From assembly GCA_002269645.1 (NCBI GenBank), contig NIVC01000527.1:248001-312000 (forward strand): a stretch of DNA of 64,000 nt. The letters run 5' to 3'. This document shows positions 1-64,000 of this stretch, in pieces. This DNA comes from Macrostomum lignano. Taxonomy: Eukaryota. Each line of letters opens with the position of its first letter. The first letter of the stretch is position 1. Under the pieces are notes generated by a model. The model did not search any database. It had not been told where the DNA came from and saw only the letters and a program-made list of their open reading frames with translations. The translations under genes were made by a program, and so were the position numbers.

Positions 1-419
1 ATTGGCGGTGTAGGCGCTCATAATGGCGGTCTGCAGTTCCACCACCTCGACGTCCGCCTCCATGCGCAGCTGGCTGATGTACGAGCACATGAAGGTGCGC
101 ATTTCCACGGAGTTGTCGCTAGTCTGGGCCACGGTGAACACACGGAGGCGACACTTGCTCCAGAACTTGTTGCGTTTCAGTAAGTGAGCCAGTAGAAGTA
201 GCAGTCCTCCGTCGTGAACAATCCACCACAGATCGATGGTACCGGTCTGCTTCTGGTCCGGGAACTTCGTCGGGAAGTTGTCGACGTTCTTGGGCACGAG
301 GACGGCTTTGCCGCAGACGGCGCTAACCCGGATAACAGCCATGAACTTGTCGTAAGCTTCGGCATGGTGCCCTACGGAAGGGTCGGCAAGGAATGACCTC
401 GTATTAGGGAGATGTAGAC
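1..419 (-). CDS. SLC12A4-7/KCC: K-Cl cotransporter exon (C-terminal cytoplasmic domain); gene continues beyond the window edge
   Basis: Reads ...GTIDLWWIVHDGGLLLLLAHLLKRNKFWSKCRLRVFTVAQTSDNSVEM..., the KCC IDVWWIVHDGG motif. Acceptor ccag| at 420-422; phase 1 matches the donor at 2126. Confidence 0.93.
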
Positions 420-1444
420 CTGGTCACAGCTCATACCTCAACATTTTGCTCAGGTGCGCTGTCTGGCTTGCATTCCTTTCACAATCAGTTTAACACAGTC
501 ACACTTAGACACATACTGAGACACAAAGACCGCATTTGCGGAGGTGATATTGAGAATTTAGAAAATTTTTAATGTATGCGTAGCGAGAAAATTTTTTTTG
601 GTTCCGAAAAAATAGAATTGCACCAAAAATATAGGATGAACTATGGGCTTCCCATGAATTTTTAAGTAGTTGCAAGGGTGAGTTCTATACATATCGGTTC
701 GCTGCGATAATTCAGTAGATTCACGAAAGTCAGAGTTATTGTTAAAATCAGATTAAATCCGAAGCCTATTCCTAGCAGTTAGAGAACACTCCGTCAATCG
801 TTTAATGTCGCTCAATTTACTCAGAGATTGGGATCTGGGAAACTACAAACCCTGCCTCAAGCTCACAGAAATTCATAAGCAGCGCTAAAAATATTGGCTA
901 AGCAAAAACCGACCTCGTCACCTGTGAATAAGATTTTTAGTAGGGGTTATTCGTGGACAGTTGACGGTTGATACGTTTTAAATCACGTTTTAAGTCGACG
1001 GGAGCCTGCATGGCAGCTGACTGGAGCAGAGCGGAATGGAATCTGACACCAATCCACGCTTGGGACTGCGGGTTGGGCGGCACAGCTGCGAGGGACGCAG
1101 AGATAGGAAATTGGATTCGGAATGCTCGTGGGAGCATGGTGATTAGGCAGGCGGAGATCTCCTCAAACGAAAGAGAGAGAGAGGAGAGGTAGAGAGAGAG
1201 GGAGAGAGAAAGTGCTTGTACTACAAGACAGGGTATTTTCTTCTCCAACGTCGGGCAAAATTGAATTTCTTCTTACGGCGGCGAGGAAGAACCGGATGGG
1301 AGAGGTTTTGGAAATTCGACTGACCGTGCGAGATAAGTTTCTCTACTGAATCTCAGCTGTTGGCTTGGCATAATTTCGCAAAGCCAACCAGCTTATCATT
1401 TACGACAGGGTGGTCATCAGAGCCAGCAATGAAAACATAGGAAA

Positions 1445-2094
1445 CGTCAGTGCGGGAGACAGAATGCGTCAGTACGGAGGACAGAATGCGTCAGTACGGA
1501 GGACAGAATGCGTCAGTACGGAGGACAGAATGCGTCAGTACGGAGGACAGAATGCGTCAGTACGGAGGACAGAATGCGTCAGCACGGAGGACAGATTGCG
1601 TCAGCACGGAGGACAGAATGCGTCAGTACGGAGGACAGAATGCGTCAGTACGGAGGACAGAATGCGTCAGTACGGAGGACAGAATGCGTCAGTACGGAGG
1701 ACAGAATGCATCAGCACGGAGGACAGAATGCGTCAGCACGGAGGACAGAATGCGTCAACACGGAGGACAGAATGCGTCAGTACGGAGGACAGAATGCGTC
1801 AGTACGGAGGACAGAATGCGTCAGTACGGAGGACAGAATGCGTCAGTACGGAGGACAGAATGCGTCAGCACGGAGGACAGATTGCGTCAGCACGGAGGAC
1901 AGATTGCGTCAGCACGGAGGACAGAATGCGTCAGTACGGAGGACAGAATGCGTCAGTACGGAGGACAGAATGCGTCAGTACGGAGGACAGAATGCGTCAG
2001 CACGGAGGACAGAATGCGTCAGCACGGAGGACAGAATGCGTCAACACGGAGGACAGAATGCGTCAGTACGGAGGACAGAATGCGTCAGCACGGA
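1445..2094. repeat. 22-bp minisatellite (intronic), about 29 copies
   Basis: Unit cggaggacagaatgcgtcagta. Confidence 0.97.
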
Positions 2095-2126
2095 TGGGGA
2101 TCGGGCAATCCAGATTCTGTGCTCAC

Positions 2127-2957
2127 CAGACGACCAGGCGGTGGGGAATGACATCATGACGCAGTTGTGCTCCAGGCCTCCTAGGCCGGCGCTCTGCACC
2201 AGGTGCTCGATTCCCTGAACCACATCCTGGGAGACGATCATCTTGACAATGCCTTTCACCCGTTTAGCCTTCATCACGGAGCGCAGAGCAGCCTTGGCAT
2301 CGTCCAGGTCAGCGTAATGATCGTAGACCATGCCCTGGATGACGGAGCCAACGATGGTGAGGCCGCGGCCAGCCTTCAGCTGCGACAGAAGATCCAGCAG
2401 ACAGACGTGCTTCGGCTTCAAGTTGTCCCCGGCCTCCAGCAGCACAAGTAGCTGGGGCCGCCAGTTCTTAGCGTGAGGCGGCTTCTCGTCAACAGACAGC
2501 AGGGCTTTCTTGGCCGCCGACAACTGCAGGCCGTTGGTGGCGTCGCCCCACTCAATGGTGGCGCCCTTCCATTGCACGTAGAAGTAGATGGCCACAGCGA
2601 TGAACATTGCCAGGATAGCGAAGTACCAGCTGGACATGAACATCAGGCCCAGGCAGAACAGGAAGCCCAGGCTTGAGGTTGTCCAGTGGTAATACCGGAA
2701 GCTGGGCCGCCAGCTGGGCTCGCTCAGCAGGCTGTTCAAACAGGTGGCCATGTTGACGAAGCCGTAGCACATGAGAAAGAACTGGGATATCAGCGGCGTC
2801 AGTGCGTCGATGTCGGCGATCAGGACTCCGGCGGCGCACATCGACAGCGTGAGGAGCTGGGCTCGGAACGGCTCGCCGCGAGCGGTGGTGACCTTGAAGG
2901 GCGCCAGCAAGCCAATGACGCTGTCGGCAGCGATGGCCTGGAACAGGCGGGGAGCAC
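2127..2957 (-). CDS. SLC12A4-7/KCC: KCC exon (late TM helices, start of C-terminal domain)
   Basis: GAPRLFQAIAAD...FFLMCYGFVN...PSWRPSFRYYHW...KNWRPQLLVL. Acceptor ccgcag|, donor |gtgagc. Confidence 0.96.
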
Positions 2958-3051
2958 CTGCGGGAAATTTGGGATTCGGATTGCAAGCGACAGAGTGCGG
3001 GATCTGCTTTTGCTGTCGATTTTCGATCCCTGTAGATCTCCCCTATAATTC

Positions 3052-3899
3052 ACTCTTCTTCTTCCGCCTCTAACTCCCTCCTCTTGCGCCCTCTAATCCT
3101 CTTCCGCCTTCTCCCTCCTCTTGCGCCCTCTAATCCTCTTCCGCCTTCTCCCTCCTCTTGCGCCCTCTAATCCTCTTCCGCCTTCTCCCTCCTCTTGCGC
3201 CCTCTAATCCTCTTCCGCCTTCTCCCTCCTCTTGCGCCCTCTAATCCTCTTCCGCCTTCTCCCTCCTCTTCCGCCCTCTTCCTCCTCTTCCGCCCTCTCC
3301 CTCCTCTTCCGCCCTCTCCCTCCTCTTCCGCCCTCTCCCTCCTCTTCCGCCCTCTCCTTCATCTTCCGCCCTCTCCTTCATCTTCCGCCCTCTCCCTCAT
3401 CTTCCGCTTCTCCCTCCTCTTCCGCTTCTCCCTCCTTTTCCGCCCTCTCCCTCCTCTTCCGCCCTCTCCCTCCTCTTCCGCCCCTCCCTCCTCTTCCACT
3501 CTCTCCTTCATCTTCCGCCCTCTCCTTCATCTTCCGCCCTCTCCCTCCTCTTCCGCCCTCTCCCTCCTCTTGCGCCCTCTCCCTCCTCTTCCGCCCTCTC
3601 CCTCCTCTTTCGCCCTCTTCCTCCTCTTCCGCCCTCTCCCTCCTCTTCCGCCCTCTCCCTCCTCTTCCGCCCTCTCCCTCCTCTTCCGCCCTCTCCCTCC
3701 TCTTCCGCCCTCTTCCTCCTCTTCCGCCCCTCCCTCCTCTTCCGCCCTCTCCCTCCTCTTCCGCCCCTCCCTCCTCTTCCACTCTCTCCTTCATCTTCCG
3801 CCCTCTCCTTCATCTTCCGCCCTCTCCCTCCTCTTGCGCCCTCTCCTTCATCTTCCGCCCTCTCCCTCCTCTTGCGCCCTCTCCTTCCGCTTCCGCCTT
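3052..3899. repeat. 19-bp pyrimidine-rich minisatellite (intronic)
   Basis: Unit ctcttccgccctctccctc; 38-bp dimers at the left end. Confidence 0.95.
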
Positions 3900-3910
3900 C
3901 TAAATCTCAC

Positions 3911-4029
3911 CAGTAAGGCTCTGCAAGCCGGCTCCAACAGTGGACAGGCAGGAGCCAATCAAAATGAGCCACTCGGTTGGCCAGGCCATCAACGCTGCCA
4001 CCAATTTGCCGTCCAGACTGACGCCAAAT
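3911..4029 (-). CDS. SLC12A4-7/KCC: KCC exon
   Basis: [39 protein letters not shown](G); ttcag| and |gtgaga; phases fit both neighbours. Not shown in the ORF track. Confidence 0.92.
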
Positions 4030-4112
4030 CTGAAATTTTACACGGGGTAACAGCGGATCTTAGCACTGCATACAGGGCAAAACTGCCCCGGTTAAAAACA
4101 GTTCAAACTCAC

Positions 4113-4170
4113 TTGTCGCGAAGAAGGCGGCCGTCAACGTTAGCGGCAAATAGCAGGGTTGAGGCAATGT
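4113..4170 (-). CDS. SLC12A4-7/KCC: KCC 58-nt exon
   Basis: (Y)[18 protein letters not shown](K); ccag| and |gtgagt; phase 1 in, phase 2 out. Confidence 0.9.
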
Positions 4171-4299
4171 CTGGCGTGGGGATTGTCGCGCAATTGCGTT
4201 GCTTTGATTCAAGGAAAATAGTTTCTCTTTAAAGTACCTACGAAAGAGAAAGAGCATAAACGTTCTTTAGAGTGCCTCTGCCTTTAGAGTGCTCTTCAA

Positions 4300-4983
4300 T
4301 ACAGAGTGACTCTCCATTCAGAGTGGCCCTCCATTTACAGTGACCCTCTGTTCAGAGTGGCCCTCCATTCAGAGTGACCCTCTGTTCAAAGTGACTCTCA
4401 ATCCAGAGTGACCCTCTGTTCAGAGTGACTCTCAATCCAGAGTGACCCTCTGTTCAGAGTGACCCTCCATTCAGAGTAACCCTCCGTTCAGAGTGACCCT
4501 TAATTCAGAGTGACCCTCCATTCAGTGTGACCCTCCATTCAGAGTGACGCTCCATTCAGAGTGACCCTTAATTCAGAGTGACCCTCCATTCAGTGTGACC
4601 CTCCATTCAGAGTGACGCTCCATTCAGAGTGACCCTCAATTCAGAGTGACCCTCAATTCAGAGTGACCCTTAATTCAGAGTGACCCTCCATTCAGAGTGA
4701 CCCTCCATTCAGAGTGACCCTCAATTCAGAGTGACCCTCCATTCAGAGTGACGCTCCATTCAGAGTGACCCTCAATTCAGAGTGACCCTCCGTTTAGAGT
4801 GACCCTCCGTTCAGAGTGACCCTTAATTCAGAGTGACCCTCCATTCAGAGTGACCCTCCATTCAGAGTGACCCTCCATTTTGAGTGACCCTCCATTTTGA
4901 GTGACCCTCCATGCAGAGTGACCGTCTTTTTAGAGTGACCCTCTTTTCAGAGTGACCCTCTATTCAGAGTGACCCTCCATTCA
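4300..4983. repeat. 17-bp minisatellite (intronic)
   Basis: Unit cagagtgaccctccatt. Confidence 0.95.
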
Positions 4984-5006
4984 GACCCAGGCTCCGCAAA
5001 GGATAC

Positions 5007-5676
5007 AGACAGCAGAGGTGACCAGCACGGCGCCGACGGTGCCCCGCGGAATGGAAATGTGCGGCTTAGCCAAGTCGCCGCTCCTGTTGGAGCCGGCCAT
5101 GATGCCCGTGACGCTAGGAAAGTAGATCCCGATCAGCATGATCAGCGAGGTGCTAATATCCGCCATCGACGGCTCCTCGCCTCGGGCCTTGTCGCCCAGC
5201 TCCGGCGGATTGGAGTCGTACAGGTAGCCAGCGTCGGTGTAATGCGACGGCCAGAAGTTCTTGACGAAGACGCCGCTGGCGATGCCGGGGATGCCGGGGA
5301 ACGCGGACGCCTCGTTGCGCATGAAATACTGGCAGGCTTCCGAGTCCGTCTGGTTTTGGCAGTAGAGCCGGTAGATCGGCCCGCTGGGGTCTTTAGTGCA
5401 CTGCATGGTGCCATTCTCCATCAGGTCTTTGGTGCGCAGCAGCCGGCTGCCCAGGGCGCACATCCTCGGGCTGCTGCTGTCGTTGGACACGAAGAAGCCG
5501 ATGGTCAGGCTGAGGATTGAGATGAGCACGCAGGCAAGCGAGATGGGCGCCACCTTGGACACGAAGCGAATGCCGATCATCACGCAGATGCCCATCAGTG
5601 CCAGCAGTATCAGGCCGTAGATTCTTGCGTTGTTGAAGAAGTCTTCAAAGAGGGCCGCTTGAGGCACAATGTACTT
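5007..5676 (-). CDS. SLC12A4-7/KCC: KCC exon (extracellular loop, TM6)
   Basis: KYIVPQAALFE...IYFPSVTGIMAGSNRSGDL...SIPRGT; ctgcag| and |gtatcc. Confidence 0.96.
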
Positions 5677-5804
5677 CTGCAGAAGCAGGGTTTAGCGATG
5701 TTGTTGTTGTCGGCGATATGTACATCAGTCACGTGATTTGTGCCTTTACTTAGCAACTACGCTCGTAAAAGGCTTTTTAATTAGCGATGGCCCTCTCCTA
5801 CATC

Positions 5805-6640
5805 TGTTTTCTACCCCTCTACTTCTCTACTTCTGCCTCTCTACTTCTCTGCCTTCCTGTCTGTCTCTCTACTTCTCTCCATTCCTGTCTGTCTCTCTAT
5901 TTCTCTCCCTTCCTGTCTGTCTCTCTACTTCTCTCCCTTCTTGTCTGCCTCTCTACTTCTCTGCCTTCCTGTCTGTCTCTCTACTTCTCTCCCTTCCTGT
6001 CTGTCTCTCTACTTCTCTGCCTTCCTGTCTGCCTCTCTACTTCTCTCCCTTCCTGTCTGTCTCTCTACTTCTCTCCATTCCTGTCTGTCTCTCTATTTCT
6101 CTCCCTTCCTGTCTGTCTCTCTACTTCTCTCCCTTCTTGTCTGCCTCTCTACTTCTCTGCCTTCCTGTCTGTCTCTCTACTTCTCTCCCTTCCTGTCTGT
6201 CTCTCTACTTCTCTGCCTTCCTGTCTGCCTCTCTACTTCTCTCCCTTCCTGTCTGCCTCTCTACTTCTCTGCCTTCCTGTCTGCCTCTCTACTTCTCTCC
6301 CTTCCTGTCTGCCTCTCTACTTCTCTGCCTTCCTGTCTGCCTCTCTACTTCTCCCTTCCTGTCTGTCTCTCTACTTCTCTCCCTTCCTGTCGGCCTCTCT
6401 ACTTCTCCCTTCCTGTCTGTCTCTCTACTTCTCTGCCTTCCTGTCGGCCTCTCTACTTCTCCCTTCCTGTCTGTCTCTCTACTTCTCTGCCTTCCTGTCG
6501 GCCTCTCTACTTCTCCCTTCCTGTCTGTCTCTCTACTTCTCTCCCTTCCTGTCGGCCTCTCTACTTCTCCCTTCCTGTCTGCCTCTCTACTTCTCCCTTC
6601 CTGTCTGTCTCTCTACTTCTCTGTCTCCCTCTCTCCCTCT
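5805..6640. repeat. 28-bp pyrimidine-rich minisatellite (intronic)
   Basis: Unit ctctctacttctctcccttcctgtctgt. Confidence 0.95.
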
Positions 6641-7063
6641 CTATTTCTCTTCCAGCCAGGATCTTTTATTGGGGGCGGGGTCCGTATTTTTGGAGTGGAC
6701 ACCACCAGTCTCTGGGGAAGCAGCACTACGGTTGCCACCTACTTTTGCCAGCCGATAACGGGCCTTTCTTTCCCTGCGTGACAGCGTAAAGTTGGCGGCT
6801 GGGAGGTTATCTTATCTTCTTCAACTTCTCTGACTCTACTTCTCCTACTCTACTTCTTCCACTCAACCTCTCACAATCTACTTCAACTCTACTTGAAGTC
6901 GATTCTTCTCCTACTCGATTTCTCGTAGTCTACTTCTCATTCACTACTCCTCTCGTTTCCTGTCTCCCTCTCTCCCTCCCTTCTGCCTCCCTGCTTCCCT
7001 GTCTACTTATCAGCCAGTCTCCCCGGTACTCCTCCCAGCAGCAAAGCAATTCCCCCAACTCAC

Positions 7064-7504
7064 GATGGCAATCTCGATCGCGCCCACAACGTACATAGCG
7101 GCAGCCACTGTGTTGGCCAAATAGAACAGAACGCCAACAGCGGAGCCGAACTCGGGGCCGAGCGAGCGCGATATCATGAAATAGGAGCCGCCGGCTGGAA
7201 CCCGGCCATTCGTGGCGATGGCGGACATGGAGATGGCAGTCAGCAGAGTGCAGGTGCAGCAGGCCAGCACGATCATGAGGGTCTGGAAGCCGCCAGCGAC
7301 GCCGACAATCCAGCCGAGTCTGATGAACAGCAGCACGCCGAAGATGTTCTGAATGCAGGGAAAGAACACGCCCAGGATGGTGCCGAGGTTCGCGGCCTTC
7401 TGCTCCTCGCCGTGCGCCTCTCCACTAGTCGGGTTGATGCCGGCGCGGTACTGGATGAGCTGGGTGAGCACCGAGGCCACCCGAGGCCTGCCGGTGTACT
7501 CTTC
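7064..7504 (-). CDS. SLC12A4-7/KCC: KCC exon (TM1-3)
   Basis: [13 protein letters not shown]...[29 protein letters not shown]...[14 protein letters not shown]; ctgcag| and |gtgagt. Confidence 0.96.
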
Positions 7505-7517
7505 CTGCAGAGTGGAC

Positions 7518-7800
7518 GTGTCTGTCTCAGTATGTGTCTTAGTGTGTCTCAGTATGTGTCTTAGTGTGTCTCAGTGTGTTTTTGTGTCTCTCAGTATGTG
7601 TCTTAGTGTGTCTCAGTATGTGTCTTAGTGTGTCTCAGTTTGTGTCTTAGTGTGTCTCAGTTTGTGTCTTAGTGTGTCAGTATGTGTCTTAGTGTGCCTC
7701 TCAGATGTGTCAGTGTCTCTCAGTTTGTGTCTTAGTGTGTCTCGGTATGTCTTAGTTTATTTTATTGTGTCTTCGTGTATCTCCGCATGCATCTTAGTGT
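7518..7800. repeat. 22-bp TG-rich minisatellite (intronic)
   Basis: Unit gtgtcttagtgtgtctcagtat. Confidence 0.9.
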
Positions 7801-8385
7801 GGCTCAGATCTTTCCAAAACGCGCCTTTATTTATCTCCTGAGCTTCTAACGCCCCGAAAATGGAATTGGAATTTCCTCACTGGACCCCCTGAAGATTAAT
7901 TAGTTCCGATGGCCGAACAGAGATAGACTCAGCCGAACGGAACGAACTCAAACACCGGTAAACACAGTTCACAAGAGCAGAAAAACTCGAAATCTCGAAG
8001 CGCACGCCAAGTCAAAGCGCTCAGGATCTGGATACATTCGAGAGCATCCGTATAAATCGGATTCGATCTGTGTGAGAAAAATTGTGAGCTGACGGCGGGG
8101 GGGGCTTTTTGTGAGCACTCTCTTGCTCTCTCAAACAGGAATAGCCAAACAGCCTGCGATTCTCATTAAACAGAACGGAAGGAAGAGCGATCTCAGAGGC
8201 CAAGGCTCAGACATGAGCTCAACAAGGCTCACAGCGAGCGGATTAAGTCAGATGCTGCTGACGGGACAAAGTTTTTGACACTCAGAGGGATTAAAGAAAA
8301 CCCGCTGCCCAGAGGCGACCTCCGTTGGACTTTTTGTTCGTTCCAGAATTCTGTTTGCAAGTAGCTCTGTTGCCTTTTTGCTCAC

Positions 8386-8810
8386 TATGACTCCCTATGA
8401 CTCCCTATGACTCAGTATGACCCTAAGTATGACTCTCAGAGTATGACTCTCACTATGACTCTTAGTATGACTCTCAGTATGACTCTTAGTATGACTCTTA
8501 TTATGACTCTCACTATGACTCTTAGTATGACTCTTAGTATGACTCTTAGTATGACTCTTATTAAGACTCTCAATATGATTCTCACTATGACTCTTAGTAT
8601 GACTCTCAGTATGACTCTCAGAATGTCTCTCAATATAACCCTCACTATGACCCCCACTATGACTCTCGGTATGACTCTCAGAATGTCTCCCACTATGACT
8701 CTCACAATGACCCTCGCTATGACTCCCACTATGACTCTCAATATGACTCTCAGAATGTCTCTAACTATGACCCTCAATATGACTCTCAGTATGACTCTCA
8801 GTATGACTCT
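8386..8810. repeat. 12-bp minisatellite (intronic)
   Basis: Unit tatgactctcag. Confidence 0.93.
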
Positions 8811-9819
8811 CCCTTTCTCTCCAATTGATAGTATGAGCGACACTATGACTCTCTATATAATCCCCAGCACCAGTCCATGAGAAACGCATGGACCGGCCAT
8901 CCTCTCCGGCAACAGCTTTTCTCATCGAACCAGCCACTAAAATTAATGAGGTTCCGTCCCGATTCATACCGCCGTCCTGTTAGTCGCATTTGTTCCCCCA
9001 ATTTTGAACGTTTTTTTGCCTCGTGCGGACAAACTTAATCGCTGTATTAGTTGGACGAAGACGCTTGGAGGATACTAGCTGGGACCTCCTCGTGGGCTAC
9101 TCGAGCGTAAGGAACACTCGTCCGCTCATTTTTTGCCGACTGCGTCACTAAATTGAGCCGATTGCCCCCCCCGAATTTCTTTGATGACCGAATGATTGGG
9201 ATCTGTGCGGAAGGAATCGCTGAGCAAGTAAGGGGAAGTCAAAGCGCTGAAGAGCTTGATTGAGAGCTGGCAGAGTGGCCACACTCTCTAGCCGCCGTGA
9301 ATTGAGGTCAAACGAGACCCAAGGGATGCCAACGATGAGAGGGACTTCGCACGCAGATCCGGAAACCCGGAAAATTTTTGACGGCCTCTCAAATCTCACG
9401 CTCTGGAATTTCAATCATTTGCCACACGCACATTGGGGTTGGAGCTGCGGCGATCGAGTGTTTTGTCATTCCTTAGTCAGACAAATCGAATTGATACAAA
9501 CTGGCTACTCGCTTATCAAACCATGCAACACCCACAGGGCTACAGTGTGTTATCCTTTACCACCTTTACATTGAAAGCTGCCACTAAATATGGTCGCTGT
9601 TTAAGGCAAGGCGCGAAGCTTCAGGTGTTGGGCAAAAGGAGATTTCGAGGGACCTGGGTAGGCGAATTTTTTGTGCCAGATTTCTGGGTAGAAGCGTGGG
9701 ATTCAGGTGAAAAGCAGAGAATTTTAAAAAGCCATTACAGGCTTCCTTAATGCTATTTTCCTTTCTACGCCTGGGGTACATTTCAAAGCCGGCATTGAGT
9801 GCGGAAGACACATTCTCAC

Positions 9820-9880
9820 CCTGTACAGGTCCAGGTCGTCCAGGTCTTCATTCAACGCCTCGCCCTCCTTATGGTGGTGC

Positions 9881-9917
<37 letters not shown>

Positions 9918-9929
9918 TGCCATCTTCAG
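9820..9929 (-). CDS. SLC12A4-7/KCC: KCC exon 2 with poly-Gly tract
   Basis: EDGS(G)12HHHKEGEALNEDLDDLDLYR joins EEY to give the KCC-like LxLYxEE motif; ctacag| and |gtgaga. Confidence 0.8.
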
Positions 9930-10024
9930 CTGTAGTGTGGCAAAGGGAGATTTGAAGAGGAGGATGTTTTTTTAAGGCACTGGAGAGCTGAGCTGCATTG
10001 CAAGTTGCTAGCTTCAGGCGCTTT

Positions 10025-10183
10025 GCTAATCCCCAGCTAATCCGGGCACCCATTTTATAGCTGGGTGAACTGAAGCAATTCAGAGCTAAGTGTCTTGCTC
10101 AAGGACACAAATTGTTCCGAGTGGGTAGGGAATCGAACCCCCGGCCTTTCAAGTCGCGAGTCCAACGCTCTGGCCACTAGGCT
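10025..10183 (-). mobile_element. tRNA-derived SINE, family A (partial)
   Basis: Reverse strand shows box A-like agcctagtggccagagcg, box B ggttcgattcc, then gtgtccttgagcaagacact...cttcagttcacccag. Matches the copies at 21672 and 30560. Confidence 0.85.
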
Positions 10184-10957
10184 GAAACCCCAATGATTAG
10201 TTATGTAGTTCTATATTTTTCTGGAAGCCAATTAATCGAGTGCACAAAAATGCATTGGGTACCCCTGCGATGATGGAGTGCAGATGCTGAACTTGAGCAG
10301 GCTTACCAGCAAATTATTACGAGATTATTACATCGTAAGCCTATAGCCTGCCTGGTAGACTTACGGAAGGCAATACGGAAGGCGCAAGATACGAAAGTCT
10401 CGTACGGTCAAGGACAGGGAGAAAAAATGAGATGCTCCGAGTATGAGAAGTCGGGCAAGCATAGACACTAATGATGGGACTGACCAGCGGACCTTGGCTG
10501 CTAACACCGCGTAAGCCTCGGTCTTAGCCAGCGGCCTGGGTACGGGAGGGTAAGGGCTTAGGAAAATTGAGAGAAGGAGAATATGGGGAATACTTTCCGA
10601 GTCTTCCGGACTTCCGGACTTCCGGGCTTCTTCCGGACGTCTTCGGAAGGGGAATACTTTCGTATCCTGGGCCAACGCTTTTTTCTCCCGCGATGCTAGT
10701 CAAATGAATTAATCAATGAGGTGGACAAAAACTGGACTGAGTAAGCACAGAGGAGCCAATTATTTATTTGGGAAGAAATATCATCGTGGCTTTGACGCTA
10801 CCTGGCTGCCTGGTGCTTGGACAGGTACGTGAGCGAGAATTGATTTACCTTTGTGAGCTCCTCAGAGTCGAACAGGGAAAAGTGAGACTGAGGCCCTGAC
10901 CACGCAACCATTGTAGGAGTAGCGTGGATTTGAAATTGGCTTTTTTTAGTCACTCAC

Positions 10958-11093
10958 ATCGGCTGCGAAGAGTGTGCGAAAGAGCTACAAGGATGCTGCT
11001 CTTTCTCCGATGCGGAATCGGCTGCACATGCTGCTGCTGCCCGGTCTCTGGAGAAGCCTCTATATCTGGCGTCTGGTCCGACATGCGATCCAT
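10958..11093 (-). CDS. candidate alternative first coding exon 1b of KCC
   Basis: ATG at 11093, MDRMSDQTPDIEASPETGQQQHVQPIPHRRKSSILVALSHTLRSR, 136 nt, donor |gtgagt in phase 1 matching exon 9820-9929. Confidence 0.55.
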
Positions 11094-11767
11094 GTCGTTT
11101 AGGGAGCGGAGAGCTAGCGATAGCGATCCCCAGCGTTGGAGTCGGGGAGAGAGTCGCTGCGGTAGAGGGACACGACAGGTTTAGTAGAAGACTACTCTAA
11201 ACCTGTCGCTATTTATCTACGCGTCTCCTGCAGCCGGTTGCTGGTTGGCTGGGCCACCTCTCAGCCTCTTCCTCTCCTGCCCTGCAGCACCGCCCTCTGC
11301 TCCTTCAGACCCAAGGCCCCTCGGTCTCCAAAGAAGTCCACCCCCTCTCCTGCATCCCATCCAGCTCCATCCCCAATAACCCTCTCCCTCCTTTTCCTCC
11401 CTGCCATCCTACTGGCAAACTGCAAACTGTCGCCTATTTTGACTGCAACCGAGCCGGACCAATCGGCGCAGCGCAGAAGAAAGTTTCCCCGTCTGGACAA
11501 CTGAGAAGGGAGGGGCGCAGAGATGATGGAGAAAGTGGAGAAGCTGGGGTAAGTCCAAAGCCTAAAGCTTGGCTGTGTATGCAGCATTTTATGCCACTAA
11601 TTCGTAGATTCCACTGGCCTCGACGAGCTTACATGCTCACGCTCAGTCAACAGGCTCTGAGCAAGGGCGTCGCCACTGGGGGGGACAGGGGGGACATGCC
11701 ATGCGCTTGGTCCCCCGCCCCACCTGGTGACCCGTTATGGAAATCAATAATTTTGCTTCAGGGCCCC

Positions 11768-11995
11768 GAAATGAGTGCCTGCGGCGCCAAAATGAGTGCC
11801 TGCGGCGCCAGAATGAGTGCCTGCGGCGCCAAAATGAGTGCTTGCTTGAGGCGCCAAAATGAGTGACTGCGGCGCCAAAATGAGTGCCTGCGGCGCCAGA
11901 ATGAGTGCCTGCGGCGCCAAAATGAGTGCTTGCTTGAGGCGCAAAAATGAGTGACTGCGGCGCCAAAATGAGTGCCCGCGGCGCCAAATGAGCGC
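11768..11995. repeat. 21/25-bp minisatellite with a duplicated 4-unit (88-bp) block
   Basis: Unit aaaatgagtgcctgcggcgcc; variant order repeats twice. Confidence 0.9.
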
Positions 11996-12844
11996 TGACA
12001 ACACCGATTCTGAAAATACATGTACATCTACATGTAGAATTTTTGGCTTTATCCCCCCACCATAAAATCCATGGCGATGCCCCTGGCTCTGAGTATCCGG
12101 TGGCAAACCAAGACTTAGCACCGAGCAGGGGGACGCCACCCCTTGCAGAAGAAGTCCTGACGGCGGGGGTGACCCAGCAGGGCATGAGAAAGTTGTAGGC
12201 TTAGCAGAAGGCGACACGCGAGGAAGCGGGTGCGCAAATAAGGAGGGATCGGTGGCTGCAGGGGGAGGGGGCGTAGGGGCCGCAGCAGACCAGCAGAAAA
12301 AAAAGAAGAAGAAGAGGCTTGGAAAGCGGCTGCCGGATAAAACTTGGGCGGCCAGTTTAGTCCGGATTTCTAGCGGCGGCTCGGTAAAAACACGCACCCC
12401 ACAGCATCCCGGAAAGCTGCGCCGCTTCATCAGCGCGGGGAATTAGCTCCCACTAAACGAGGGGCTTGAGGTGGGGCTGCTCGGTCGCCACTGATGCAAT
12501 TAGGGGAGGGGGGCTGGTCTGCTTGAAGCTCTCAATTCGCGGCTAAATTTGAGCTGCCAAGGCTTGGCATGAAGCTTTGCTCAAACTTGGGCGGTATGAG
12601 TCCGAATCTTGGCCGGCTGTAGTTCAATTACTGGGGAGGGCCCTTGGACAGCCCCGCCCGTTTTTGGTCGCGAATCTTCTGCCTCAGCCGCCACAGACGG
12701 CGGGCATCCTGGAGGAGGTGCTCAGCGACCGGAGAAAATGAACCGCTGCAAGGGGAGCTGGGGTTCGACTCAGCCGTGTAACCAAATAGACGGGCGAAGT
12801 GTCAGTCCTCATCAAAGAAATTGGTTTGGCTGCACGAACTTAGA

Positions 12845-13408
12845 CTCTGAGAGCCAGAGTGACTGAGAGCCAGAGTGACTGAGAGCCAGAGTGACTGAGA
12901 GCCAGAGTGACTGAGAGCCAGAGTGACTGAGAGCCAGAGTGACTGAGAGCCAGAGTGACTGAGAGCCAGAGTGACTGAGAGCCAGAGTGACTGAGAGCCA
13001 GAGTGACTGAGAGCCAGAGTGACTGAGAGCCAGAGTGACTGAGAGCCAGAGTGACTGAGAGCCAGAGTGACTGAGAGCCAGAGTGACTGAGAGCCAGAGT
13101 GACTGAGAGCCAGAGTGACTGAGAGCCAGAGTGACTGAGAGCCAGAGTGACTGAGAGCAAGAGTGACTGAGAGCCAGAGTGACTGAGAGCCAGAGTGACT
13201 GAGAGCCAGAGTGACTGAGAGCCAGAGTGACTGAGAGCCAGAGTGACTGAGAGCCAGAGTGACTGAGAGCCAGAGTGACTGAGAGCCAGAGTGACTGAGA
13301 GCCAGAGTGACTGAGAGCCAGAGTGACTGAGAGCCAGAGTGACTGAGAGCCAGAGTGACTGAGAGCCAGAGTGACTGAGAGCCAGAGTGACTGAGAGCCA
13401 GAGTGACT
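12845..13408. repeat. near-perfect 16-bp minisatellite, about 35 copies
   Basis: Unit gactgagagccagagt. Confidence 0.98.
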
Positions 13409-14392
13409 CGTACAAGAACTGACAGGTGACTGCTAAAGACAGGAGGTCATAAAGAATGCAACGAGCAGTTGTTGAAGCAGACTCAACAGAAAGGAAGCGA
13501 ACTCAAGAAATTCGGAGCGGAAGCAGACGGAGAAAGGCAGGGAACCAGTTCGATCAAGCCCGGCCCCCTGTGCAAACTGGTTTTACACCTGATTTTGTTA
13601 AAAAATAGAAATTCACACTCCGCCACTGCAGAGAGTGCAACTTTTCCGCCTACTGCAGTAGTCAGTCAGATCAGAGCCCCAAAAGTTCTCCTCAGATGCT
13701 GTCTCTTGGAGGCTTGGCACACAGGATGGGACACAGGGAATGAGAAATGAGACATGGACGCCTGTCGATATGATTTATTCTCTCGCTGTCCCTCTCTCTC
13801 GCAGCGGCGCTGACAGATGAAGCTCCTCATACAGCCTCCGGCAGCGAGAACAGCGAGAGCAGAAAAAGGGATATTGATGCAAAAGAGGAGAGGCAAGCAA
13901 GAAGAAGAAAGCTAAAACTTATTCCCCAGAATTTCTGGAAGATGACAGCAGGGGATCCGGCGATTCCCGAGACCGGATTTGGGGGGCCTGCAGAAATCCC
14001 CGGATCTGGACGAAAGGGCTCGTGAAAATGATCCCCACATCACGCACTACGCCTCCCGGAGTCAGCAAGCGATGATCAGTTGAGAGTTATTGCCAGCTGC
14101 TCGGCGCCGCCCGACACAGAAAGAGAGATCTGAGAACATTTCACCTTCACGTGTCACATGAATTTTTCACTGACCGACTGCGGAGGAAGGCAGTGGAGAG
14201 GACTGGTTCCAGCCGGAATTGGGTGGGTCGAGCGGAGCATCACAGCTCATCTCCCAGCCAATCGCCCGAGCTCTGTGGGATCAGCTTTTTGTTCAGGTTT
14301 TGATCAGGTCAAGATTGCCATGGGACAGAATTAGTTGATGAGATGGAGGCCGTCAGCGGGGCACTCAGTTACTGATTCTTCCATGGTTAATT

Positions 14393-15194
14393 ACTGACTG
14401 ACTGACTGACTGACTGACTGACTGACTGACTGACTGACTGACTGACTGACTGACTGACTGACTGACTGACTGACTGACTGACTGACTGACTGACTGACTG
14501 ACTGACTGACTGACTGACTGACTGACTGACTGACTGACTGACTGACTGACTGACTGACTGACTGACTGACTGACTGACTGACTGACTGACTGACTGACTG
14601 ACTGACTGACTGACTGACTGACTGACTGACTGACTGACTGACTGACTGACTGACTGACTGACTGACTGACTGACTGACTGACTGACTGACTGACTGACTG
14701 ACTGACTGACTGACTGACTGACTGACTGACTGACTGACTGACTGACTGACTGACTGACTGACTGACTGACTGACTGACTGACTGACTGACTGACTGACTG
14801 ACTGACTGACTGACTGACTGACTGACTGACTGACTGACTGACTGACTGACTGACTGACTGACTGACTGACTGACTGACTGACTGACTGACTGACTGACTG
14901 ACTGACTGACTGACTGACTGACTGACTGACTGACTGACTGACTGACTGACTGACTGACTGACTGACTGACTGACTGACTGACTGACTGACTGACTGACTG
15001 ACTGACTGACTGACTGACTGACTGACTGACTGACTGACTGACTGACTGACTGACTGACTGACTGACTGACTGACTGACTGACTGACTGACTGACTGACTG
15101 ACTGACTGACTGACTGACTGACTGACTGACTGACTGACTGACTGACTGACTGACTGACTGACTGACTGACTGACTGACTGACTGACTGACTGAC
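14393..15194. repeat. (ACTG)n microsatellite, about 200 copies
   Basis: Perfect actg run. Confidence 0.99.
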
Positions 15195-15553
15195 GCGAGA
15201 GAAAATTTTTCCCGGGCGATTTCTCGATCGAGTCTGATAATAAAAATCGACCGATCTGTGCTTATCTATTCGGAGTTCATAAATCGCATGCAGGCATGCT
15301 TTGTTTGTATGCCTATAAATGCATGTGTACATAGTTTTTTAATGTTTTTAGAGCCGACTTGTTTCTGCACCTCATTTTGCTCTGCTGTCATTGTGTGGGA
15401 GGAATTTTTAGCGTTTGCCAAGCTCAGCACTTTCACTGGGGAAGTTATATCTGTTCTCCCAAGAGCATAGGGAAAATCCCTTGGGGGAGGGCAGGCGTGG
15501 GGGAGCGGAGAGAAGGCCACCCGGCAGTGTACACTGACAGCAACACAACTCAC

Positions 15554-15674
15554 CGCAGGTCTTGTCCGGGACGGGCGACAACGAAATCCCGGTCTCCTTG
15601 GCCGGCTCCGAGTTTGCCGCGGCCGACCCGGTCGGCACTCCTTCTACCACAAATCGGCTGATGTCGGTTGCCAT
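15554..15674 (-). CDS. candidate first coding exon 1a of KCC
   Basis: MATDISRFVVEGVPTGSAAANSEPAKETGISLSPVPDKTC, 121 nt, donor |gtgagt in phase 1. SRFVV resembles the SRFxV motif of SLC12 N-termini. Confidence 0.65.
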
Positions 15675-15707
15675 GGCAACGACAGATTCGATATGCCAAT
15701 AATTGGC
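15667..15707. promoter_or_regulatory. perfect RFX X-box plus an inverted CCAAT pair
   Basis: GTTGCCATGGCAAC at 15667-15680; GCCAAT-A-ATTGGC at 15695-15707. Confidence 0.5.
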
Positions 15708-16429
15708 TGAAAAAAATGTATTGATACTCGGTAAGTTGTTAAGCAGCGAGAGGAAGGGTTGGAGAAAGGGTCAATATATAGGCACACGGGGGAGGGGGGC
15801 TGAGCCCCTATCGCGGCTACGTATTATATAGAAGCCATAAGTGTGCCAACTGGCGGCGGGTGTGCTATTGGAAAGCTGACGGATAGTGCTGGAAGTTGAG
15901 CAGGAGGGAGAGAGAGGTGGACCAGTCTCTCAGACCAATAGGCGAGCTGCTCAGCACTGAGGTCGTGGGCGTGGGGTGGCTTATAGCTGGCTGTTCAGTG
16001 GGAAACGTCTTCCCCTAAGGATTGGAGAGGGGGGAAGTCAAGGGGAGCGACAGAATCGAGCGAGAGAAACCGGATCAATCCAGATGAATAAAACAAGTTA
16101 TCGAACCGAACCTGTGGAGCGGAGAGGCGGCGGCAAGTCAAGGGGGGTTGCGGGCGAAAGGGATGAAGGGCAATTATAAAAGGCAGATATATTAATGCCA
16201 ACGAATCCGGCTTCACTCGGATAGTTATTGAGACCAGGAGGTGGGGGCATCATTTCATTTCATTCTTTTGATCATCTGTGCCCGACTGATTGTACAATGA
16301 AATAAGAAGCTTGCACTGAACAGGTTTACTGAATAATATTCCATAATCCTGTTGGATTAACGATATGAGAAGTTGGAAGAAAGCTGCAAAGTTAAATTTA
16401 AATCAGCAGGAATGAAAACTTACCACGAA

Positions 16430-17085
16430 TTGAGGCCAACCGGAAGCTCATCGGATCGACCGGAAGCTCATCAGATCAACTGGAAGCTCCTAAAATCAAC
16501 CGGAAACTCATCGGATAAACCGGAAGCTCCTAAAATCAACCGGAAACTCATCGGATTAACCGGAAGCTCCTAAAATCAACCGGAAACTCATCGGATCGAC
16601 CGGAAGCTCATCAGATCAACCGGAAGCTCATCAAATCAACCGGAAGCTCGTCAAATCAACCGGAAGCTCATCAGATCAACTGGAAGCTCCTAAAATCAAC
16701 CGGAAGCTCATAAAATCAACCGGAAGCTCATGAAATCAACTGGAAGTTCATAAAATAAACCGGAAGCTCATAAAATCAACCGGAAGCTCATGAAATCAAC
16801 CGGAAGCTCATGAAATCAACTGGAAGTTCATAAAATAAACCGGAAGCTCATAAAATCAACCGGAAGCTCATAAAATCAACCGGAAGCTCATCAAATCAAC
16901 CGGAAGCTCATAAAATCAACTGGAAGTTCATAAAATAAACCGGAAGCTCATAAAATCAACCGGAAGCTCATCAAATCAACCGGAAGCTCATCAAATCAAC
17001 CGGAAGCTCATCAAATCAACCGGAAGCTCATAAAATCAACCGGAAGCTCATCGGATCAACCAGAAGCTCATCAGAACAGCAGGAA
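16430..17085. repeat. 20-bp minisatellite
   Basis: Unit aaccggaagctcataaaatc. Confidence 0.95.
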
Positions 17086-17444
17086 CCTACAACCCGGAAA
17101 GTGAATCAAACGTCCGACAAAGCAAATATAAAGAACTTATAATTTCTTAAAATAAAAATCGAACTCAAACCTTTGACTTCGACCTTTTTATGAAGGCTTT
17201 ATTTCGCTGTCTATTTGTTATTTGTAAAGAACAAGGATTCTTTCCAGATGTCCCCCATCGGGGGGCGAAGATTGCTAGTTAAAAGCTATAAAGGTGATAA
17301 TTATTATTATACCTGAGTGAGGTCGCAATATATCAGAATTAGTGACTCACAATCAATTGTACCTGCCTCATTTGCACCTAGCCTGTGAGTAGAGATGTCC
17401 AGCTGCGCCGGGTGCAATATGGAATCAAAGCTTGTGTGTTTGCG

Positions 17445-19070
17445 CTAGTTCTTTCCGTGTCTGAAGCAAAGTTCTCGTGTCTGACGCAAAGTTCTCGTGT
17501 CTGAAGCAAAGTTCTTTCCGTGTCTGACGCAAAGTTCTTTCCGTGTCTGACGCAAAGTTCTTTCCGTGTCTGACGCAAAGTTCTTTCCGTGTCTGACGCA
17601 AAGTTCTCGTGTCTGACGCAAAGTTCTCGTGTCTGACGCAAAGTTCTTTCCGTGTCTGACGCAAAGTTCTTTCCGTGTCTGACGCAAAGTTCTCGTGTCT
17701 GACGCAAAGTTCTCGTGTCTGACGCAAAGTTCTCGTGTCTGACGCAAAGTTCTTTCCGTGTCTGACGCAAAGTTCTTTCCGTGTCTGACGCAAAGTTCTT
17801 GTGTCTGACGCAAAGTTCTTTCCGTGTCTGACGCAAAATTCTTGTGTCTGACGCAAAGTTCTTTCCGTGTCTGACGCAAAGTTCTCGTGTCTGACGCAAA
17901 GTTCTTTCCGTGTCTGACGCAAAGTTCTCGTGTCTGACGCAAAGTTCTCGTGTCTGACGCAAAGTTCTCGTGTCTGACGCAAAGTTCTCGTGTCTGACGC
18001 AAAGTTCTCGTGTCTGACGCAAAGTTCTTTCCGTGTCTGACGCAAAGTTCTTTCCGTGTCTGACGCAAAATTCTTGTGTCTGACGCAAAGTTCTCGTGTC
18101 TGACGCAAAGTTCTCGTGTCTGACGCAAAGTTCTCGTGTCTGACGCAAAGTTCTTTCCGTGTCTGACGCAAAATTCTTTCCGTGTCTGACGCAAAGTTCT
18201 CGTGTCTGACGCAAAGTTCTTTCCGTGTCTGACACAAAGTTCTTTCCGTGTCTGACGCAAAGTTCTTGTGTCTGACGCAAAGTTCTTTCCGTGTCTGACG
18301 CAAAATTCTTGTGTCTGACGCAAAGTTCTTTCCGTGTCTGACGCAAAGTTCTCGTGTCTGACGCAAAGTTCTCGTGTCTGACGCAAAGTTCTCGTGTCTG
18401 ACGCAAAGTTCTCGTGTCTGACGCAAAGTTCTCGTGTCTGACGCAAAGTTCTTTCCGTGTCTGACGCAAAGTTCTTTCCGTGTCTGACGCAAAATTCTTG
18501 TGTCTGACGCAAAGTTCTCGTGTCTGACGCAAAGTTCTCGTGTCTGACGCAAAGTTCTCGTGTCTGACGCAAAGTTCTTTCCGTGTCTGACGCAAAATTC
18601 TTTCCGTGTCTGACGCAAAGTTCTCGTGTCTGACGCAAAGTTCTTTCCGTGTCTGACACAAAGTTCTTTCCGTGTCTGACGCAAAGTTCTTGTGTCTGAC
18701 GCAAAGTTCTTTCCGTGTCTGACGCAAAATTCTTGTGTCTGACGCAAAGTTCTTTCCGTGTCTGACGCAAAGTTCTCGTGTCTGACGCAAAGTTCTCGTG
18801 TCTGACGCAAAGTTCTCGTGTCTGACGCAAAGTTCTCGTGTCTGACGCAAAGTTCTCGTGTCTGACGCAAAGTTCTTTCCGTGTCTGACGCAAAGTTCTT
18901 TCCGTGTCTGACGCAAAATTCTTGTGTCTGACGCAAAGTTCTCGTGTCTGACGCAAAGTTCTCGTGTCTGACGCAAAGTTCTCGTGTCTGACGCAAAGTT
19001 CTCGTGTCTGACGCAAAGTTCTCGTGTCTGACGCAAAGTTTTTTCCGTGTCTGACGCAAATTTCTCGTGT
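17445..19070. repeat. 20/23-bp satellite with a 424-bp higher-order duplication
   Basis: Units cgtgtctgacgcaaagttct and ttccgtgtctgacgcaaagttct; the rare variant gacac occurs at 18231 and 18655. Confidence 0.96.
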
Positions 19071-19443
19071 CTTATTAAATCTCTTAAAAACTGACTCCCC
19101 GTCAAGAATTTAAACTTTTACTGCTCCACTTTACCTTGGAGTTCAGCTCAAGTATCCATTTTATTGTAATCATTCGCATTGGAAGATAATTATCCGAAAA
19201 TTGCAAAATATCTGACGCAAAATTATGCGTATTAGATCAAGAGATTGCTAGCAGAAAGGCTTCTGGGGCTGCTTAGGACACGGTTTAGGGCTCCGGTGAC
19301 CTAACAATTAGGGCTAGGGTTATACCTAAGGCTAAGTCGTTTTATGGATCATCTCCTTTCGATCGATACAGATCTCTAGTTTCCGGAACACCTGATCTAT
19401 GGATGAGAGGCCGTTCGAATCAAATCTAAATCAACAGCTGATT

Positions 19444-19582
19444 GACTCCTGAACACACACAAGCACGACAATACTGTACTCAGGCACGCATTCATACACA
19501 CGCTCACACAGGGTGTACAGCGGCCCTGACTGTCTAATCCTCAGGCATGTACACTCTCTGTGCCTTGGGGTTGGCCCTCATT
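19444..19582 (-). mobile_element. SINE family B, 3' fragment
   Basis: Reverse complement matches 33405-33510 (atgagggcca..ccccaaggcacagagagtgtacatgcct...gccgctgtacaccctgtgtgagcgtgtgt). Confidence 0.75.
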
Positions 19583-20191
19583 GGTCAACCGCGGAGCTGC
19601 TCTGTCCACTTTGTTAAAAGTACACGCAACAGCAGCCACAGCGAGACTTCTTAGAAAATGTTTGCGGTTGTTGTCGGATTCTGCTGCGTAAAACTTTCGG
19701 AAAGGAAAAACTAAATTAAAGTGATAGTGAGAGCTGACATTTGACGAGGTACTTGAATGTCTCTTAGTTGCCAACAAGGACTATTAGACTAGTTAGGACT
19801 AGGCTAGGACTACTCTGTAACGAAGTGTTCCTAGGGTCCTTGGTTGCCAAGTCATTAGCAGAATTTATTCAAAATTAAAGTCGCTTTCTTGGCGCAAGAA
19901 TCTTGATTGCTGCGCGGGCTCGGGGACTTCCTATCGGACCCGATGTGCCTTGATAATTCCTCAACCCACCGATTGGAAAGTGGAATTAGCCGGTCCTATC
20001 GGAATTGCGTCCGAACCCCCACTTGCGTGCATCCCCTGCGCACTTTTGTGAAGCCAGTTCACCGAGTCCAGATATGGGCAGAGACTTAAATTTAGGTTTT
20101 ATAAACCTGCGCATATGAATCCATAATGTATTCGTATTCATGGGCTGGGTTAATATCGATTCAATTTCCTTCGCTTGTGAAATAGATTAGC

Positions 20192-20995
20192 AATCCATTC
20201 TATTCCTTCATCCGTGATGGGGCTATAGATTAGCAATCCATTCTATTCCTTCATCAGTGATGGCTATAGATTAGCAATCCATTCTATTCCTTCATCCCTG
20301 ATGGCTATAGATTAGCAATCCATTCTATTCCTTCATCCCTGATGGCTATAGATTAGCAATCCATTCTATTCCTTCATCATTGATGGGGCTATAGATTAGC
20401 AATCCATTCTATTCCTTCATCAGTGATGGCTATAGATTAGCAATCCATTCTATTCCTTCATCAGTGATGGCTATAGATTAGCAATCCATTCTATTCCTTC
20501 ATCAGTGATGGCTATAGATTAGCAATCCATTCTATTCCTTCATCCCTGATGGCTATAGATTAGCAATCCATTCTATTCCTTCATCCCTGATGGCTATAGA
20601 TTAGCAATCCATTCTATTCCTTCATCATTGATGGCTATAGATTAGCAATCCATTCTATTCCTTCATCCCTGATGGCTATAGATTAGCAATCCATTCTATT
20701 CCTTCATCAGTGATGGCTATAGATTAGCAATCTATTCTATTCCTTCATCATTGATGGGGCTATAGATTAGCAATCCATTCTATTCCTTCATCAGTGATGG
20801 CTATAGATTAGCAATCCATTCTATTCCTTCATCAGTGATGGCTATAGATTAGCAATCCATTCTATTCCTTCATCCCTGATGGCTATAGATTAGCAATCCA
20901 TTCTATTCCTTCATCATTGATGGCTATAGATTAGCAATCCATTCTATTCCTTCATCATTGATGGCTATAGATTAGCAATCCATTCTATTCCCTAT
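20192..20995. repeat. 41-bp satellite, array 1
   Basis: Unit gatggctatagattagcaatccattctattccttcatcagt. Confidence 0.97.
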
Positions 20996-21671
20996 TCCAC
21001 GTTGGGTTATGATGTATATAGACCTCAGCAACGCTTATTAAATATTTCTAGAATGGAAAGGACAGTCGCTGTACCCGGTCTAAATGTGCTTAGCAATAAT
21101 TTAAATGTTAGGGAGGGCAGATGCACTGGGAAACTTTATTCTGTATAAAAATATGCGTTGTTTTACGGTCTGCATTCAGTCGGTGTTTGGCAGCTGCGCA
21201 GCTGGCGAATATTTGGATTAATATCAGGGAACAGCAGAGTCACTTATGGCTGGGGATTAAGCTGAATTGCTCCGATTAATGGACAACAAGTAAATTGGGG
21301 TTTATTCTGGAGAGGATAATGCATTTGGTACTTCGAAGTGCCATGCGGAAGTTGCTGCAGTTACAGTGGCTGCTATGCAACCGGTCCAATTTTCTGTAGC
21401 ATTCTTTGCTAGAACTATATATATATATATGAAGTTAAGCAGATATGGTCGCGGTTAGTACGTACCTAAACAAGCTGTTTGTCTATCAGTTAGAAGCAAC
21501 CACCGTGGGTGCAAGACCATGGACAACTAGTATGCTTTGTCTCTAGCGAAACCAAGCCAAATTGAGCGCACATTGAGGCTGTCCATGAGTGAGACTGGAA
21601 GTTGTTTTCTGTGAGATATGGTAATATGATATTGCATGGGCCTGAAATATAAGGGTTAGTCTGTGTGCTAA

Positions 21672-21960
21672 AGAGGGGGGGGGGCTAGTGGTAAGAGCAT
21701 CGGACTCACGACTGAAAGGTCGGGGGTTCGATTCTTGACCCACTCAGAATAATTTTGTTTCCTTGAGCAAGACGTAACTCTGCTTTGCTTCAGTTCACCC
21801 AGGGGGGTGCCAGCATTAGCTGGGGTAATTGAGGGTGTGTGGCGACCCCCCCCAGTCCTTGGACTGAACAGCCATACGCAGCCTTCAGATGCGCCGCGCA
21901 ATAGCTGCGGCTGAGCTGTCGGTTGCACATCTGGCCCAATTGCGTCAAGTGTAATCAATT
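21672..21960 (+). mobile_element. tRNA-derived SINE, family A (near full length)
   Basis: Box A gctagtggtaagagc, box B ggttcgattc, central tccttgagcaagac...cttcagttcacccag, tail cagccttcagatgcgccgcgcaatagctgcggctgagctgtc. Confidence 0.88.
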
Positions 21961-22261
21961 ATTCTCACTATTCTTATTATTGTTGCCAGTGCTGCAATGC
22001 AAGACACAACGGAGATAAGGTATAACTATTTACACTCGTTGATCAGCTCAGGTGAGCACCGCAAAAGTCAAGCCAAACCGTTAGAAGCAACCAATAAAGT
22101 TGCTCTTTTATATTTAAAATCTCAGCTAGCAACTGCAATAAAAGGAGCTTTACAATGGTGGCCAAGAATCTTGCGCCATTGGATTTGCATAGTAACAAAG
22201 ATAGAGTGGGTGTAGTTTTCATGGGACATGTACTGAGTATTGCAATACACACTCGCAATGG

Positions 22262-22475
22262 AAGAACATTGCACACAACTGTACTCTATGCAGACATATT
22301 GACACAGAACATGAACACATCTGTACTCTATGCAGACATATTGACACAGAACATGAACACAAATGTACTCTATGCAGACATATTGACACAGAACATTGCA
22401 CACAACTGTACTCTAAGCAGACATATTGACACAGAACATTGCACACAACTGTACTCTATGCAGACATATTTGCGA
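22262..22475. repeat. 43-bp minisatellite, about 5 copies
   Basis: Unit acattgcacacaactgtactctatgcagacatattgacacaga. Confidence 0.9.
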
Positions 22476-22675
22476 CACACCAGCGTCTTGCTATACAGCA
22501 AGGGTGATAAAAGCAGCCGGCAGATCAATGAGCAGCCTTGGCTTTCTGAACCAGTAAATGCGACACTGATTGTATATCGCAGCACTACTGACCCTTGGAA
22601 TCCTATAAAAGTACAAGCACATATATTATCTCTCTTGACTGCCTTTGTGTGAAACGAATGTAAATATAGCTACTA

Positions 22676-22807
<132 letters not shown>

Positions 22808-23078
22808 ATAAACGGGAAAACAACGACATTCATAATCCCGTCGGGAGATAATACGGAACCCAACAGACTGCTAAGACTGGAGAGCAAAAAAACGTAAATA
22901 ATTTTTTTAACGACGGGATTTGGGGCCGAAAACAGGTCGGAAATCATTCTCAAACCCAGGGGTGGCGAGGAGGGGGCTAAGCAGGGTCTACACTGTAAGC
23001 TTGGAATTTGCACAACGATCAAGCACAGATCCTTGTCTGCGCTGTACTTTAAGAATCCAGCTTTCCAATTGGGAGCTC

Positions 23079-23789
<711 letters not shown>

Positions 23790-24536
23790 ATAGCTTCGCT
23801 CGCTCTTTCTCGCTATCTACTATCTATAGCCAGGACCTGCACCGGAGCGGTTACGAAAATTAGATTTCTCGGTAGTTGCACGTACTCTTTTGCACTACTT
23901 GAGTAGTCTGATTTTCGTTCGGCATGGCTGGTTCCAGCAGGTAGTTCCTCTGGATAAAAGCGCTTACCGCGCCCATTGGCTTTCCAGCTGCCTTAATCGT
24001 TTCCGGTGATCTTGTGTGCGTGCTTTCAGCTTGATTGGCTGCGGCAAGCAAGCTCGAAAGAGCTCGCTTCGCTCGCTCTTTCTCGCTATCTACTATCTAT
24101 CTATCTATCTATCTATCTAACCATGTTTTATTGGCACAACTATGGTGTAACTATATTGAAGGTATTTTTTGTTTAAGCAACTCTCGCAGACAACCAGAAG
24201 GTAGTAATTTCAAGTAATGCTATTTCATTCCTTCATAGTTTATTTAAAGCGGTTTATTGTTGAATTAGAGGTAGGCCACAGAAGGCCTGTGAGCATGAGT
24301 TGGGTGCCCGCGCCTGAATAGCTGTAGCAAGACAAAGGCGGGGGATGCGGAGTCCGCATCAGTTTTGAGCAGCAGAACAATGGAAACTCAAGTCCCCTGA
24401 CTGCAGGCAGGAAAATCACCTGAACGCAGTCAGGGCCCCGCAGCAATGCCAATTTTATCTGGGTAAGTGGACCAGCAGCAAAAGCTGCTGACTGAAAGTA
24501 CATTTTTCAGTTAGAACTGCATCATGCTTATGGCCG

Positions 24537-27417
24537 AGATTAGCAATCCATTCCATTCTATCCATTATATTCCTTCATCAGTGATGGCTATAGATTAGCA
24601 ATCCAGTCTGTTCCTTTATCCGCGATTGCTATAGATTAGCAATCCATTCTATTCCTTCATCTGCGATGGCTATAGATTAGCAATCCATTCCATGCCTTCA
24701 TCCGTGATGGGGCTATAGATTAGCAATCCATTCTATTCCTTCATCAGTGATGGCTATAGATTAGCAATCCAGTCTGTTCCTTTATCCGCGATGGCTATAG
24801 ATTAGCAATCCATTCTATCCTTCATCAGTGATGGCTATAGATTAGCAATCCATTCTATTCCTCCATCTGCGATGGCTATAGATTAGCAATCCATTCTATT
24901 CCTTCATCAGTGATGGCTATAGATTAGCAATCCATTCCATGCCTTCATCCGTGATGGGGCTATAGATTAGCAATCCATTCTATTCCTTCATCCGTGATGG
25001 CTATAGATTAGCAATCCAGTCTGTTCCTTCATCCGTGATGGCTATAGATTAGCAATCCAGTCTGTTCCTTTATCCGCGATGGCTATAGATTAGCAATCCA
25101 TTCTATTCCTTCATCATTGATGGCTATAGATTAGCAATCCATTCTATTCCTTCATCTGTGATGGCTATAGATTAGCAATCCATTCTATTCCTTCATCAGT
25201 GATGGCTATAGATTAGCAATCCATTCCATGCCTTCATCCGTGATGGGGCTATAGATTAGCAATCCATTCTATTCCTTCATCCGTGATGGCTATAGATTAG
25301 CAATCCAGTCTGTTCCTTCATCCGTGATGGCTCTAGATTAGCAATCCAGTCTGTTCCTTTATCCGCGATGGCTATAGATTAGCAATCCATTCTATTCCTT
25401 CATCATTGATGGCTATAGATTAGCAATCCATTCTATTCCTTCATCTGTGATGGCTATAGATTAGCAATCCATTCTATTCCTTCATCTGCGATGGAGCTAT
25501 AGATTAGCAATCCATTCTATTCCTTCATCCCTGATGGGGCTATAGATTAGCAATCCATTCTATTCCTTCATCAGTGATGGCTATAGATTAGCAATCCAGT
25601 CTGTTCCTTTATCCGCGATGGCTATAGATTAGCAATCCATTCTATCCTTCATCAGTGATGGCTATAGATTAGCAATCCATTCTATTCCTCCATCTGCGAT
25701 GGCTATAGATTAGCAATCCATTCTATTCCTTCATCAGTGATGGCTATAGATTAGCAATCCATTCCATGCCTTCATCCGTGATGGGGCTATAGATTAGCAA
25801 TCCATTCTATTCCTTCATCCGTGATGGCTATAGATTAGCAATCCAGTCTGTTCCTTCATCCGTGATGGCTATAGATTAGCAATCCAGTCTGTTCCTTTAT
25901 CCGCGATGGCTATAGATTAGCAATCCATTCTATTCCTTCATCATTGATGGCTATAGATTAGCAATCCATTCTATTCCTTCATCTGTGATGGCTATAGATT
26001 AGCAATCCATTCTATTCCTTCATCAGTGATGGCTATAGATTAGCAATCCATTCCATGCCTTCATCCGTGATGGGGCTATAGATTAGCAATCCATTCTATT
26101 CCTTCATCCGTGATGGCTATAGATTAGCAATCCAGTCTGTTCCTTCATCCGTGATGGCTATAGATTAGCAATCCAGTCTGTTCCTTTATCCGCGATGGCT
26201 ATAGATTAGCAATCCATTCTATTCCTTCATCATTGATGGCTATAGATTAGCAATCCATTCTATTCCTTCATCTGTGATGGCTATAGATTAGCAATCCATT
26301 CTATTCCTTCATCTGCGATGGAGCTATAGATTAGCAATCCATTCTATTCCTTCATCCCTGATGGGGCTATAGATTAGCAATCCATTCTATTCCTTCATCA
26401 GTGATGGCTATAGATTAGCAATCCAGTCTGTTCCTTTATCCGCGATGGCTATAGATTAGCAATCCATTCTATCCTTCATCAGTGATGGCTATAGATTAGC
26501 AATCCATTCTATTCCTCCATCTGCGATGGCTATAGATTAGCAATCCATTCTATTCCTTCATCAGTGATGGCTATAGATTAGCAATCCATTCCATGCCTTC
26601 ATCCGTGATGGGGCTATAGATTAGCAATCCATTCTATTCCTTCATCCGTGATGGCTATAGATTAGCAATCCAGTCTGTTCCTTCATCCGTGATGGCTATA
26701 GATTAGCAATCCAGTCTGTTCCTTTATCCGCGATGGCTATAGATTAGCAATCCATTCTATTCCTTCATCATTGATGGCTATAGATTAGCAATCCATTCTA
26801 TTCCTTCATCTGTGATGGCTATAGATTAGCAATCCATTCTATTCCTTCATCAGTGATGGCTATAGATTAGCAATCCATTCCATGCCTTCATCCGTGATGG
26901 GGCTATAGATTAGCAATCCATTCTATTCCTTCATCCGTGATGGCTATAGATTAGCAATCCAGTCTGTTCCTTCATCCGTGATGGCTATAGATTAGCAATC
27001 CAGTCTGTTCCTTTATCCGCGATGGCTATAGATTAGCAATCCATTCTATTCCTTCATCATTGATGGCTATAGATTAGCAATCCATTCTATTCCTTCATCT
27101 GTGATGGCTATAGATTAGCAATCCATTCTATTCCTTCATCTGCGATGGAGCTATAGATTAGCAATCCATTCTATTCCTTCATCCCTGATGGGGCTATAGA
27201 TTAGCAATCCATTCTTTCTTCATCTGCGATGGTGCTATAGATTAGCATCCATTCTATTCCTTCATCTGCGATGGAGCTATAGATTAGCAACCCATTCTAT
27301 TCCTTCATCCCTGATGGCTATAGATTAGCAATCCATTCTATTCCTTCATCAGTGATGGCTATAGATTAGCAATCCATTCTATTCCTTCATCCGCGATGGC
27401 TATAGATAAGCAATCCA
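24537..27417. repeat. 41-bp satellite, array 2, with an 827-bp higher-order repeat
   Basis: Same monomer as 20192-20995. The deletion variant tctatcc recurs at 24814, 25641 and 26468. Confidence 0.97.
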
Positions 27418-28080
27418 GTCTGTGTTTATATATTCATCAATTAATTTACCCTCTAATTAGTGCTAAATTATCAATTAATGATGTTAATTCGACTCCCAAA
27501 TCGAAATTGTACAGGATGCAAAATTATTAGTAGAACTACAATGACAGCTCAATTAAACTTTTCCTAGGACGGCTTCCTTGCTTATTTTCAGTCCATTTAG
27601 CAGTAGAAAATCTTCTGCAATAGAATTTTCAGAGTTCAAGGGCACGGCAAACACTCAGCTAGAAGTCCCTGGCAACCAAGACAGTGAGAAGGAAGCAGAA
27701 AAAACAGTGAACTGCAATTAGCTGCTGATAAAGAACTGCTCAAGCTGAAATTGGATAAAAAACTGTTCTTCCTGCTGACTTTCATAGTCAGGATGAGACC
27801 AGCGAGTTCAAACACGCTTATAAACTGCGATTTGTTTGGCAACTTCTGTTTTTTTACAGATGAACATTAACTGCTAAGAAAATCACTTTCCCCAATTATC
27901 AGCAGCAACTTTTCCTAGTCAAAGTTGTTTGCTCCAAAGACGCACAGCTGGGAAGCGGAAAGTTTGGTTGCTTTGAATTATTCAGGGTTGGTCAGACAGG
28001 AGCGGAACTTGGCGGAAAAGGCTGATCGATTTCAGAGAGATGACTTCAAGGGACGAAAAGGAAGTTAAGAGGGAGTAGAA

Positions 28081-29180
28081 AAGGGCGGATTCCGACAGGA
28101 GAGAGAATCGAGAAGGGGCGGATCCTGAGAGGAGAGAGAATCGAGACGGGGCGGATCCTGAGAGGAAAGAGAATCGAGACGGGGCGGATTCCGACAGGAG
28201 AGAGAATCGAGAAGGGGCGGATCCTGAGAGGAGAGAGAATCGAGACGGGGCGGATCCTGAGAGGAAAGAGAATCGAGACGGGGCGGATCCTGAGAGGAAA
28301 GAGAATCGAGACGGGGTGGATCCTGAGAGGAAAGAGAATCGAGACGGGGTGGATCCTGAGAGGAGAGAGAATCGAGACGGGGCGGATCCTGAGAGGAGAG
28401 AGAATCGGGAAGGGGCGGATCCTGAGAGGAGAGAGAATCGGGAAGGGGCGGATCCTGAGAGGAAAGAGAATCGAGACGGGGCGGATCCTGAGAGGAAAGA
28501 GAATCGAGACGGGGTGGATCCTGAGAGGAGAGAGAATCGAGACGGGGTGGATCCTGAGAGGAGAGAGAATCGAGACGGGGTGGATCCTGAGAGGAGAGAG
28601 AATCGGGAAGGGGCGGATCATGAGAGGAGAGAGAATCGGGAAGGGGGGATCCTGAGAGGAGAGAGAATCGAGACGGGGCGGATCCTGAGAGGAGAGAGAA
28701 TCGGGAAGGGGCGGATCCTGAGAGGAGAGAGAATCGGGAAGGGCCGGATCCTGAGAGGAGAGAGAATCGGGAAGGGGTGGATCCTGGGAGGAGAGAGAAT
28801 CGGGAAGGGGCGGATCCTGAGAGGAGAGAGAATCGGGAAGGGCCGGATCCTGAGAGGAGAGAGAATCGGGAAGGGGCGGATCCTGAGAGGAGAGAGAATC
28901 GAGACGGGGCGGATCCTGAGAGGAGAGAGAATCGGGAAGGGGCGGATCCTGAGAGGAGAGAGAATCGGGAAGGGGTGGATCCTGAGAGGAGAGAGAATCG
29001 GGAAGGGGCGGATCCTGAGAGGAGAGAGAATCGGGAAGGGGTGGATCCTGAGAGTAGAGAGGATTGGGAAGGGGCGGATCCTGAGGGGAGAGAGAATTGG
29101 GAAGGGGCGGATCCTGAGAGGAGAGAGAATCGGGAAGGGGTGGATCCTGAGAGTAGAGAGGATTATGAAGGGGCGGATCC
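28081..29180. repeat. 33-bp purine-rich minisatellite
   Basis: Unit ggggcggatcctgagaggagagagaatcgagac. Confidence 0.96.
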
Positions 29181-29779
29181 TTTGCCAGACTGTAAAAGTG
29201 TCCTCTATGCTGAAGAGTCTGTTGCAGAGCCCAACGAAAGAAAGCCAATATAAGTCTAACCCGACTACAACTGAGGCAGACAAGTTTACAACCGAAGCAA
29301 TTTCTCAACACTCAGACAGGGTAATTACTGCTGCACAAGGCAACACCGCTGGCAGGGGGTGGCAGTCAATTAGAACTCAGTCAATTATTTACATAGAAGC
29401 CGCATGGTGCAGCACCGCAACTGTACTTTTGTACAGCAAGGAGTACTATTATTTACTTTGGGAAAAGGAGACGGAGCCTTGAGATGTTGCGCTTTCGCTT
29501 GCTGCATGACCGGTAATTTCATTTTCCATCTCCGGCTGGCTAACCATGACTTCAACTGACTGCTAGCTGGGATAAGCATACGAGTATGAGGGCAAACCGT
29601 AAATTCCAGCCGTTTGGGTGGCGCTATAGCGGGGGTTCTCAACTGATGTGGAAGTTAAAAAGGGAGGCGAGCAGAGTTGATGAAGAGGGGCGGATTCTAC
29701 GAAGGGGGGCTTGAAGAGGAGCGGGTTCTAGCAGAAGAGGATATTTGAGAAGGGATGGATATTTAATAAGGGGGAATCA

Positions 29780-30020
29780 GGCAAGGGCGGATCCTGATAG
29801 TGATAAGAGACACTTAAGGGGAGCGGATCCTGAGGAGACACTTAGGGAGGGGCGGATCCTGAGAGGAGGCACTTAGGGAGGGGCGGATCCTGAGAGGAGG
29901 CACTTAGGGAGGGGCGGATCCTGAGAGGAGGCACTTAGGGAGGGGCGGATCCTAAGAGGAGGCACTTAGGGAGGGGTGGATCCTAAGAGGAGACACTTAT
30001 AGGCAGGAGTGGATCTTGAG
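29780..30020. repeat. 31-bp minisatellite related to 28081-29180
   Basis: Unit ggcacttagggaggggcggatcctgagagga shares the core ggggcggatcctgagagga. Confidence 0.85.
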
Positions 30021-30559
30021 AGTTAAGGAGTGGACCTTAGTTTGAATTACAACCTAGAATTGGCAATGTTATATATTAAGAAGACCTTTGTCGGTCTTTC
30101 AGTCCGCTAGCATCGGAACCAATTAAACGTTGAAGATGCAGCTTGGAAACGGCAGCTGTGGATTCTTGGGGATGAGTTTTAGTATGTAGGATTGAATTAG
30201 CCAAGTTAGAATGAAGCCGCTATCCAGCGATGCGTGACGAATCGGCCTCCGCCAACTGCAGAGCTGCAGTGGAGATAGACGAAAGTGTGTTGTGGAGATC
30301 AAGTGCAAGGCTGTTTGTCAACTGCATGAAATGCAGACTTAACTTGTGTCTTGCTAAAAAGTGCTCAGGTGCTTTAAAAAGAACAATTCCCTTAGTGTAG
30401 AAGTTCTCCTGTCCTCTCTACACTTTGATTTAATAATGAAACGAAAGAAAAGTCAAGAATGCGAACATAAATTAGCTGAGTCACGCCGGACAGTGTACGT
30501 TATATGTTGCTTTGGAACATTTTACATTCTGCATTTTATTACTTTTTTAATTACACCTG

Positions 30560-30800
30560 ACCAGATGTGCAACGGACAGCTCAGCCGCAGCTATTGCGCG
30601 GCGCATCTGAAGGCTGCGTACGGCGGCTCAGTCTATAAGGATACCCTCAATTTCTGTAACCCCTTTAGCTGGGTGAACTGAAGCGATGCTGCGTTTTGTG
30701 CCTTGCTCAAGGACACAACAATTGTTCCAGAGTGGGTCGAGCGTCGAACCCCCGACATTTTAATTTCAGTTGTGAATCCAATGCTCTCTAACCATTAGAC
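30560..30800 (-). mobile_element. tRNA-derived SINE, family A
   Basis: Reverse complement of the 21672-21960 head, centre and tail (ccagatgtgcaac.gacagctcagccgcagctattgcgcggcgcatctgaaggctg). Confidence 0.88.
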
Positions 30801-32696
30801 TACAATCAACTAGCTGCTACAAACTGTAGCTCGCATGCATGATGCCGAATCCAGAAGCTGGGTTTTATTGCATTTGATGTGCAAGAATTGTCAATACAAA
30901 AGTCGAATATAGCGCAGTCACGAATGAACCTTTTAGATTTATTCAGGTAGTCGCCTGAACGTTAAAACTCAAAGTTCTCTTATACAGAATTTCTAGACGC
31001 TGGGTTATGTCAGCTATTTTTTCTTACATTTATACCCAGCGACGATTGAAAAAACAGTGAAAGACAAACAACCTACTTCACTTTATCTAGGATACATTTA
31101 AAAATAATATTTAACCTAATTGAGATAAGGTACTACAAATGCAAGACTTTTAAATTGGTAGCTATTCTATATTTTTCAAGCGTTACTTTTTGTTTGTCTA
31201 CTGTCATGCGGAAATTAAGAATTATTTGAATTGCACTGTCCAATATAAAATGCCCAGCTTCAAATTTCGCCCAAGGGTGCTAGCAAGTTGCTATAGCTTA
31301 AGACAAATTTCTCACAACGCCGAAAATCCTTGAAAAGTCCTCAAGACCAAAATATCAGATCCTTGAGAAGGGCATTGCAAAGATTTTCGGCGTTGCATCA
31401 TATGAGGGATGCTTCAGTCTTTTATAATCTAGACTAGACTATCTCATGATGAAGATGCATTTTAATAAAATTTTTTTAGAAATTTACCTACAGATACTAT
31501 ACGGTTATGATATAGTGTTATTTGATTTTACAAAATTAATTTATGTAATTAACAGGATCCTTATGCTTGATTTATAATTGATTTATAATTGTTTTAAATC
31601 AATATTTTAGACAATTCAGGGAAAGGTAGTTAGGTTTAGGTAGAAGTAAAATGTTTTGAATTTTATGGAATATCTACTTTCTTTTGAAAACAAAATAGCT
31701 CACTTAGTCTTATAGCAACCCAATATGTAACAAGTATAATTTAAAATAAATCTTTACTTCTAATCTATTTTTTTGCAAAAAATATCAATATACAACTTAT
31801 ATATTAGCCTGGCATGATAAAATAGGCTAGGTTTTCTGGTTAAGAAGAAATGGAAATTATTATTATTAAGCATAGGCCCTATAAATGATTTAAATATATT
31901 GATTTAAAATGATTTAAAACTAAAAGCATTTTATTCATCTGTAAGGCTAAGGATGCCTAGGCTTTATAATAAATCAGTGACATTATGCTTATATTCAATT
32001 TATATTACCATACATAAGGACCTTGTATGATAGCCATTGTCAAACTGCAATCCTTTATTTCTATATTTTAATTTCTATAATTAAGGTCCATTTTTATATA
32101 TATTAATAAAGAAAAATGACATGATTAAAATATTTTATAAAAAAAATAATTAATCATATTTTCATGATTTTGACTTCCTTTTTTTATTTTATTAGAAACT
32201 ATAAAATACTACCATAAGCTTTATAGAACAGTTTTGCTTAATGAGAAAATTAGTTGTTTTAGTAAATTCTAGTTTGATTAAAATAGTATTATTAGAATAG
32301 TTGCCATATATATACACAACTGCTACCCAACACAACCAATCTGGCTAGCATAAATTGTGGCTGACCAAGGGGTATGTTGCAAAATTGACAACTTTTTGAT
32401 GATTTTATAGGGCAAAATTTGATGATTTTCCACTTTGCTTTTCAGTTAGTTGCAAGGCCAGTGCAACTCCAGAGGTTGTATATACATGTATTCTTATATC
32501 TAAAGCTGAGTGGACCAATTGACTGGCCAGGTTTAATGCATATCTCCTAGTATATATATTTATTGTCATATTGCCATATTGCCATAGTATATATAAATGT
32601 ATATAGAAGTATAACACAGATATATCTGTTAGTCAAATCACGCATGGTTTATCTATGATCCAATGCTTATACAGGTACTCAATCTCAATTGCAGCC

Positions 32697-33134
32697 ATGC
32701 CGAGCTCGCCGCACACCCAGACAGTGCAGCTGCAGTTGGAGAAAGTGCCCGAGCGGGACAGCCACGGCCAGCGGGTCATGGTGAAGGACCCGGCCGGCGG
32801 CCTGGCGCCCAAGCTGCTCACTGGATTCCGCTTCGCTGGCGGCATCGACCAGGACCGGCAGTACTGCCCCTACGGCTACCCAGACTGTGGCATCTATGTC
32901 ACCCACGTGTACAGCGGCAGTCCGGCGGACAAGGCCGGCCTGCGGGTGCACGACAAGATCCTGCAGGTGAATGGCAACAATCTGGCCTTCTTGGGCCACG
33001 CCCAGGTTGCTGCGCTACTCAACCGGGAGACCCAGCTGAGCCTGTTGGTGCACCGCGGCTTCCAGAGATTCACCACGCAGTTGAGCGACTCGCTGGGTTC
33101 GGAGGCCAGGGTCTCCGCCTCGGTGCTGCTTTGA
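32697..33134 (+). CDS. TAX1BP3: single-PDZ protein, TAX1BP3/TIP-1-like, intronless CDS
   Basis: GFRFAGGIDQD...GIYVTHVYSGSPADKAGLRVHDKILQVNG parallels TIP-1 GFSIGGGIDQD...GIYVTRV...GLQIGDKIMQVNG. AG acceptor ttgcag|cc just before ATG 32697. Confidence 0.88.
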   Translation: MPSSPHTQTVQLQLEKVPERDSHGQRVMVKDPAGGLAPKLLTGFRFAGGIDQDRQYCPYGYPDCGIYVTHVYSGSPADKAGLRVHDKILQVNGNNLAFLGHAQVAALLNRETQLSLLVHRGFQRFTTQLSDSLGSEARVSASVLL

Positions 33135-33265
33135 GTTGAGAAGTGTAGACTTTTTAGAAACTCAAATCTTGTTCACTTACCTATGCTCATTAGGGAATTT
33201 AGTATGCCGGAGATTAAAGGGTTGCAAGCCCTGAGTGGGTTGGAGCATTCTACCAAGTTAAGCAG

Positions 33266-33510
33266 AGTTGGCTGCGGTTAGGCTGCTAGCTTCTGAATCT
33301 CGTGACGCGACCCCTGGTTCGATTCCCGTGCGCAAACACATTCATTTGGGGCTGGTGTGCACAACCAGGCAGGCAGGGGGGGGGGTTGTCGTTCGATTCA
33401 CAGCCATGAGGGCCAGCCCCCAAGGCACAGAGAGTGTACATGCCTAATGATTAGAAAGCCAGAGCCGCTGTACACCCTGTGTGAGCGTGTGTGTGAGTGC
33501 TCAGGAGTCA
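33266..33510 (+). mobile_element. tRNA-headed SINE, family B
   Basis: Box A-like tggctgcggttagg, box B ggttcgattccc; 3' half shared with 19444-19582; ends in a (TG)-rich tail. Confidence 0.7.
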
Positions 33511-34165
33511 GCGGAATGGACAGAACTGCCGTCAGCGCTGCTTGTGGGACGATGTCCTCAGTCCTGCAAATATTGATCTTCATCCTTCAAGGCAGCTGGG
33601 CTTCAGTACACTCTGCTATTTCAAATGCAAATCCAAATGTTTGCATATTCCATATTTAATCCGCGCTTGTGTAAATGTTACTATTCGAATGCTACTAGAA
33701 GCAAAAATAGTTTTAAGCTTGCTTGCCAGTCTCTCAAGTTCGGATATGCGCCAGTCTGGACACTAAATGGTTTCTGTAGCATAGGTTATTTCATTGATAC
33801 AAGACTTTACTATGCTACTTAAAGTAATACATACGAGATAGCACTCTCCGCTCTCCACATGGTTTCTATGAAAAAAATGATTTGCTTTTTTATTAATCGT
33901 TTTTATTCCATTGGCTGTGCCGCTTATACTTCAAAACTGCAGCATAAATGTAACTAACAAAATGATTATAATTATTAGGATAATAAATGCTTGTGATGTT
34001 TATTGTAGCAGGCCGTAATCTTAAAAAGTAATTTTTTGTCCATTTTGTCTATCATATATAATAAATAAATATTTACACGATATAATAAATCGTATAAATT
34101 CTTAGTTGTTTTTTTTCAAATTTGAAATTGAATTTAGCCCAACTAAACTGACTTTCTGTGATTTT

Positions 34166-34221
34166 GTTTAACGGTGTGAGTAACTATTACTTGTTTTTTA
34201 TGCCACAACGCCTCGTCATCT
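34166..34221 (+). other. decayed 28S rRNA fragment (helix 69-71 region), copy 1
   Basis: aacggtgtgagtaactattact...gcctcgtcatct, with the same 32-nt GAGTAACTAT-to-GCCTCG spacing as 28S. Confidence 0.6.
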
Positions 34222-34564
34222 GAAAAGCATTAAGGTGGTAATTGGTTATGTACCCATCATATTTGATAATTAAAAGAAAAGAGCAGTGTCAAACGCTCTG
34301 AAATTTGTTTTATTGAATTTGTTGAGTTCAAATGCCATGAATGAGTCATGAAAATGCATTTTTTGTATTATTACTCAGATAGCAGTAAACAGAACAGGAA
34401 ACAAACAACCAACGTGCAAAATTCTGTGATGAGTCACTTGACTCTAAACTTCTAAAATAGCTCGTAGGAGCGAAGTGCGCAATCCCGATCTCTAGTTATT
34501 TCGGAAATGGAATTCTTGATTTTACCGAGATCGCCAATTTTTTATTTCAATGGAGATGGGTACC

Positions 34565-35060
34565 ATTTGATTTCTAGGAAAAGACAACGCTTTGATTGCT
34601 AGGAAATGGCTAGTCTTTGATTTCTAAGAAATGACTGCCCTTTGATTTCTAGGAAATGACTGCCCTTTGATTTCTAGGAAATGTCTACCCCTTGATTTCT
34701 AGGAAATGTCTACCCCTTGATTTCTAGGAAATTTCTACCCCTTGATTTCTAGGAAATGACTACCCTTTGATTTCTAGGAAATGTCTACCCCTTGATTTCT
34801 AGGAAATGACTACCCCTTGATTTCTAGGAAATTTCTACCCCTTGATTTCTAGGAAATGACTACCCTTTGATTTCTAGGAAATGTCTACCCCTTGATTTCT
34901 AGGAAATGACTCCCTTGATTTCTAGGAAATGACTTGCCCTTTGATTTCTAGGAAATGACTGCCCTTTGATTCTTGGAAATCACTACCCTTTGATTCTTGG
35001 AAATCACTACCCTTTGATTCTTGGAAATCACTACCCTTTGATTCTTGGAAATTACTACCC
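34565..35060. repeat. 25-bp minisatellite directly after the RECQL stop codon
   Basis: Unit ttgatttctaggaaatgactacccc. Confidence 0.94.
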
Positions 35061-35064
35061 AAGT

Positions 35065-35493
35065 TTATTTTCGGTAAAAAGGTTTCCCACGATCTGGCGA
35101 AGACGAATAGACAAAATCATCATCATCATGATCAGGATCGCGCTGATCATCGTTGTCATCAGCATCAGCCGTCAGATCAATAGACTCGATAGCTGCCTGT
35201 CTTTGTCGGCGCTTCTTCGCTGCGGGCTGCCCGTTGGATGCCTCACTGGATGCAGCGCCGTCGCCGTCCCTGGCCGGCAGCGGACAGATCAGGTCGCCCC
35301 GGCCGAGCCGCCGAGCCCCCCAGGCTAGGTAGGGCACCGTGGCGAACGGAGTAAAATGAAAGTCCTCGGTCAGGTAGCCGCGAAGCAGCAGTTCGGCCAG
35401 GCCGGCCTCCACTGCCTGGCGGAGCGGCGCGCCGGGCGGCAGGGCGGAGCGGGTGCGGGCGCCCAGACGGCCGGAGGACAGCGAATCGGCAAC
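35065..35493 (-). CDS. RECQL: RECQL last exon (winged helix, acidic tail)
   Basis: AELLLRGYLTEDFHFTPFATVPYL resembles RECQ1 YLKEDYSFTAYATISYL; gccag| acceptor; TAA at 35065-35067. Confidence 0.9.
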   Translation of the reverse strand, partial: VADSLSSGRLGARTRSALPPGAPLRQAVEAGLAELLLRGYLTEDFHFTPFATVPYLAWGARRLGRGDLICPLPARDGDGAASSEASNGQPAAKKRRQRQAAIESIDLTADADDNDDQRDPDHDDDDFVYSSSPDRGKPFYRK

Positions 35494-35973
35494 CTGGCAG
35501 TGCGGGGGCGGTGTTGAACACATAGCGGCAATTGCAATCAGCATTCTCTGTTCTAATTAAGAGTGGAACTACCGTTATAATTTCTAGGCTTATTCACACG
35601 GCTTGTACATCCTTATTTGGTCTATCAGGACGACACTTGAGGGGGCGCTCGAACAGAAGTTGAACTGGGTGCCAAGGTGAAGCATTAAAGCATAGTCGGT
35701 AACCTTTTAAAGAGGCCGTCAAGGAGATCAACCCTGAGACGTGAGTCTTTTGAGCCTAAAGCTGCCAGCCACGTACATTCTCAGCGGCGCTGGATAAATG
35801 TACATTAACGGCTGCACTGTTTTACTATGCCTTAAGTGGCCCATTTAGTTATTTCAGTACGAGTACCTGTGGATCGTGAGTGAAAATCAATCGGAGCTCC
35901 AATAATTCACTCTGCTACGATAGGGTAGCAGCTCTATACCACTTGTACATACTTTCATACTGAGCGAACCAAC

Positions 35974-36408
35974 CTTCATCGCAGTCAGCCGTTTATTGCC
36001 CCCAGCCTCGGCCAGCAGGTCGGCCATCAGCTGGGCCAGCTGGGCCAGATCCCACGGCTGGGCGGGCGGTGCCGGGCCGCGGCACCAGTCGCACATGGCC
36101 TGACAGGCGACTGGCTCAACAACCGGCTGCATCGATTCGCTTGACGGCGCCTCCGCCTCAGCCTCCAGGTGCCTGGCCAGCAGGCGCCGACGGCAGTCCC
36201 TGGCCGTGCAGTAGCGCAGCATCTCGTACAGCTTAGCCAGGCCGGTCCGCTCGGCGAACACGATCGGACTGAGGCGGAACACGTCCGCCAGCCGATAGAA
36301 CAGCAGGCACTGGGCTGGCTGACCGTCCCGGCCGGCCCGCCCAGACTCCTGATAGTAGGTTTCCGGGCTCTTGCTCAGCGTGTGGTGAATCACAAACCGA
36401 ACGTCTGG
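35974..36408 (-). CDS. RECQL: RECQL exon (helicase motif VI, Zn-binding RQC)
   Basis: [29 protein letters not shown]...CRR...CQAMCDWC; aacag| and |gttggt. Confidence 0.95.
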
Positions 36409-36519
36409 CTGTTCCAACGGGTGGGGGCGGAAGATGGAAGGGTTGCTTGACTGGCTGACGCAATATGATTGAAAGGCTCTGGGATTTCACAGGCATACAT
36501 TTAAGATCTAGACGGTAGA

Positions 36520-36746
36520 CAGAAAGACAACCGGACACTAAGGCAGACAGACAGACAGACAGAAAGCCAGACAGACAGACAGACAGACAGACAGACAGCC
36601 AGAAAGACAGACAGACAGATAGTCAGATAAACAGACAGACAGACTGACAGAAAGACAACCGGACACTAAGGCGGACAGACAGACAGGCAGTCAGACAGAC
36701 AGAGACAGGCAGACAGACAGACAGACAGACACTAAGACAGACAGAA

Positions 36747-36781
<35 letters not shown>

Positions 36782-36798
36782 AAGACAGACAGACAGTC

Positions 36799-36847
<49 letters not shown>

Positions 36848-36962
36848 GCCAGAAAGACAGACAGACAGACAGACAGGCAGACAGACAGAGACAGGGAGAC
36901 AGACAGACAGAGAGACAGACAGACAGACAGACAGGCAGGCAGGCAGACAGACAGAGACAGGG

Positions 36963-37011
<49 letters not shown>
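36520..37011. repeat. (CAGA)n microsatellite (intronic)
   Basis: Degenerate caga run. Confidence 0.95.
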
Positions 37012-37015
<4 letters not shown>

Positions 37016-37018
37016 TAC

Positions 37019-37255
37019 CTTATCGATGCCCATCCCAAAAGCCACGGTGGCCACCACCACGCGAACCCGGCCAGCCACCCAGTCGGTGTGGGCGGCTGCG
37101 CGCAGCCGGGAGTCCAGGCTGGCGTGGTAGCAGGCGGCGGGCAGGCGGGCGCGCTGCCGCAGGTGGTCGGTGAGCTGCTCGGCCTCGCGCTGTGTGCAGC
37201 AGTACACAATGCCCGACTGGCCTGCGAACTCGCCGCGAATCAGTTCGGCAACTGC
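37019..37255 (-). CDS. RECQL: RECQL exon (helicase motifs IV-V)
   Basis: GQSGIVYCCTQREAEQL...YHASL...VVVATVAFGMGIDK; ctgcag| and |gtaaga. Confidence 0.95.
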
Positions 37256-37277
37256 CTGCAGCGGCGTGCGGGGACTG

Positions 37278-38358
37278 GCTGGATTAGCTACTGAGATGGC
37301 TGGATTAACTAATAAAATGGCCAGATTAGCTACTGAGACGGACGGATTAGCTATTTAGATGACCAGATTAGCTACTGAGACGGCCGGATTAGCTATTTAG
37401 ATGACCGGATTAGCTACTAAGACGGCCGGATTAGCTATTTAGATGACCGGATTAGCTACTGAGACGGCCGGATTAGCTATTTAGATGACCGGATTAGCTA
37501 CTGAGATGGCCGGATTAGCTACTAAGACGGCCGGATTAGCTATTTAGATGACCGGATTAGCTACTGAGACGGCCGGATTAGCTACTGAGATGGCTGGTTA
37601 GCTATTTAGATGACCGGATTAGCTACTAAGACGGCCGGATTAGCTATTTAGATGGCCAGATTAGCTACTGAGACGGACGGATTAGCTACTGAGATGGCTG
37701 GTTAGCTATTTAGATGACCGGATTAGCTACTGAGACGGCCGGATTAGCTATTTAGATGACCGGATTAGCTACTGAGATGGCCGGATTAGCTACTAAGACG
37801 GCCGGATTAGCTATTTAGATGACCGGATTAGCTACTGAGACGGCCGGATTAGCTACTGAGATGGCTGGTTAGCTATTTAGATGACCGGATTAGCTACTGA
37901 GACGGCCGGATTAGCTACTGAGACGGGCGGATTAGCTACTGAGATGGCTGGTTAGCTATTTAGATGACCGGATTAGCTACTGAGACGGCCGGATTAGCTA
38001 CTGAGATGGCCGGATTAGCTACTGAGATGGCTGGTTAGCTATTTAGATGACCGGATTAGCTACTGAGATGGCCGGATTAGCTACTGAGATGGCCGGATCA
38101 GCTATTTAGATGACCGGATTAGCTACTGAGACGGCCGGATTAGCTACTGAGATGGCCGGATTAGCTACTGCGATGGCCGGATTAGCTACTGAGATGACCG
38201 GATTAGCTACTGAGACGGCCAGATTAGCTACTGAGATGACCGGATTAGCTACTGAGACGGCCAGATTAGCTACTGAGATGACCGGATTAGCTACTGAGAT
38301 GACCGGATTAGCTACTGAGATGACCGGATTAGCTACTGAGATGACCGGATTAGCTACT
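37278..38358. repeat. 21-bp minisatellite (intronic)
   Basis: Unit ggattagctactgagatggcc. Confidence 0.96.
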
Positions 38359-38401
38359 GGGGTGCCCGCATTAGCCACTGGGATAAAAGGCAAATACCCA
38401 C

Positions 38402-38794
38402 CTGCATAGAGTCAGCAGGCTTGGGCAGCACTCTGTAGAGCAGGTTGGGACGGTCGAAGCCGCCCCTGAGCAGCAGGCAGTCGCTGCTCAAGCCGAGCAT
38501 GTCGCGGACATCGGCCAGCACCCTGTCAGAGGCGGTGGCGGTCAAGCCGATGGTCGGCACGCCGGGAAACTGGCGCCTCAGCACGCCGAGAAATTTGTAA
38601 TCCGGCCGGAAGTCGTGACCCCACTGGCTGCAGCAGTGCACCTCGTCCATAGCCACTCGGGACAGCTGGCCGGCCGAGTGCAGCTTCTCAAGGCCGGCCA
38701 TCAGGCGGCGGCTTTTGGCCAGCCGCTCTGGGGTGGCGTACAGAAGCTTCAACCGGCCGGCAGCCGCCTCATCCAGGGCGCGCTTCGTGTCTGA
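38402..38794 (-). CDS. RECQL: RECQL exon (DEVH box)
   Basis: LLYATPERL...DEVHCCSQWGHDFRPDY...LTATA...FDRPNL; ccttag| in phase 0 and |gtgggt. Confidence 0.95.
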
Positions 38795-38861
38795 CTAAGG
38801 AGATGGAATGGGGGAACAGGTGGGTACGCTGAGATGGGAGATGGGAACAGGGATCAAAGGG

Positions 38862-39745
38862 GATAATCAGATGGGATCAGGGATCACAGGATATAGTCAG
38901 ATGGGATCAGGAATCACAGGGGATCATCAGATGGGATCAGGGATCACAGGATATAGTCAGATGGGATCAGGGATCACAGGATATAGTCAGATGGGATCTG
39001 GAATCACAGGGGATCATCAGATGGGATCAGGGATCACAGGGGATCATCAGATGGGATCAGGAATCACAGGGGATCATCAGATGGGATCAGGAATCACAGG
39101 GGATCATCAGATGGGATCAGGAATCACAGGGGATCATCAGATGGGATCAGGGATCACAGGGGATCATCAGATGGGATCAGGGATCACAGGGGATCATCAG
39201 ATGGGATCTGGAATCACAGGGGATCATCAGATGGGATCAGGGATCACAGGGGATCATCAGATGGGATCTGGAATCACAGGGGATCATCAGATGGGATCAG
39301 GGATCACAGGGGATCATCAGTTGGGATCTGGAATAACAGGGAACAATCAGATGGGATCTGGAATCACAAGGGATAATCAGGTGGGATCAGGGATCACAGG
39401 GGACAAATCAGATGGGATCAGGGATCACAGGGGATCATCAGATGGGATCAGGGATCGCAGGTAATAATCAGATGGGATCTGGGATCAACAGGGGATAATC
39501 AGATGGGATCTGGGATCACAGGGGATAATCAGATGGGATCTGGGATCACAGGGGACAAATCAGATGGGATCAGGGATCACAGGGGATCATCAGATGGGAT
39601 CAGGGATCGCAGGTAATAATCAGATGGGATCTGGGATCAACAGGGGATAATCAGATTGGATCTGGGATCACAGGGGATAATCAGATGGGATCTGGGATCA
39701 ACAGGGGATAATCAGATGGGATCTGGGATCACAGGGGATCATCAT
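38862..39745. repeat. 30-bp minisatellite (intronic)
   Basis: Unit cagatgggatcagggatcacaggggatcat. Confidence 0.96.
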
Positions 39746-39751
39746 TCTGAC

Positions 39752-40267
39752 CTGAGCGCAGCCAGCGCTGAGCTGTACAGCAGGCACGCCGATCCGGTCC
39801 AGCGCCATGACCTGGTCCTCCATCAGCGACACCAGCGGGGACACGCACAGAGTCAGCCCCCTGCTGAGCAGAGCCGGCAGCTGATAGCAGAGACTCTTGC
39901 CAGCTCCCGTGGGCATCACCAGCAGGCAGTCCCGGCCGGACATGGTGGCGTTGACCGCCCGCAGCTGCAGTGGCCGGAACTCGGACAGGCCGAACTGGTC
40001 GCGCAGCAGCTGGCCGGCCTCGGCCGACCAGGCGAAGACGTCGGCGCTGTCGAACTCGTCCGGCCGAGGCGCCGGCGCCGCGTTGGCGCCAGCGGCTGCT
40101 TCGGCCCTGTCGCGGCGTCGCAGAATAGCGGCTCGCCTGTCGCTAATGCGAGCTTTCAATTCCTTCAGTCGGCGAATGTCGGCGCTGAGACGGGCGAGCT
40201 CGGCGTCCAGCTGCTCGAGCTCGGTTGCCTCGTCCGGGACGGCCTGATGCGGCTGCGGCTGCTGGGC
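39752..40267 (-). CDS. RECQL: RECQL first visible coding exon (N-terminal coiled coil, Q motif, Walker A); no ATG
   Basis: AQQPQPHQ...[12 protein letters not shown]...[10 protein letters not shown]...[16 protein letters not shown]; ctattccag| acceptor and |gtcaga. Confidence 0.9.
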
Positions 40268-40304
40268 CTGGAATAGCAGCGGGAATTCCGGGAGGCGGTT
40301 TACA

Positions 40305-40530
40305 AGCTCGAAACTTCACAAGCTCGAGGCTTCATGAATCCAAAACTTCACAAGCTCGAGGCTTCATGAATCCAAAACTTCACGAGCTCGAGGCTTCATG
40401 AACTCAATACTTCACGAGCTTGAGGCTTCATGAAATCAAAACTTCACAAGCTCGATGCTTCATGAACTCAAAACTTCACGAGCTCGAGGCTTCATGAACT
40501 CAAAACTTCACAAGCTCGAGACTTCACAAA
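40305..40530. repeat. 32-bp minisatellite
   Basis: Unit aaacttcacaagctcgaggcttcatgaactca. Confidence 0.9.
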
Positions 40531-40861
40531 CTAAAGTCGTCTATTACCCTTCTAGCAGTCACGTGACTTAACTAATACTTAGTCCATATTTTATTCTAAG
40601 CATTTGCTTCAAATAAAAATATTGTACAAGAAAACGAAAATTATTAACTAGCTCAAATTTCTATTGTCAATCAGTGAATTTATTGAGTGATAAAAGCCAG
40701 AGCCACGACTGGCTGCTAGCAGAGCGAATGAAAACAGTGAACTGTCAATTGGTGCGTTTCATTCTACTACAACTATCTTAGCATTGTGACCACAGGGATT
40801 TTCAATCCTTGACAATTTATTACTATCAAATGAAACTAACAAGTATATCTGGGAGAGAATG

Positions 40862-41425
40862 ACCGCCCACAGATGGACTGGGGAGGGGTGACAGCCCACA
40901 GATGGACTAGGGGAGGGGTGACTGCCCTCAGATGGACTAGGGGAGGGGTGACAGCCCACAGATGGACTGGGGAGGGGTGACAGCCCACAGGGGAGGGGTG
41001 ACAGCCCACAGATGGACTGGGGGAGGGGTGACTGCCCTCAGATGGACTAGGGGAGGGGTGACTGCCCTCAGATGGACTGGGGAGGGGTGACAGCCCACAG
41101 GGGAGGGGTGACAGCCCACAGATGGACTGGGGGAGGGGTGACTGCCCTCAGATGGACTGGGGGAGGGGTGACTGCCCTCAGATGGACTGGGGGAGGGGTG
41201 ACAGCCCACAGATGGACTGGGGAGGGGTGACAGCCCACAGATGGACTGGGGAGGGGTGACTGCCCTCAGATGGACTGGGGAGGGGTGACAGCCCACAGGG
41301 GAGGGGTGACAGCCCACAGATGGACTGGGGGAGGGGTGACTGCCCTCAGATGGACTGGGGGAGGGGTGACTGCCCTCAGATGGACTGGGGGAGGGGTGAC
41401 AGCCCACAGATAGACTAGGGGAGGA
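40862..41425. repeat. about 30-bp G-rich minisatellite
   Basis: Unit ggaggggtgacagcccacagatggactggg. Confidence 0.94.
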
Positions 41426-41974
41426 CAGCACAAGGATGAAATCGACTCTTGCTGAAAATTATGCACGAAAATACTGGAGTTCGAGTTAACAGGGCAGTAA
41501 AAAACGTGAGTAGTAGAACATGCATCTGAGCAGAATTTTCATATAAAATTAGTCGCAAATACATTACATGTATGCAATTACAAAACCATGGTTTTACAGT
41601 GCAATCAACAAAGCGCAATAAATCTTTAAAAAACGCATGCAAATCTAATCACCGTAACTAGGCAAGAGCAGTTACAATAATTATATACTACTCAGTAAAT
41701 ACTCGAGTAGCACTCGGAATACACTTATCAATCATTGCATCATCAAATCAATAATTTATAACTTAAGTTTGGCCGCCAAAATGGAAGCCTTGATATAAAT
41801 TTCAATTGCCATCAAACAGAAGATGCATATACACTACTAAGACTCGTATATACTACTTTTCTAATTGACTGGGATAAAAATTATTCAGAGGCACATTGTT
41901 CAGTTCAGTTTACATATATCTGGCATTCTTAGCATTAGCCTAGTAGCTCTTAACATTATTAGCTAAGGTCATTT

Positions 41975-42450
41975 ATAGATAGTTTAAGGTCACTAGTTGA
42001 GGTCATAGCCAAAGGTCACTAGTGGAGGTCATATAGATAGTCTAAGGCCATTAGCTCAGGTCATATAGATATTCTAAGGCCATTAGCTCAGGTCATATAG
42101 ATAGTCTAAGGCCATTAGCTCAGGTCATATAGATAGCCTAGGGTCATTAGCTCAGGTCACATAGATAGTCTAAGGTCACTAGCTCAGGTCATATAGATAA
42201 GTCTAAGGTCACTAGCTCAGGTCATATAGATAGCCTAAGGTCACTAGCTCAGGTCATATAGATAGTCTAAGGTCACTAGCTCAGGTCATATAGATAAGTC
42301 TAAGGTCACTAGCTCAGGTCATATAGATAGCCTAATGTCATTAGCTCAGGTCATATAGATCGCCTAAGGTCACTAGCTCAGGTCATGTAGATAGCCTAAG
42401 GTCACTAGCTCAGGTCACATAGATAGTCTAAGGCCATTAGCTCAGGTCAT
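41975..42450. repeat. 32-bp minisatellite
   Basis: Unit ggtcactagctcaggtcatatagatagtctaa. Confidence 0.93.
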
Positions 42451-42582
42451 GCATTGTCTTCAAAGCCCCTTCATTGCTGCTCATGCCAGGAAACTCAAAC
42501 ACAAGAACTCAAATGTAATCACATATTAGAGTAGGTAGGCACAACATATCGGCACCATAAAAAACAGCCAGTTGCCCCAACT

Positions 42583-42887
42583 CTATCCAGACGCGGCAGC
42601 AGCAGCGGCAGCCGCCTTCAAAGCTTTGTTAGCCCGTTTCAATTCGGCCAAATCTGCCGCCAACTTGTCGGCGTTCTCCTCCATCCGGCGTCGACGCTCC
42701 ACAAGGATGTGATCTTCCAGGTCGATGGTCTCCTTCTGCAGAGTCGATTTGTCCTCTTCACAGCGCAGAACGGCGTCGCAGTGCTGGTGTAGGCCGGCTA
42801 GCAGTTTGTACAGCCGCTTGCCAGTGGGATCGGAAGCTCCAGAGAATACGGCCTCGTCCGCCACGCGATAGGTGCGGTCCAGTTTGC
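42583..42887 (-). CDS. CCDC22: CCDC22 exon 3 (last)
   Basis: GKLDRTYRVADEAVF...KRLYKLLAGLHQHC matches CCDC22 GKLDRTFAVTDELVF...KAYKYLAALHENC; aaacag| in phase 1. Confidence 0.92.
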
Positions 42888-42911
42888 CTGTTTGATTGGG
42901 AATTGAATTTT

Positions 42912-43500
42912 TTATCCCCTGATAGTGTAGCGATTTTTATCCCCTGTGTGACTGTAGCGATTTTTGTCCCCTGTGACTGTACGGATTTTAATCCACTGTG
43001 ACTGTAGGGGTTTTATTCCCCAAGTGACTGTAGGGACTTTTATCCCGATGTGACTGTAAGGATTTTTATTCCGTGACTGTAGGGATTTTTATACTCAGTG
43101 ACTGAAGGGATTTTATTATTTTTTATCCCCAGTGACTGTAGGGATTTTCATTCCCTGTGACTATAGGGATTTTCATCCCCTGTGACTATAGGGATTTTCA
43201 TCCCCTGTGACTATAGGGATTTTCATCCCTGTGACTATAGGGATTTTCATCCCCTGTGACTATAGGGATTTTCATCCCCTGTGACTGTAGGGATTTTCAT
43301 CCCCTGTGACTGTAGGGATCTTCATCCCCTGTGACTGTAGGGATTTTCATCCCGTGACTGTAGGGATTTTCATCCAGTGACTGTAGGGATTTTTATCCTC
43401 TGAGACCGTAGGGATTTTCAACCCTGGGATTCTGGGGATTCACCATTGTTATCCCTTGTTAATGCTTCGATTTTTATCCAATGTGACTGCAGGGATTTAT
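42912..43500. repeat. 25-bp minisatellite (intronic)
   Basis: Unit gtgactgtagggattttcatcccct. Confidence 0.92.
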
Positions 43501-43689
43501 ATCCCCTGGAATTCTTGGGATTTACCAATTCTAGCCCACCGGAATCCTGGGATTTTTTAATTTTTTGGATGATAAGGATAATTGTCCCTTAGAGAATATT
43601 AGGACTTTCTAATAGAATAGGCAACTTTTTTATCCCATATTCCCCGAAAGAATCAAATTCGACAACCTCCCCCCATCTCCAGCACCAAC

Positions 43690-44080
43690 CAGTGAGCCGG
43701 TTAATCTCCTTCTGCGCCGCCCGCAGTTCGTCGCTAATCCGGCCCAGCTCGGCTCGCTGCTTCTTCAAATTGGCGGCAAAATCAAGCAGGCCGCGGGTCA
43801 GCTCCCGCCTGCGCGTCAGGCTCGGGTCGCCCTCGGCCAGGCGGCGGGCCAGCCGGTCGGCCGCCCGCTGCAGCAGCTCCCGTTCGGCCTCGCGGGCGCG
43901 CAGATCCTCCCGGCAGGCGGCCAAGTCGGCGCGGGATTCGCGCAGCTCGTCGAGGCGGCCGGCCAGCACGGAGCTGCGCGCGTCCAGCTCGGCTTGGAGG
44001 GCGCGGCGCTCCGCCTCCATGGCGGCCCGGCGCTCCGCCCACTGCTCGGACTGGCGGGCCAGCTTGGCCTCTTGAGCAGC
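43690..44080 (-). CDS. CCDC22: CCDC22 exon 2 (coiled coil)
   Basis: AAQEAKLARQSEQW...RRELTRGLLDFAANLKKQRAELGRISDELRAAQKEINRLT; ctccag| and |gttggt. Confidence 0.9.
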
Positions 44081-44576
44081 CTGGAGCAGCGGCAGGGTTG
44101 GCACACAGAATAAACAAGCTTAAGGAGAATTTCGAATTCGGGATCTGTGCAAAGGAATATCGCATTCGCATTGAAGCGAGTTGTCAGGGGCAATCCCCAG
44201 GAATTCTCTTAGACCGCCTTAAAATCCTCAGATGACTTGCTGTAAATAGTTTTCCGGCGAAATTCCTTTTCCATAATTCCCCCCTGACATAGGATTCGTT
44301 TTGGTATACCCCTTGTGATACCCTTTGACATTCATCTTTATGATTCCGACTCAAAGTTTTCCCTGACATGTGCTTTACTCTAGGATCTATCCGTAGGAAT
44401 TCCCCCTGACACGTGCTTCACTCTAGGATCTATTCGTAGGAATTCCCCTCAGGATTCCCCCTGACATGTGCCTCTGCATGAATCTTCCACTGAAGTACCT
44501 GCTGAAGTTAGCCTCGCTAAAATCCCCCCGAAATTTCCCATAGGTCATAGGGAAGAAGAGGCAAGTGGCAAATCAC

Positions 44577-45776
44577 CTGAGCCTCCTCCAGCCTGTCCGC
44601 CTCCCCAGCGGCCAGCAGCTCTGCCGCTTTCAGCCGGGTCTGAGCCTCCTGCCGCTCCCGCTGCTCCCACGCGTCGGCGGCGGCCTGCGCCTCGGCAGTT
44701 TGAGCGTCCAACTTGGCGGCCCGGCGCTCCGCTTTGCCCGTCGCCTTGGCAACCGCTTCAAGCTCGGTGCGCAGCCGTTCAAGATCTTCCCGAGCCCGAG
44801 CTGCTCGCGCTTCGGCAGACTCGGTGGCCTCCGTCTCCGCAGATTTGAGCAGCTGCTGGTGCTCGTCGTTTGCGGACTTTTTCCGCGTCGGCTTCGGCGG
44901 CTTTGGCGGCGGCGGAGGTCGACGCCCGCCGGCAGCCTGTTTGACGGCGTCGGCAACAGCCTGGCGAAGCGAGCGCGGCAGCAACTCGACGTCGATGCCG
45001 ACACCACCGGACTCCGTGTCGGCTGTCGATGGTCTGGTGCCAATGGCGGCCTCCTCCTCGCGCCGCTCGGCCAGCAGCAGCGAAGCCGTCCATGACAGCA
45101 GCGAGGGGCCCGGCGCTGCCGAGGCCGCCCAAAAGCCCGGCCGGCCGGCCGGACCGCAGAAAAACGGCAGGCCGCGCTGGAACTGCCGCACAGATGGCGG
45201 AATTTCAGAGCCGGCCGCGGCCGGAGCGGCCCGGTTTGGCACGCACGGATAGACGGTGCGGAACTCGCAGGGGCCGCCGCCACCGCCCTCAAAGCACAGG
45301 CCGCCCTGGCGGAGGGCGAAGCCGTCCGGCCTGCAGCAGGCGGGCAGCCAAGGCGCGGCCAGCTGGGCCCGGCACCTGGCCGCGATCAGCCGGTCCAGCA
45401 GCTGCTGCCCAGACGCCCCAGTCAGGGCGTCCTTCAATTCCCCAGCCTCGTCCTTCGGCAGGCGCTCAACTAGGAACACCAGCAGCGAGCGGGCGTCTCG
45501 TTCGCTGGGGTACAGCAGGCTCTGATAGCCCAGCTCGCCTCTGTAGCCCAGGCCTCGGACAGCCTCGGCCAGCTGCTGTCCGATCCGGTAGCGGATGTTC
45601 ATGCCGTCAGGCAGGGTGATGGAGAATGACTCGTCTGGTTGCATGAGTCGCAGGCAGCGGCCCACAGCTTCCACCATCATCTCGGCAGTGAGCTGGCCAA
45701 TTGAGGTCACCTTCGGGTCCCAGTCGCAGCCAATGGAGACCAACTGGCGAATAACGTTTCTGTCCACTTCCTCCAT
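44577..45776 (-). CDS. CCDC22: CCDC22 exon 1
   Basis: MEEVDRNVIRQL...TAEMMVEAVGRCL...LGYRGELGYQSLLYPSE...LVFLVERLP matches the CCDC22 N-terminus; donor |gtgatt in phase 0. Confidence 0.95.
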
Positions 45777-46062
45777 TGGGTGGGATGCTAACTGACTGTA
45801 ATGGGGGATTGTTTCGATAAAAATTAATGTGTTTCAATAATACAACCAATTAAGCCTTGATAATTAGTGCTAGTTGCATTCAAATTAAGTATCTAGAAGA
45901 CACCAAATTTAATGTGTTCCTAGTCATCATTGTTTAAGTTTGGATTTTAAGTGTAAAAAAATATGAAAAATTCCATTGCATCCTCATCAACCTAATCTTG
46001 ATCCTTATCTTCATATATGCACAACCCCGCCCCCGCCAATTTACACTGGCCGTGCAACTTAT

Positions 46063-46153
46063 GTTAAACAGTAGGAGTAACTATGACTGTGTTTATATCT
46101 ATTTTAGCTAGGCCCTTGCCAGCCAGCCATTGGCAGGGTGTTGCGCATGAATG
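46063..46153 (+). other. decayed 28S rRNA fragment, copy 2
   Basis: gttaaacagtaggagtaactatgact (22/26 to 28S GGTAAACGGCGGGAGTAACTATGACT), plus gcgcatgaatg at 46143-46153. Confidence 0.5.
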
Positions 46154-47269
46154 CCTCACCTTACCATTCCATTTCCATTTGCATCAATCTCCACTTCATT
46201 AGATTTACCATCAATGATCATAAATTATCTTTATCAAATATTCATTGTCAATCATACTATTCATTTGTCTTATATTCAAAGTTAAACATTAATTTTAACT
46301 TTTAAAAAATTAATAATCTAACAAAATATCTATATTAAAATAATATAGATAGTCTTAAGAGTGGAAATACCATGCCAATGACATTTACTACATGACTACA
46401 TGACTACAACACTATGCATACTAATAGACAATGAAATTAAAATTTTAAGTGATTGATAAATATTTATTATTATTATTATAGAGCTATTGGACTAAAAAGG
46501 ACCTAAAAAATCCCTATGTCTATATGGAATAAAAATAATTTTTATATTCTCTGTGACATATTGTGCATATGGTAAAACTATCTAAGACCTTGCTAAAAAC
46601 AAGAATTCCCATAAAACTGCATTTTTAAAAGTATAAAACAGTTGTAGCACAGTATCTCCAATTAGCAAGGATAGTAGTTGGGTGGTCATCCCTTTCCCTA
46701 ATTAATTTTTAGAATTAGTGCAATGCATTATACTAAAATCTTACCAAAAATGCATTTATTAAAAAATTATTATGGTCATCCCATAGAGAGATAGGAGCCT
46801 AGGAGGGTAGTGACCTAGTGGCTGCAGCCCTTTCTATCTAACCACTTATACAACCACTGGTATGAAGGGAGTTGAGACAAGTCTAAGTAAGTTTATTATA
46901 CTATAGTCAATATAGACCTATTTAATCTTAAATTAATCTTATATAATACAAATTACAATTATTTTCTATTGTTCAATATTAATCTACAATAACAATATGT
47001 ATAGGCCCTATATTGTTGCTATAAAATTAATTTGGACTATTTTTTAATCTTAATACAATTGAAATAAAAAATGAACACTAAAAGCCAGGTTAGAAATTTT
47101 GAGTATTATATAAGCTTTTCATTTTTAGACTGCAAAGTATAATACCAGTACTAGTACTAGGCCATATTTAGTTAATATGCCTTTTTTGATATGCCACACT
47201 AAAGAGACATGGTGGCCATGTCTATAATCCAAAACATAAAAACGACAGCCATGTCTCTAATAGTCCCTA

Positions 47270-47460
47270 AGTCTATACTTATAGACATGGCTGGCTCTAA
47301 TATTATATTAAGCTCTAATATTATAGACTGTATTTCTAATAGTGCCCAAGTCTATACTTATAGACATGGCTGGCTCTAATATTATATTAAGCTCTAATAT
47401 TATAGACTGTATCTCTAATAGTACTTACATCTATACTTATAGACATGGTGGCCCAGTTAA
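47270..47460. repeat. 79-bp tandem repeat, about 2.5 copies
   Basis: gacatgg recurs at 47284, 47363 and 47442. Confidence 0.85.
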
Positions 47461-47753
47461 TATTAGAGCTTATAGACATGGCGATTTGGCAACCATGTCT
47501 ATATAATATAGAATATATCTTACACTGGAGACAGCAGCCATGTCTATAATACCTGCATAGCGCCAGCAGCAATATCATTAATATTGAATAGCAAATGAAT
47601 TTATTGACACAATTTAAAGCAATAGTAGCTACCATGCCTATAAGCTGTAAGCTCCAACATTTTTTGACATGGCCACTGTGTCTAGATACCTGGTATAAGT
47701 ACTCCATTTTTGATATGGCTTGATTTTATTCTTTATCCCAATCCCATTAAATA

Positions 47754-48530
47754 CGAGGGTGTTGCAAAAGTTTCCGGACTAGTGTTCGCTAAAGCACAAT
47801 TCTTATCAGATTTGGATGAGGTTTCATCCATAAACTATTTGGTTATTAATAAGTGCCAGGCTAAAATGTTGCATGACTAGGACAAACACAGCCTACATTA
47901 GAGCCAAGTTAAGCCTGAGGGTCTATGTTATTTCACACGATTTCACTCGAAGAATGAGCCGACCAAAAAACAACTCAGATTTTGGTTCGAAAGAAAGTCA
48001 ACGTCACTTCATTATGGCATGTCAGCGCATGGGTAAGACACCAACGCAGACTTTTAACAAAGTTTGCACTGCTTTCGGTGATCATGCGTTGGGTCGCACA
48101 CAAGTGTTTGCCCACCACCGACTTGCTGCTGAAGATCAAACAAGCGTCGCTGATGCTGCTCGCTCTGGCCGTCCGCGTTCCAGCACAGATGACAACAATG
48201 CGGCTGCCGTGCTCCAATATTTGGAGGCAAACCCATCTGCATGTGTGCGTGAAGTGGAGAGTGTGTGCGGCGTTCACTACTCGTCTGTGAGTCGCATTCT
48301 CCAACGCCACGGCTGGTCGAAGATCTGTGCTAAGCTAAGTGGGTGCCACGCGAGCTGACAGAAGAACACAAAAAAGCACGGGTGCGATGTTCGGCAGACA
48401 ACTGGGCTGTATGGAACGAGCTTGGTGATGAGAAGTTCAAGGAGCTTGTAATCACAATGGACGAGACGCCGCTGCCAATGTTTAATCCACTGACAAAGCA
48501 GCAGTCGATGCAGTGGGGGCCAAAGGGGTT
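47754..48530 (+). mobile_element. 3'-truncated mariner transposon with a frameshifted transposase
   Basis: TA|CGAGGG TIR start; ATG 47954; HTH region with RSGRP; (W)VPREL after a frameshift near 48335; ITMDET (first catalytic D). No right TIR seen. Confidence 0.88.
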
Positions 48531-51500
48531 CATGAGGAAAGGAAGACATGCTTTGCCGCTCACCGATTGGGCCGCCATGTTTCAATTCTAACCGGTTGGT
48601 TGGAGGGCAGCCCCCACCTTCAGAGAATGACTGCACTCAACTTCTGCGGTCGATAACCAAGTTAGCCCAATTCCCGAGTCCCGAGCAATATTGAGAGCCA
48701 ACCAATCCATGCAATGGGACATTCTCTCTCTAAACTTTGCCGAAGGGAGACTAAATCGGCTTTGAATGCAAAGGAAAGAGCGAAATAAATTTACAGTGTG
48801 TGTGGATTCCAGGTTTTCAGATCACGGCTTCTCGGGCCATGTGGTGTAATGTGAACATGCAGGAAGCTACCCAATAACTGCGTCAGCACTGACATTGAAA
48901 TCCTTTTCAGCATTCTCCATTCCCACTACAGGATTAAGCGTGCTGACAGTAATTTGGGCAGGGCGGCACAGAGACAGAGACTATATATAACTTTTAAGAG
49001 ACAATTAATTGATCAGGTGACTGCTGTCAAGGGTTGGGTCAAAGGCTGTCGCCAAGTAATCGACCATTGGTCTTCTTGCCGACAGCTTCTGGTTCCCTCC
49101 TCCTTGGCTTATCGACGGAGACTTCATAGAAAGTCAAACTGATAGCCAACTTTCTTGTGCTGGGCCAGAAGATGTTGAGCAGGCTTTATTTTTAGAAGGC
49201 ATTCTTGTCTCATTCAGAGAAGAAATTCATTTACTAATTTGCTTATGACCTTCCAAAAAGAAGGCCTGCTCACCTCCTTCTGCCCCAGCACAAGTAAGTT
49301 GGCTGTCAGTTTGACGAGGTGTCTCACCTAGTTATAGACGAGTTGAAACATCTTTCGTAATTAAAAAAATTAATCTAGAGACTTAAGAGACTTCAAAGCC
49401 GAGAACTCCGAATATTCTAACAGAACAAAAAAGCCTGGGGTGCTGAAACGCAATATGGTGTCTAAACTCTGAAGTGACTGTGACCGTGAATAAAAACACT
49501 AGAATAGTATGCTCACATTTTCCAAAAGAGTGTCACAAATCCTAATATTTCACGGGGAGTCAGTCAGCTTCTTTGCCTCGGTGCTGTCTTTTGCTGATTA
49601 ACTGTGGCTCAGGAGGAAAGGAAGACATGCTTTGCCGCTCACCGACTGGCCGTGATGTTTAACTTCCAGGGTTTGCTTGAGGGCAGCTCCGCCTTCAGAG
49701 GATGCACTCAATATATTTCGGGACCCGATAGCCAAATAGCGCATTAATCCCAAACAGTATGGACTCCAGAGAGCAACCCAATCCCTGAAATAGGACATTC
49801 TCTTTTAAGACACTTCCAAAGAGAGTCTAAACTGGCTACGAAAACAAAATGGAAAGGGCAAATAAATTTACTGTGGCAAAGGGAAACAGGAAATACATAT
49901 TTGCATGATGCAAAATACAATTAAGGATTCGGGATTCATAAACACATTTTCTCGGTTGCAGCATAACAAGCTGTCTAGTCAGCAATGTCCAGGATTGAAA
50001 ATTCAGCTTCCGAAAACGGAGTATAGAGAGGGAGAGAGGAGAGCGGAGGATAGAGAGGAGAGCGCTCGAATGGCGCTTCAGTCTTTTGTTAGTGTGCGGT
50101 GCTAAATATTTTTCAGTGCTGTGTTGTCGAAGTCCTAGAGTCCGTCTTTGCTCTTACGTCACAAAAGATTCTCATTGAGCAGATTATATGTTAGATAATC
50201 AGATTCCTCAAGCAGCGGGCAATTCGACTATTTCCACTGAGGTCAAATCGGCCAAAAATTAAATCGCTGCATTTAGCACCTTTCGCACCCCTGATATGTT
50301 TTATGTTTTACGCAACATGAAATGCTAGGGACTTCATGAGGGCGCCTGAGGCGATGAGGCAATAGACTGACACGCAGCAAGCAGGTAACATTGTACTCAT
50401 ATTGAACACTGATTTGGCCTTATTGTGTAATTCGCACATTTTGGGGCTCTGCCTCGTCAAAATTTTACCCTGTCGTGAAATGGGATAACGAAAAGCTTGG
50501 AAACTGATAGGTGAGACAGTGACTTCAGTGCGGGCTTCTGTCCTTGCGCAACATGCAGGGCCATCCGTGCGAGTGAAGCAGTTGAAATACTGAAGGAGCA
50601 GCCTAATACTCATAAAAAGGGGAAAGAAAAACAAACACGAACCAAGTAAATTTCTTCGCACATTTCATTCACACATTCACAAGTTTTCAATTCGAATGTG
50701 TCATTTGGCTTTTTGCAACAAGAGGGCACTACGGCTCGAATGCGGGCAGCAGGACTATTTATTCATGTTGCATTGCACGTGGAAATAGTCTCTTCGTATC
50801 CCAATATTCTCAATTCTCCTCATATTCTCCCTGTCTCTTCAATCCCCTCATATTCTCCTTGTCTCTTCAATCCCCTCATTTCCTCCAGTCTCATTTTCTC
50901 CTCCCTCCTCTCCACTCACTCTAGTAGTCTTTCACTCTGCGAATCTGTCACTCTATTAGTCTGTCACTCACTCTCCTCAGCTTTCCAGCTCACTGACACT
51001 GAAATTCCCTGCTCATCTATTGCCTGATAATATGCATGACCATCCCCAGATTAAAATCAACAGAATACGAAGATGGATAGAATGGAAATTGCCGCAAAAA
51101 AGTTTTCGTGTCTTCGAATTTCCATTGCAGCCATGCATGAGCCCTGTCACAACTGTACTAGTAAAACTAAACGGAGCGGAGGGAAGCGGAAAGCGATCCG
51201 AGAGGGGCAAAGTAGTCGAACTAGGTAGCATTTCTATCCTCAAATCCTCAAATCTTCACTCACGCTCTCAAATCCCATCACTCTCTCCCTCTCTCCGCCT
51301 TTGCCTCGCTTTCGTTCCCTCCGTCTCTCTTGTTCTGACACAGAAATTCCCCTTAGCACTTTAGCTCACTGACCATTCGCAGATGATAATAATAATAATA
51401 ATAAGTGAGTTGGAAATTTGTATCGGTCGACAATTAGCTGACATTTGATGAGCCATTCTTTGACAAATGAGCACGCGATGTAGATGGCCTAAGGTGGATT

Positions 51501-51740
51501 GCTTCAATATGCTCGCTTAATTTGATTGGCTGGCAGTTCTGTCCTTGACACCCCAGACCTTGTGCCGGACGCCTCTCTCATATAAATTGTCGACGTTTCA
51601 TTTTCCTTCAATAAAAAGGAAAGTTTTCTTTGATAACTTTTAATTTCCCACGCTATCATACAATTTAAAGCCACTGCATGAACTTCGAAATAGGTTTAAG
51701 CAAGTGCTTACAATTTGAGTTTGACCAGCCAGGCCCACTC

Positions 51741-52160
51741 ATGGAGAGCCTTGCCTCAGCGACTTTGGATACACCGATTTCGATTGCTGAGGTAGTACGC
51801 ACCCAGCTCTGCGGCGCTTCCGGATCGCCATCAAGCGCCAGCAGCGGCGCTTCCGGATCGCCATCAAGCGCCAGCAGCAGCGCTTCCGGATCGCCATCAA
51901 GCGCCAGCAGCGGCGCTTCCGGATCGCCATCAAGCGCCAGCAGCGGCGCTTCCGGATCGCCATCAAGCGCCAGCAGCGGCGCTTCCGGATCGCCATCAAG
52001 CGACAGCAGCGGCGCTTCCGGATCGCCATCAAGCGCCAGCAGCGGCGCTTCCGGATCGCCATCAAGCGCCAGCAGCGGCGTGTCGGACAACGGCGACAAC
52101 GACTGCTACGTCGCTAACGGCGTGAACAACGGCAGCGGCTGCAACGGCACCAACTCTAAC
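51741..52160 (+). CDS. candidate first exon of the recombinase-PWWP gene (Ser/Gly repeat); 3' boundary uncertain
   Basis: MESLASATLDTPISIAEVVRTQLC followed by in-frame 33-bp repeats (GASGSPSSASS)x8. No clear donor found. Confidence 0.4.
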
Positions 52161-52438
52161 GTCTCTACTCTTCCCCCTGTCTCCACTCTTCCCCTGTCTC
52201 CACTCTTCCCCTGTCTCCACTCTTCCCCCTGTCTCCACTCTCCCTTGTTCCGCGATCACACATGTGCTAGTTTCTTCACATATATTGTATTGTTTTTTGT
52301 TCTCTTGACCCTTAATTGTTAGTTTTGCCATGTTCTATAAAAATAGGTTGACTGAAACTGGCTTATACTTATCTATTGCAAAGAACGAAAATAACGAACT
52401 TCTGATTTATTTTTAAATGACCCCTTGAACTGGCACAG

Positions 52439-52685
52439 ACCGGCAACAGCTCTGCCAGACGGCAGCGCTTCAGCAGCCGTGGTGCCAGACGGCAGCGCTT
52501 CAGCAGCCGTGGTGCCAGACGGCAGCGCTTCAGCAGACGGCAACTTTTGCCAGCTGTGTTCACTAATCATTCCGGGCACTGCTGACAATTTTCGGAAGCA
52601 TAAAGCACGCTGGCATGCCGACGAGCTTGTTCCACTTGTAGACAAGCCGGTCAACGTGCAAGAGTTGACCGATGAAGCCCATCAG
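52439..52685 (+). CDS. recombinase-PWWP gene exon with a C2H2-type zinc finger
   Basis: CQLCSLIIPGTADNFRKHKARWH (C-x2-C...H-x4-H); strong donor cag|gtaagg in phase 0. Acceptor is 52439 or 52450. Confidence 0.65.
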
Positions 52686-53492
52686 GTAAGGGCAGATAAT
52701 TTTACGCGATGGCTCTTTTTTTATACTTTTCTTAATTGAGTCTCAGCTCTCAACAGTTTTCCTTCTCATCCATCCAAGCAAGGCGTTCATTCTAACCTGT
52801 TAGATAGTGCTTCGTCCAGCCTATTTGACAGTGTCCGTGATTCTCTTGCTAGCGAATTGAAGCTTCGTAACTTCGTAACAAAGATCAGATCCAATCCATC
52901 CATCAAAACTTTTCTATAGAGCCAAGAGATTTTTTATTCTCACGCTGTATAAGACAAGAGAGCAGAGCAGAAATTTCAACTCTAGAATATCCTTCTAAGT
53001 AGAATGGCATTCATTCGCCGGGGCTGTTGCCCCCAGGACCCCGGGTCCTGCACGCAATGGCGTGGTGAACTATCTGTGCAGTATGAGACTGGTATGGCCC
53101 TTATCCCAACCAGCGATGCTCACACCTGCCTCCCCTGGCGGGCTGATAGCTAAAGAGACTCTGTCTCCTGATTTTCACCTTGCAAGGCGCACTTCGAAGG
53201 GTACTCGTCCCGTGGGTGTTAAGGCAGGCTCTCGGGCCTTGCCGAGCTAATTCGTTGGCGCCGGGTCCTGGTGTGACCATATAAACGCACCCTCTAATGT
53301 CCCAGTGTAACTCCGTGCTGATGGACGCTTGGCCAGGGAGTAGTCTGGTCGCTAACGGTTCCCCTTGCGCTTTTGGGTCCCCCGCAGGGTGGTATTTCGC
53401 TTTTTGGGGGCCTGCCGCTTGGTTTGGGGTTGCGGCCTTGCGGCTCTTTGCCTGTGTTCTGCAGGAAGTCCCACCTTTTTTAATTCCAGCCA

Positions 53493-55013
53493 ATGGCTTC
53501 TAACCGAAGTACCCAACCGGCTGTGGATGACACAGTGCCTCCGGCCTCGGCTGGGGCCGTGGACTCCGCGGCCATACCACCTGCTACCATCGGGGACGCC
53601 TCGGCGAGACCCGTGGAGCCAACTCTGAGCGGTGCCTCCGAGAAGACACCTGCTACTCCAGCTGCCAAGCAGCTGAGCACCACCTCTGGAGCTGCCCGCC
53701 GTCGACTTAACAAGGCGAGGCGGGCCAAGGAGGGCGGAAGCCTAACCGGCGCCAGGGGCCAACGGCCCGCGGCAGCGGAAGCTTCCCAATCTGGGGCGGT
53801 GGCGGAAGAGGGCCTCGAGCCCACTGAAGCCCCTGTCCAGGATGGGGAGGCCGATGCAGCCGGGAGGGTGGACAGCCCACCTGAAAAATGCTCCACCGAC
53901 CCCCGGGCCTCCTACGCTGATGCGGCAAAGAGGCAACCGGCGGTTGTCATTCTGGGGAAGGACGCGCGCCTGTCTCCCGATCAGCTGAAGCAGGTGAGAG
54001 GTGCCGTTGATGGCCTCCTGTGGAAGCAAACTCTGAAGGGCACGCCTCTGAACATTCATTCGAATGCGACGAGGGACTCGTGCCTTCTCATTTGGCCCAG
54101 TGATGCTGACTCGGGTCGGCGGCTCCTTGAGCTGCTGCCCGAGCAGAGCTGGGACCTCAACCTAGCCTTCTGCAGAGAGGACCAGCGCCCCCGGACCAAG
54201 AGGCATCGAATCTGGGTTCCGGCCAGGAGCGTTGTTACCTCTGCTGACGAGCTCCGGAAAGGACTGCTAGCAGTCAACCGGGAGCTTCCCGCCGCGGGCC
54301 TAGTGGTGCATGACACCCTTAAGCGCACCGACGGCACTGGCTTCACAGCCATCCTGGGGCTGTCGGACGCCTGGATGAGGCGCTATCCGCACGGCAGCTT
54401 CATCAACGTCGGCCTTTGGAAGCTGCGCATCCGCTCCTACGAGGCCGACCCTCCCCGTGGTGGTGAGCAGGGCGGGCGGAATGCCGAAGCAGCCGGGGCC
54501 GTGGCGCGAGCTTCTGCTCAGGCTGCCAAAGCAAACCGCCCCGCCCGGCAGCACGGCCGCGCGGGTAAAGCCGAGCGCGCTGCTGAGGGCGGAGGAGACC
54601 GACGCCCGGCACGCAGCACCAAGCGACGCGGCCTGTACCAGCGTGCAGCTGAGGCAGTCCGTACCGCCAAAATCACCCAGCTGAGGAGAGAGGTCGCCGG
54701 GACGCCTAGGCGCACCAGTTCGTCCAGGGAGGGTGGGGATGTCCCAGCTGGGCCCAACCCCTCGGGGCAGGGCCGCCTGGAGACGGACCCGCCTGCCCAG
54801 GCGGCTGGCTGCTCCAGGGCATTGGGCCAGTCTGAAGCGGAGGACCCCATGGCTGGTGGGCGAAGGGCGGCGAACGCTGCCTATTGCCTTCCGACCAACC
54901 GGGGGCCTTTTGCTGAAGAAGAGCCCATGGACACCGGTGACCCCGACCCGAAGCTGGTGAGCGCCGAGGAGGAGGAGGAACTCCTGGCGACTGCAACACC
55001 CGATCTGCACTGA
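53493..55013 (+). CDS. retrotransposon ORF1 (gag-like, DUF4780-like core)
   Basis: 506-aa ORF; RPRTKRHRIWVP...GLLAVNRELP recalls the DUF4780 domain of LOA-type ORF1s (from memory). Stop overlaps the ORF2 ATG (TGATG). Confidence 0.8.
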   Translation: MASNRSTQPAVDDTVPPASAGAVDSAAIPPATIGDASARPVEPTLSGASEKTPATPAAKQLSTTSGAARRRLNKARRAKEGGSLTGARGQRPAAAEASQSGAVAEEGLEPTEAPVQDGEADAAGRVDSPPEKCSTDPRASYADAAKRQPAVVILGKDARLSPDQLKQVRGAVDGLLWKQTLKGTPLNIHSNATRDSCLLIWPSDADSGRRLLELLPEQSWDLNLAFCREDQRPRTKRHRIWVPARSVVTSADELRKGLLAVNRELPAAGLVVHDTLKRTDGTGFTAILGLSDAWMRRYPHGSFINVGLWKLRIRSYEADPPRGGEQGGRNAEAAGAVARASAQAAKANRPARQHGRAGKAERAAEGGGDRRPARSTKRRGLYQRAAEAVRTAKITQLRREVAGTPRRTSSSREGGDVPAGPNPSGQGRLETDPPAQAAGCSRALGQSEAEDPMAGGRRAANAAYCLPTNRGPFAEEEPMDTGDPDPKLVSAEEEEELLATATPDLH

Positions 55014-58000
55014 TGCCAGCGGCTACCTGGTGTCTGCAGATCAACACCCAGCACTGCGTGGCGGCGTCAGTCAACCTGATGCGCACGACAGAGCAACAGC
55101 TTCCGGGCCTGGTCTTCGTACAGGAGCCCTGGATGACTAAAGGTAAGCCAAATAATGTGCCATCTGACTACCACTGTTTTTGCATGGCGGACTCTCAATA
55201 TCGCCCAAGATCTCTGGTCTTTGCTGCAAAAGCTTTTGAAGCATGGATGAGACCTGATCTCTCGACTGGGGACATCTGTGTTGTTCAAATCAATAACCTC
55301 ATTCCAAATAAACCTGCGCTGGTAGCATCTGCCTATTTCTTAGGCGATGCCCCAGTAGTCTGCGACGCACTAGTCAACCTCATTGACTATGCCGCGTCCC
55401 GACGGTTCGAGCTGCTCATTGCAGGGGATGTGAACGCACACCACCTGCATTGGGGCAGCAAGAACACCAATAACAGAGGCGAGGAGCTGCTGGCCTACGT
55501 CAGCAGCACAAACCTCAATTTCTGTAACGTGGGCAATGCACCAACGTTCAATAATGGGCGGTGGGCCGAAGTCATCGACACCACCATCGCCTCACCCGGA
55601 CTGCTTTCCGCAGTCACGGGCTGGCGAGTGTGGGACGAGGACTCGCTCTCGGACCACCGCTTTATCCGCTTTTGCATTGGGCCGACCAAGCAAAAGCCTA
55701 AAGTCACTTGGAGTCGGAACGTCAGGAACACCGATTGGGCCGCCTTTGGCTCGAAGCTGAGCCGCGGCCTTCGGGATCTTGACCCCCCCCCAGTGACCTC
55801 TCTGACTGCCAGGTGATGGATGATCTCGCCTCCTCCCTGGGCGGGGCGATCACCACTGCCTTTGAAGCAGCCTGCCCCCTAAAGGCCTATAAAGGCAAGA
55901 AATCTGCTCCCTGGTGGAACCCAGAGCTCGGGGCCCTTCGGCGCCGAGCCAGGACCCTCCAAAGGCGAGCACCAAAACCAAAGACCCATCTGATATAGAG
56001 GCCTACACCCGTGCGATCCACGAGTTTAAGGGCCAAGTCAGAAGGGCCAAGACGGCCAAGTGGCGCCAATATTGCGAAGGGCTTGAGGGCTCTCGCCCCG
56101 TAGCCCGCGTGGTTAAGGCACTCACTAATGACCGTTTTTCTAAACTCTCTGTTGTGAAGAGACCTGATGGCTCGGTCACAGAGAGTTCGGAAGAGACTCT
56201 AGAGCTCATGCTCAACAGTTTTTTCCCTAAATCTCCGACTCAGCAGGGCCCGCCCGACCACACAGTGGGAGGGCAAGGCCTAGCAAAGTCTATGATCACC
56301 AAAGACCGCATTATTAGAGCGGCAAGGTCCTTTAACCCGTTCAAGGCGCCTGGGCCCGACGGCATCTACCCAGCGTTCTTGCACGAGGCGGTAAAAAACC
56401 ACCGCTTCCTGGATCTGCTCTGTCGTCTCCTTCGAGCTTGTGTGGAGCTGGGCTATGTACCAGTTGCGTGGAGAGAGGCCCGGGTGGTCTTTATCCCCAA
56501 GCCTGGAAAGAGCGACTACCAATCGGTGAAGGCCTTCAGGCCTATCAGCCTCACCTCTTTCTGCCTCAAGCTCCTCGAGAGGTTGGTGCTTTGGCGCCTA
56601 CTTTCGGTCGAGCTGAAGCGCTTCCCACTCTCGCAGAACCAGCACGCCTTCCGCGCGGGCAGGTCAACCGAGAGTGCTCTCCATGTCATTGTTGACTTCC
56701 TGGAGAGGGCCGTTCTTGGCAGCGGCTTTGCCCTCTCGCTTTTCCTGGACATTGAGGGGGCCTTCGACAACGTCATCTTCGAGGCCTTTTGCAGAGCCCT
56801 GGAATCCAGGGCCACGCACCCTCACCTTGTCCGGTGGATCATGTTCATGATCCGGAACCGCACTGTTGTGGCCCACCTGAACGGCAGCTCTCTTTCGGTG
56901 CCTGTCCTGAAAGGGGGCCCCCAGGGCGGCGTTCTCACCCCCGTTCTCTGGAACATGGTCATGGATGAGTTGCTTTGCAGTGATCTCCACGACCCCATTC
57001 TCAAGGTGGGCTATGCCGATGATGTGACCGCGATATGCGCGGGCCCCTCGGTTGATACCATCAGAGACCTTCTGCAGGGCTTTCTGGGACGAGCGGAGCG
57101 TTGGGCAAACCAATGTGGCCTTAGACTCTCAGAGTCGAAAACCACAGCAGTCATGTTTACCAACAAACTGGTCTGGACCATTAAGCCCCTCACCCTCTAT
57201 GGAAAGAATATTTCCATGGAGAAGCAGGTCCGCTGCCTGGGCCTCACTCTGGACCACAGGCTTAACTGGACTCCGCACATTCAAACTAAAGCCAAAAAAG
57301 CCCTGGCTGTCCTGGCTCAGATCAGGCGCGCCGTGGGCACCACCTGGGGGCTCACCCCCAGGAAGCTGTGGTGGATTTACACTGCCATCATCCGCCCCTC
57401 GATCAGTTACGCCAGCCTCGTGTGGGCTAGCGGCCTGAGCGTCAAGAGCAACCTCGACGCTCTCTACAAAATCCAGGGCAGAGCCTGCCGCATGACTATG
57501 GGCGCTCCACCCTCTACTCCTTTTGAAGGCATGAATGCCTTCCTCTGTGCCCCTCCTTTGGATATATATATCAAAGGAGAGGCGGCGAAGAGCACCCGGC
57601 GTCTTCTGGATGCTGGGGTGGCCTTCAAGAAAGTGCGGGCCTTTAAGAAGCGGTCGCTTATCCCGCACTCTGACCTCTGCCTCAAGGCTCTCGAGGAGTG
57701 TGGCGGGCTCAACATCCTCACGGACTCGATCCCAGCCACCCTTCTCCTGAGCCAAAGGTATAAGGTCACCATTCAGCCTCGACACGAGGCGAGTGACAGC
57801 TGGAGCGATTCTGAAGTCCACTGTTACACTGACGGCTCTATGAGGCATGGTCGTTCAGGCTTCGGAGCTTGCGTCTTCTTTAAGGGAGAAGTGGTGTGGA
57901 GCTACTCCCAACACACTGGGCTCAACTCCAGTGTTTTTCAGAGCGAGGTGCTTGCCATCAGCTCCTGCGCGGCAGAGCTGCGCCGAAGGCAGCTTGGCGG

Positions 58001-58715
58001 CCGGAAATTTATTTTTCACTCTGACAGCCAAGCTGCCCTTCGGGCCCTCTGCCGCAGCACCGCCAGCTCCAGGTCCGTCCTGGACTGCAACACCCAGCTC
58101 AACGGGCTTGCGCTAGGCAACCAAGTGGAGCTCAGATGGATCCCGGGCCACGCCGGCTTCCTCGGCAACGAACGCGCTGACCTGCTGGCCAAGGCTGGCT
58201 CCGTCGGCGCGCTGCTGGGGCCGGGCCCGGGAGCCCCCATCCCCGCCTCGGTGATCAATTCCCGCGTTAAGCGCTGGGCTGACTCCGAGCATCTCCGCAG
58301 GTGGCACGACACCCGGAATTGTAGGCAATCCCGTGCTGCCGTCCCCTGCCCCTCTCCTCTCCTGCGTAGAGCCCTCCTCAGGCTCAACTGCAGAGACCTC
58401 AGAGCAGTTAGCATGGCCCTCTCCGGGCATGGCTGCTTCTCTCGTCACCGTTTCCTTCAGGGCCAAGTACCCGAGGAGCGGTGCCCCTTCTGCCGCTCAG
58501 GCAGTGAAAACGCCGAGCATTTTATCTGCCACTGCCCGGTTTTCACCAGGGCCAGGCTTACTCACCTCGGGCCAAACCCGGTTCTCTCCGACGTTTGCAG
58601 GCCCGAGAGCATCCCGCTGCTCGCCCGGTACCTCAGGGACACCGGACGAGCTGATTTCTTCCCCACCGTCGGTGAGGAGGACCGCGCTGCAGGCGAGACC
58701 GACGGGTCCCCCTGA
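55013..58715 (+). CDS. retrotransposon ORF2 (APE endonuclease, RT, RNase H, C-terminal CCHC), with two 1-nt frameshifts
   Basis: VQEPW, GDVNAHH, SDH (APE); KAPGPDG, LDIEGAFD, GPQGGVL, YADD (RT); YTDGS, SDSQ, WIPGH (RNase H); CPFC...H...C. Frameshifts near 55790 and 55972. Confidence 0.93.
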
Positions 58716-59007
58716 GCGACACCACTTCAACGGAAGTCGTTGGTCGCCAGGGGCTAGCGGAATGGGCGGTCTCCTCCGCCTCCTCGCTGCATCCGCCGGA
58801 CGCCCCCTGCAGCTAAGTCAAGTTAAGTCAATGGCATTCATTCTCGAATAGCTACCCCAATTAGAAAAGAATTCCAATAGAAAATCTATAGGCCTAACAA
58901 GATCTAGTATATGATTATGAGTATATATACTGAACTTCTCTAGTACACCCACTGGCTGATATGAAAAAACTGCATAGCTATAAATTTTTCCACCTCACTG
59001 TTCTCAG

Positions 59008-59073
59008 ATTGCTGAAGACAAGACACATGAGAGTCCAAGCAGCAATTTTATTTCTGCTCTGATTCCATACCTG
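59008..59073 (+). CDS. recombinase-PWWP gene exon
   Basis: ttctcag| IAEDKTHESPSSNFISALIPYL |gtaagt; 66 nt, phase 0/0. Confidence 0.7.
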
Positions 59074-59977
59074 GTAAGTGCTATGATTCTATAGAAATGA
59101 ACTATTTTTTACTTAGGCTATTATTAGACTTTGTCTTATTATAAAGGAGTAGGACTAGTTCAGTTCATAGGCCTATATCAAATTTTTATAGAGCTACAGT
59201 TTTTTGTAACTAAGTTTTATATTTCCTTAGGCCTAGCTAGGCCTACTTAAAGCTCAACTTGAAGAACAAAAACACAAAACTAAATGCATATATTTATTGC
59301 ACTTATTTTGACTTAAGCTAGGAAAATTAAGCTCGCTTGAGTTTAGATTGAAGTGAACTGTTTTCTAGTAAAAAATAAACATTTTGTATTTATAGTTCTA
59401 TTATATATTTATAGATTTACTTTTGGATTTTGGATTCAGATTTACTTGCTTTATATTACTTTGAAGTTTTTTTGACTAATATATACATATTTAATAATTG
59501 CTAATTCTAATTATGCACTCTTAAAGGCCATGCAAGTATTGTAAATATGTATCCATTCTAGCTGTAGCTGGAGGTAGTTAGTCCTGAAAAGTATCAGATA
59601 TACCCTGACTGTTCATTGCAATTTGTTCATGGTTGATACAATCTAAACACTCTAGGTTGCAAATAATCAATTAATTCTAGATGGACAAGTGCAGTCCAAA
59701 GTGTCAGATCAGTTATATACATATATCTGTCAGGGACTACAAAGTTTACAAACACCCTTAAGACATGTATAGTATCTAGGCCATGCTTCTAGGTTCTAGT
59801 TGGCCTTTATCTAATGAAAAAATGAAACAGTTTTTGAAGTGCAAAATTCAACTATAGGGTAGTCACCCTATTGGAATAAATGACATTTATGTGGATGGTC
59901 ATCTGGCTCACTTTTAAAGAGTTTGGTGTGGCTAGGGTAGGGGGTTGGTGCAGTGCGGGTGCAGCGCAGCATGTGCT

Positions 59978-60037
59978 GGTAAACGGCGGGAGTAACTATG
60001 AGTTTATTTAGATAGTCAAATGCCTCGTCATCTAATT
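59978..60037 (+). other. 28S rRNA fragment (helix 69-71, R2/I-PpoI target region), copy 3
   Basis: GGTAAACGGCGGGAGTAACTATGA 24/24, middle 10/16, AAATGCCTCGTCATCTAATT 20/20 against the conserved eukaryotic 28S sequence. Confidence 0.85.
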
Positions 60038-60277
60038 TGTAAAGTGCATCAACCCCGATTTAGTGCTTACCACATAATTATAATTATTGAATAATTGTAA
60101 TTACCATATAATTACTTACCTAACCATATAAACCCGGATTATCATATAATTACATATATGGTAAAATACTCTTATCTCAGATCATAGGGGCATAGGTGCT
60201 TGGCACGCAAAATCTGAGGGCCTCGGCGCGTGTTTGCAGGTTTTGAGCATTTATTCCAATAGGGCGGGTAGACAAGG

Positions 60278-60375
60278 TGGCAGCCAAGAAAGAGGATCTG
60301 GTGGGCAGAGGAGGTGGCAGCCAAGGAAGAGGATCTGGTGGGCAGAGGAGGTGGCAGCCAAGGAAGAGGATTTGG
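60278..60375. repeat. 37-bp tandem repeat, about 2.5 copies
   Basis: Unit gtggcagccaaggaagaggatctggtgggcagaggag. Confidence 0.85.
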
Positions 60376-60657
60376 TGATGGTGATCATATCCAACCCCTG
60401 ATAATAATGAGTTTATTTCAGGTATTTTAGTATAAAATTTTATTGCATAGAAAAGATGTTATTGTAATGTTTCACTTAGTCCTTAAATTGTTGATTGCTA
60501 ATAGCTAGCTAATAAGAAGACATGTTATGTCCTTATGATCTACTTAAGCTACATATTTGGAAATTCTATTTAACAATGTATTGGTATTATTTATATAGGC
60601 CATTATTCAAATGGCTACTTAATTAAATTTCTTTTTGTTTATTTTTTAACATAACAG

Positions 60658-60795
60658 AACTCTCTGAAAGGAGCCATGGGTGGTGGACTGGCCGAATCAA
60701 CTATCAGGAAGGTTGGCTCATACATGAACCGACTGATGGACCTGATTGGAGCCAATGCAATTGAAGATGTAATTCATGAGTCACACCGAGATTTG
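60658..60795 (+). CDS. recombinase-PWWP gene exon (putative core-binding domain)
   Basis: ataacag| NSLKGAMGGGLAESTIRKVGSYMNRLMDLIGANAIEDVIHESHRDL |gtgagt; 138 nt, phase 0/0. Confidence 0.75.
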
Positions 60796-61118
60796 GTGAG
60801 TCATATACTATGCTCTTGAGCTGTTTGCAAATGGGCCTGGCCTACATTACATTGTCATTTTATTTAAATAAATTGAATATACTTTATAATTTAAATGTTT
60901 AAATACAATTTTTTTATTTTTTTATTTTCATTAGTCTAGTATTTTTTCTACGAGTCTTTGGTAATTCCAAGATGTCATACTTTTACTGCATGCTACAATG
61001 TCGAAATCAGTAATTGCAATATTTTCCTTTACTCAGGAATGCTTTGTATAGGCCCTAGCTATAAATTGTTACTGACACAGTTTAATACTGAAACTTTATA
61101 TCCCCACAATTTATATAG

Positions 61119-61328
61119 ATCTTGGAAACCCTGACCACTGTGACCTTCGGGGTCCTGAAAGAGATGGTTGGCAGTCTCCAAAAGTTGGGCGACTACCTGA
61201 CTATGAACCGGCTGAGCAGCATTAATGCCAGTGGTCTCCGCGACCACCTCACGAGCTTTTGTGCCTGTTGTCCAAAGTGGACACAGTACTATAACAAGCG
61301 GAAGAAAATCTATAATGCTGCACTAAAA
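61119..61328 (+). CDS. recombinase-PWWP gene exon
   Basis: atatag| ILETLTTVTFGVLKEMVGSLQKLGDYL...YNKRKKIYNAALK |gtgagt; 210 nt, phase 0/0. Confidence 0.78.
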
Positions 61329-61685
61329 GTGAGTAAAATTCATAACATCTGTGTAATTTGTTTACATATATTCTTTGTCACTCCATGCTGCTCTTTAATG
61401 TGCACTTTTGCATTCTTAGTTGTGCTGCAAAAGTTTTAGGGGAAAGTTATACATGATTTATGCTAAAAATTTTGCAGGCGTTTTAGCCTTGGTTTTGAGT
61501 TACTAATTCTAGCAGGCCAGTGTCCTGTCCTAGAAAGCCGGTATAAGGCTATAGTCACAAACAATACCCATTTTAACATGTTGGAGGTAAATTGGAGTTC
61601 ACCTGAAAAACTTATAAAGCAAAAAAACTCTTTGCTTTGTTTAACCTAACCTAACCTAACCTAACCCTAACTCTTTTTATCCCAG

Positions 61686-61931
61686 GACAAAAAGCATGCT
61701 CGCCTCCTCAGCGACAACCAGGTGGCCGAACTGATGGCCATGAAGGCTCACCTGCTGGCCGAGACCATCACGGATGATGCCAAGGCTGATGGAATTTCCG
61801 ACAACGAGATGCTGGCTTTCGGAATGACTGTGTGCTTCGGCAATGGCAACGCCAACCGGCAAGATGTGGCTTGCAACGCCACTCTGCAAGAAGTTCGGCA
61901 GTGGGCCAAAGACCCATCGAAGGAACTATGG
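61686..61931 (+). CDS. tyrosine recombinase exon (catalytic Arg I)
   Basis: cccag| DKKHARLL...GNANRQDVACNATLQEV...KELW |gtgagc; 246 nt. Confidence 0.82.
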
Positions 61932-62350
61932 GTGAGCCCTTTATTGAGTTAAACATTTGTCTGAAATTAGGATAAGAACTATAGTCACTGCAGGCGACTA
62001 TAGCCAACAATGGACTCCAAACTCTGAGCTTGGCTGGAAGAGGGCTCAGAGTTGTGTCAGGGCTGGGAGTTGGGTGTCAGGGGTCTCAAAGTTGGGTGTC
62101 AGGGGTCTCAAAGTTGGGTGTCAGAAGATTATGTTGGTGTATTTTATTTCTATATTAGCAGCTTGAAATAATCATCTATAGTTTGTGCTTGTACTTATAA
62201 GTTTTATTTTCCCTTATCAAACATATCTGCATAGTTTTATTGAAGCGGAGGAAAAATGGGTCGATTGCATAATTGTTTACAGGAATATAATTCATTTGAA
62301 ACATTGCATCAATTCTTAGTTTGAATATATATTTGACTGATATTATTCAG

Positions 62351-62599
62351 GTAGCCAAGCACAAGACCAGTGCCTACTTCGGCGCAGCTAAAGTTAATGT
62401 GGCCGAGTGCTGCAGCCTGCTGCTGCGGCTGCTGCGACGTCGCGAAGCCGCCAACCCAACCGACGGCGACGCCAATCTGCCGTTCATCAAGTTTAAGTAC
62501 GGCGGCTTTGACGGACTGTTTCGGGAACACCGAGAGAGTTTTAGTCCGCTGCTGGCAGGTGTCACCTGCACCGATTTCCGAATTTTTGTCGAAACGAAA
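62351..62599 (+). CDS. tyrosine recombinase exon (catalytic Lys, TxxR)
   Basis: ttcag| VAKHKTSAYFGAAKV...GVTCTDFRIFVETK |gtgagt; 249 nt. Confidence 0.84.
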
Positions 62600-62843
62600 G
62601 TGAGTGGCTATTCTAAGATGCTTTTCATATATCGACTACGTTACATAGATCATTTGGCTTCATTTTTCATTTATCACCAGAAATTGGGGGGGGGGCGAGA
62701 GTTTAGGAAGTGGCACTTCTGAGTCGCCTGTGCACCCGAAATCTGCTACTGGTCTAGTCTATTCCCATCATACCTGAAACTGTTAAATTCAGTAAAATAA
62801 CAAATATGTTTTATCTTCTTCAATTCGCCATCTTCCTTTTAAA

Positions 62844-62996
62844 GCACTACTGGCGGGCGAGGACCCGCAACTTGTGGCGGACCGGCTTTATCATACGCCA
62901 CAGGTGGCGCGGAATTTTTACCAGGTCCACACGGACTGGTACTGGCAGGCCGGTAGCGCTGTTCTGCAGCAAATAGTGAAGGAGAGCGCCGGAAGG
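62844..62996 (+). CDS. tyrosine recombinase exon (His III and nucleophilic Tyr)
   Basis: ALLAGEDPQLVADRLYHTPQVARNFYQVH...KESAGR |gtaagc. The obvious acceptor aaag| is 1 nt short of phase 0. Confidence 0.72.
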
Positions 62997-63141
62997 GTAA
63001 GCTCTGCTGAGAATTTCTTTTTGCCCTAAGCTGTCTTTTATGCTGCATGCTTCCTAATAGATAATTCCTTATTTATTTTCTAAGTCTAGTTAAACAAACG
63101 AGAATTAATGAAAGCAGAAAAATTTTCTTTGAAAAAATTAG

Positions 63142-63852
63142 GCCACACGTCAGCCGATTCAGTCCCGGCCATCGACGCAGCATTCGCGGCACGCCATCAC
63201 CGCCGCGTCCGAGCGCAGCGCCACCAACGCCGCCGCGTCGGAGTGCAGCGCCACCGCCCCCGCTTCAAACCGCAGCGCCGCCCGCGCGTCGAAGCGCAGC
63301 GCCACCACCGCCGCCGCGTCGGAGCGCAGCGCCACCACCGCCGCCGCGTCCGAGCGCAGCGCCACCAACGCCGCCGCGTCGGAGTGCAGCGCCACCGCCC
63401 CCGCTTCAAACCGCAGCGCAGCCCGCGCGTCGAAGCGCAGCGCCACCACCGCCGCCGCGTCGGAGCGCAGCGCCACCAACGCCGCCGCGTCCGAGCGCAG
63501 CGCCACCGCCCCCGCGTCGGAGCGCAGCGGCACCACTGCACCAAGCAATCACAACACCTGGCAGCCAAGTGTCATGGTGCTTGCCTTTTGGCCTGGCGAT
63601 GGTGAGCAGTGGTGGCCTGCAATTGTCTGCTTGCCGCCAAGAGGCAAATTAGCTACACGTGGCAACCGCGTCCATGTGCAGTTTTTGGACGAGCCCCCAA
63701 GCCGGGATTGGGTCGACAACGTGCGGCCCGCGGCAAACCATGGCATTGGCTTCTAGGCTAAAAGCCAGGACTTCATCCTTTGCATGAAGAAGCTGAAGCT
63801 GGCTTTAAAAATGTCGAGATTGGAGCGCCTCGAGCACTTTTTGAAAGTTTAA
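63142..63852 (+). CDS. last exon: Ala/Ser/Arg repeat linker + PWWP-like domain, with in-frame TAG at 63754-63756
   Basis: ttag|gcc is in frame with VLAFWPGDGEQWWPAIV...RVHVQFLDEPPSRDWV (cf. MSH6 PWWP RVHVQFFDDSPTRGWV). After the TAG the frame continues AKSQDFILCMKKLKLALKMSRLERLEHFLKV to TAA 63850-63852. Confidence 0.72.
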
Positions 63853-64000
63853 CTGACTAGTAACTATAACTAACTAGCTAGTAACTAGTAACTAGCACTC
63901 AAACAAGTTCGCAAAATTTTACTAATTGCATTTTCTTCAATTAAATCTCGAAATATACTCGTATTATAATTAGCTAATTTGTTTGTCAGCACAAAGAAAA

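Follow-up and report, generated by a model that had tools for sequence, protein, structure and literature searches.

The AUG at the 3' end of the flatworm spliced leader (SL) has been an established translation initiator since Cheng et al. 2006, as that work is reported by the papers citing it (PMC9851317, PMC12582326, PMC5832876, PMC3510090); the same citing papers bear out the first-pass annotation of the DNA analysed here, which had called this use established. For S. mansoni, Cheng et al. are quoted as finding the SL AUG in frame in 28% of trans-spliced transcripts, with more than 40 cDNAs needing it (PMC9851317). A 3'-terminal AUG is conserved in all reported parasitic flatworm leaders (PMC12582326). 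Some Echinococcus cDNAs regain their conserved N-termini only through the SL AUG, a role that is conserved throughout Neodermata (PMC3510090). For the Macrostomum leader, too, the final ATG has been described as a start codon for translation, one that makes annotation harder (PMC10468722).

M. lignano has a single spliced leader, CGGTCTCTTACTGCGAAGACTCAATTTATTGCATG, and the first-pass statement that flatworm leaders end in AUG holds for it: the leader closes with ...TTGCATG and is followed in the SL RNA gene by a GTAAG donor (PMC8629364). On clipped reads, its 3' end is expected as ...TTATTGCATG or ...CAATTTATTGCATG. Trans-splicing affects about 30% of M. lignano genes, whose acceptors are enriched in the motif [T/C]TNCAG (PMC8629364). 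For the sequence of the leader, and for the role of its AUG in flatworms at large, we rely on the literature. The stretch of M. lignano DNA that we analysed, referred to as the window, is 64 kb long; the SL sequence is absent from it, with up to three mismatches allowed, and Rfam returned zero RNA families across its whole length.

The window contains a RECQ1 (RECQL) gene on the minus strand. Our model has five exons, all joined in phase 0, and encodes 669 codons plus the stop codon. Exon 1 (39752..40267) is 516 nt or 172 codons long, reads AQQPQ...GCAQ, starts and ends in phase 0 and lacks a start codon; it encodes the N-terminal coiled-coil, the Q motif and Walker A, and is followed 3' of 39752 by the donor gtcagaat. 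Exon 2 (38402..38794), exon 3 (37019..37255), exon 4 (35974..36408) and exon 5, which includes the stop codon (35065..35493), reproduce GenBank entry PAA81491.1 residue for residue. The four donors used by the gene (gtcaga, gtgggt, gtaaga and gttggt) are loose.

The annotated product matches Pfam families PF00270, PF00271 and PF16124 (DEAD, Helicase_C and RecQ zinc-binding). In a search of solved structures, the best match was human RECQ1 (2V1X/4U7D; E of about 1e-144, query residues 60-589), with BLM at 1e-98. The helicase is closest to RECQ1, not to BLM, WRN, RECQ4 or RECQ5, and has what defines the RECQ1 subfamily. In an alignment of 15 sequences, the RECQ1 proteins of fish, reptiles and invertebrates place their Met 5-15 residues ahead of a common coiled-coil segment, ELxxVxxEL, and the N-terminal ELxxLDxEL segment of the M. 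lignano protein aligns with these orthologues. This alignment agrees with the earlier observation that the conserved N-terminal coiled-coil begins directly after the acceptor. Measured against these orthologues, the RECQ1 ORF lacks essentially just its initiator codon.

A gene without a start might be a 5'-truncated pseudogene or an artefact of assembly. The species is a hidden polyploid in which many genes are duplicated (PMC10468722), and tandem repeats fill every intron of the locus, both of which would suit such an origin. Against it, none of the five exons is disrupted, all are in phase 0, and together they give 669 codons with every helicase motif; a second copy, A0A1I8H5J3 of an earlier assembly (99% identical), shares this N-terminus. 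This origin is therefore scarcely credible.

The introns were noted in their own right. They consist almost entirely of minisatellite arrays, with short splice-site stretches at the flanks (window 36409-39751): 30 copies of a 30-mer make up 95% of intron 1 (38839-39744), 53 copies of a 21-mer make up 97% of intron 2 (37276-38384) and (CAGA)n makes up 77% of intron 3 (36544-37012). Five nucleotides past the RECQL stop codon, an array of 20 copies of a 25-mer begins (34561-35060).

At its 5' end, RECQ1 exon 1 is directly preceded by the acceptor ctgctattccag/GCC (the slash marks the junction). Read 5' to 3' on the minus strand, the surroundings are ...gtaaaccgcctcccggaattcccgctgctattccag/GCC CAG CAG CCG CAG..., which confirms at 40268/40267 that the exon starts straight after a good acceptor with GCC CAG CAG. 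The pyrimidine-rich tract and 3' splice acceptor, ctcccggaattcccgctgctattccag, span 40268..40294, with the AG at 40269-40268; this is the putative SL trans-splice acceptor. Upstream, an in-frame TGA (40316..40318) closes the frame. The 16 sense codons (48 nt) between this stop and the GCC at 40267 contain no ATG. The first-pass annotation was thus right about a TGA without an intervening ATG, and its distance of about 55 nt is corrected to 48 nt, or to 51 nt if the stop itself is counted. The TGA lies within a 32-mer tandem repeat of 6.9 copies (40307..40526), directly upstream of the acceptor and in the presumed outron.

Exon 1 itself holds no ATG in any of its three frames before 39943. The first one (39941..39943) is exon codon 109, immediately before Walker A and downstream of the Q motif FRPLQL, which occupies exon residues 97-102 (39979-39962); the claim that the first in-frame ATG follows the Q motif is accordingly correct. 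Going by these frames, no genomic AUG appears able to give the conserved RECQ1 N-terminus.

Translation could in principle begin at ATG 39943, yielding a RECQ1 devoid of the coiled-coil and the Q motif and turning the 324 nt upstream into 5' UTR. Among the AUGs of the exon it comes first, and automatic gene prediction that insists on an ATG would pick it. The sequence in front of it, however, has full coding periodicity. The GC content at the three codon positions of codons 1-108 is 0.80/0.51/0.83, alongside 0.66-0.75, 0.47-0.52 and 0.82-0.84 in exons 2-4 and the rest of exon 1, whereas the 198 nt upstream of the acceptor are flat (0.48/0.39/0.52). Codons 1-108 also match conserved RECQ1 residues, motif 0/Q among them: the alignment places the invariant residues W80, F92, R98, Q101 and L102 here, and the segment aligns to structured residues of human RECQ1 (2V1X/4U7D). 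Codons 1-108 are coding, not 5' UTR. On a trans-spliced mRNA, moreover, the SL AUG would lie upstream of ATG 39943 and in frame with it. We consider a start at ATG 39943 very improbable.

A further way to dispense with an AUG would be a transcript that is not trans-spliced and starts at a near-cognate codon. The only such codon in frame between the TGA and the acceptor is a CTG (40277..40279), located in the presumed outron. Being in frame and downstream of the TGA, the CUG at 40279-40277 could open the protein as M-L-F-Q-AQQ.... Its context is poor, with C at -3 and C at +4, and it lies inside the polypyrimidine tract of a good acceptor. The CTG is missing from both protein entries, even though the open frame would have let 5'-partial ORF calling extend as far as this codon. 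A CUG start is thus highly unlikely.

Another source of a start codon in the genome would be a small upstream ATG exon, in phase 0, that is cis-spliced to the same acceptor and was missed by the annotations. The first-pass annotation had seen no phase-0 ATG mini-exon in 40300-42580. This holds for species-typical donors, as none ends at GT[AG]AG, but not for GT donors at large: between 40268 and 42582, 16 open frames begin with ATG and run in phase 0 to a GT of some kind, two of them, at 42558 and 41589, being a bare ATG/GT. Because the real donors of this gene are themselves loose, sequence alone would allow such an exon. The candidates are fewer than chance would give (16, against 44 expected), none of the 16 has a GT[AG]AG donor (0.97 expected from shuffles), six are copies within the 32-mer tandem repeat and one sits 25 nt past the CCDC22 stop codon. 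Both database entries stop at the acceptor and neither gene model has an upstream cis exon. A hidden ATG exon is therefore improbable.

The database models themselves are informative. PAA81491.1, 'hypothetical protein BOX15_Mlig020302g1, partial', has 668 amino acids and starts with QQPQPH, without a Met. It is encoded on contig NIVC01000527.1 of GCA_002269645.1 (Mlig_3_7), its CDS corresponding to window positions 40264-35065, and the window is identical to this contig across the 25.2-kb locus that was compared. Our five-exon model matches it residue for residue except for the first Ala; the GenBank CDS starts 3 nt inside exon 1 and not at its first base. UniProt entry A0A1I8H5J3, from an earlier assembly of M. 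lignano and 99% identical, starts with AQQPQPH, that is, at the first exon codon (40267), and the two proteins share one 90% cluster. Both protein entries that reach this end thus begin 0-3 nt from the acceptor and have no Met.

For the Mlig_3_7 annotation, TBONE was used to cut transcriptional units at peaks of mapped SL-trimmed reads, and ORFs were then called by TransDecoder (PMC5730564). As the frame is open upstream to 40315 and the 5'-partial ORF yet starts at 40264, the 5' end of the transcript model must lie at 40266-40264, at the acceptor. A model reaching further upstream would have had its ORF extended, or reset to ATG 39943. The neighbouring CCDC22 gene provides an internal control: its exon starts at 45795, after the acceptor ttacag/T, and its CDS is annotated from the next base, 45794, with the gene's own ATG (45776) 18 nt further on, so this model was cut at its acceptor like that of RECQL. 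An offset of one nucleotide at the boundary would account for both models. In the M. lignano transcriptome papers and their supplements we did not find the RECQL gene (Mlig020302, 'helicase Q1'); one large table has RECQL5 only, among the rows listed. A scan of metagenome contigs for the SL-exon junction gave zero hits, which was to be expected and does not bear on the question.

We propose that the spliced leader of 35 nt is joined in trans to the RECQ1 pre-mRNA at the acceptor 40268/40267. As this leader ends in AUG, the mature mRNA would read ...UUAUUGCAUG/GCC CAG CAG..., and the leader AUG would serve as the initiator of a 670-residue RECQ1 starting with MAQQPQPHQ. The genome would then supply all of RECQ1 but its first codon, and the outron upstream of the acceptor, with its in-frame TGA and 32-mer tandem repeat, would be discarded. 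The RECQ1 acceptor TTCCAG fits the M. lignano trans-splice motif [T/C]TNCAG. Joining the leader to exon 1 gives ...TTGCATG/GCCCAG..., in which AUG-GCC-CAG is in frame and translates to MAQQPQPHQ..., continuous with the 669-codon ORF, just as had been predicted (MAQQ...). The Kozak context of the leader AUG is mixed, with U at -3 and G at +4. As no ATG occurs in any frame before 39943, a scanning ribosome would meet the SL AUG first, the next AUG being 324 nt further on.

The anatomy of the 5' end, the fit of leader and exon in one frame, the coding nature of codons 1-108 and the boundaries of the database models are direct observations; from them we infer trans-splicing at 40268/40267 and a translation start at the leader AUG. 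We conclude that RECQ1 of M. lignano very probably uses the trans-spliced leader AUG as its initiator, with a probability that we put at roughly 85%.

CCDC22 (42583..45795, minus strand) lies upstream of RECQL on the same strand and, like it, starts at an acceptor, ttacag/T. The relation of the SL AUG to the ORF differs between the two neighbours: it would be in frame in RECQL and out of frame in CCDC22, where the resulting ORF of 63 codons would run across the gene's own ATG, 19 nt downstream (45776-45797). The CCDC22 stop codon and the RECQL acceptor are 2315 nt apart, or about 1037 nt once 1278 nt of tandem repeat are subtracted. In M. lignano, the operon threshold is a repeat-adjusted intergenic distance below 1 kb (PMC8629364), and the spacer between CCDC22 and RECQL falls right at this threshold.

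An AT-rich, non-repeat segment of the spacer (40590..40821, minus strand) holds its only three AATAAA motifs, starting at 40821, 40684 and 40595, and is likely the 3' end of the CCDC22 mRNA, judging from these signals. From this cluster to the RECQL acceptor there are 300-550 nt, 220 nt of which are 32-mer repeat. The minisatellites of the spacer, at 40860-41424 and 41958-42450 (units of 30/110/140 nt and of 32/97 nt), take up more than 40% (about 46%) of it; such arrays fit the published remark that repeats inflate the intergenic distances of M. lignano operons. That RECQL is also the downstream member of a CCDC22-RECQL transcription unit can be put forward tentatively, the odds being somewhat against it. 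It is more doubtful still that RECQL lacks a promoter as well as a start codon of its own and would, as a downstream cistron, depend wholly on the SL to free its mRNA and to supply the initiator. Were this so, the 32-mer repeat at the acceptor would fall in a short inter-cistronic spacer.

Other features of the window are as follows. A non-LTR retrotransposon occupies 53484-58712 on the plus strand, with an APE-type endonuclease ORF (54941-55813) and a 940-codon ORF for reverse transcriptase and RNase H (55893-58712); its leading ORF of 509 codons (53484-55010) has zero Pfam matches. Exons of an SLC12-type cation-chloride cotransporter, with AA_permease and SLC12 domains, lie at 1-7570 on the minus strand, and the gene leaves the window at its low-coordinate end. 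A weak match to the helix-turn-helix (HTH) of Mos1/mariner transposase (47834-48355, plus strand) stays below the Pfam cut-off (E = 4e-4) and is probably what is left of a decayed transposon. Finally, a small single-exon gene with a PDZ domain (32697-33134, plus strand, 145 amino acids in GenBank) is located on the strand opposite to RECQL, about 1.9 kb beyond its stop codon.

If RECQ1 does start at the leader AUG, its status in the databases, 'partial' in GenBank and without Met in UniProt, is explained, the protein being complete with this codon in place. Many other trans-spliced, 5'-partial gene models of M. lignano probably need the same correction. A conserved DNA-repair helicase of a free-living, early-branching flatworm would then join the mRNAs requiring an SL AUG, and the case fits the view that use of the leader AUG is old within Platyhelminthes.

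Compared with the neodermatan mRNAs that depend on the SL AUG, the M. lignano case is alike in its leader with a terminal AUG, in an acceptor placed at the first sense codon and in an SL AUG that would be in frame; the 5' end is likewise devoid of a nearby genomic AUG, and the N-terminus of the orthologues is recovered only via the SL AUG. It differs from these parasite cases in that M. lignano is a free-living, early-branching macrostomorph and the recipient gene is RECQ1. The evidence also differs in kind, that for RECQ1 being genome anatomy and annotation boundaries, that for the neodermatan genes cDNA and transfection experiments. With the described SL and operons of M. lignano (Wudarski et al. 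2017, PMC5730564; Ustyantsev & Berezikov 2021, PMC8629364), the locus shares the acceptor motif and, on the proposed reading, the leader; as in those operons, a repeat-rich spacer separates two genes of one strand, CCDC22 and RECQL, each of which begins at an acceptor. Genes that depend on the SL AUG are not discussed in these two papers. RECQ1 further resembles the slORFs found by slORFfinder (PMC9851317), in which the start codon comes from the leader. The slORFs, however, are new or alternative ORFs, also using near-cognate codons, in nematodes, trypanosomes and Oikopleura, whereas in RECQ1 the leader AUG would start a canonical, conserved ORF. Read in this way, RECQ1 is a fresh instance of an already known mechanism.

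What the first reader, a model, noticed from the sequence alone, without database searches (positions are those of the whole stretch)
51741..63852. Hidden spliced gene encoding a zinc-finger / tyrosine recombinase / PWWP fusion (Crypton-like element or domesticated recombinase)
Phase-0 exons with canonical splice sites join into Ser/Gly repeat, C2H2 finger, a helical domain (AMGGGLAESTIRKV), then a tyrosine-recombinase catalytic set in correct order and spacing. That set is NRQDVACNATLQE (Arg I), KHKTSAYFG (Lys), TCTDFR (TxxR replacing HxxR) and VADRLYHTPQVARNFY (His, Tyr nucleophile). A repeat linker and a PWWP-like domain follow. Eukaryotic tyrosine recombinases are known from Crypton and DIRS-type elements, and PWWP domains read H3K36 methylation (established). 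A recombinase with its own PWWP would suggest chromatin-guided excision or integration, like LEDGF tethering but built in (inference). I do not recall this architecture being described. No element ends were found in the window.
Basis: partly seen in the sequence, partly recalled or inferred. Interest (0 to 1): 0.9.

Follow-up and report, generated by a model that had tools for sequence, protein, structure and literature searches.

The report
Unannotated flatworm gene with PWWP domain
The window (Macrostomum lignano, a free-living flatworm) holds a real but unannotated spliced gene with a genuine PWWP chromatin-reader domain, but no test here supports calling its central part a tyrosine recombinase, and this copy looks damaged.

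Summary
The window is Macrostomum lignano contig NIVC01000527.1:248001-312000. A + strand chain of exons with the species' GT[GA]AG donors is real: 5 such in-phase exons against 0-3 in 1000 composition-preserving shuffles. The proposed frame has the best codon usage, and exons are GC-rich against AT-rich introns.

The C-terminal PWWP domain is real (MSH6 PWWP E=4.5e-6, also NSD3 and NSD2). An in-frame TAG (63754-63756) cuts it, and the similarity continues past that stop.

The recombinase call is not supported:
- No hit in Pfam, PHROGs, NCBIfam or PDB sequences.
- HMMs built from published Crypton, DIRS and prokaryotic recombinases score the query at shuffle level. The DIRS model finds the other active recombinase groups at median 18-46 bits.
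- The His of HxxR, invariant in 38 of 38 references, is absent.
- The remaining pentad spacing arises in 4.8% of shuffles.
- No homologue exists in 5.8 billion proteins, or (exon E alone) in 1.84 billion representatives.

The fold could not be tested, because the tools refuse exon-joined sequences. The joins of the zinc-finger exon (across 8 kb holding a fresh LINE) and of the PWWP exon are unverified. The Ser/Gly exon and the linker are minisatellites. The gene lies in copy-specific, transposon-rich DNA absent from two paralogous loci.

The parts
47754..47777 (+). Mariner-type terminal inverted repeat following a TA. It marks the left edge of the copy-specific DNA that holds the gene.
   Evidence: Collinearity with paralogous contigs L001 and L003 stops here, and the empty site is visible in L003. 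There is no second repeat copy in the window. A mariner-like ORF lies at 47873-48358.
51811..52080 (+).
   Evidence: TRF reports 8.2 copies at 98% match. ORFs are open in several frames on both strands. No compatible donor or phase links it to exon B.
52439..52685 (+). Exon B, holding a 30-nt repeat and then the zinc-finger-like motif CQLC-x13-H-x4-H (52548-52616). Acceptor CACAG|, donor CAG|GTAAG. Its link to the rest of the gene is unverified.
   Evidence: No Pfam zinc-finger hit. No initiator exon was found.
53017..58829 (+). Full-length non-LTR retrotransposon (ORF1, endonuclease, RT, RNase H) lying in the putative B-C intron. It is flanked by a perfect 14-bp target-site duplication AATGGCATTCATTC (53003-53016 and 58830-58843).
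   Evidence: Pfam Exo_endo_phos_2 2.2e-19, RVT_1 3.4e-28, RNase_H 3.7e-11. The duplication is read.
60658..60795 (+). Exon C (46 codons, phase 0/0). It contains ATG 60676 in a GCCATGG context (MGGGLAESTIRKV), a plausible true start.
61119..61328 (+). Exon C2 (70 codons, phase 0/0), TATAG|...AAA|GTGAGT.
61686..61931 (+). Exon D (82 codons, phase 0/0).
62351..62603 (+). Exon E. It contains KHKT and TCTDFR. The strong donor AAA|GTGAGT follows 62599 and the weak donor GTGGCT follows 62603.
   Evidence: Exon E alone has no homologue in 1.84 billion representatives.
62845..62996 (+). Exon F (LLAGEDPQLVADRLYHTPQVARNFY...SAGR), donor AGG|GTAAG. Its start is ambiguous: AAAG|62845 needs phase 1, while GAG|62862 and CAG|62904 are phase 0.
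63200..63536 (+). It may be coding (acceptor TTAG|63142) or intronic (alternative acceptor GGCAG|63564, phase 0).
63564..63753 (+). PWWP beta-barrel part (VMVLAFWPGDGEQWWPAIV ... RVHVQFLDEPPSRDWV).
   Evidence: PDB phmmer gives MSH6 27.5-29.9 bits and NSD3 23.4-26.8 bits. Pfam PWWP scores 23.2-24.2 bits, below the gathering score of 25.6.
63754..63756 (+). In-frame TAG inside the PWWP domain.
   Evidence: The alignment to the MSH6 PWWP runs across it.
63757..63852 (+). Post-TAG continuation in the same frame (AKSQDFILCMKKLKLALKMSRLERLEHFLKV), the C-terminal helical part of the PWWP domain, ending at TAA 63850-63852.
   Evidence: It adds 2.4-3.4 bits to the MSH6 and NSD3 matches. It extends the Pfam match from profile position 56 to 84 of 93. 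It has the best codon score of the six frames.

Best explanation
This is a lineage-restricted, unannotated protein-coding gene of Macrostomum lignano, or a recently disabled copy of one. It is not a demonstrable recombinase.

Shown:
- The firm core is a chain of five exons (60658-62996, about 330 residues, probable start at ATG 60676). It encodes a domain with no detectable relative anywhere.
- 145-567 nt downstream lies an exon for a genuine MSH6/NSD-type PWWP domain.

Inferred mechanism: the PWWP barrel tethers the protein to nucleosomal DNA or methylated H3K36, and the orphan domain supplies an unknown activity on chromatin.

This copy is probably compromised. A TAG cuts the PWWP domain before its helical part, and the best donor of exon E and the first acceptor of exon F are out of phase.

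The upstream zinc-finger exon is only a possible part of the gene. The Ser/Gly and linker 'exons' are minisatellites that happen to stay open. The whole locus sits in copy-specific, transposon-rich DNA. It begins at a mariner end and is absent from the two paralogous CCDC22 loci, so it arrived or survived only here (inferred).
For: - Exon chain beyond chance: 5 in-phase exons against 0-3 in 1000 shuffles.
- Codon frame and GC contrast favour the proposed exons.
- All donors fit the species motif GT[GA]AG (motif from PMC8629364).
- The PWWP domain is significant against solved PWWP domains, and the match crosses the TAG.
- No homologue of the core in 5.8 billion proteins, in 1.84 billion representatives for exon E, or in viral and metagenome contigs.
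- No family hit in Pfam, PHROGs, NCBIfam or PDB.
- Organism and contig are identified.
- No gene is called between CCDC22 and window position 55794. GenBank 'coregenes' excluded transcripts overlapping repeats (PMC5730564).
- Synteny breaks at a mariner terminal repeat, with the empty site in a paralogue.
Against: - There are no RNA data, so no junction is verified.
- The TAG and the E/F phase conflict could be assembly errors or allelic variants, in which case the gene may be intact elsewhere.
- An orphan domain with no homologues might also be a very fast-evolving transposon protein.
- The PWWP aromatic cage keeps only 2 of the 3 residues known in MSH6: Tyr is replaced by Glu in the alignment. 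The cage positions are from my own knowledge. Methyl-lysine reading is therefore not assured.
- Single-sequence AlphaFold models were low confidence (pLDDT 58-64) and gave no significant fold matches.
Confidence: 0.5

Rival explanations
1. The core is an extremely diverged tyrosine-recombinase-derived domain (Crypton-like or domesticated) fused to a PWWP domain. It would act by chromatin-guided recombination or, if inactive, by DNA binding.
For: - The layout can be read as Arg ... Lys ... xxxR ... His ... Tyr with spacings 29, 72, 24 and 9, inside the ranges of 38 reference recombinases. Only 4.8% of shuffles do this.
- The best hhalign local alignment (DFR...LYHTP...NF) is in register with box II.
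- The CryptonI HMM aligns KHKT...LPFIKF in register.
- Domesticated DUF3504 domains are also nearly invisible to general recombinase HMMs, scoring a median of 3.2 bits with the DIRS model.
- The gene lies in inserted, copy-specific DNA.
Against: - All profile scores are at noise level: -1.7 to 0.9 bits, or no hit at all with the DIRS model, with shuffle maxima of 5-9 bits.
- hhalign gives P=0.13 and probability below 1%.
- Alignments from different HMMs disagree in register.
- Pfam, PHROGs and NCBIfam show nothing.
- The His of HxxR is absent, although invariant in 38 of 38 references.
- When added to the reference alignment, 4 of 6 catalytic columns match, as happens in 20% of shuffles.
- The His-Tyr spacing exists only with the weakest splice choice at the E/F junction. 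The CAG|62904 alternative deletes the 'His'.
- p of about 0.05 is post hoc in a scan of 64 kb.
Confidence: 0.2
2. The three parts are not one gene. The zinc-finger exon, the five-exon core and the PWWP exon would belong to separate transcripts or be gene fragments. The PWWP exon could, for example, be a trans-spliced separate gene or a fragment of a PWWP gene carried in with transposon-rich DNA.
For: - Exon B has no initiator exon and lies 8 kb upstream.
- Exon C carries its own ATG in a strong context.
- The M. lignano spliced leader ends in ATG, and about 30% of genes are trans-spliced (PMC8629364).
- Acceptor CAG|63564 is in phase for a leader-donated ATG.
- The F-G link runs through a minisatellite open in three frames.
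- The PWWP domain is closest to MSH6 and NSD, where it sits in unrelated proteins.
Against: - All parts are on the same strand, closely spaced (145 nt from F to G), and phase 0 at both sides of the F/G junction.
- No stop or polyadenylation evidence lies between them.
- The PWWP frame has no ATG of its own before the barrel except Met 63574, which lies inside strand 1.
Confidence: 0.2
3. The ORFs are chance open frames in repeat-rich DNA and there is no gene.
For: The window is full of minisatellites that make long ORFs on both strands. Exon A and the linker are of that kind.
Against: Five in-phase exons with species-typical donors arise in none of 1000 shuffles. The codon frame signal supports coding. 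The PWWP match is significant.
Confidence: 0.03

Closest known systems
PWWP domains of MSH6 and NSD2/NSD3 (PDB 2gfu, 6oqm, 6g24, 7vln)
   Same: The core is QWWP and the signature RVHVQFLDEPPSRDWV matches RVHVQFFDDSPTRGWV. The C-terminal helix aligns as well. E=4.5e-6.
   Different: The rest of the protein is unrelated to MutS or SET-domain proteins. The first aromatic-cage residue is Glu instead of Tyr. The domain is interrupted by TAG. The Pfam score (24.2 bits) is just under the gathering score (25.6).
Crypton tyrosine recombinases and their domesticated DUF3504 derivatives (KCTD1, KIAA1958, ZMYM2-4, QRICH1, WOC; Kojima & Jurka 2011, PMC3212892)
   Same: The general idea matches: a zinc finger plus a roughly 300-residue helical or mixed domain in an intron-containing gene, residues readable as R, K, R, H and Y in allowed spacing, and a location in inserted DNA.
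   Different: There is no profile similarity to CryptonA/I/F/S, DIRS, prokaryotic recombinases or DUF3504. The HxxR His is missing. No copies or ends are known. No described Crypton carries a PWWP domain.
LEDGF/p75-type tethering of integrases through a PWWP domain
   Different: No enzyme identity is shown for the attached domain here, so the parallel is only a hypothesis.
RNase H-bearing non-LTR retrotransposons (LINEs), for the element in the large intron
   Same: ORF1, then AP-endonuclease, RT and RNase H, with a C-terminal Cys/His motif and a 14-bp target-site duplication.
   Different: It is not part of the gene. The endonuclease and RT are in different frames in this copy.

Membership tests
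Tyrosine recombinase superfamily (Pfam Phage_integrase PF00589; Crypton/DIRS recombinases) | Significant match to a recombinase sequence profile | tested here: not met
   Pfam gave no hit at E<=10, nor did PHROGs or NCBIfam. Seven HMMs from PMC3212892 Additional file 4 gave -1.7 to 0.9 bits, and the DIRS HMM reported no hit at all; shuffles reach up to 9 bits. The DIRS HMM finds the other active recombinase groups at median 18-46 bits. hhalign gives P=0.13.
Tyrosine recombinase superfamily | Catalytic residues R-K-H-x-x-R-[H/W]-Y in order and spacing | tested here: not met
   R, K, R, H and Y can be placed at spacings 29, 72, 24 and 9, which happens in 4.8% of shuffles. The His of HxxR is Thr, whereas it is His in 38 of 38 references. 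The His-Tyr block depends on the weakest E/F splice choice.
Tyrosine recombinase superfamily | Cre/lambda-integrase catalytic fold | not testable with these tools
   Structure prediction refuses exon-joined sequences. The single-exon model had pLDDT 58 and gave no significant Foldseek match.
Crypton DNA transposon | Multiple copies with defined ends and empty sites in the genome | not testable with these tools
   Only 64 kb plus three 23-kb paralogous stretches were available. There is no second copy in the window, no terminal repeats, and no related protein in the M. lignano GenBank set.
DUF3504 (domesticated Crypton recombinase) | Match to the DUF3504 or CryptonA profile | tested here: not met
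   The DUF3504 HMM gives -1.6 bits and the CryptonA HMM 0.9 bits (59 of 2000 shuffles score as high or higher). True DUF3504 scores 51-125 bits with the CryptonA HMM. Pfam gives nothing.
PWWP domain (Pfam PF00855) | Sequence match to PWWP domains, including the (P/Q)WWP core | tested here: met
   PDB phmmer gives MSH6 E=4.5e-6 and NSD3 4e-5, and NSD2 at E about 0.02. Without the post-TAG part the match is still E=3.1e-5. Pfam gives 23.2-24.2 bits, just below the gathering score of 25.6.
PWWP domain | Complete aromatic cage for methyl-lysine | tested here: inconclusive
   In the alignment, Trp and Phe are kept and the Tyr position is Glu. The cage positions in MSH6 are from my own knowledge.
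PWWP domain | Intact, uninterrupted domain | tested here: not met
   An in-frame TAG at 63754-63756 lies between the barrel and the C-terminal helix.
C2H2/BED-type zinc finger | Cys2-His2 ligand pattern and a profile match | tested here: inconclusive
   The pattern C-x2-C-x13-H-x4-H is present (52548-52616), but there is no Pfam hit at E<=1.
Non-LTR retrotransposon (intron insert) | AP-endonuclease plus RT domains and a target-site duplication | tested here: met
   Pfam hits. A perfect 14-bp duplication is seen.

The most novel reading that the evidence does not exclude
The orphan 330-residue core is a tyrosine-recombinase fold diverged beyond sequence detection. It would be naturally fused to a PWWP reader and possibly a zinc finger, that is, a eukaryotic recombinase or Crypton-type element with built-in chromatin targeting. 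This architecture is not described in the searchable literature.
Probability: 0.2. Interest if true: 0.8.

Novelty: new member of a known kind. Interest (0 to 1): 0.3.

Why it matters
As it stands, the locus adds an unannotated, lineage-specific PWWP-domain gene, probably a damaged copy, to a flatworm model genome. It also shows how repeat filtering hides genes in the GenBank annotation of M. lignano. This is of modest interest.

It would matter much more if the core proved to be a recombinase fold. A recombinase carrying its own H3K36-methyl reader would be a natural example of chromatin-guided integration, and a new branch of eukaryotic tyrosine-recombinase elements. One structure prediction of the joined protein and a look at existing RNA-seq data would settle this.

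Tried and rejected
- The search for homologous proteins on the 313-residue core and on the PWWP region: nothing.
- Exhaustive HMMER on exon E: 0 hits.
- Pfam on single exons and on both joined models: nothing for the core.
- PHROGs, NCBIfam and PDB sequence searches: nothing relevant.
- Viral and metagenome contig scans: nothing.
- AlphaFold of the PWWP exon and of exon E alone: pLDDT 64 and 58, with no significant Foldseek match against PDB. A T. brucei PWWP appears only at rank 26, E=3.6.
- Adding the query to the recombinase alignment with MAFFT: 4 of 6 catalytic columns matched, as in 20% of shuffles.
- Search for an ATG-started first exon joining exon B in the right phase: none.
- Search for a second mariner terminal repeat or any element termini: none.
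- Exact look-up of the LINE ORF1 to fetch DNA beyond the window: not on record.
- Idea that the PWWP exon is the start of an MSH6 gene: rejected as unsupported. TAA follows at 63850, no GTRAG donor precedes it, and no annotated M. lignano protein shares its words.

Full report
**Source of the window**

A single-exon ORF for a CCDC22-type protein (44520-45776, - strand) is 98% identical to a Macrostomum lignano GenBank protein. Its cluster has three members. One of them, PAA81492.1, is 100% identical to the window's first and third CCDC22 exons; the middle exon's tblastn match is only 86%. The contig that encodes it, NIVC01000527.1 of assembly GCA_002269645.1 (Mlig_3_7), is 100% identical to window 32583-55794. 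The window is therefore positions 248001-312000 of that contig, in a free-living flatworm.

[quoted passage not shown] Minisatellites are everywhere in the window and create long ORFs on both strands.

Mostly yes for the middle, and less so for the two ends. On the + strand I confirm these exons:
- C: 60658-60795
- D: 61686-61931
- E: 62351-62599
- F: 62845-62996
- a last exon from 63142 or 63564 onward, holding the PWWP-like sequence

All donors are GT[GA]AG, the motif found at 65% of M. lignano donors (PMC8629364).

The chain is well beyond chance. Five GTRAG donors in 58844-63141 close in-phase open frames of at least 45 codons that begin after an AG. The opposite strand has one, and 1000 shuffles that keep local composition give 0-3. 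The proposed frame has the best host-trained codon score of all six frames for C, D, E, F, the PWWP part and the stretch after the TAG. Exons are 47-61% GC and introns 30-39%.

**Blemishes in the model**

1. With the perfect donor after 62599, the first acceptor of exon F (AAAG| at 62844, where GC content rises) is out of frame.
   - The frame is kept only by the weak donor GTGGCT after 62603, or by the later acceptors GAG|62862 or CAG|62904.
3. Exon B, with the CxxC-x13-H-x4-H motif, begins at codon position 3. It has no ATG-started partner exon with a usable donor in the right phase.
   - The 'Ser/Gly repeat' is a 33-nt minisatellite and the 'repeat linker' a 30-nt one. Both are open in several frames on both strands, so their openness is not evidence of coding.
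   - Exon C has its own ATG at 60676 in a GCCATGG context.
   - The species' spliced leader ends in ATG.
   - The gene may therefore start at exon C, and the PWWP exon may even be trans-spliced separately.
4. The 8-kb gap between B and C holds a full-length LINE (53017-58829) with endonuclease, RT and RNase H domains and a perfect 14-bp target-site duplication. It is a recent insertion and not part of the gene.

**The PWWP domain is genuine**

Against all PDB sequences, the last exon matches the PWWP domains of MSH6 (E=4.5e-6, 29.9 bits), NSD3 (4e-5) and NSD2. The shared signature is RVHVQF[LF]D..P.R.WV.

The MSH6 alignment runs across the TAG into the following 31 codons. Leaving those codons out lowers the MSH6 score by 2.4 bits and the NSD3 score by 3.4 bits. 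With an X at the stop, the Pfam PWWP match extends from profile position 56 to 84 of 93. It scores 24.2 bits, just under the gathering score of 25.6.

So the TAG interrupts a domain that once continued. It is a nonsense change, an allele or an assembly error. A single-sequence AlphaFold model of this exon was too weak (pLDDT 64) to give significant fold matches. Of the three aromatic-cage positions known in MSH6 (my own knowledge), Trp and Phe are kept and Tyr is Glu in the alignment.

**The recombinase reading is not supported**

- The joined core, 313-383 residues in two versions, has no hit in Pfam at E<=10.
- PHROGs, which holds many integrase families, shows no integrase hit, only three unrelated matches at E 0.14-0.34; NCBIfam shows nothing.
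- PDB sequences show nothing relevant.

To test it directly, I took the published alignment of Cryptons, DIRS elements, prokaryotic recombinases and DUF3504 genes (Kojima & Jurka 2011, PMC3212892, Additional file 4). I built HMMs for each group and scored the query with all filters off, alongside 2000 shuffles.
- The query scores -1.7 to 0.9 bits, inside the shuffle range, whose maxima are 5-9 bits. The DIRS model reports nothing at all.
- As a positive control, the DIRS model finds CryptonI, A, F, S and prokaryotic enzymes at medians of 18-46 bits.
- hhalign's best local alignment happens to be in register with box II, but with P=0.13 and probability 0.4%.
- The weak alignments from different HMMs disagree in register.
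- When the query is added to the reference alignment, 4 of 6 catalytic columns match, as in 20% of shuffles.
This is a faint, post hoc signal. The His of HxxR, present in 38 of 38 references, is missing.

In fairness, domesticated DUF3504 domains are also nearly invisible to general recombinase models. A decayed derivative therefore cannot be excluded by sequence alone. Exon E alone gave a poor model and no meaningful matches.

**The core is an orphan**

- No relative exists among 5.8 billion clustered proteins, which include the M. lignano GenBank set.
- No relative of exon E exists among 1.84 billion representatives read exhaustively.
- No relative exists in viral or metagenome contigs.
- No other copy is present in the window.

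**Context**

GenBank calls no gene between CCDC22 and window position 55794. That annotation deliberately dropped transcripts overlapping repeats. 'Hidden' here therefore means unannotated, not necessarily untranscribed.

The two other copies of the CCDC22-RecQ-PDZ block (NIVC01002896.1 and NIVC01002811.1) have an FCH-domain gene next to CCDC22. Their collinearity with the window ends at 46290 and 47753 respectively. At 47753/47754 the window continues after a TA with a mariner-type terminal repeat, while the paralogue shows the empty site. No second repeat copy and no return to collinearity occur before the window ends. The gene thus lies in at least 16 kb of copy-specific, transposon-rich DNA. 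That is compatible with mobile or transduplicated origin, but it says nothing about the enzyme.

**Verdict**

The locus is a real, unannotated, lineage-restricted gene, or a recently disabled copy of one. It encodes an orphan domain of about 330 residues followed by a true MSH6/NSD-type PWWP domain, and most likely acts as a chromatin-bound nuclear protein. The zinc finger is only a possible part of it.

The proposed recombinase-PWWP fusion remains an unproven idea, and I give it about one chance in five. No paper in the searchable library describes such an architecture. The cheap decisive tests, folding the joined protein and reading existing RNA-seq, are worth doing.

Noticed in passing
window 53003-58843: Full-length LINE (53017-58829) with ORF1 (506 aa), AP-endonuclease, RT and RNase H, and a perfect 14-bp target-site duplication AATGGCATTCATTC. 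It looks like a very recent insertion. The endonuclease and RT ORFs are in different frames.
   Followed up: partly
window 47754-48700; L003 7800-8150: Mariner-type terminal repeat (CGAGGGTGTTGCAAAAGTTTCCGG) inserted at a TA, followed by a truncated mariner transposase ORF. The empty site is preserved in paralogous contig NIVC01002811.1. The second end is not in the window.
   Followed up: partly
window 31800-47753 versus L001 and L003: Three diverged copies (about 88-98% identity) of the CCDC22-RecQ-PDZ block exist in the Mlig_3_7 assembly, as expected for the hidden polyploidy of M. lignano. Two copies have an FCH-domain gene where the window has the copy-specific segment.
   Followed up: partly
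window 1410-2218, 3195-4232, 5738-6789, 12840-13415, 14391-15332, 17378-19105, 22920-23906, 28046-29482, 38808-39464: Dense minisatellites whose periods are multiples of 3 give ORFs of 150-575 codons in several frames on both strands. This is a trap for ORF-based gene spotting in this genome.
   Followed up: no
window 61642-61671: A short (TAACC)n run, the complement of TTAGG-type repeats, lies immediately upstream of the acceptor of exon D.
   Followed up: no
window 63850-63895: Directly after the final TAA there is a 7/21-nt repeat (TAACTAG-like) that places stop codons in all three frames.
   Followed up: no
window 48527-48798 and 49606-49875: Two copies of an unidentified repeat of about 280 nt, about 74% identical and 1078 nt apart, interrupt the mariner remnant.
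   Followed up: no
window 2041-7480 (- strand): Exons of an SLC12-type cation-chloride cotransporter, judged from the ORF translations only.
   Followed up: no
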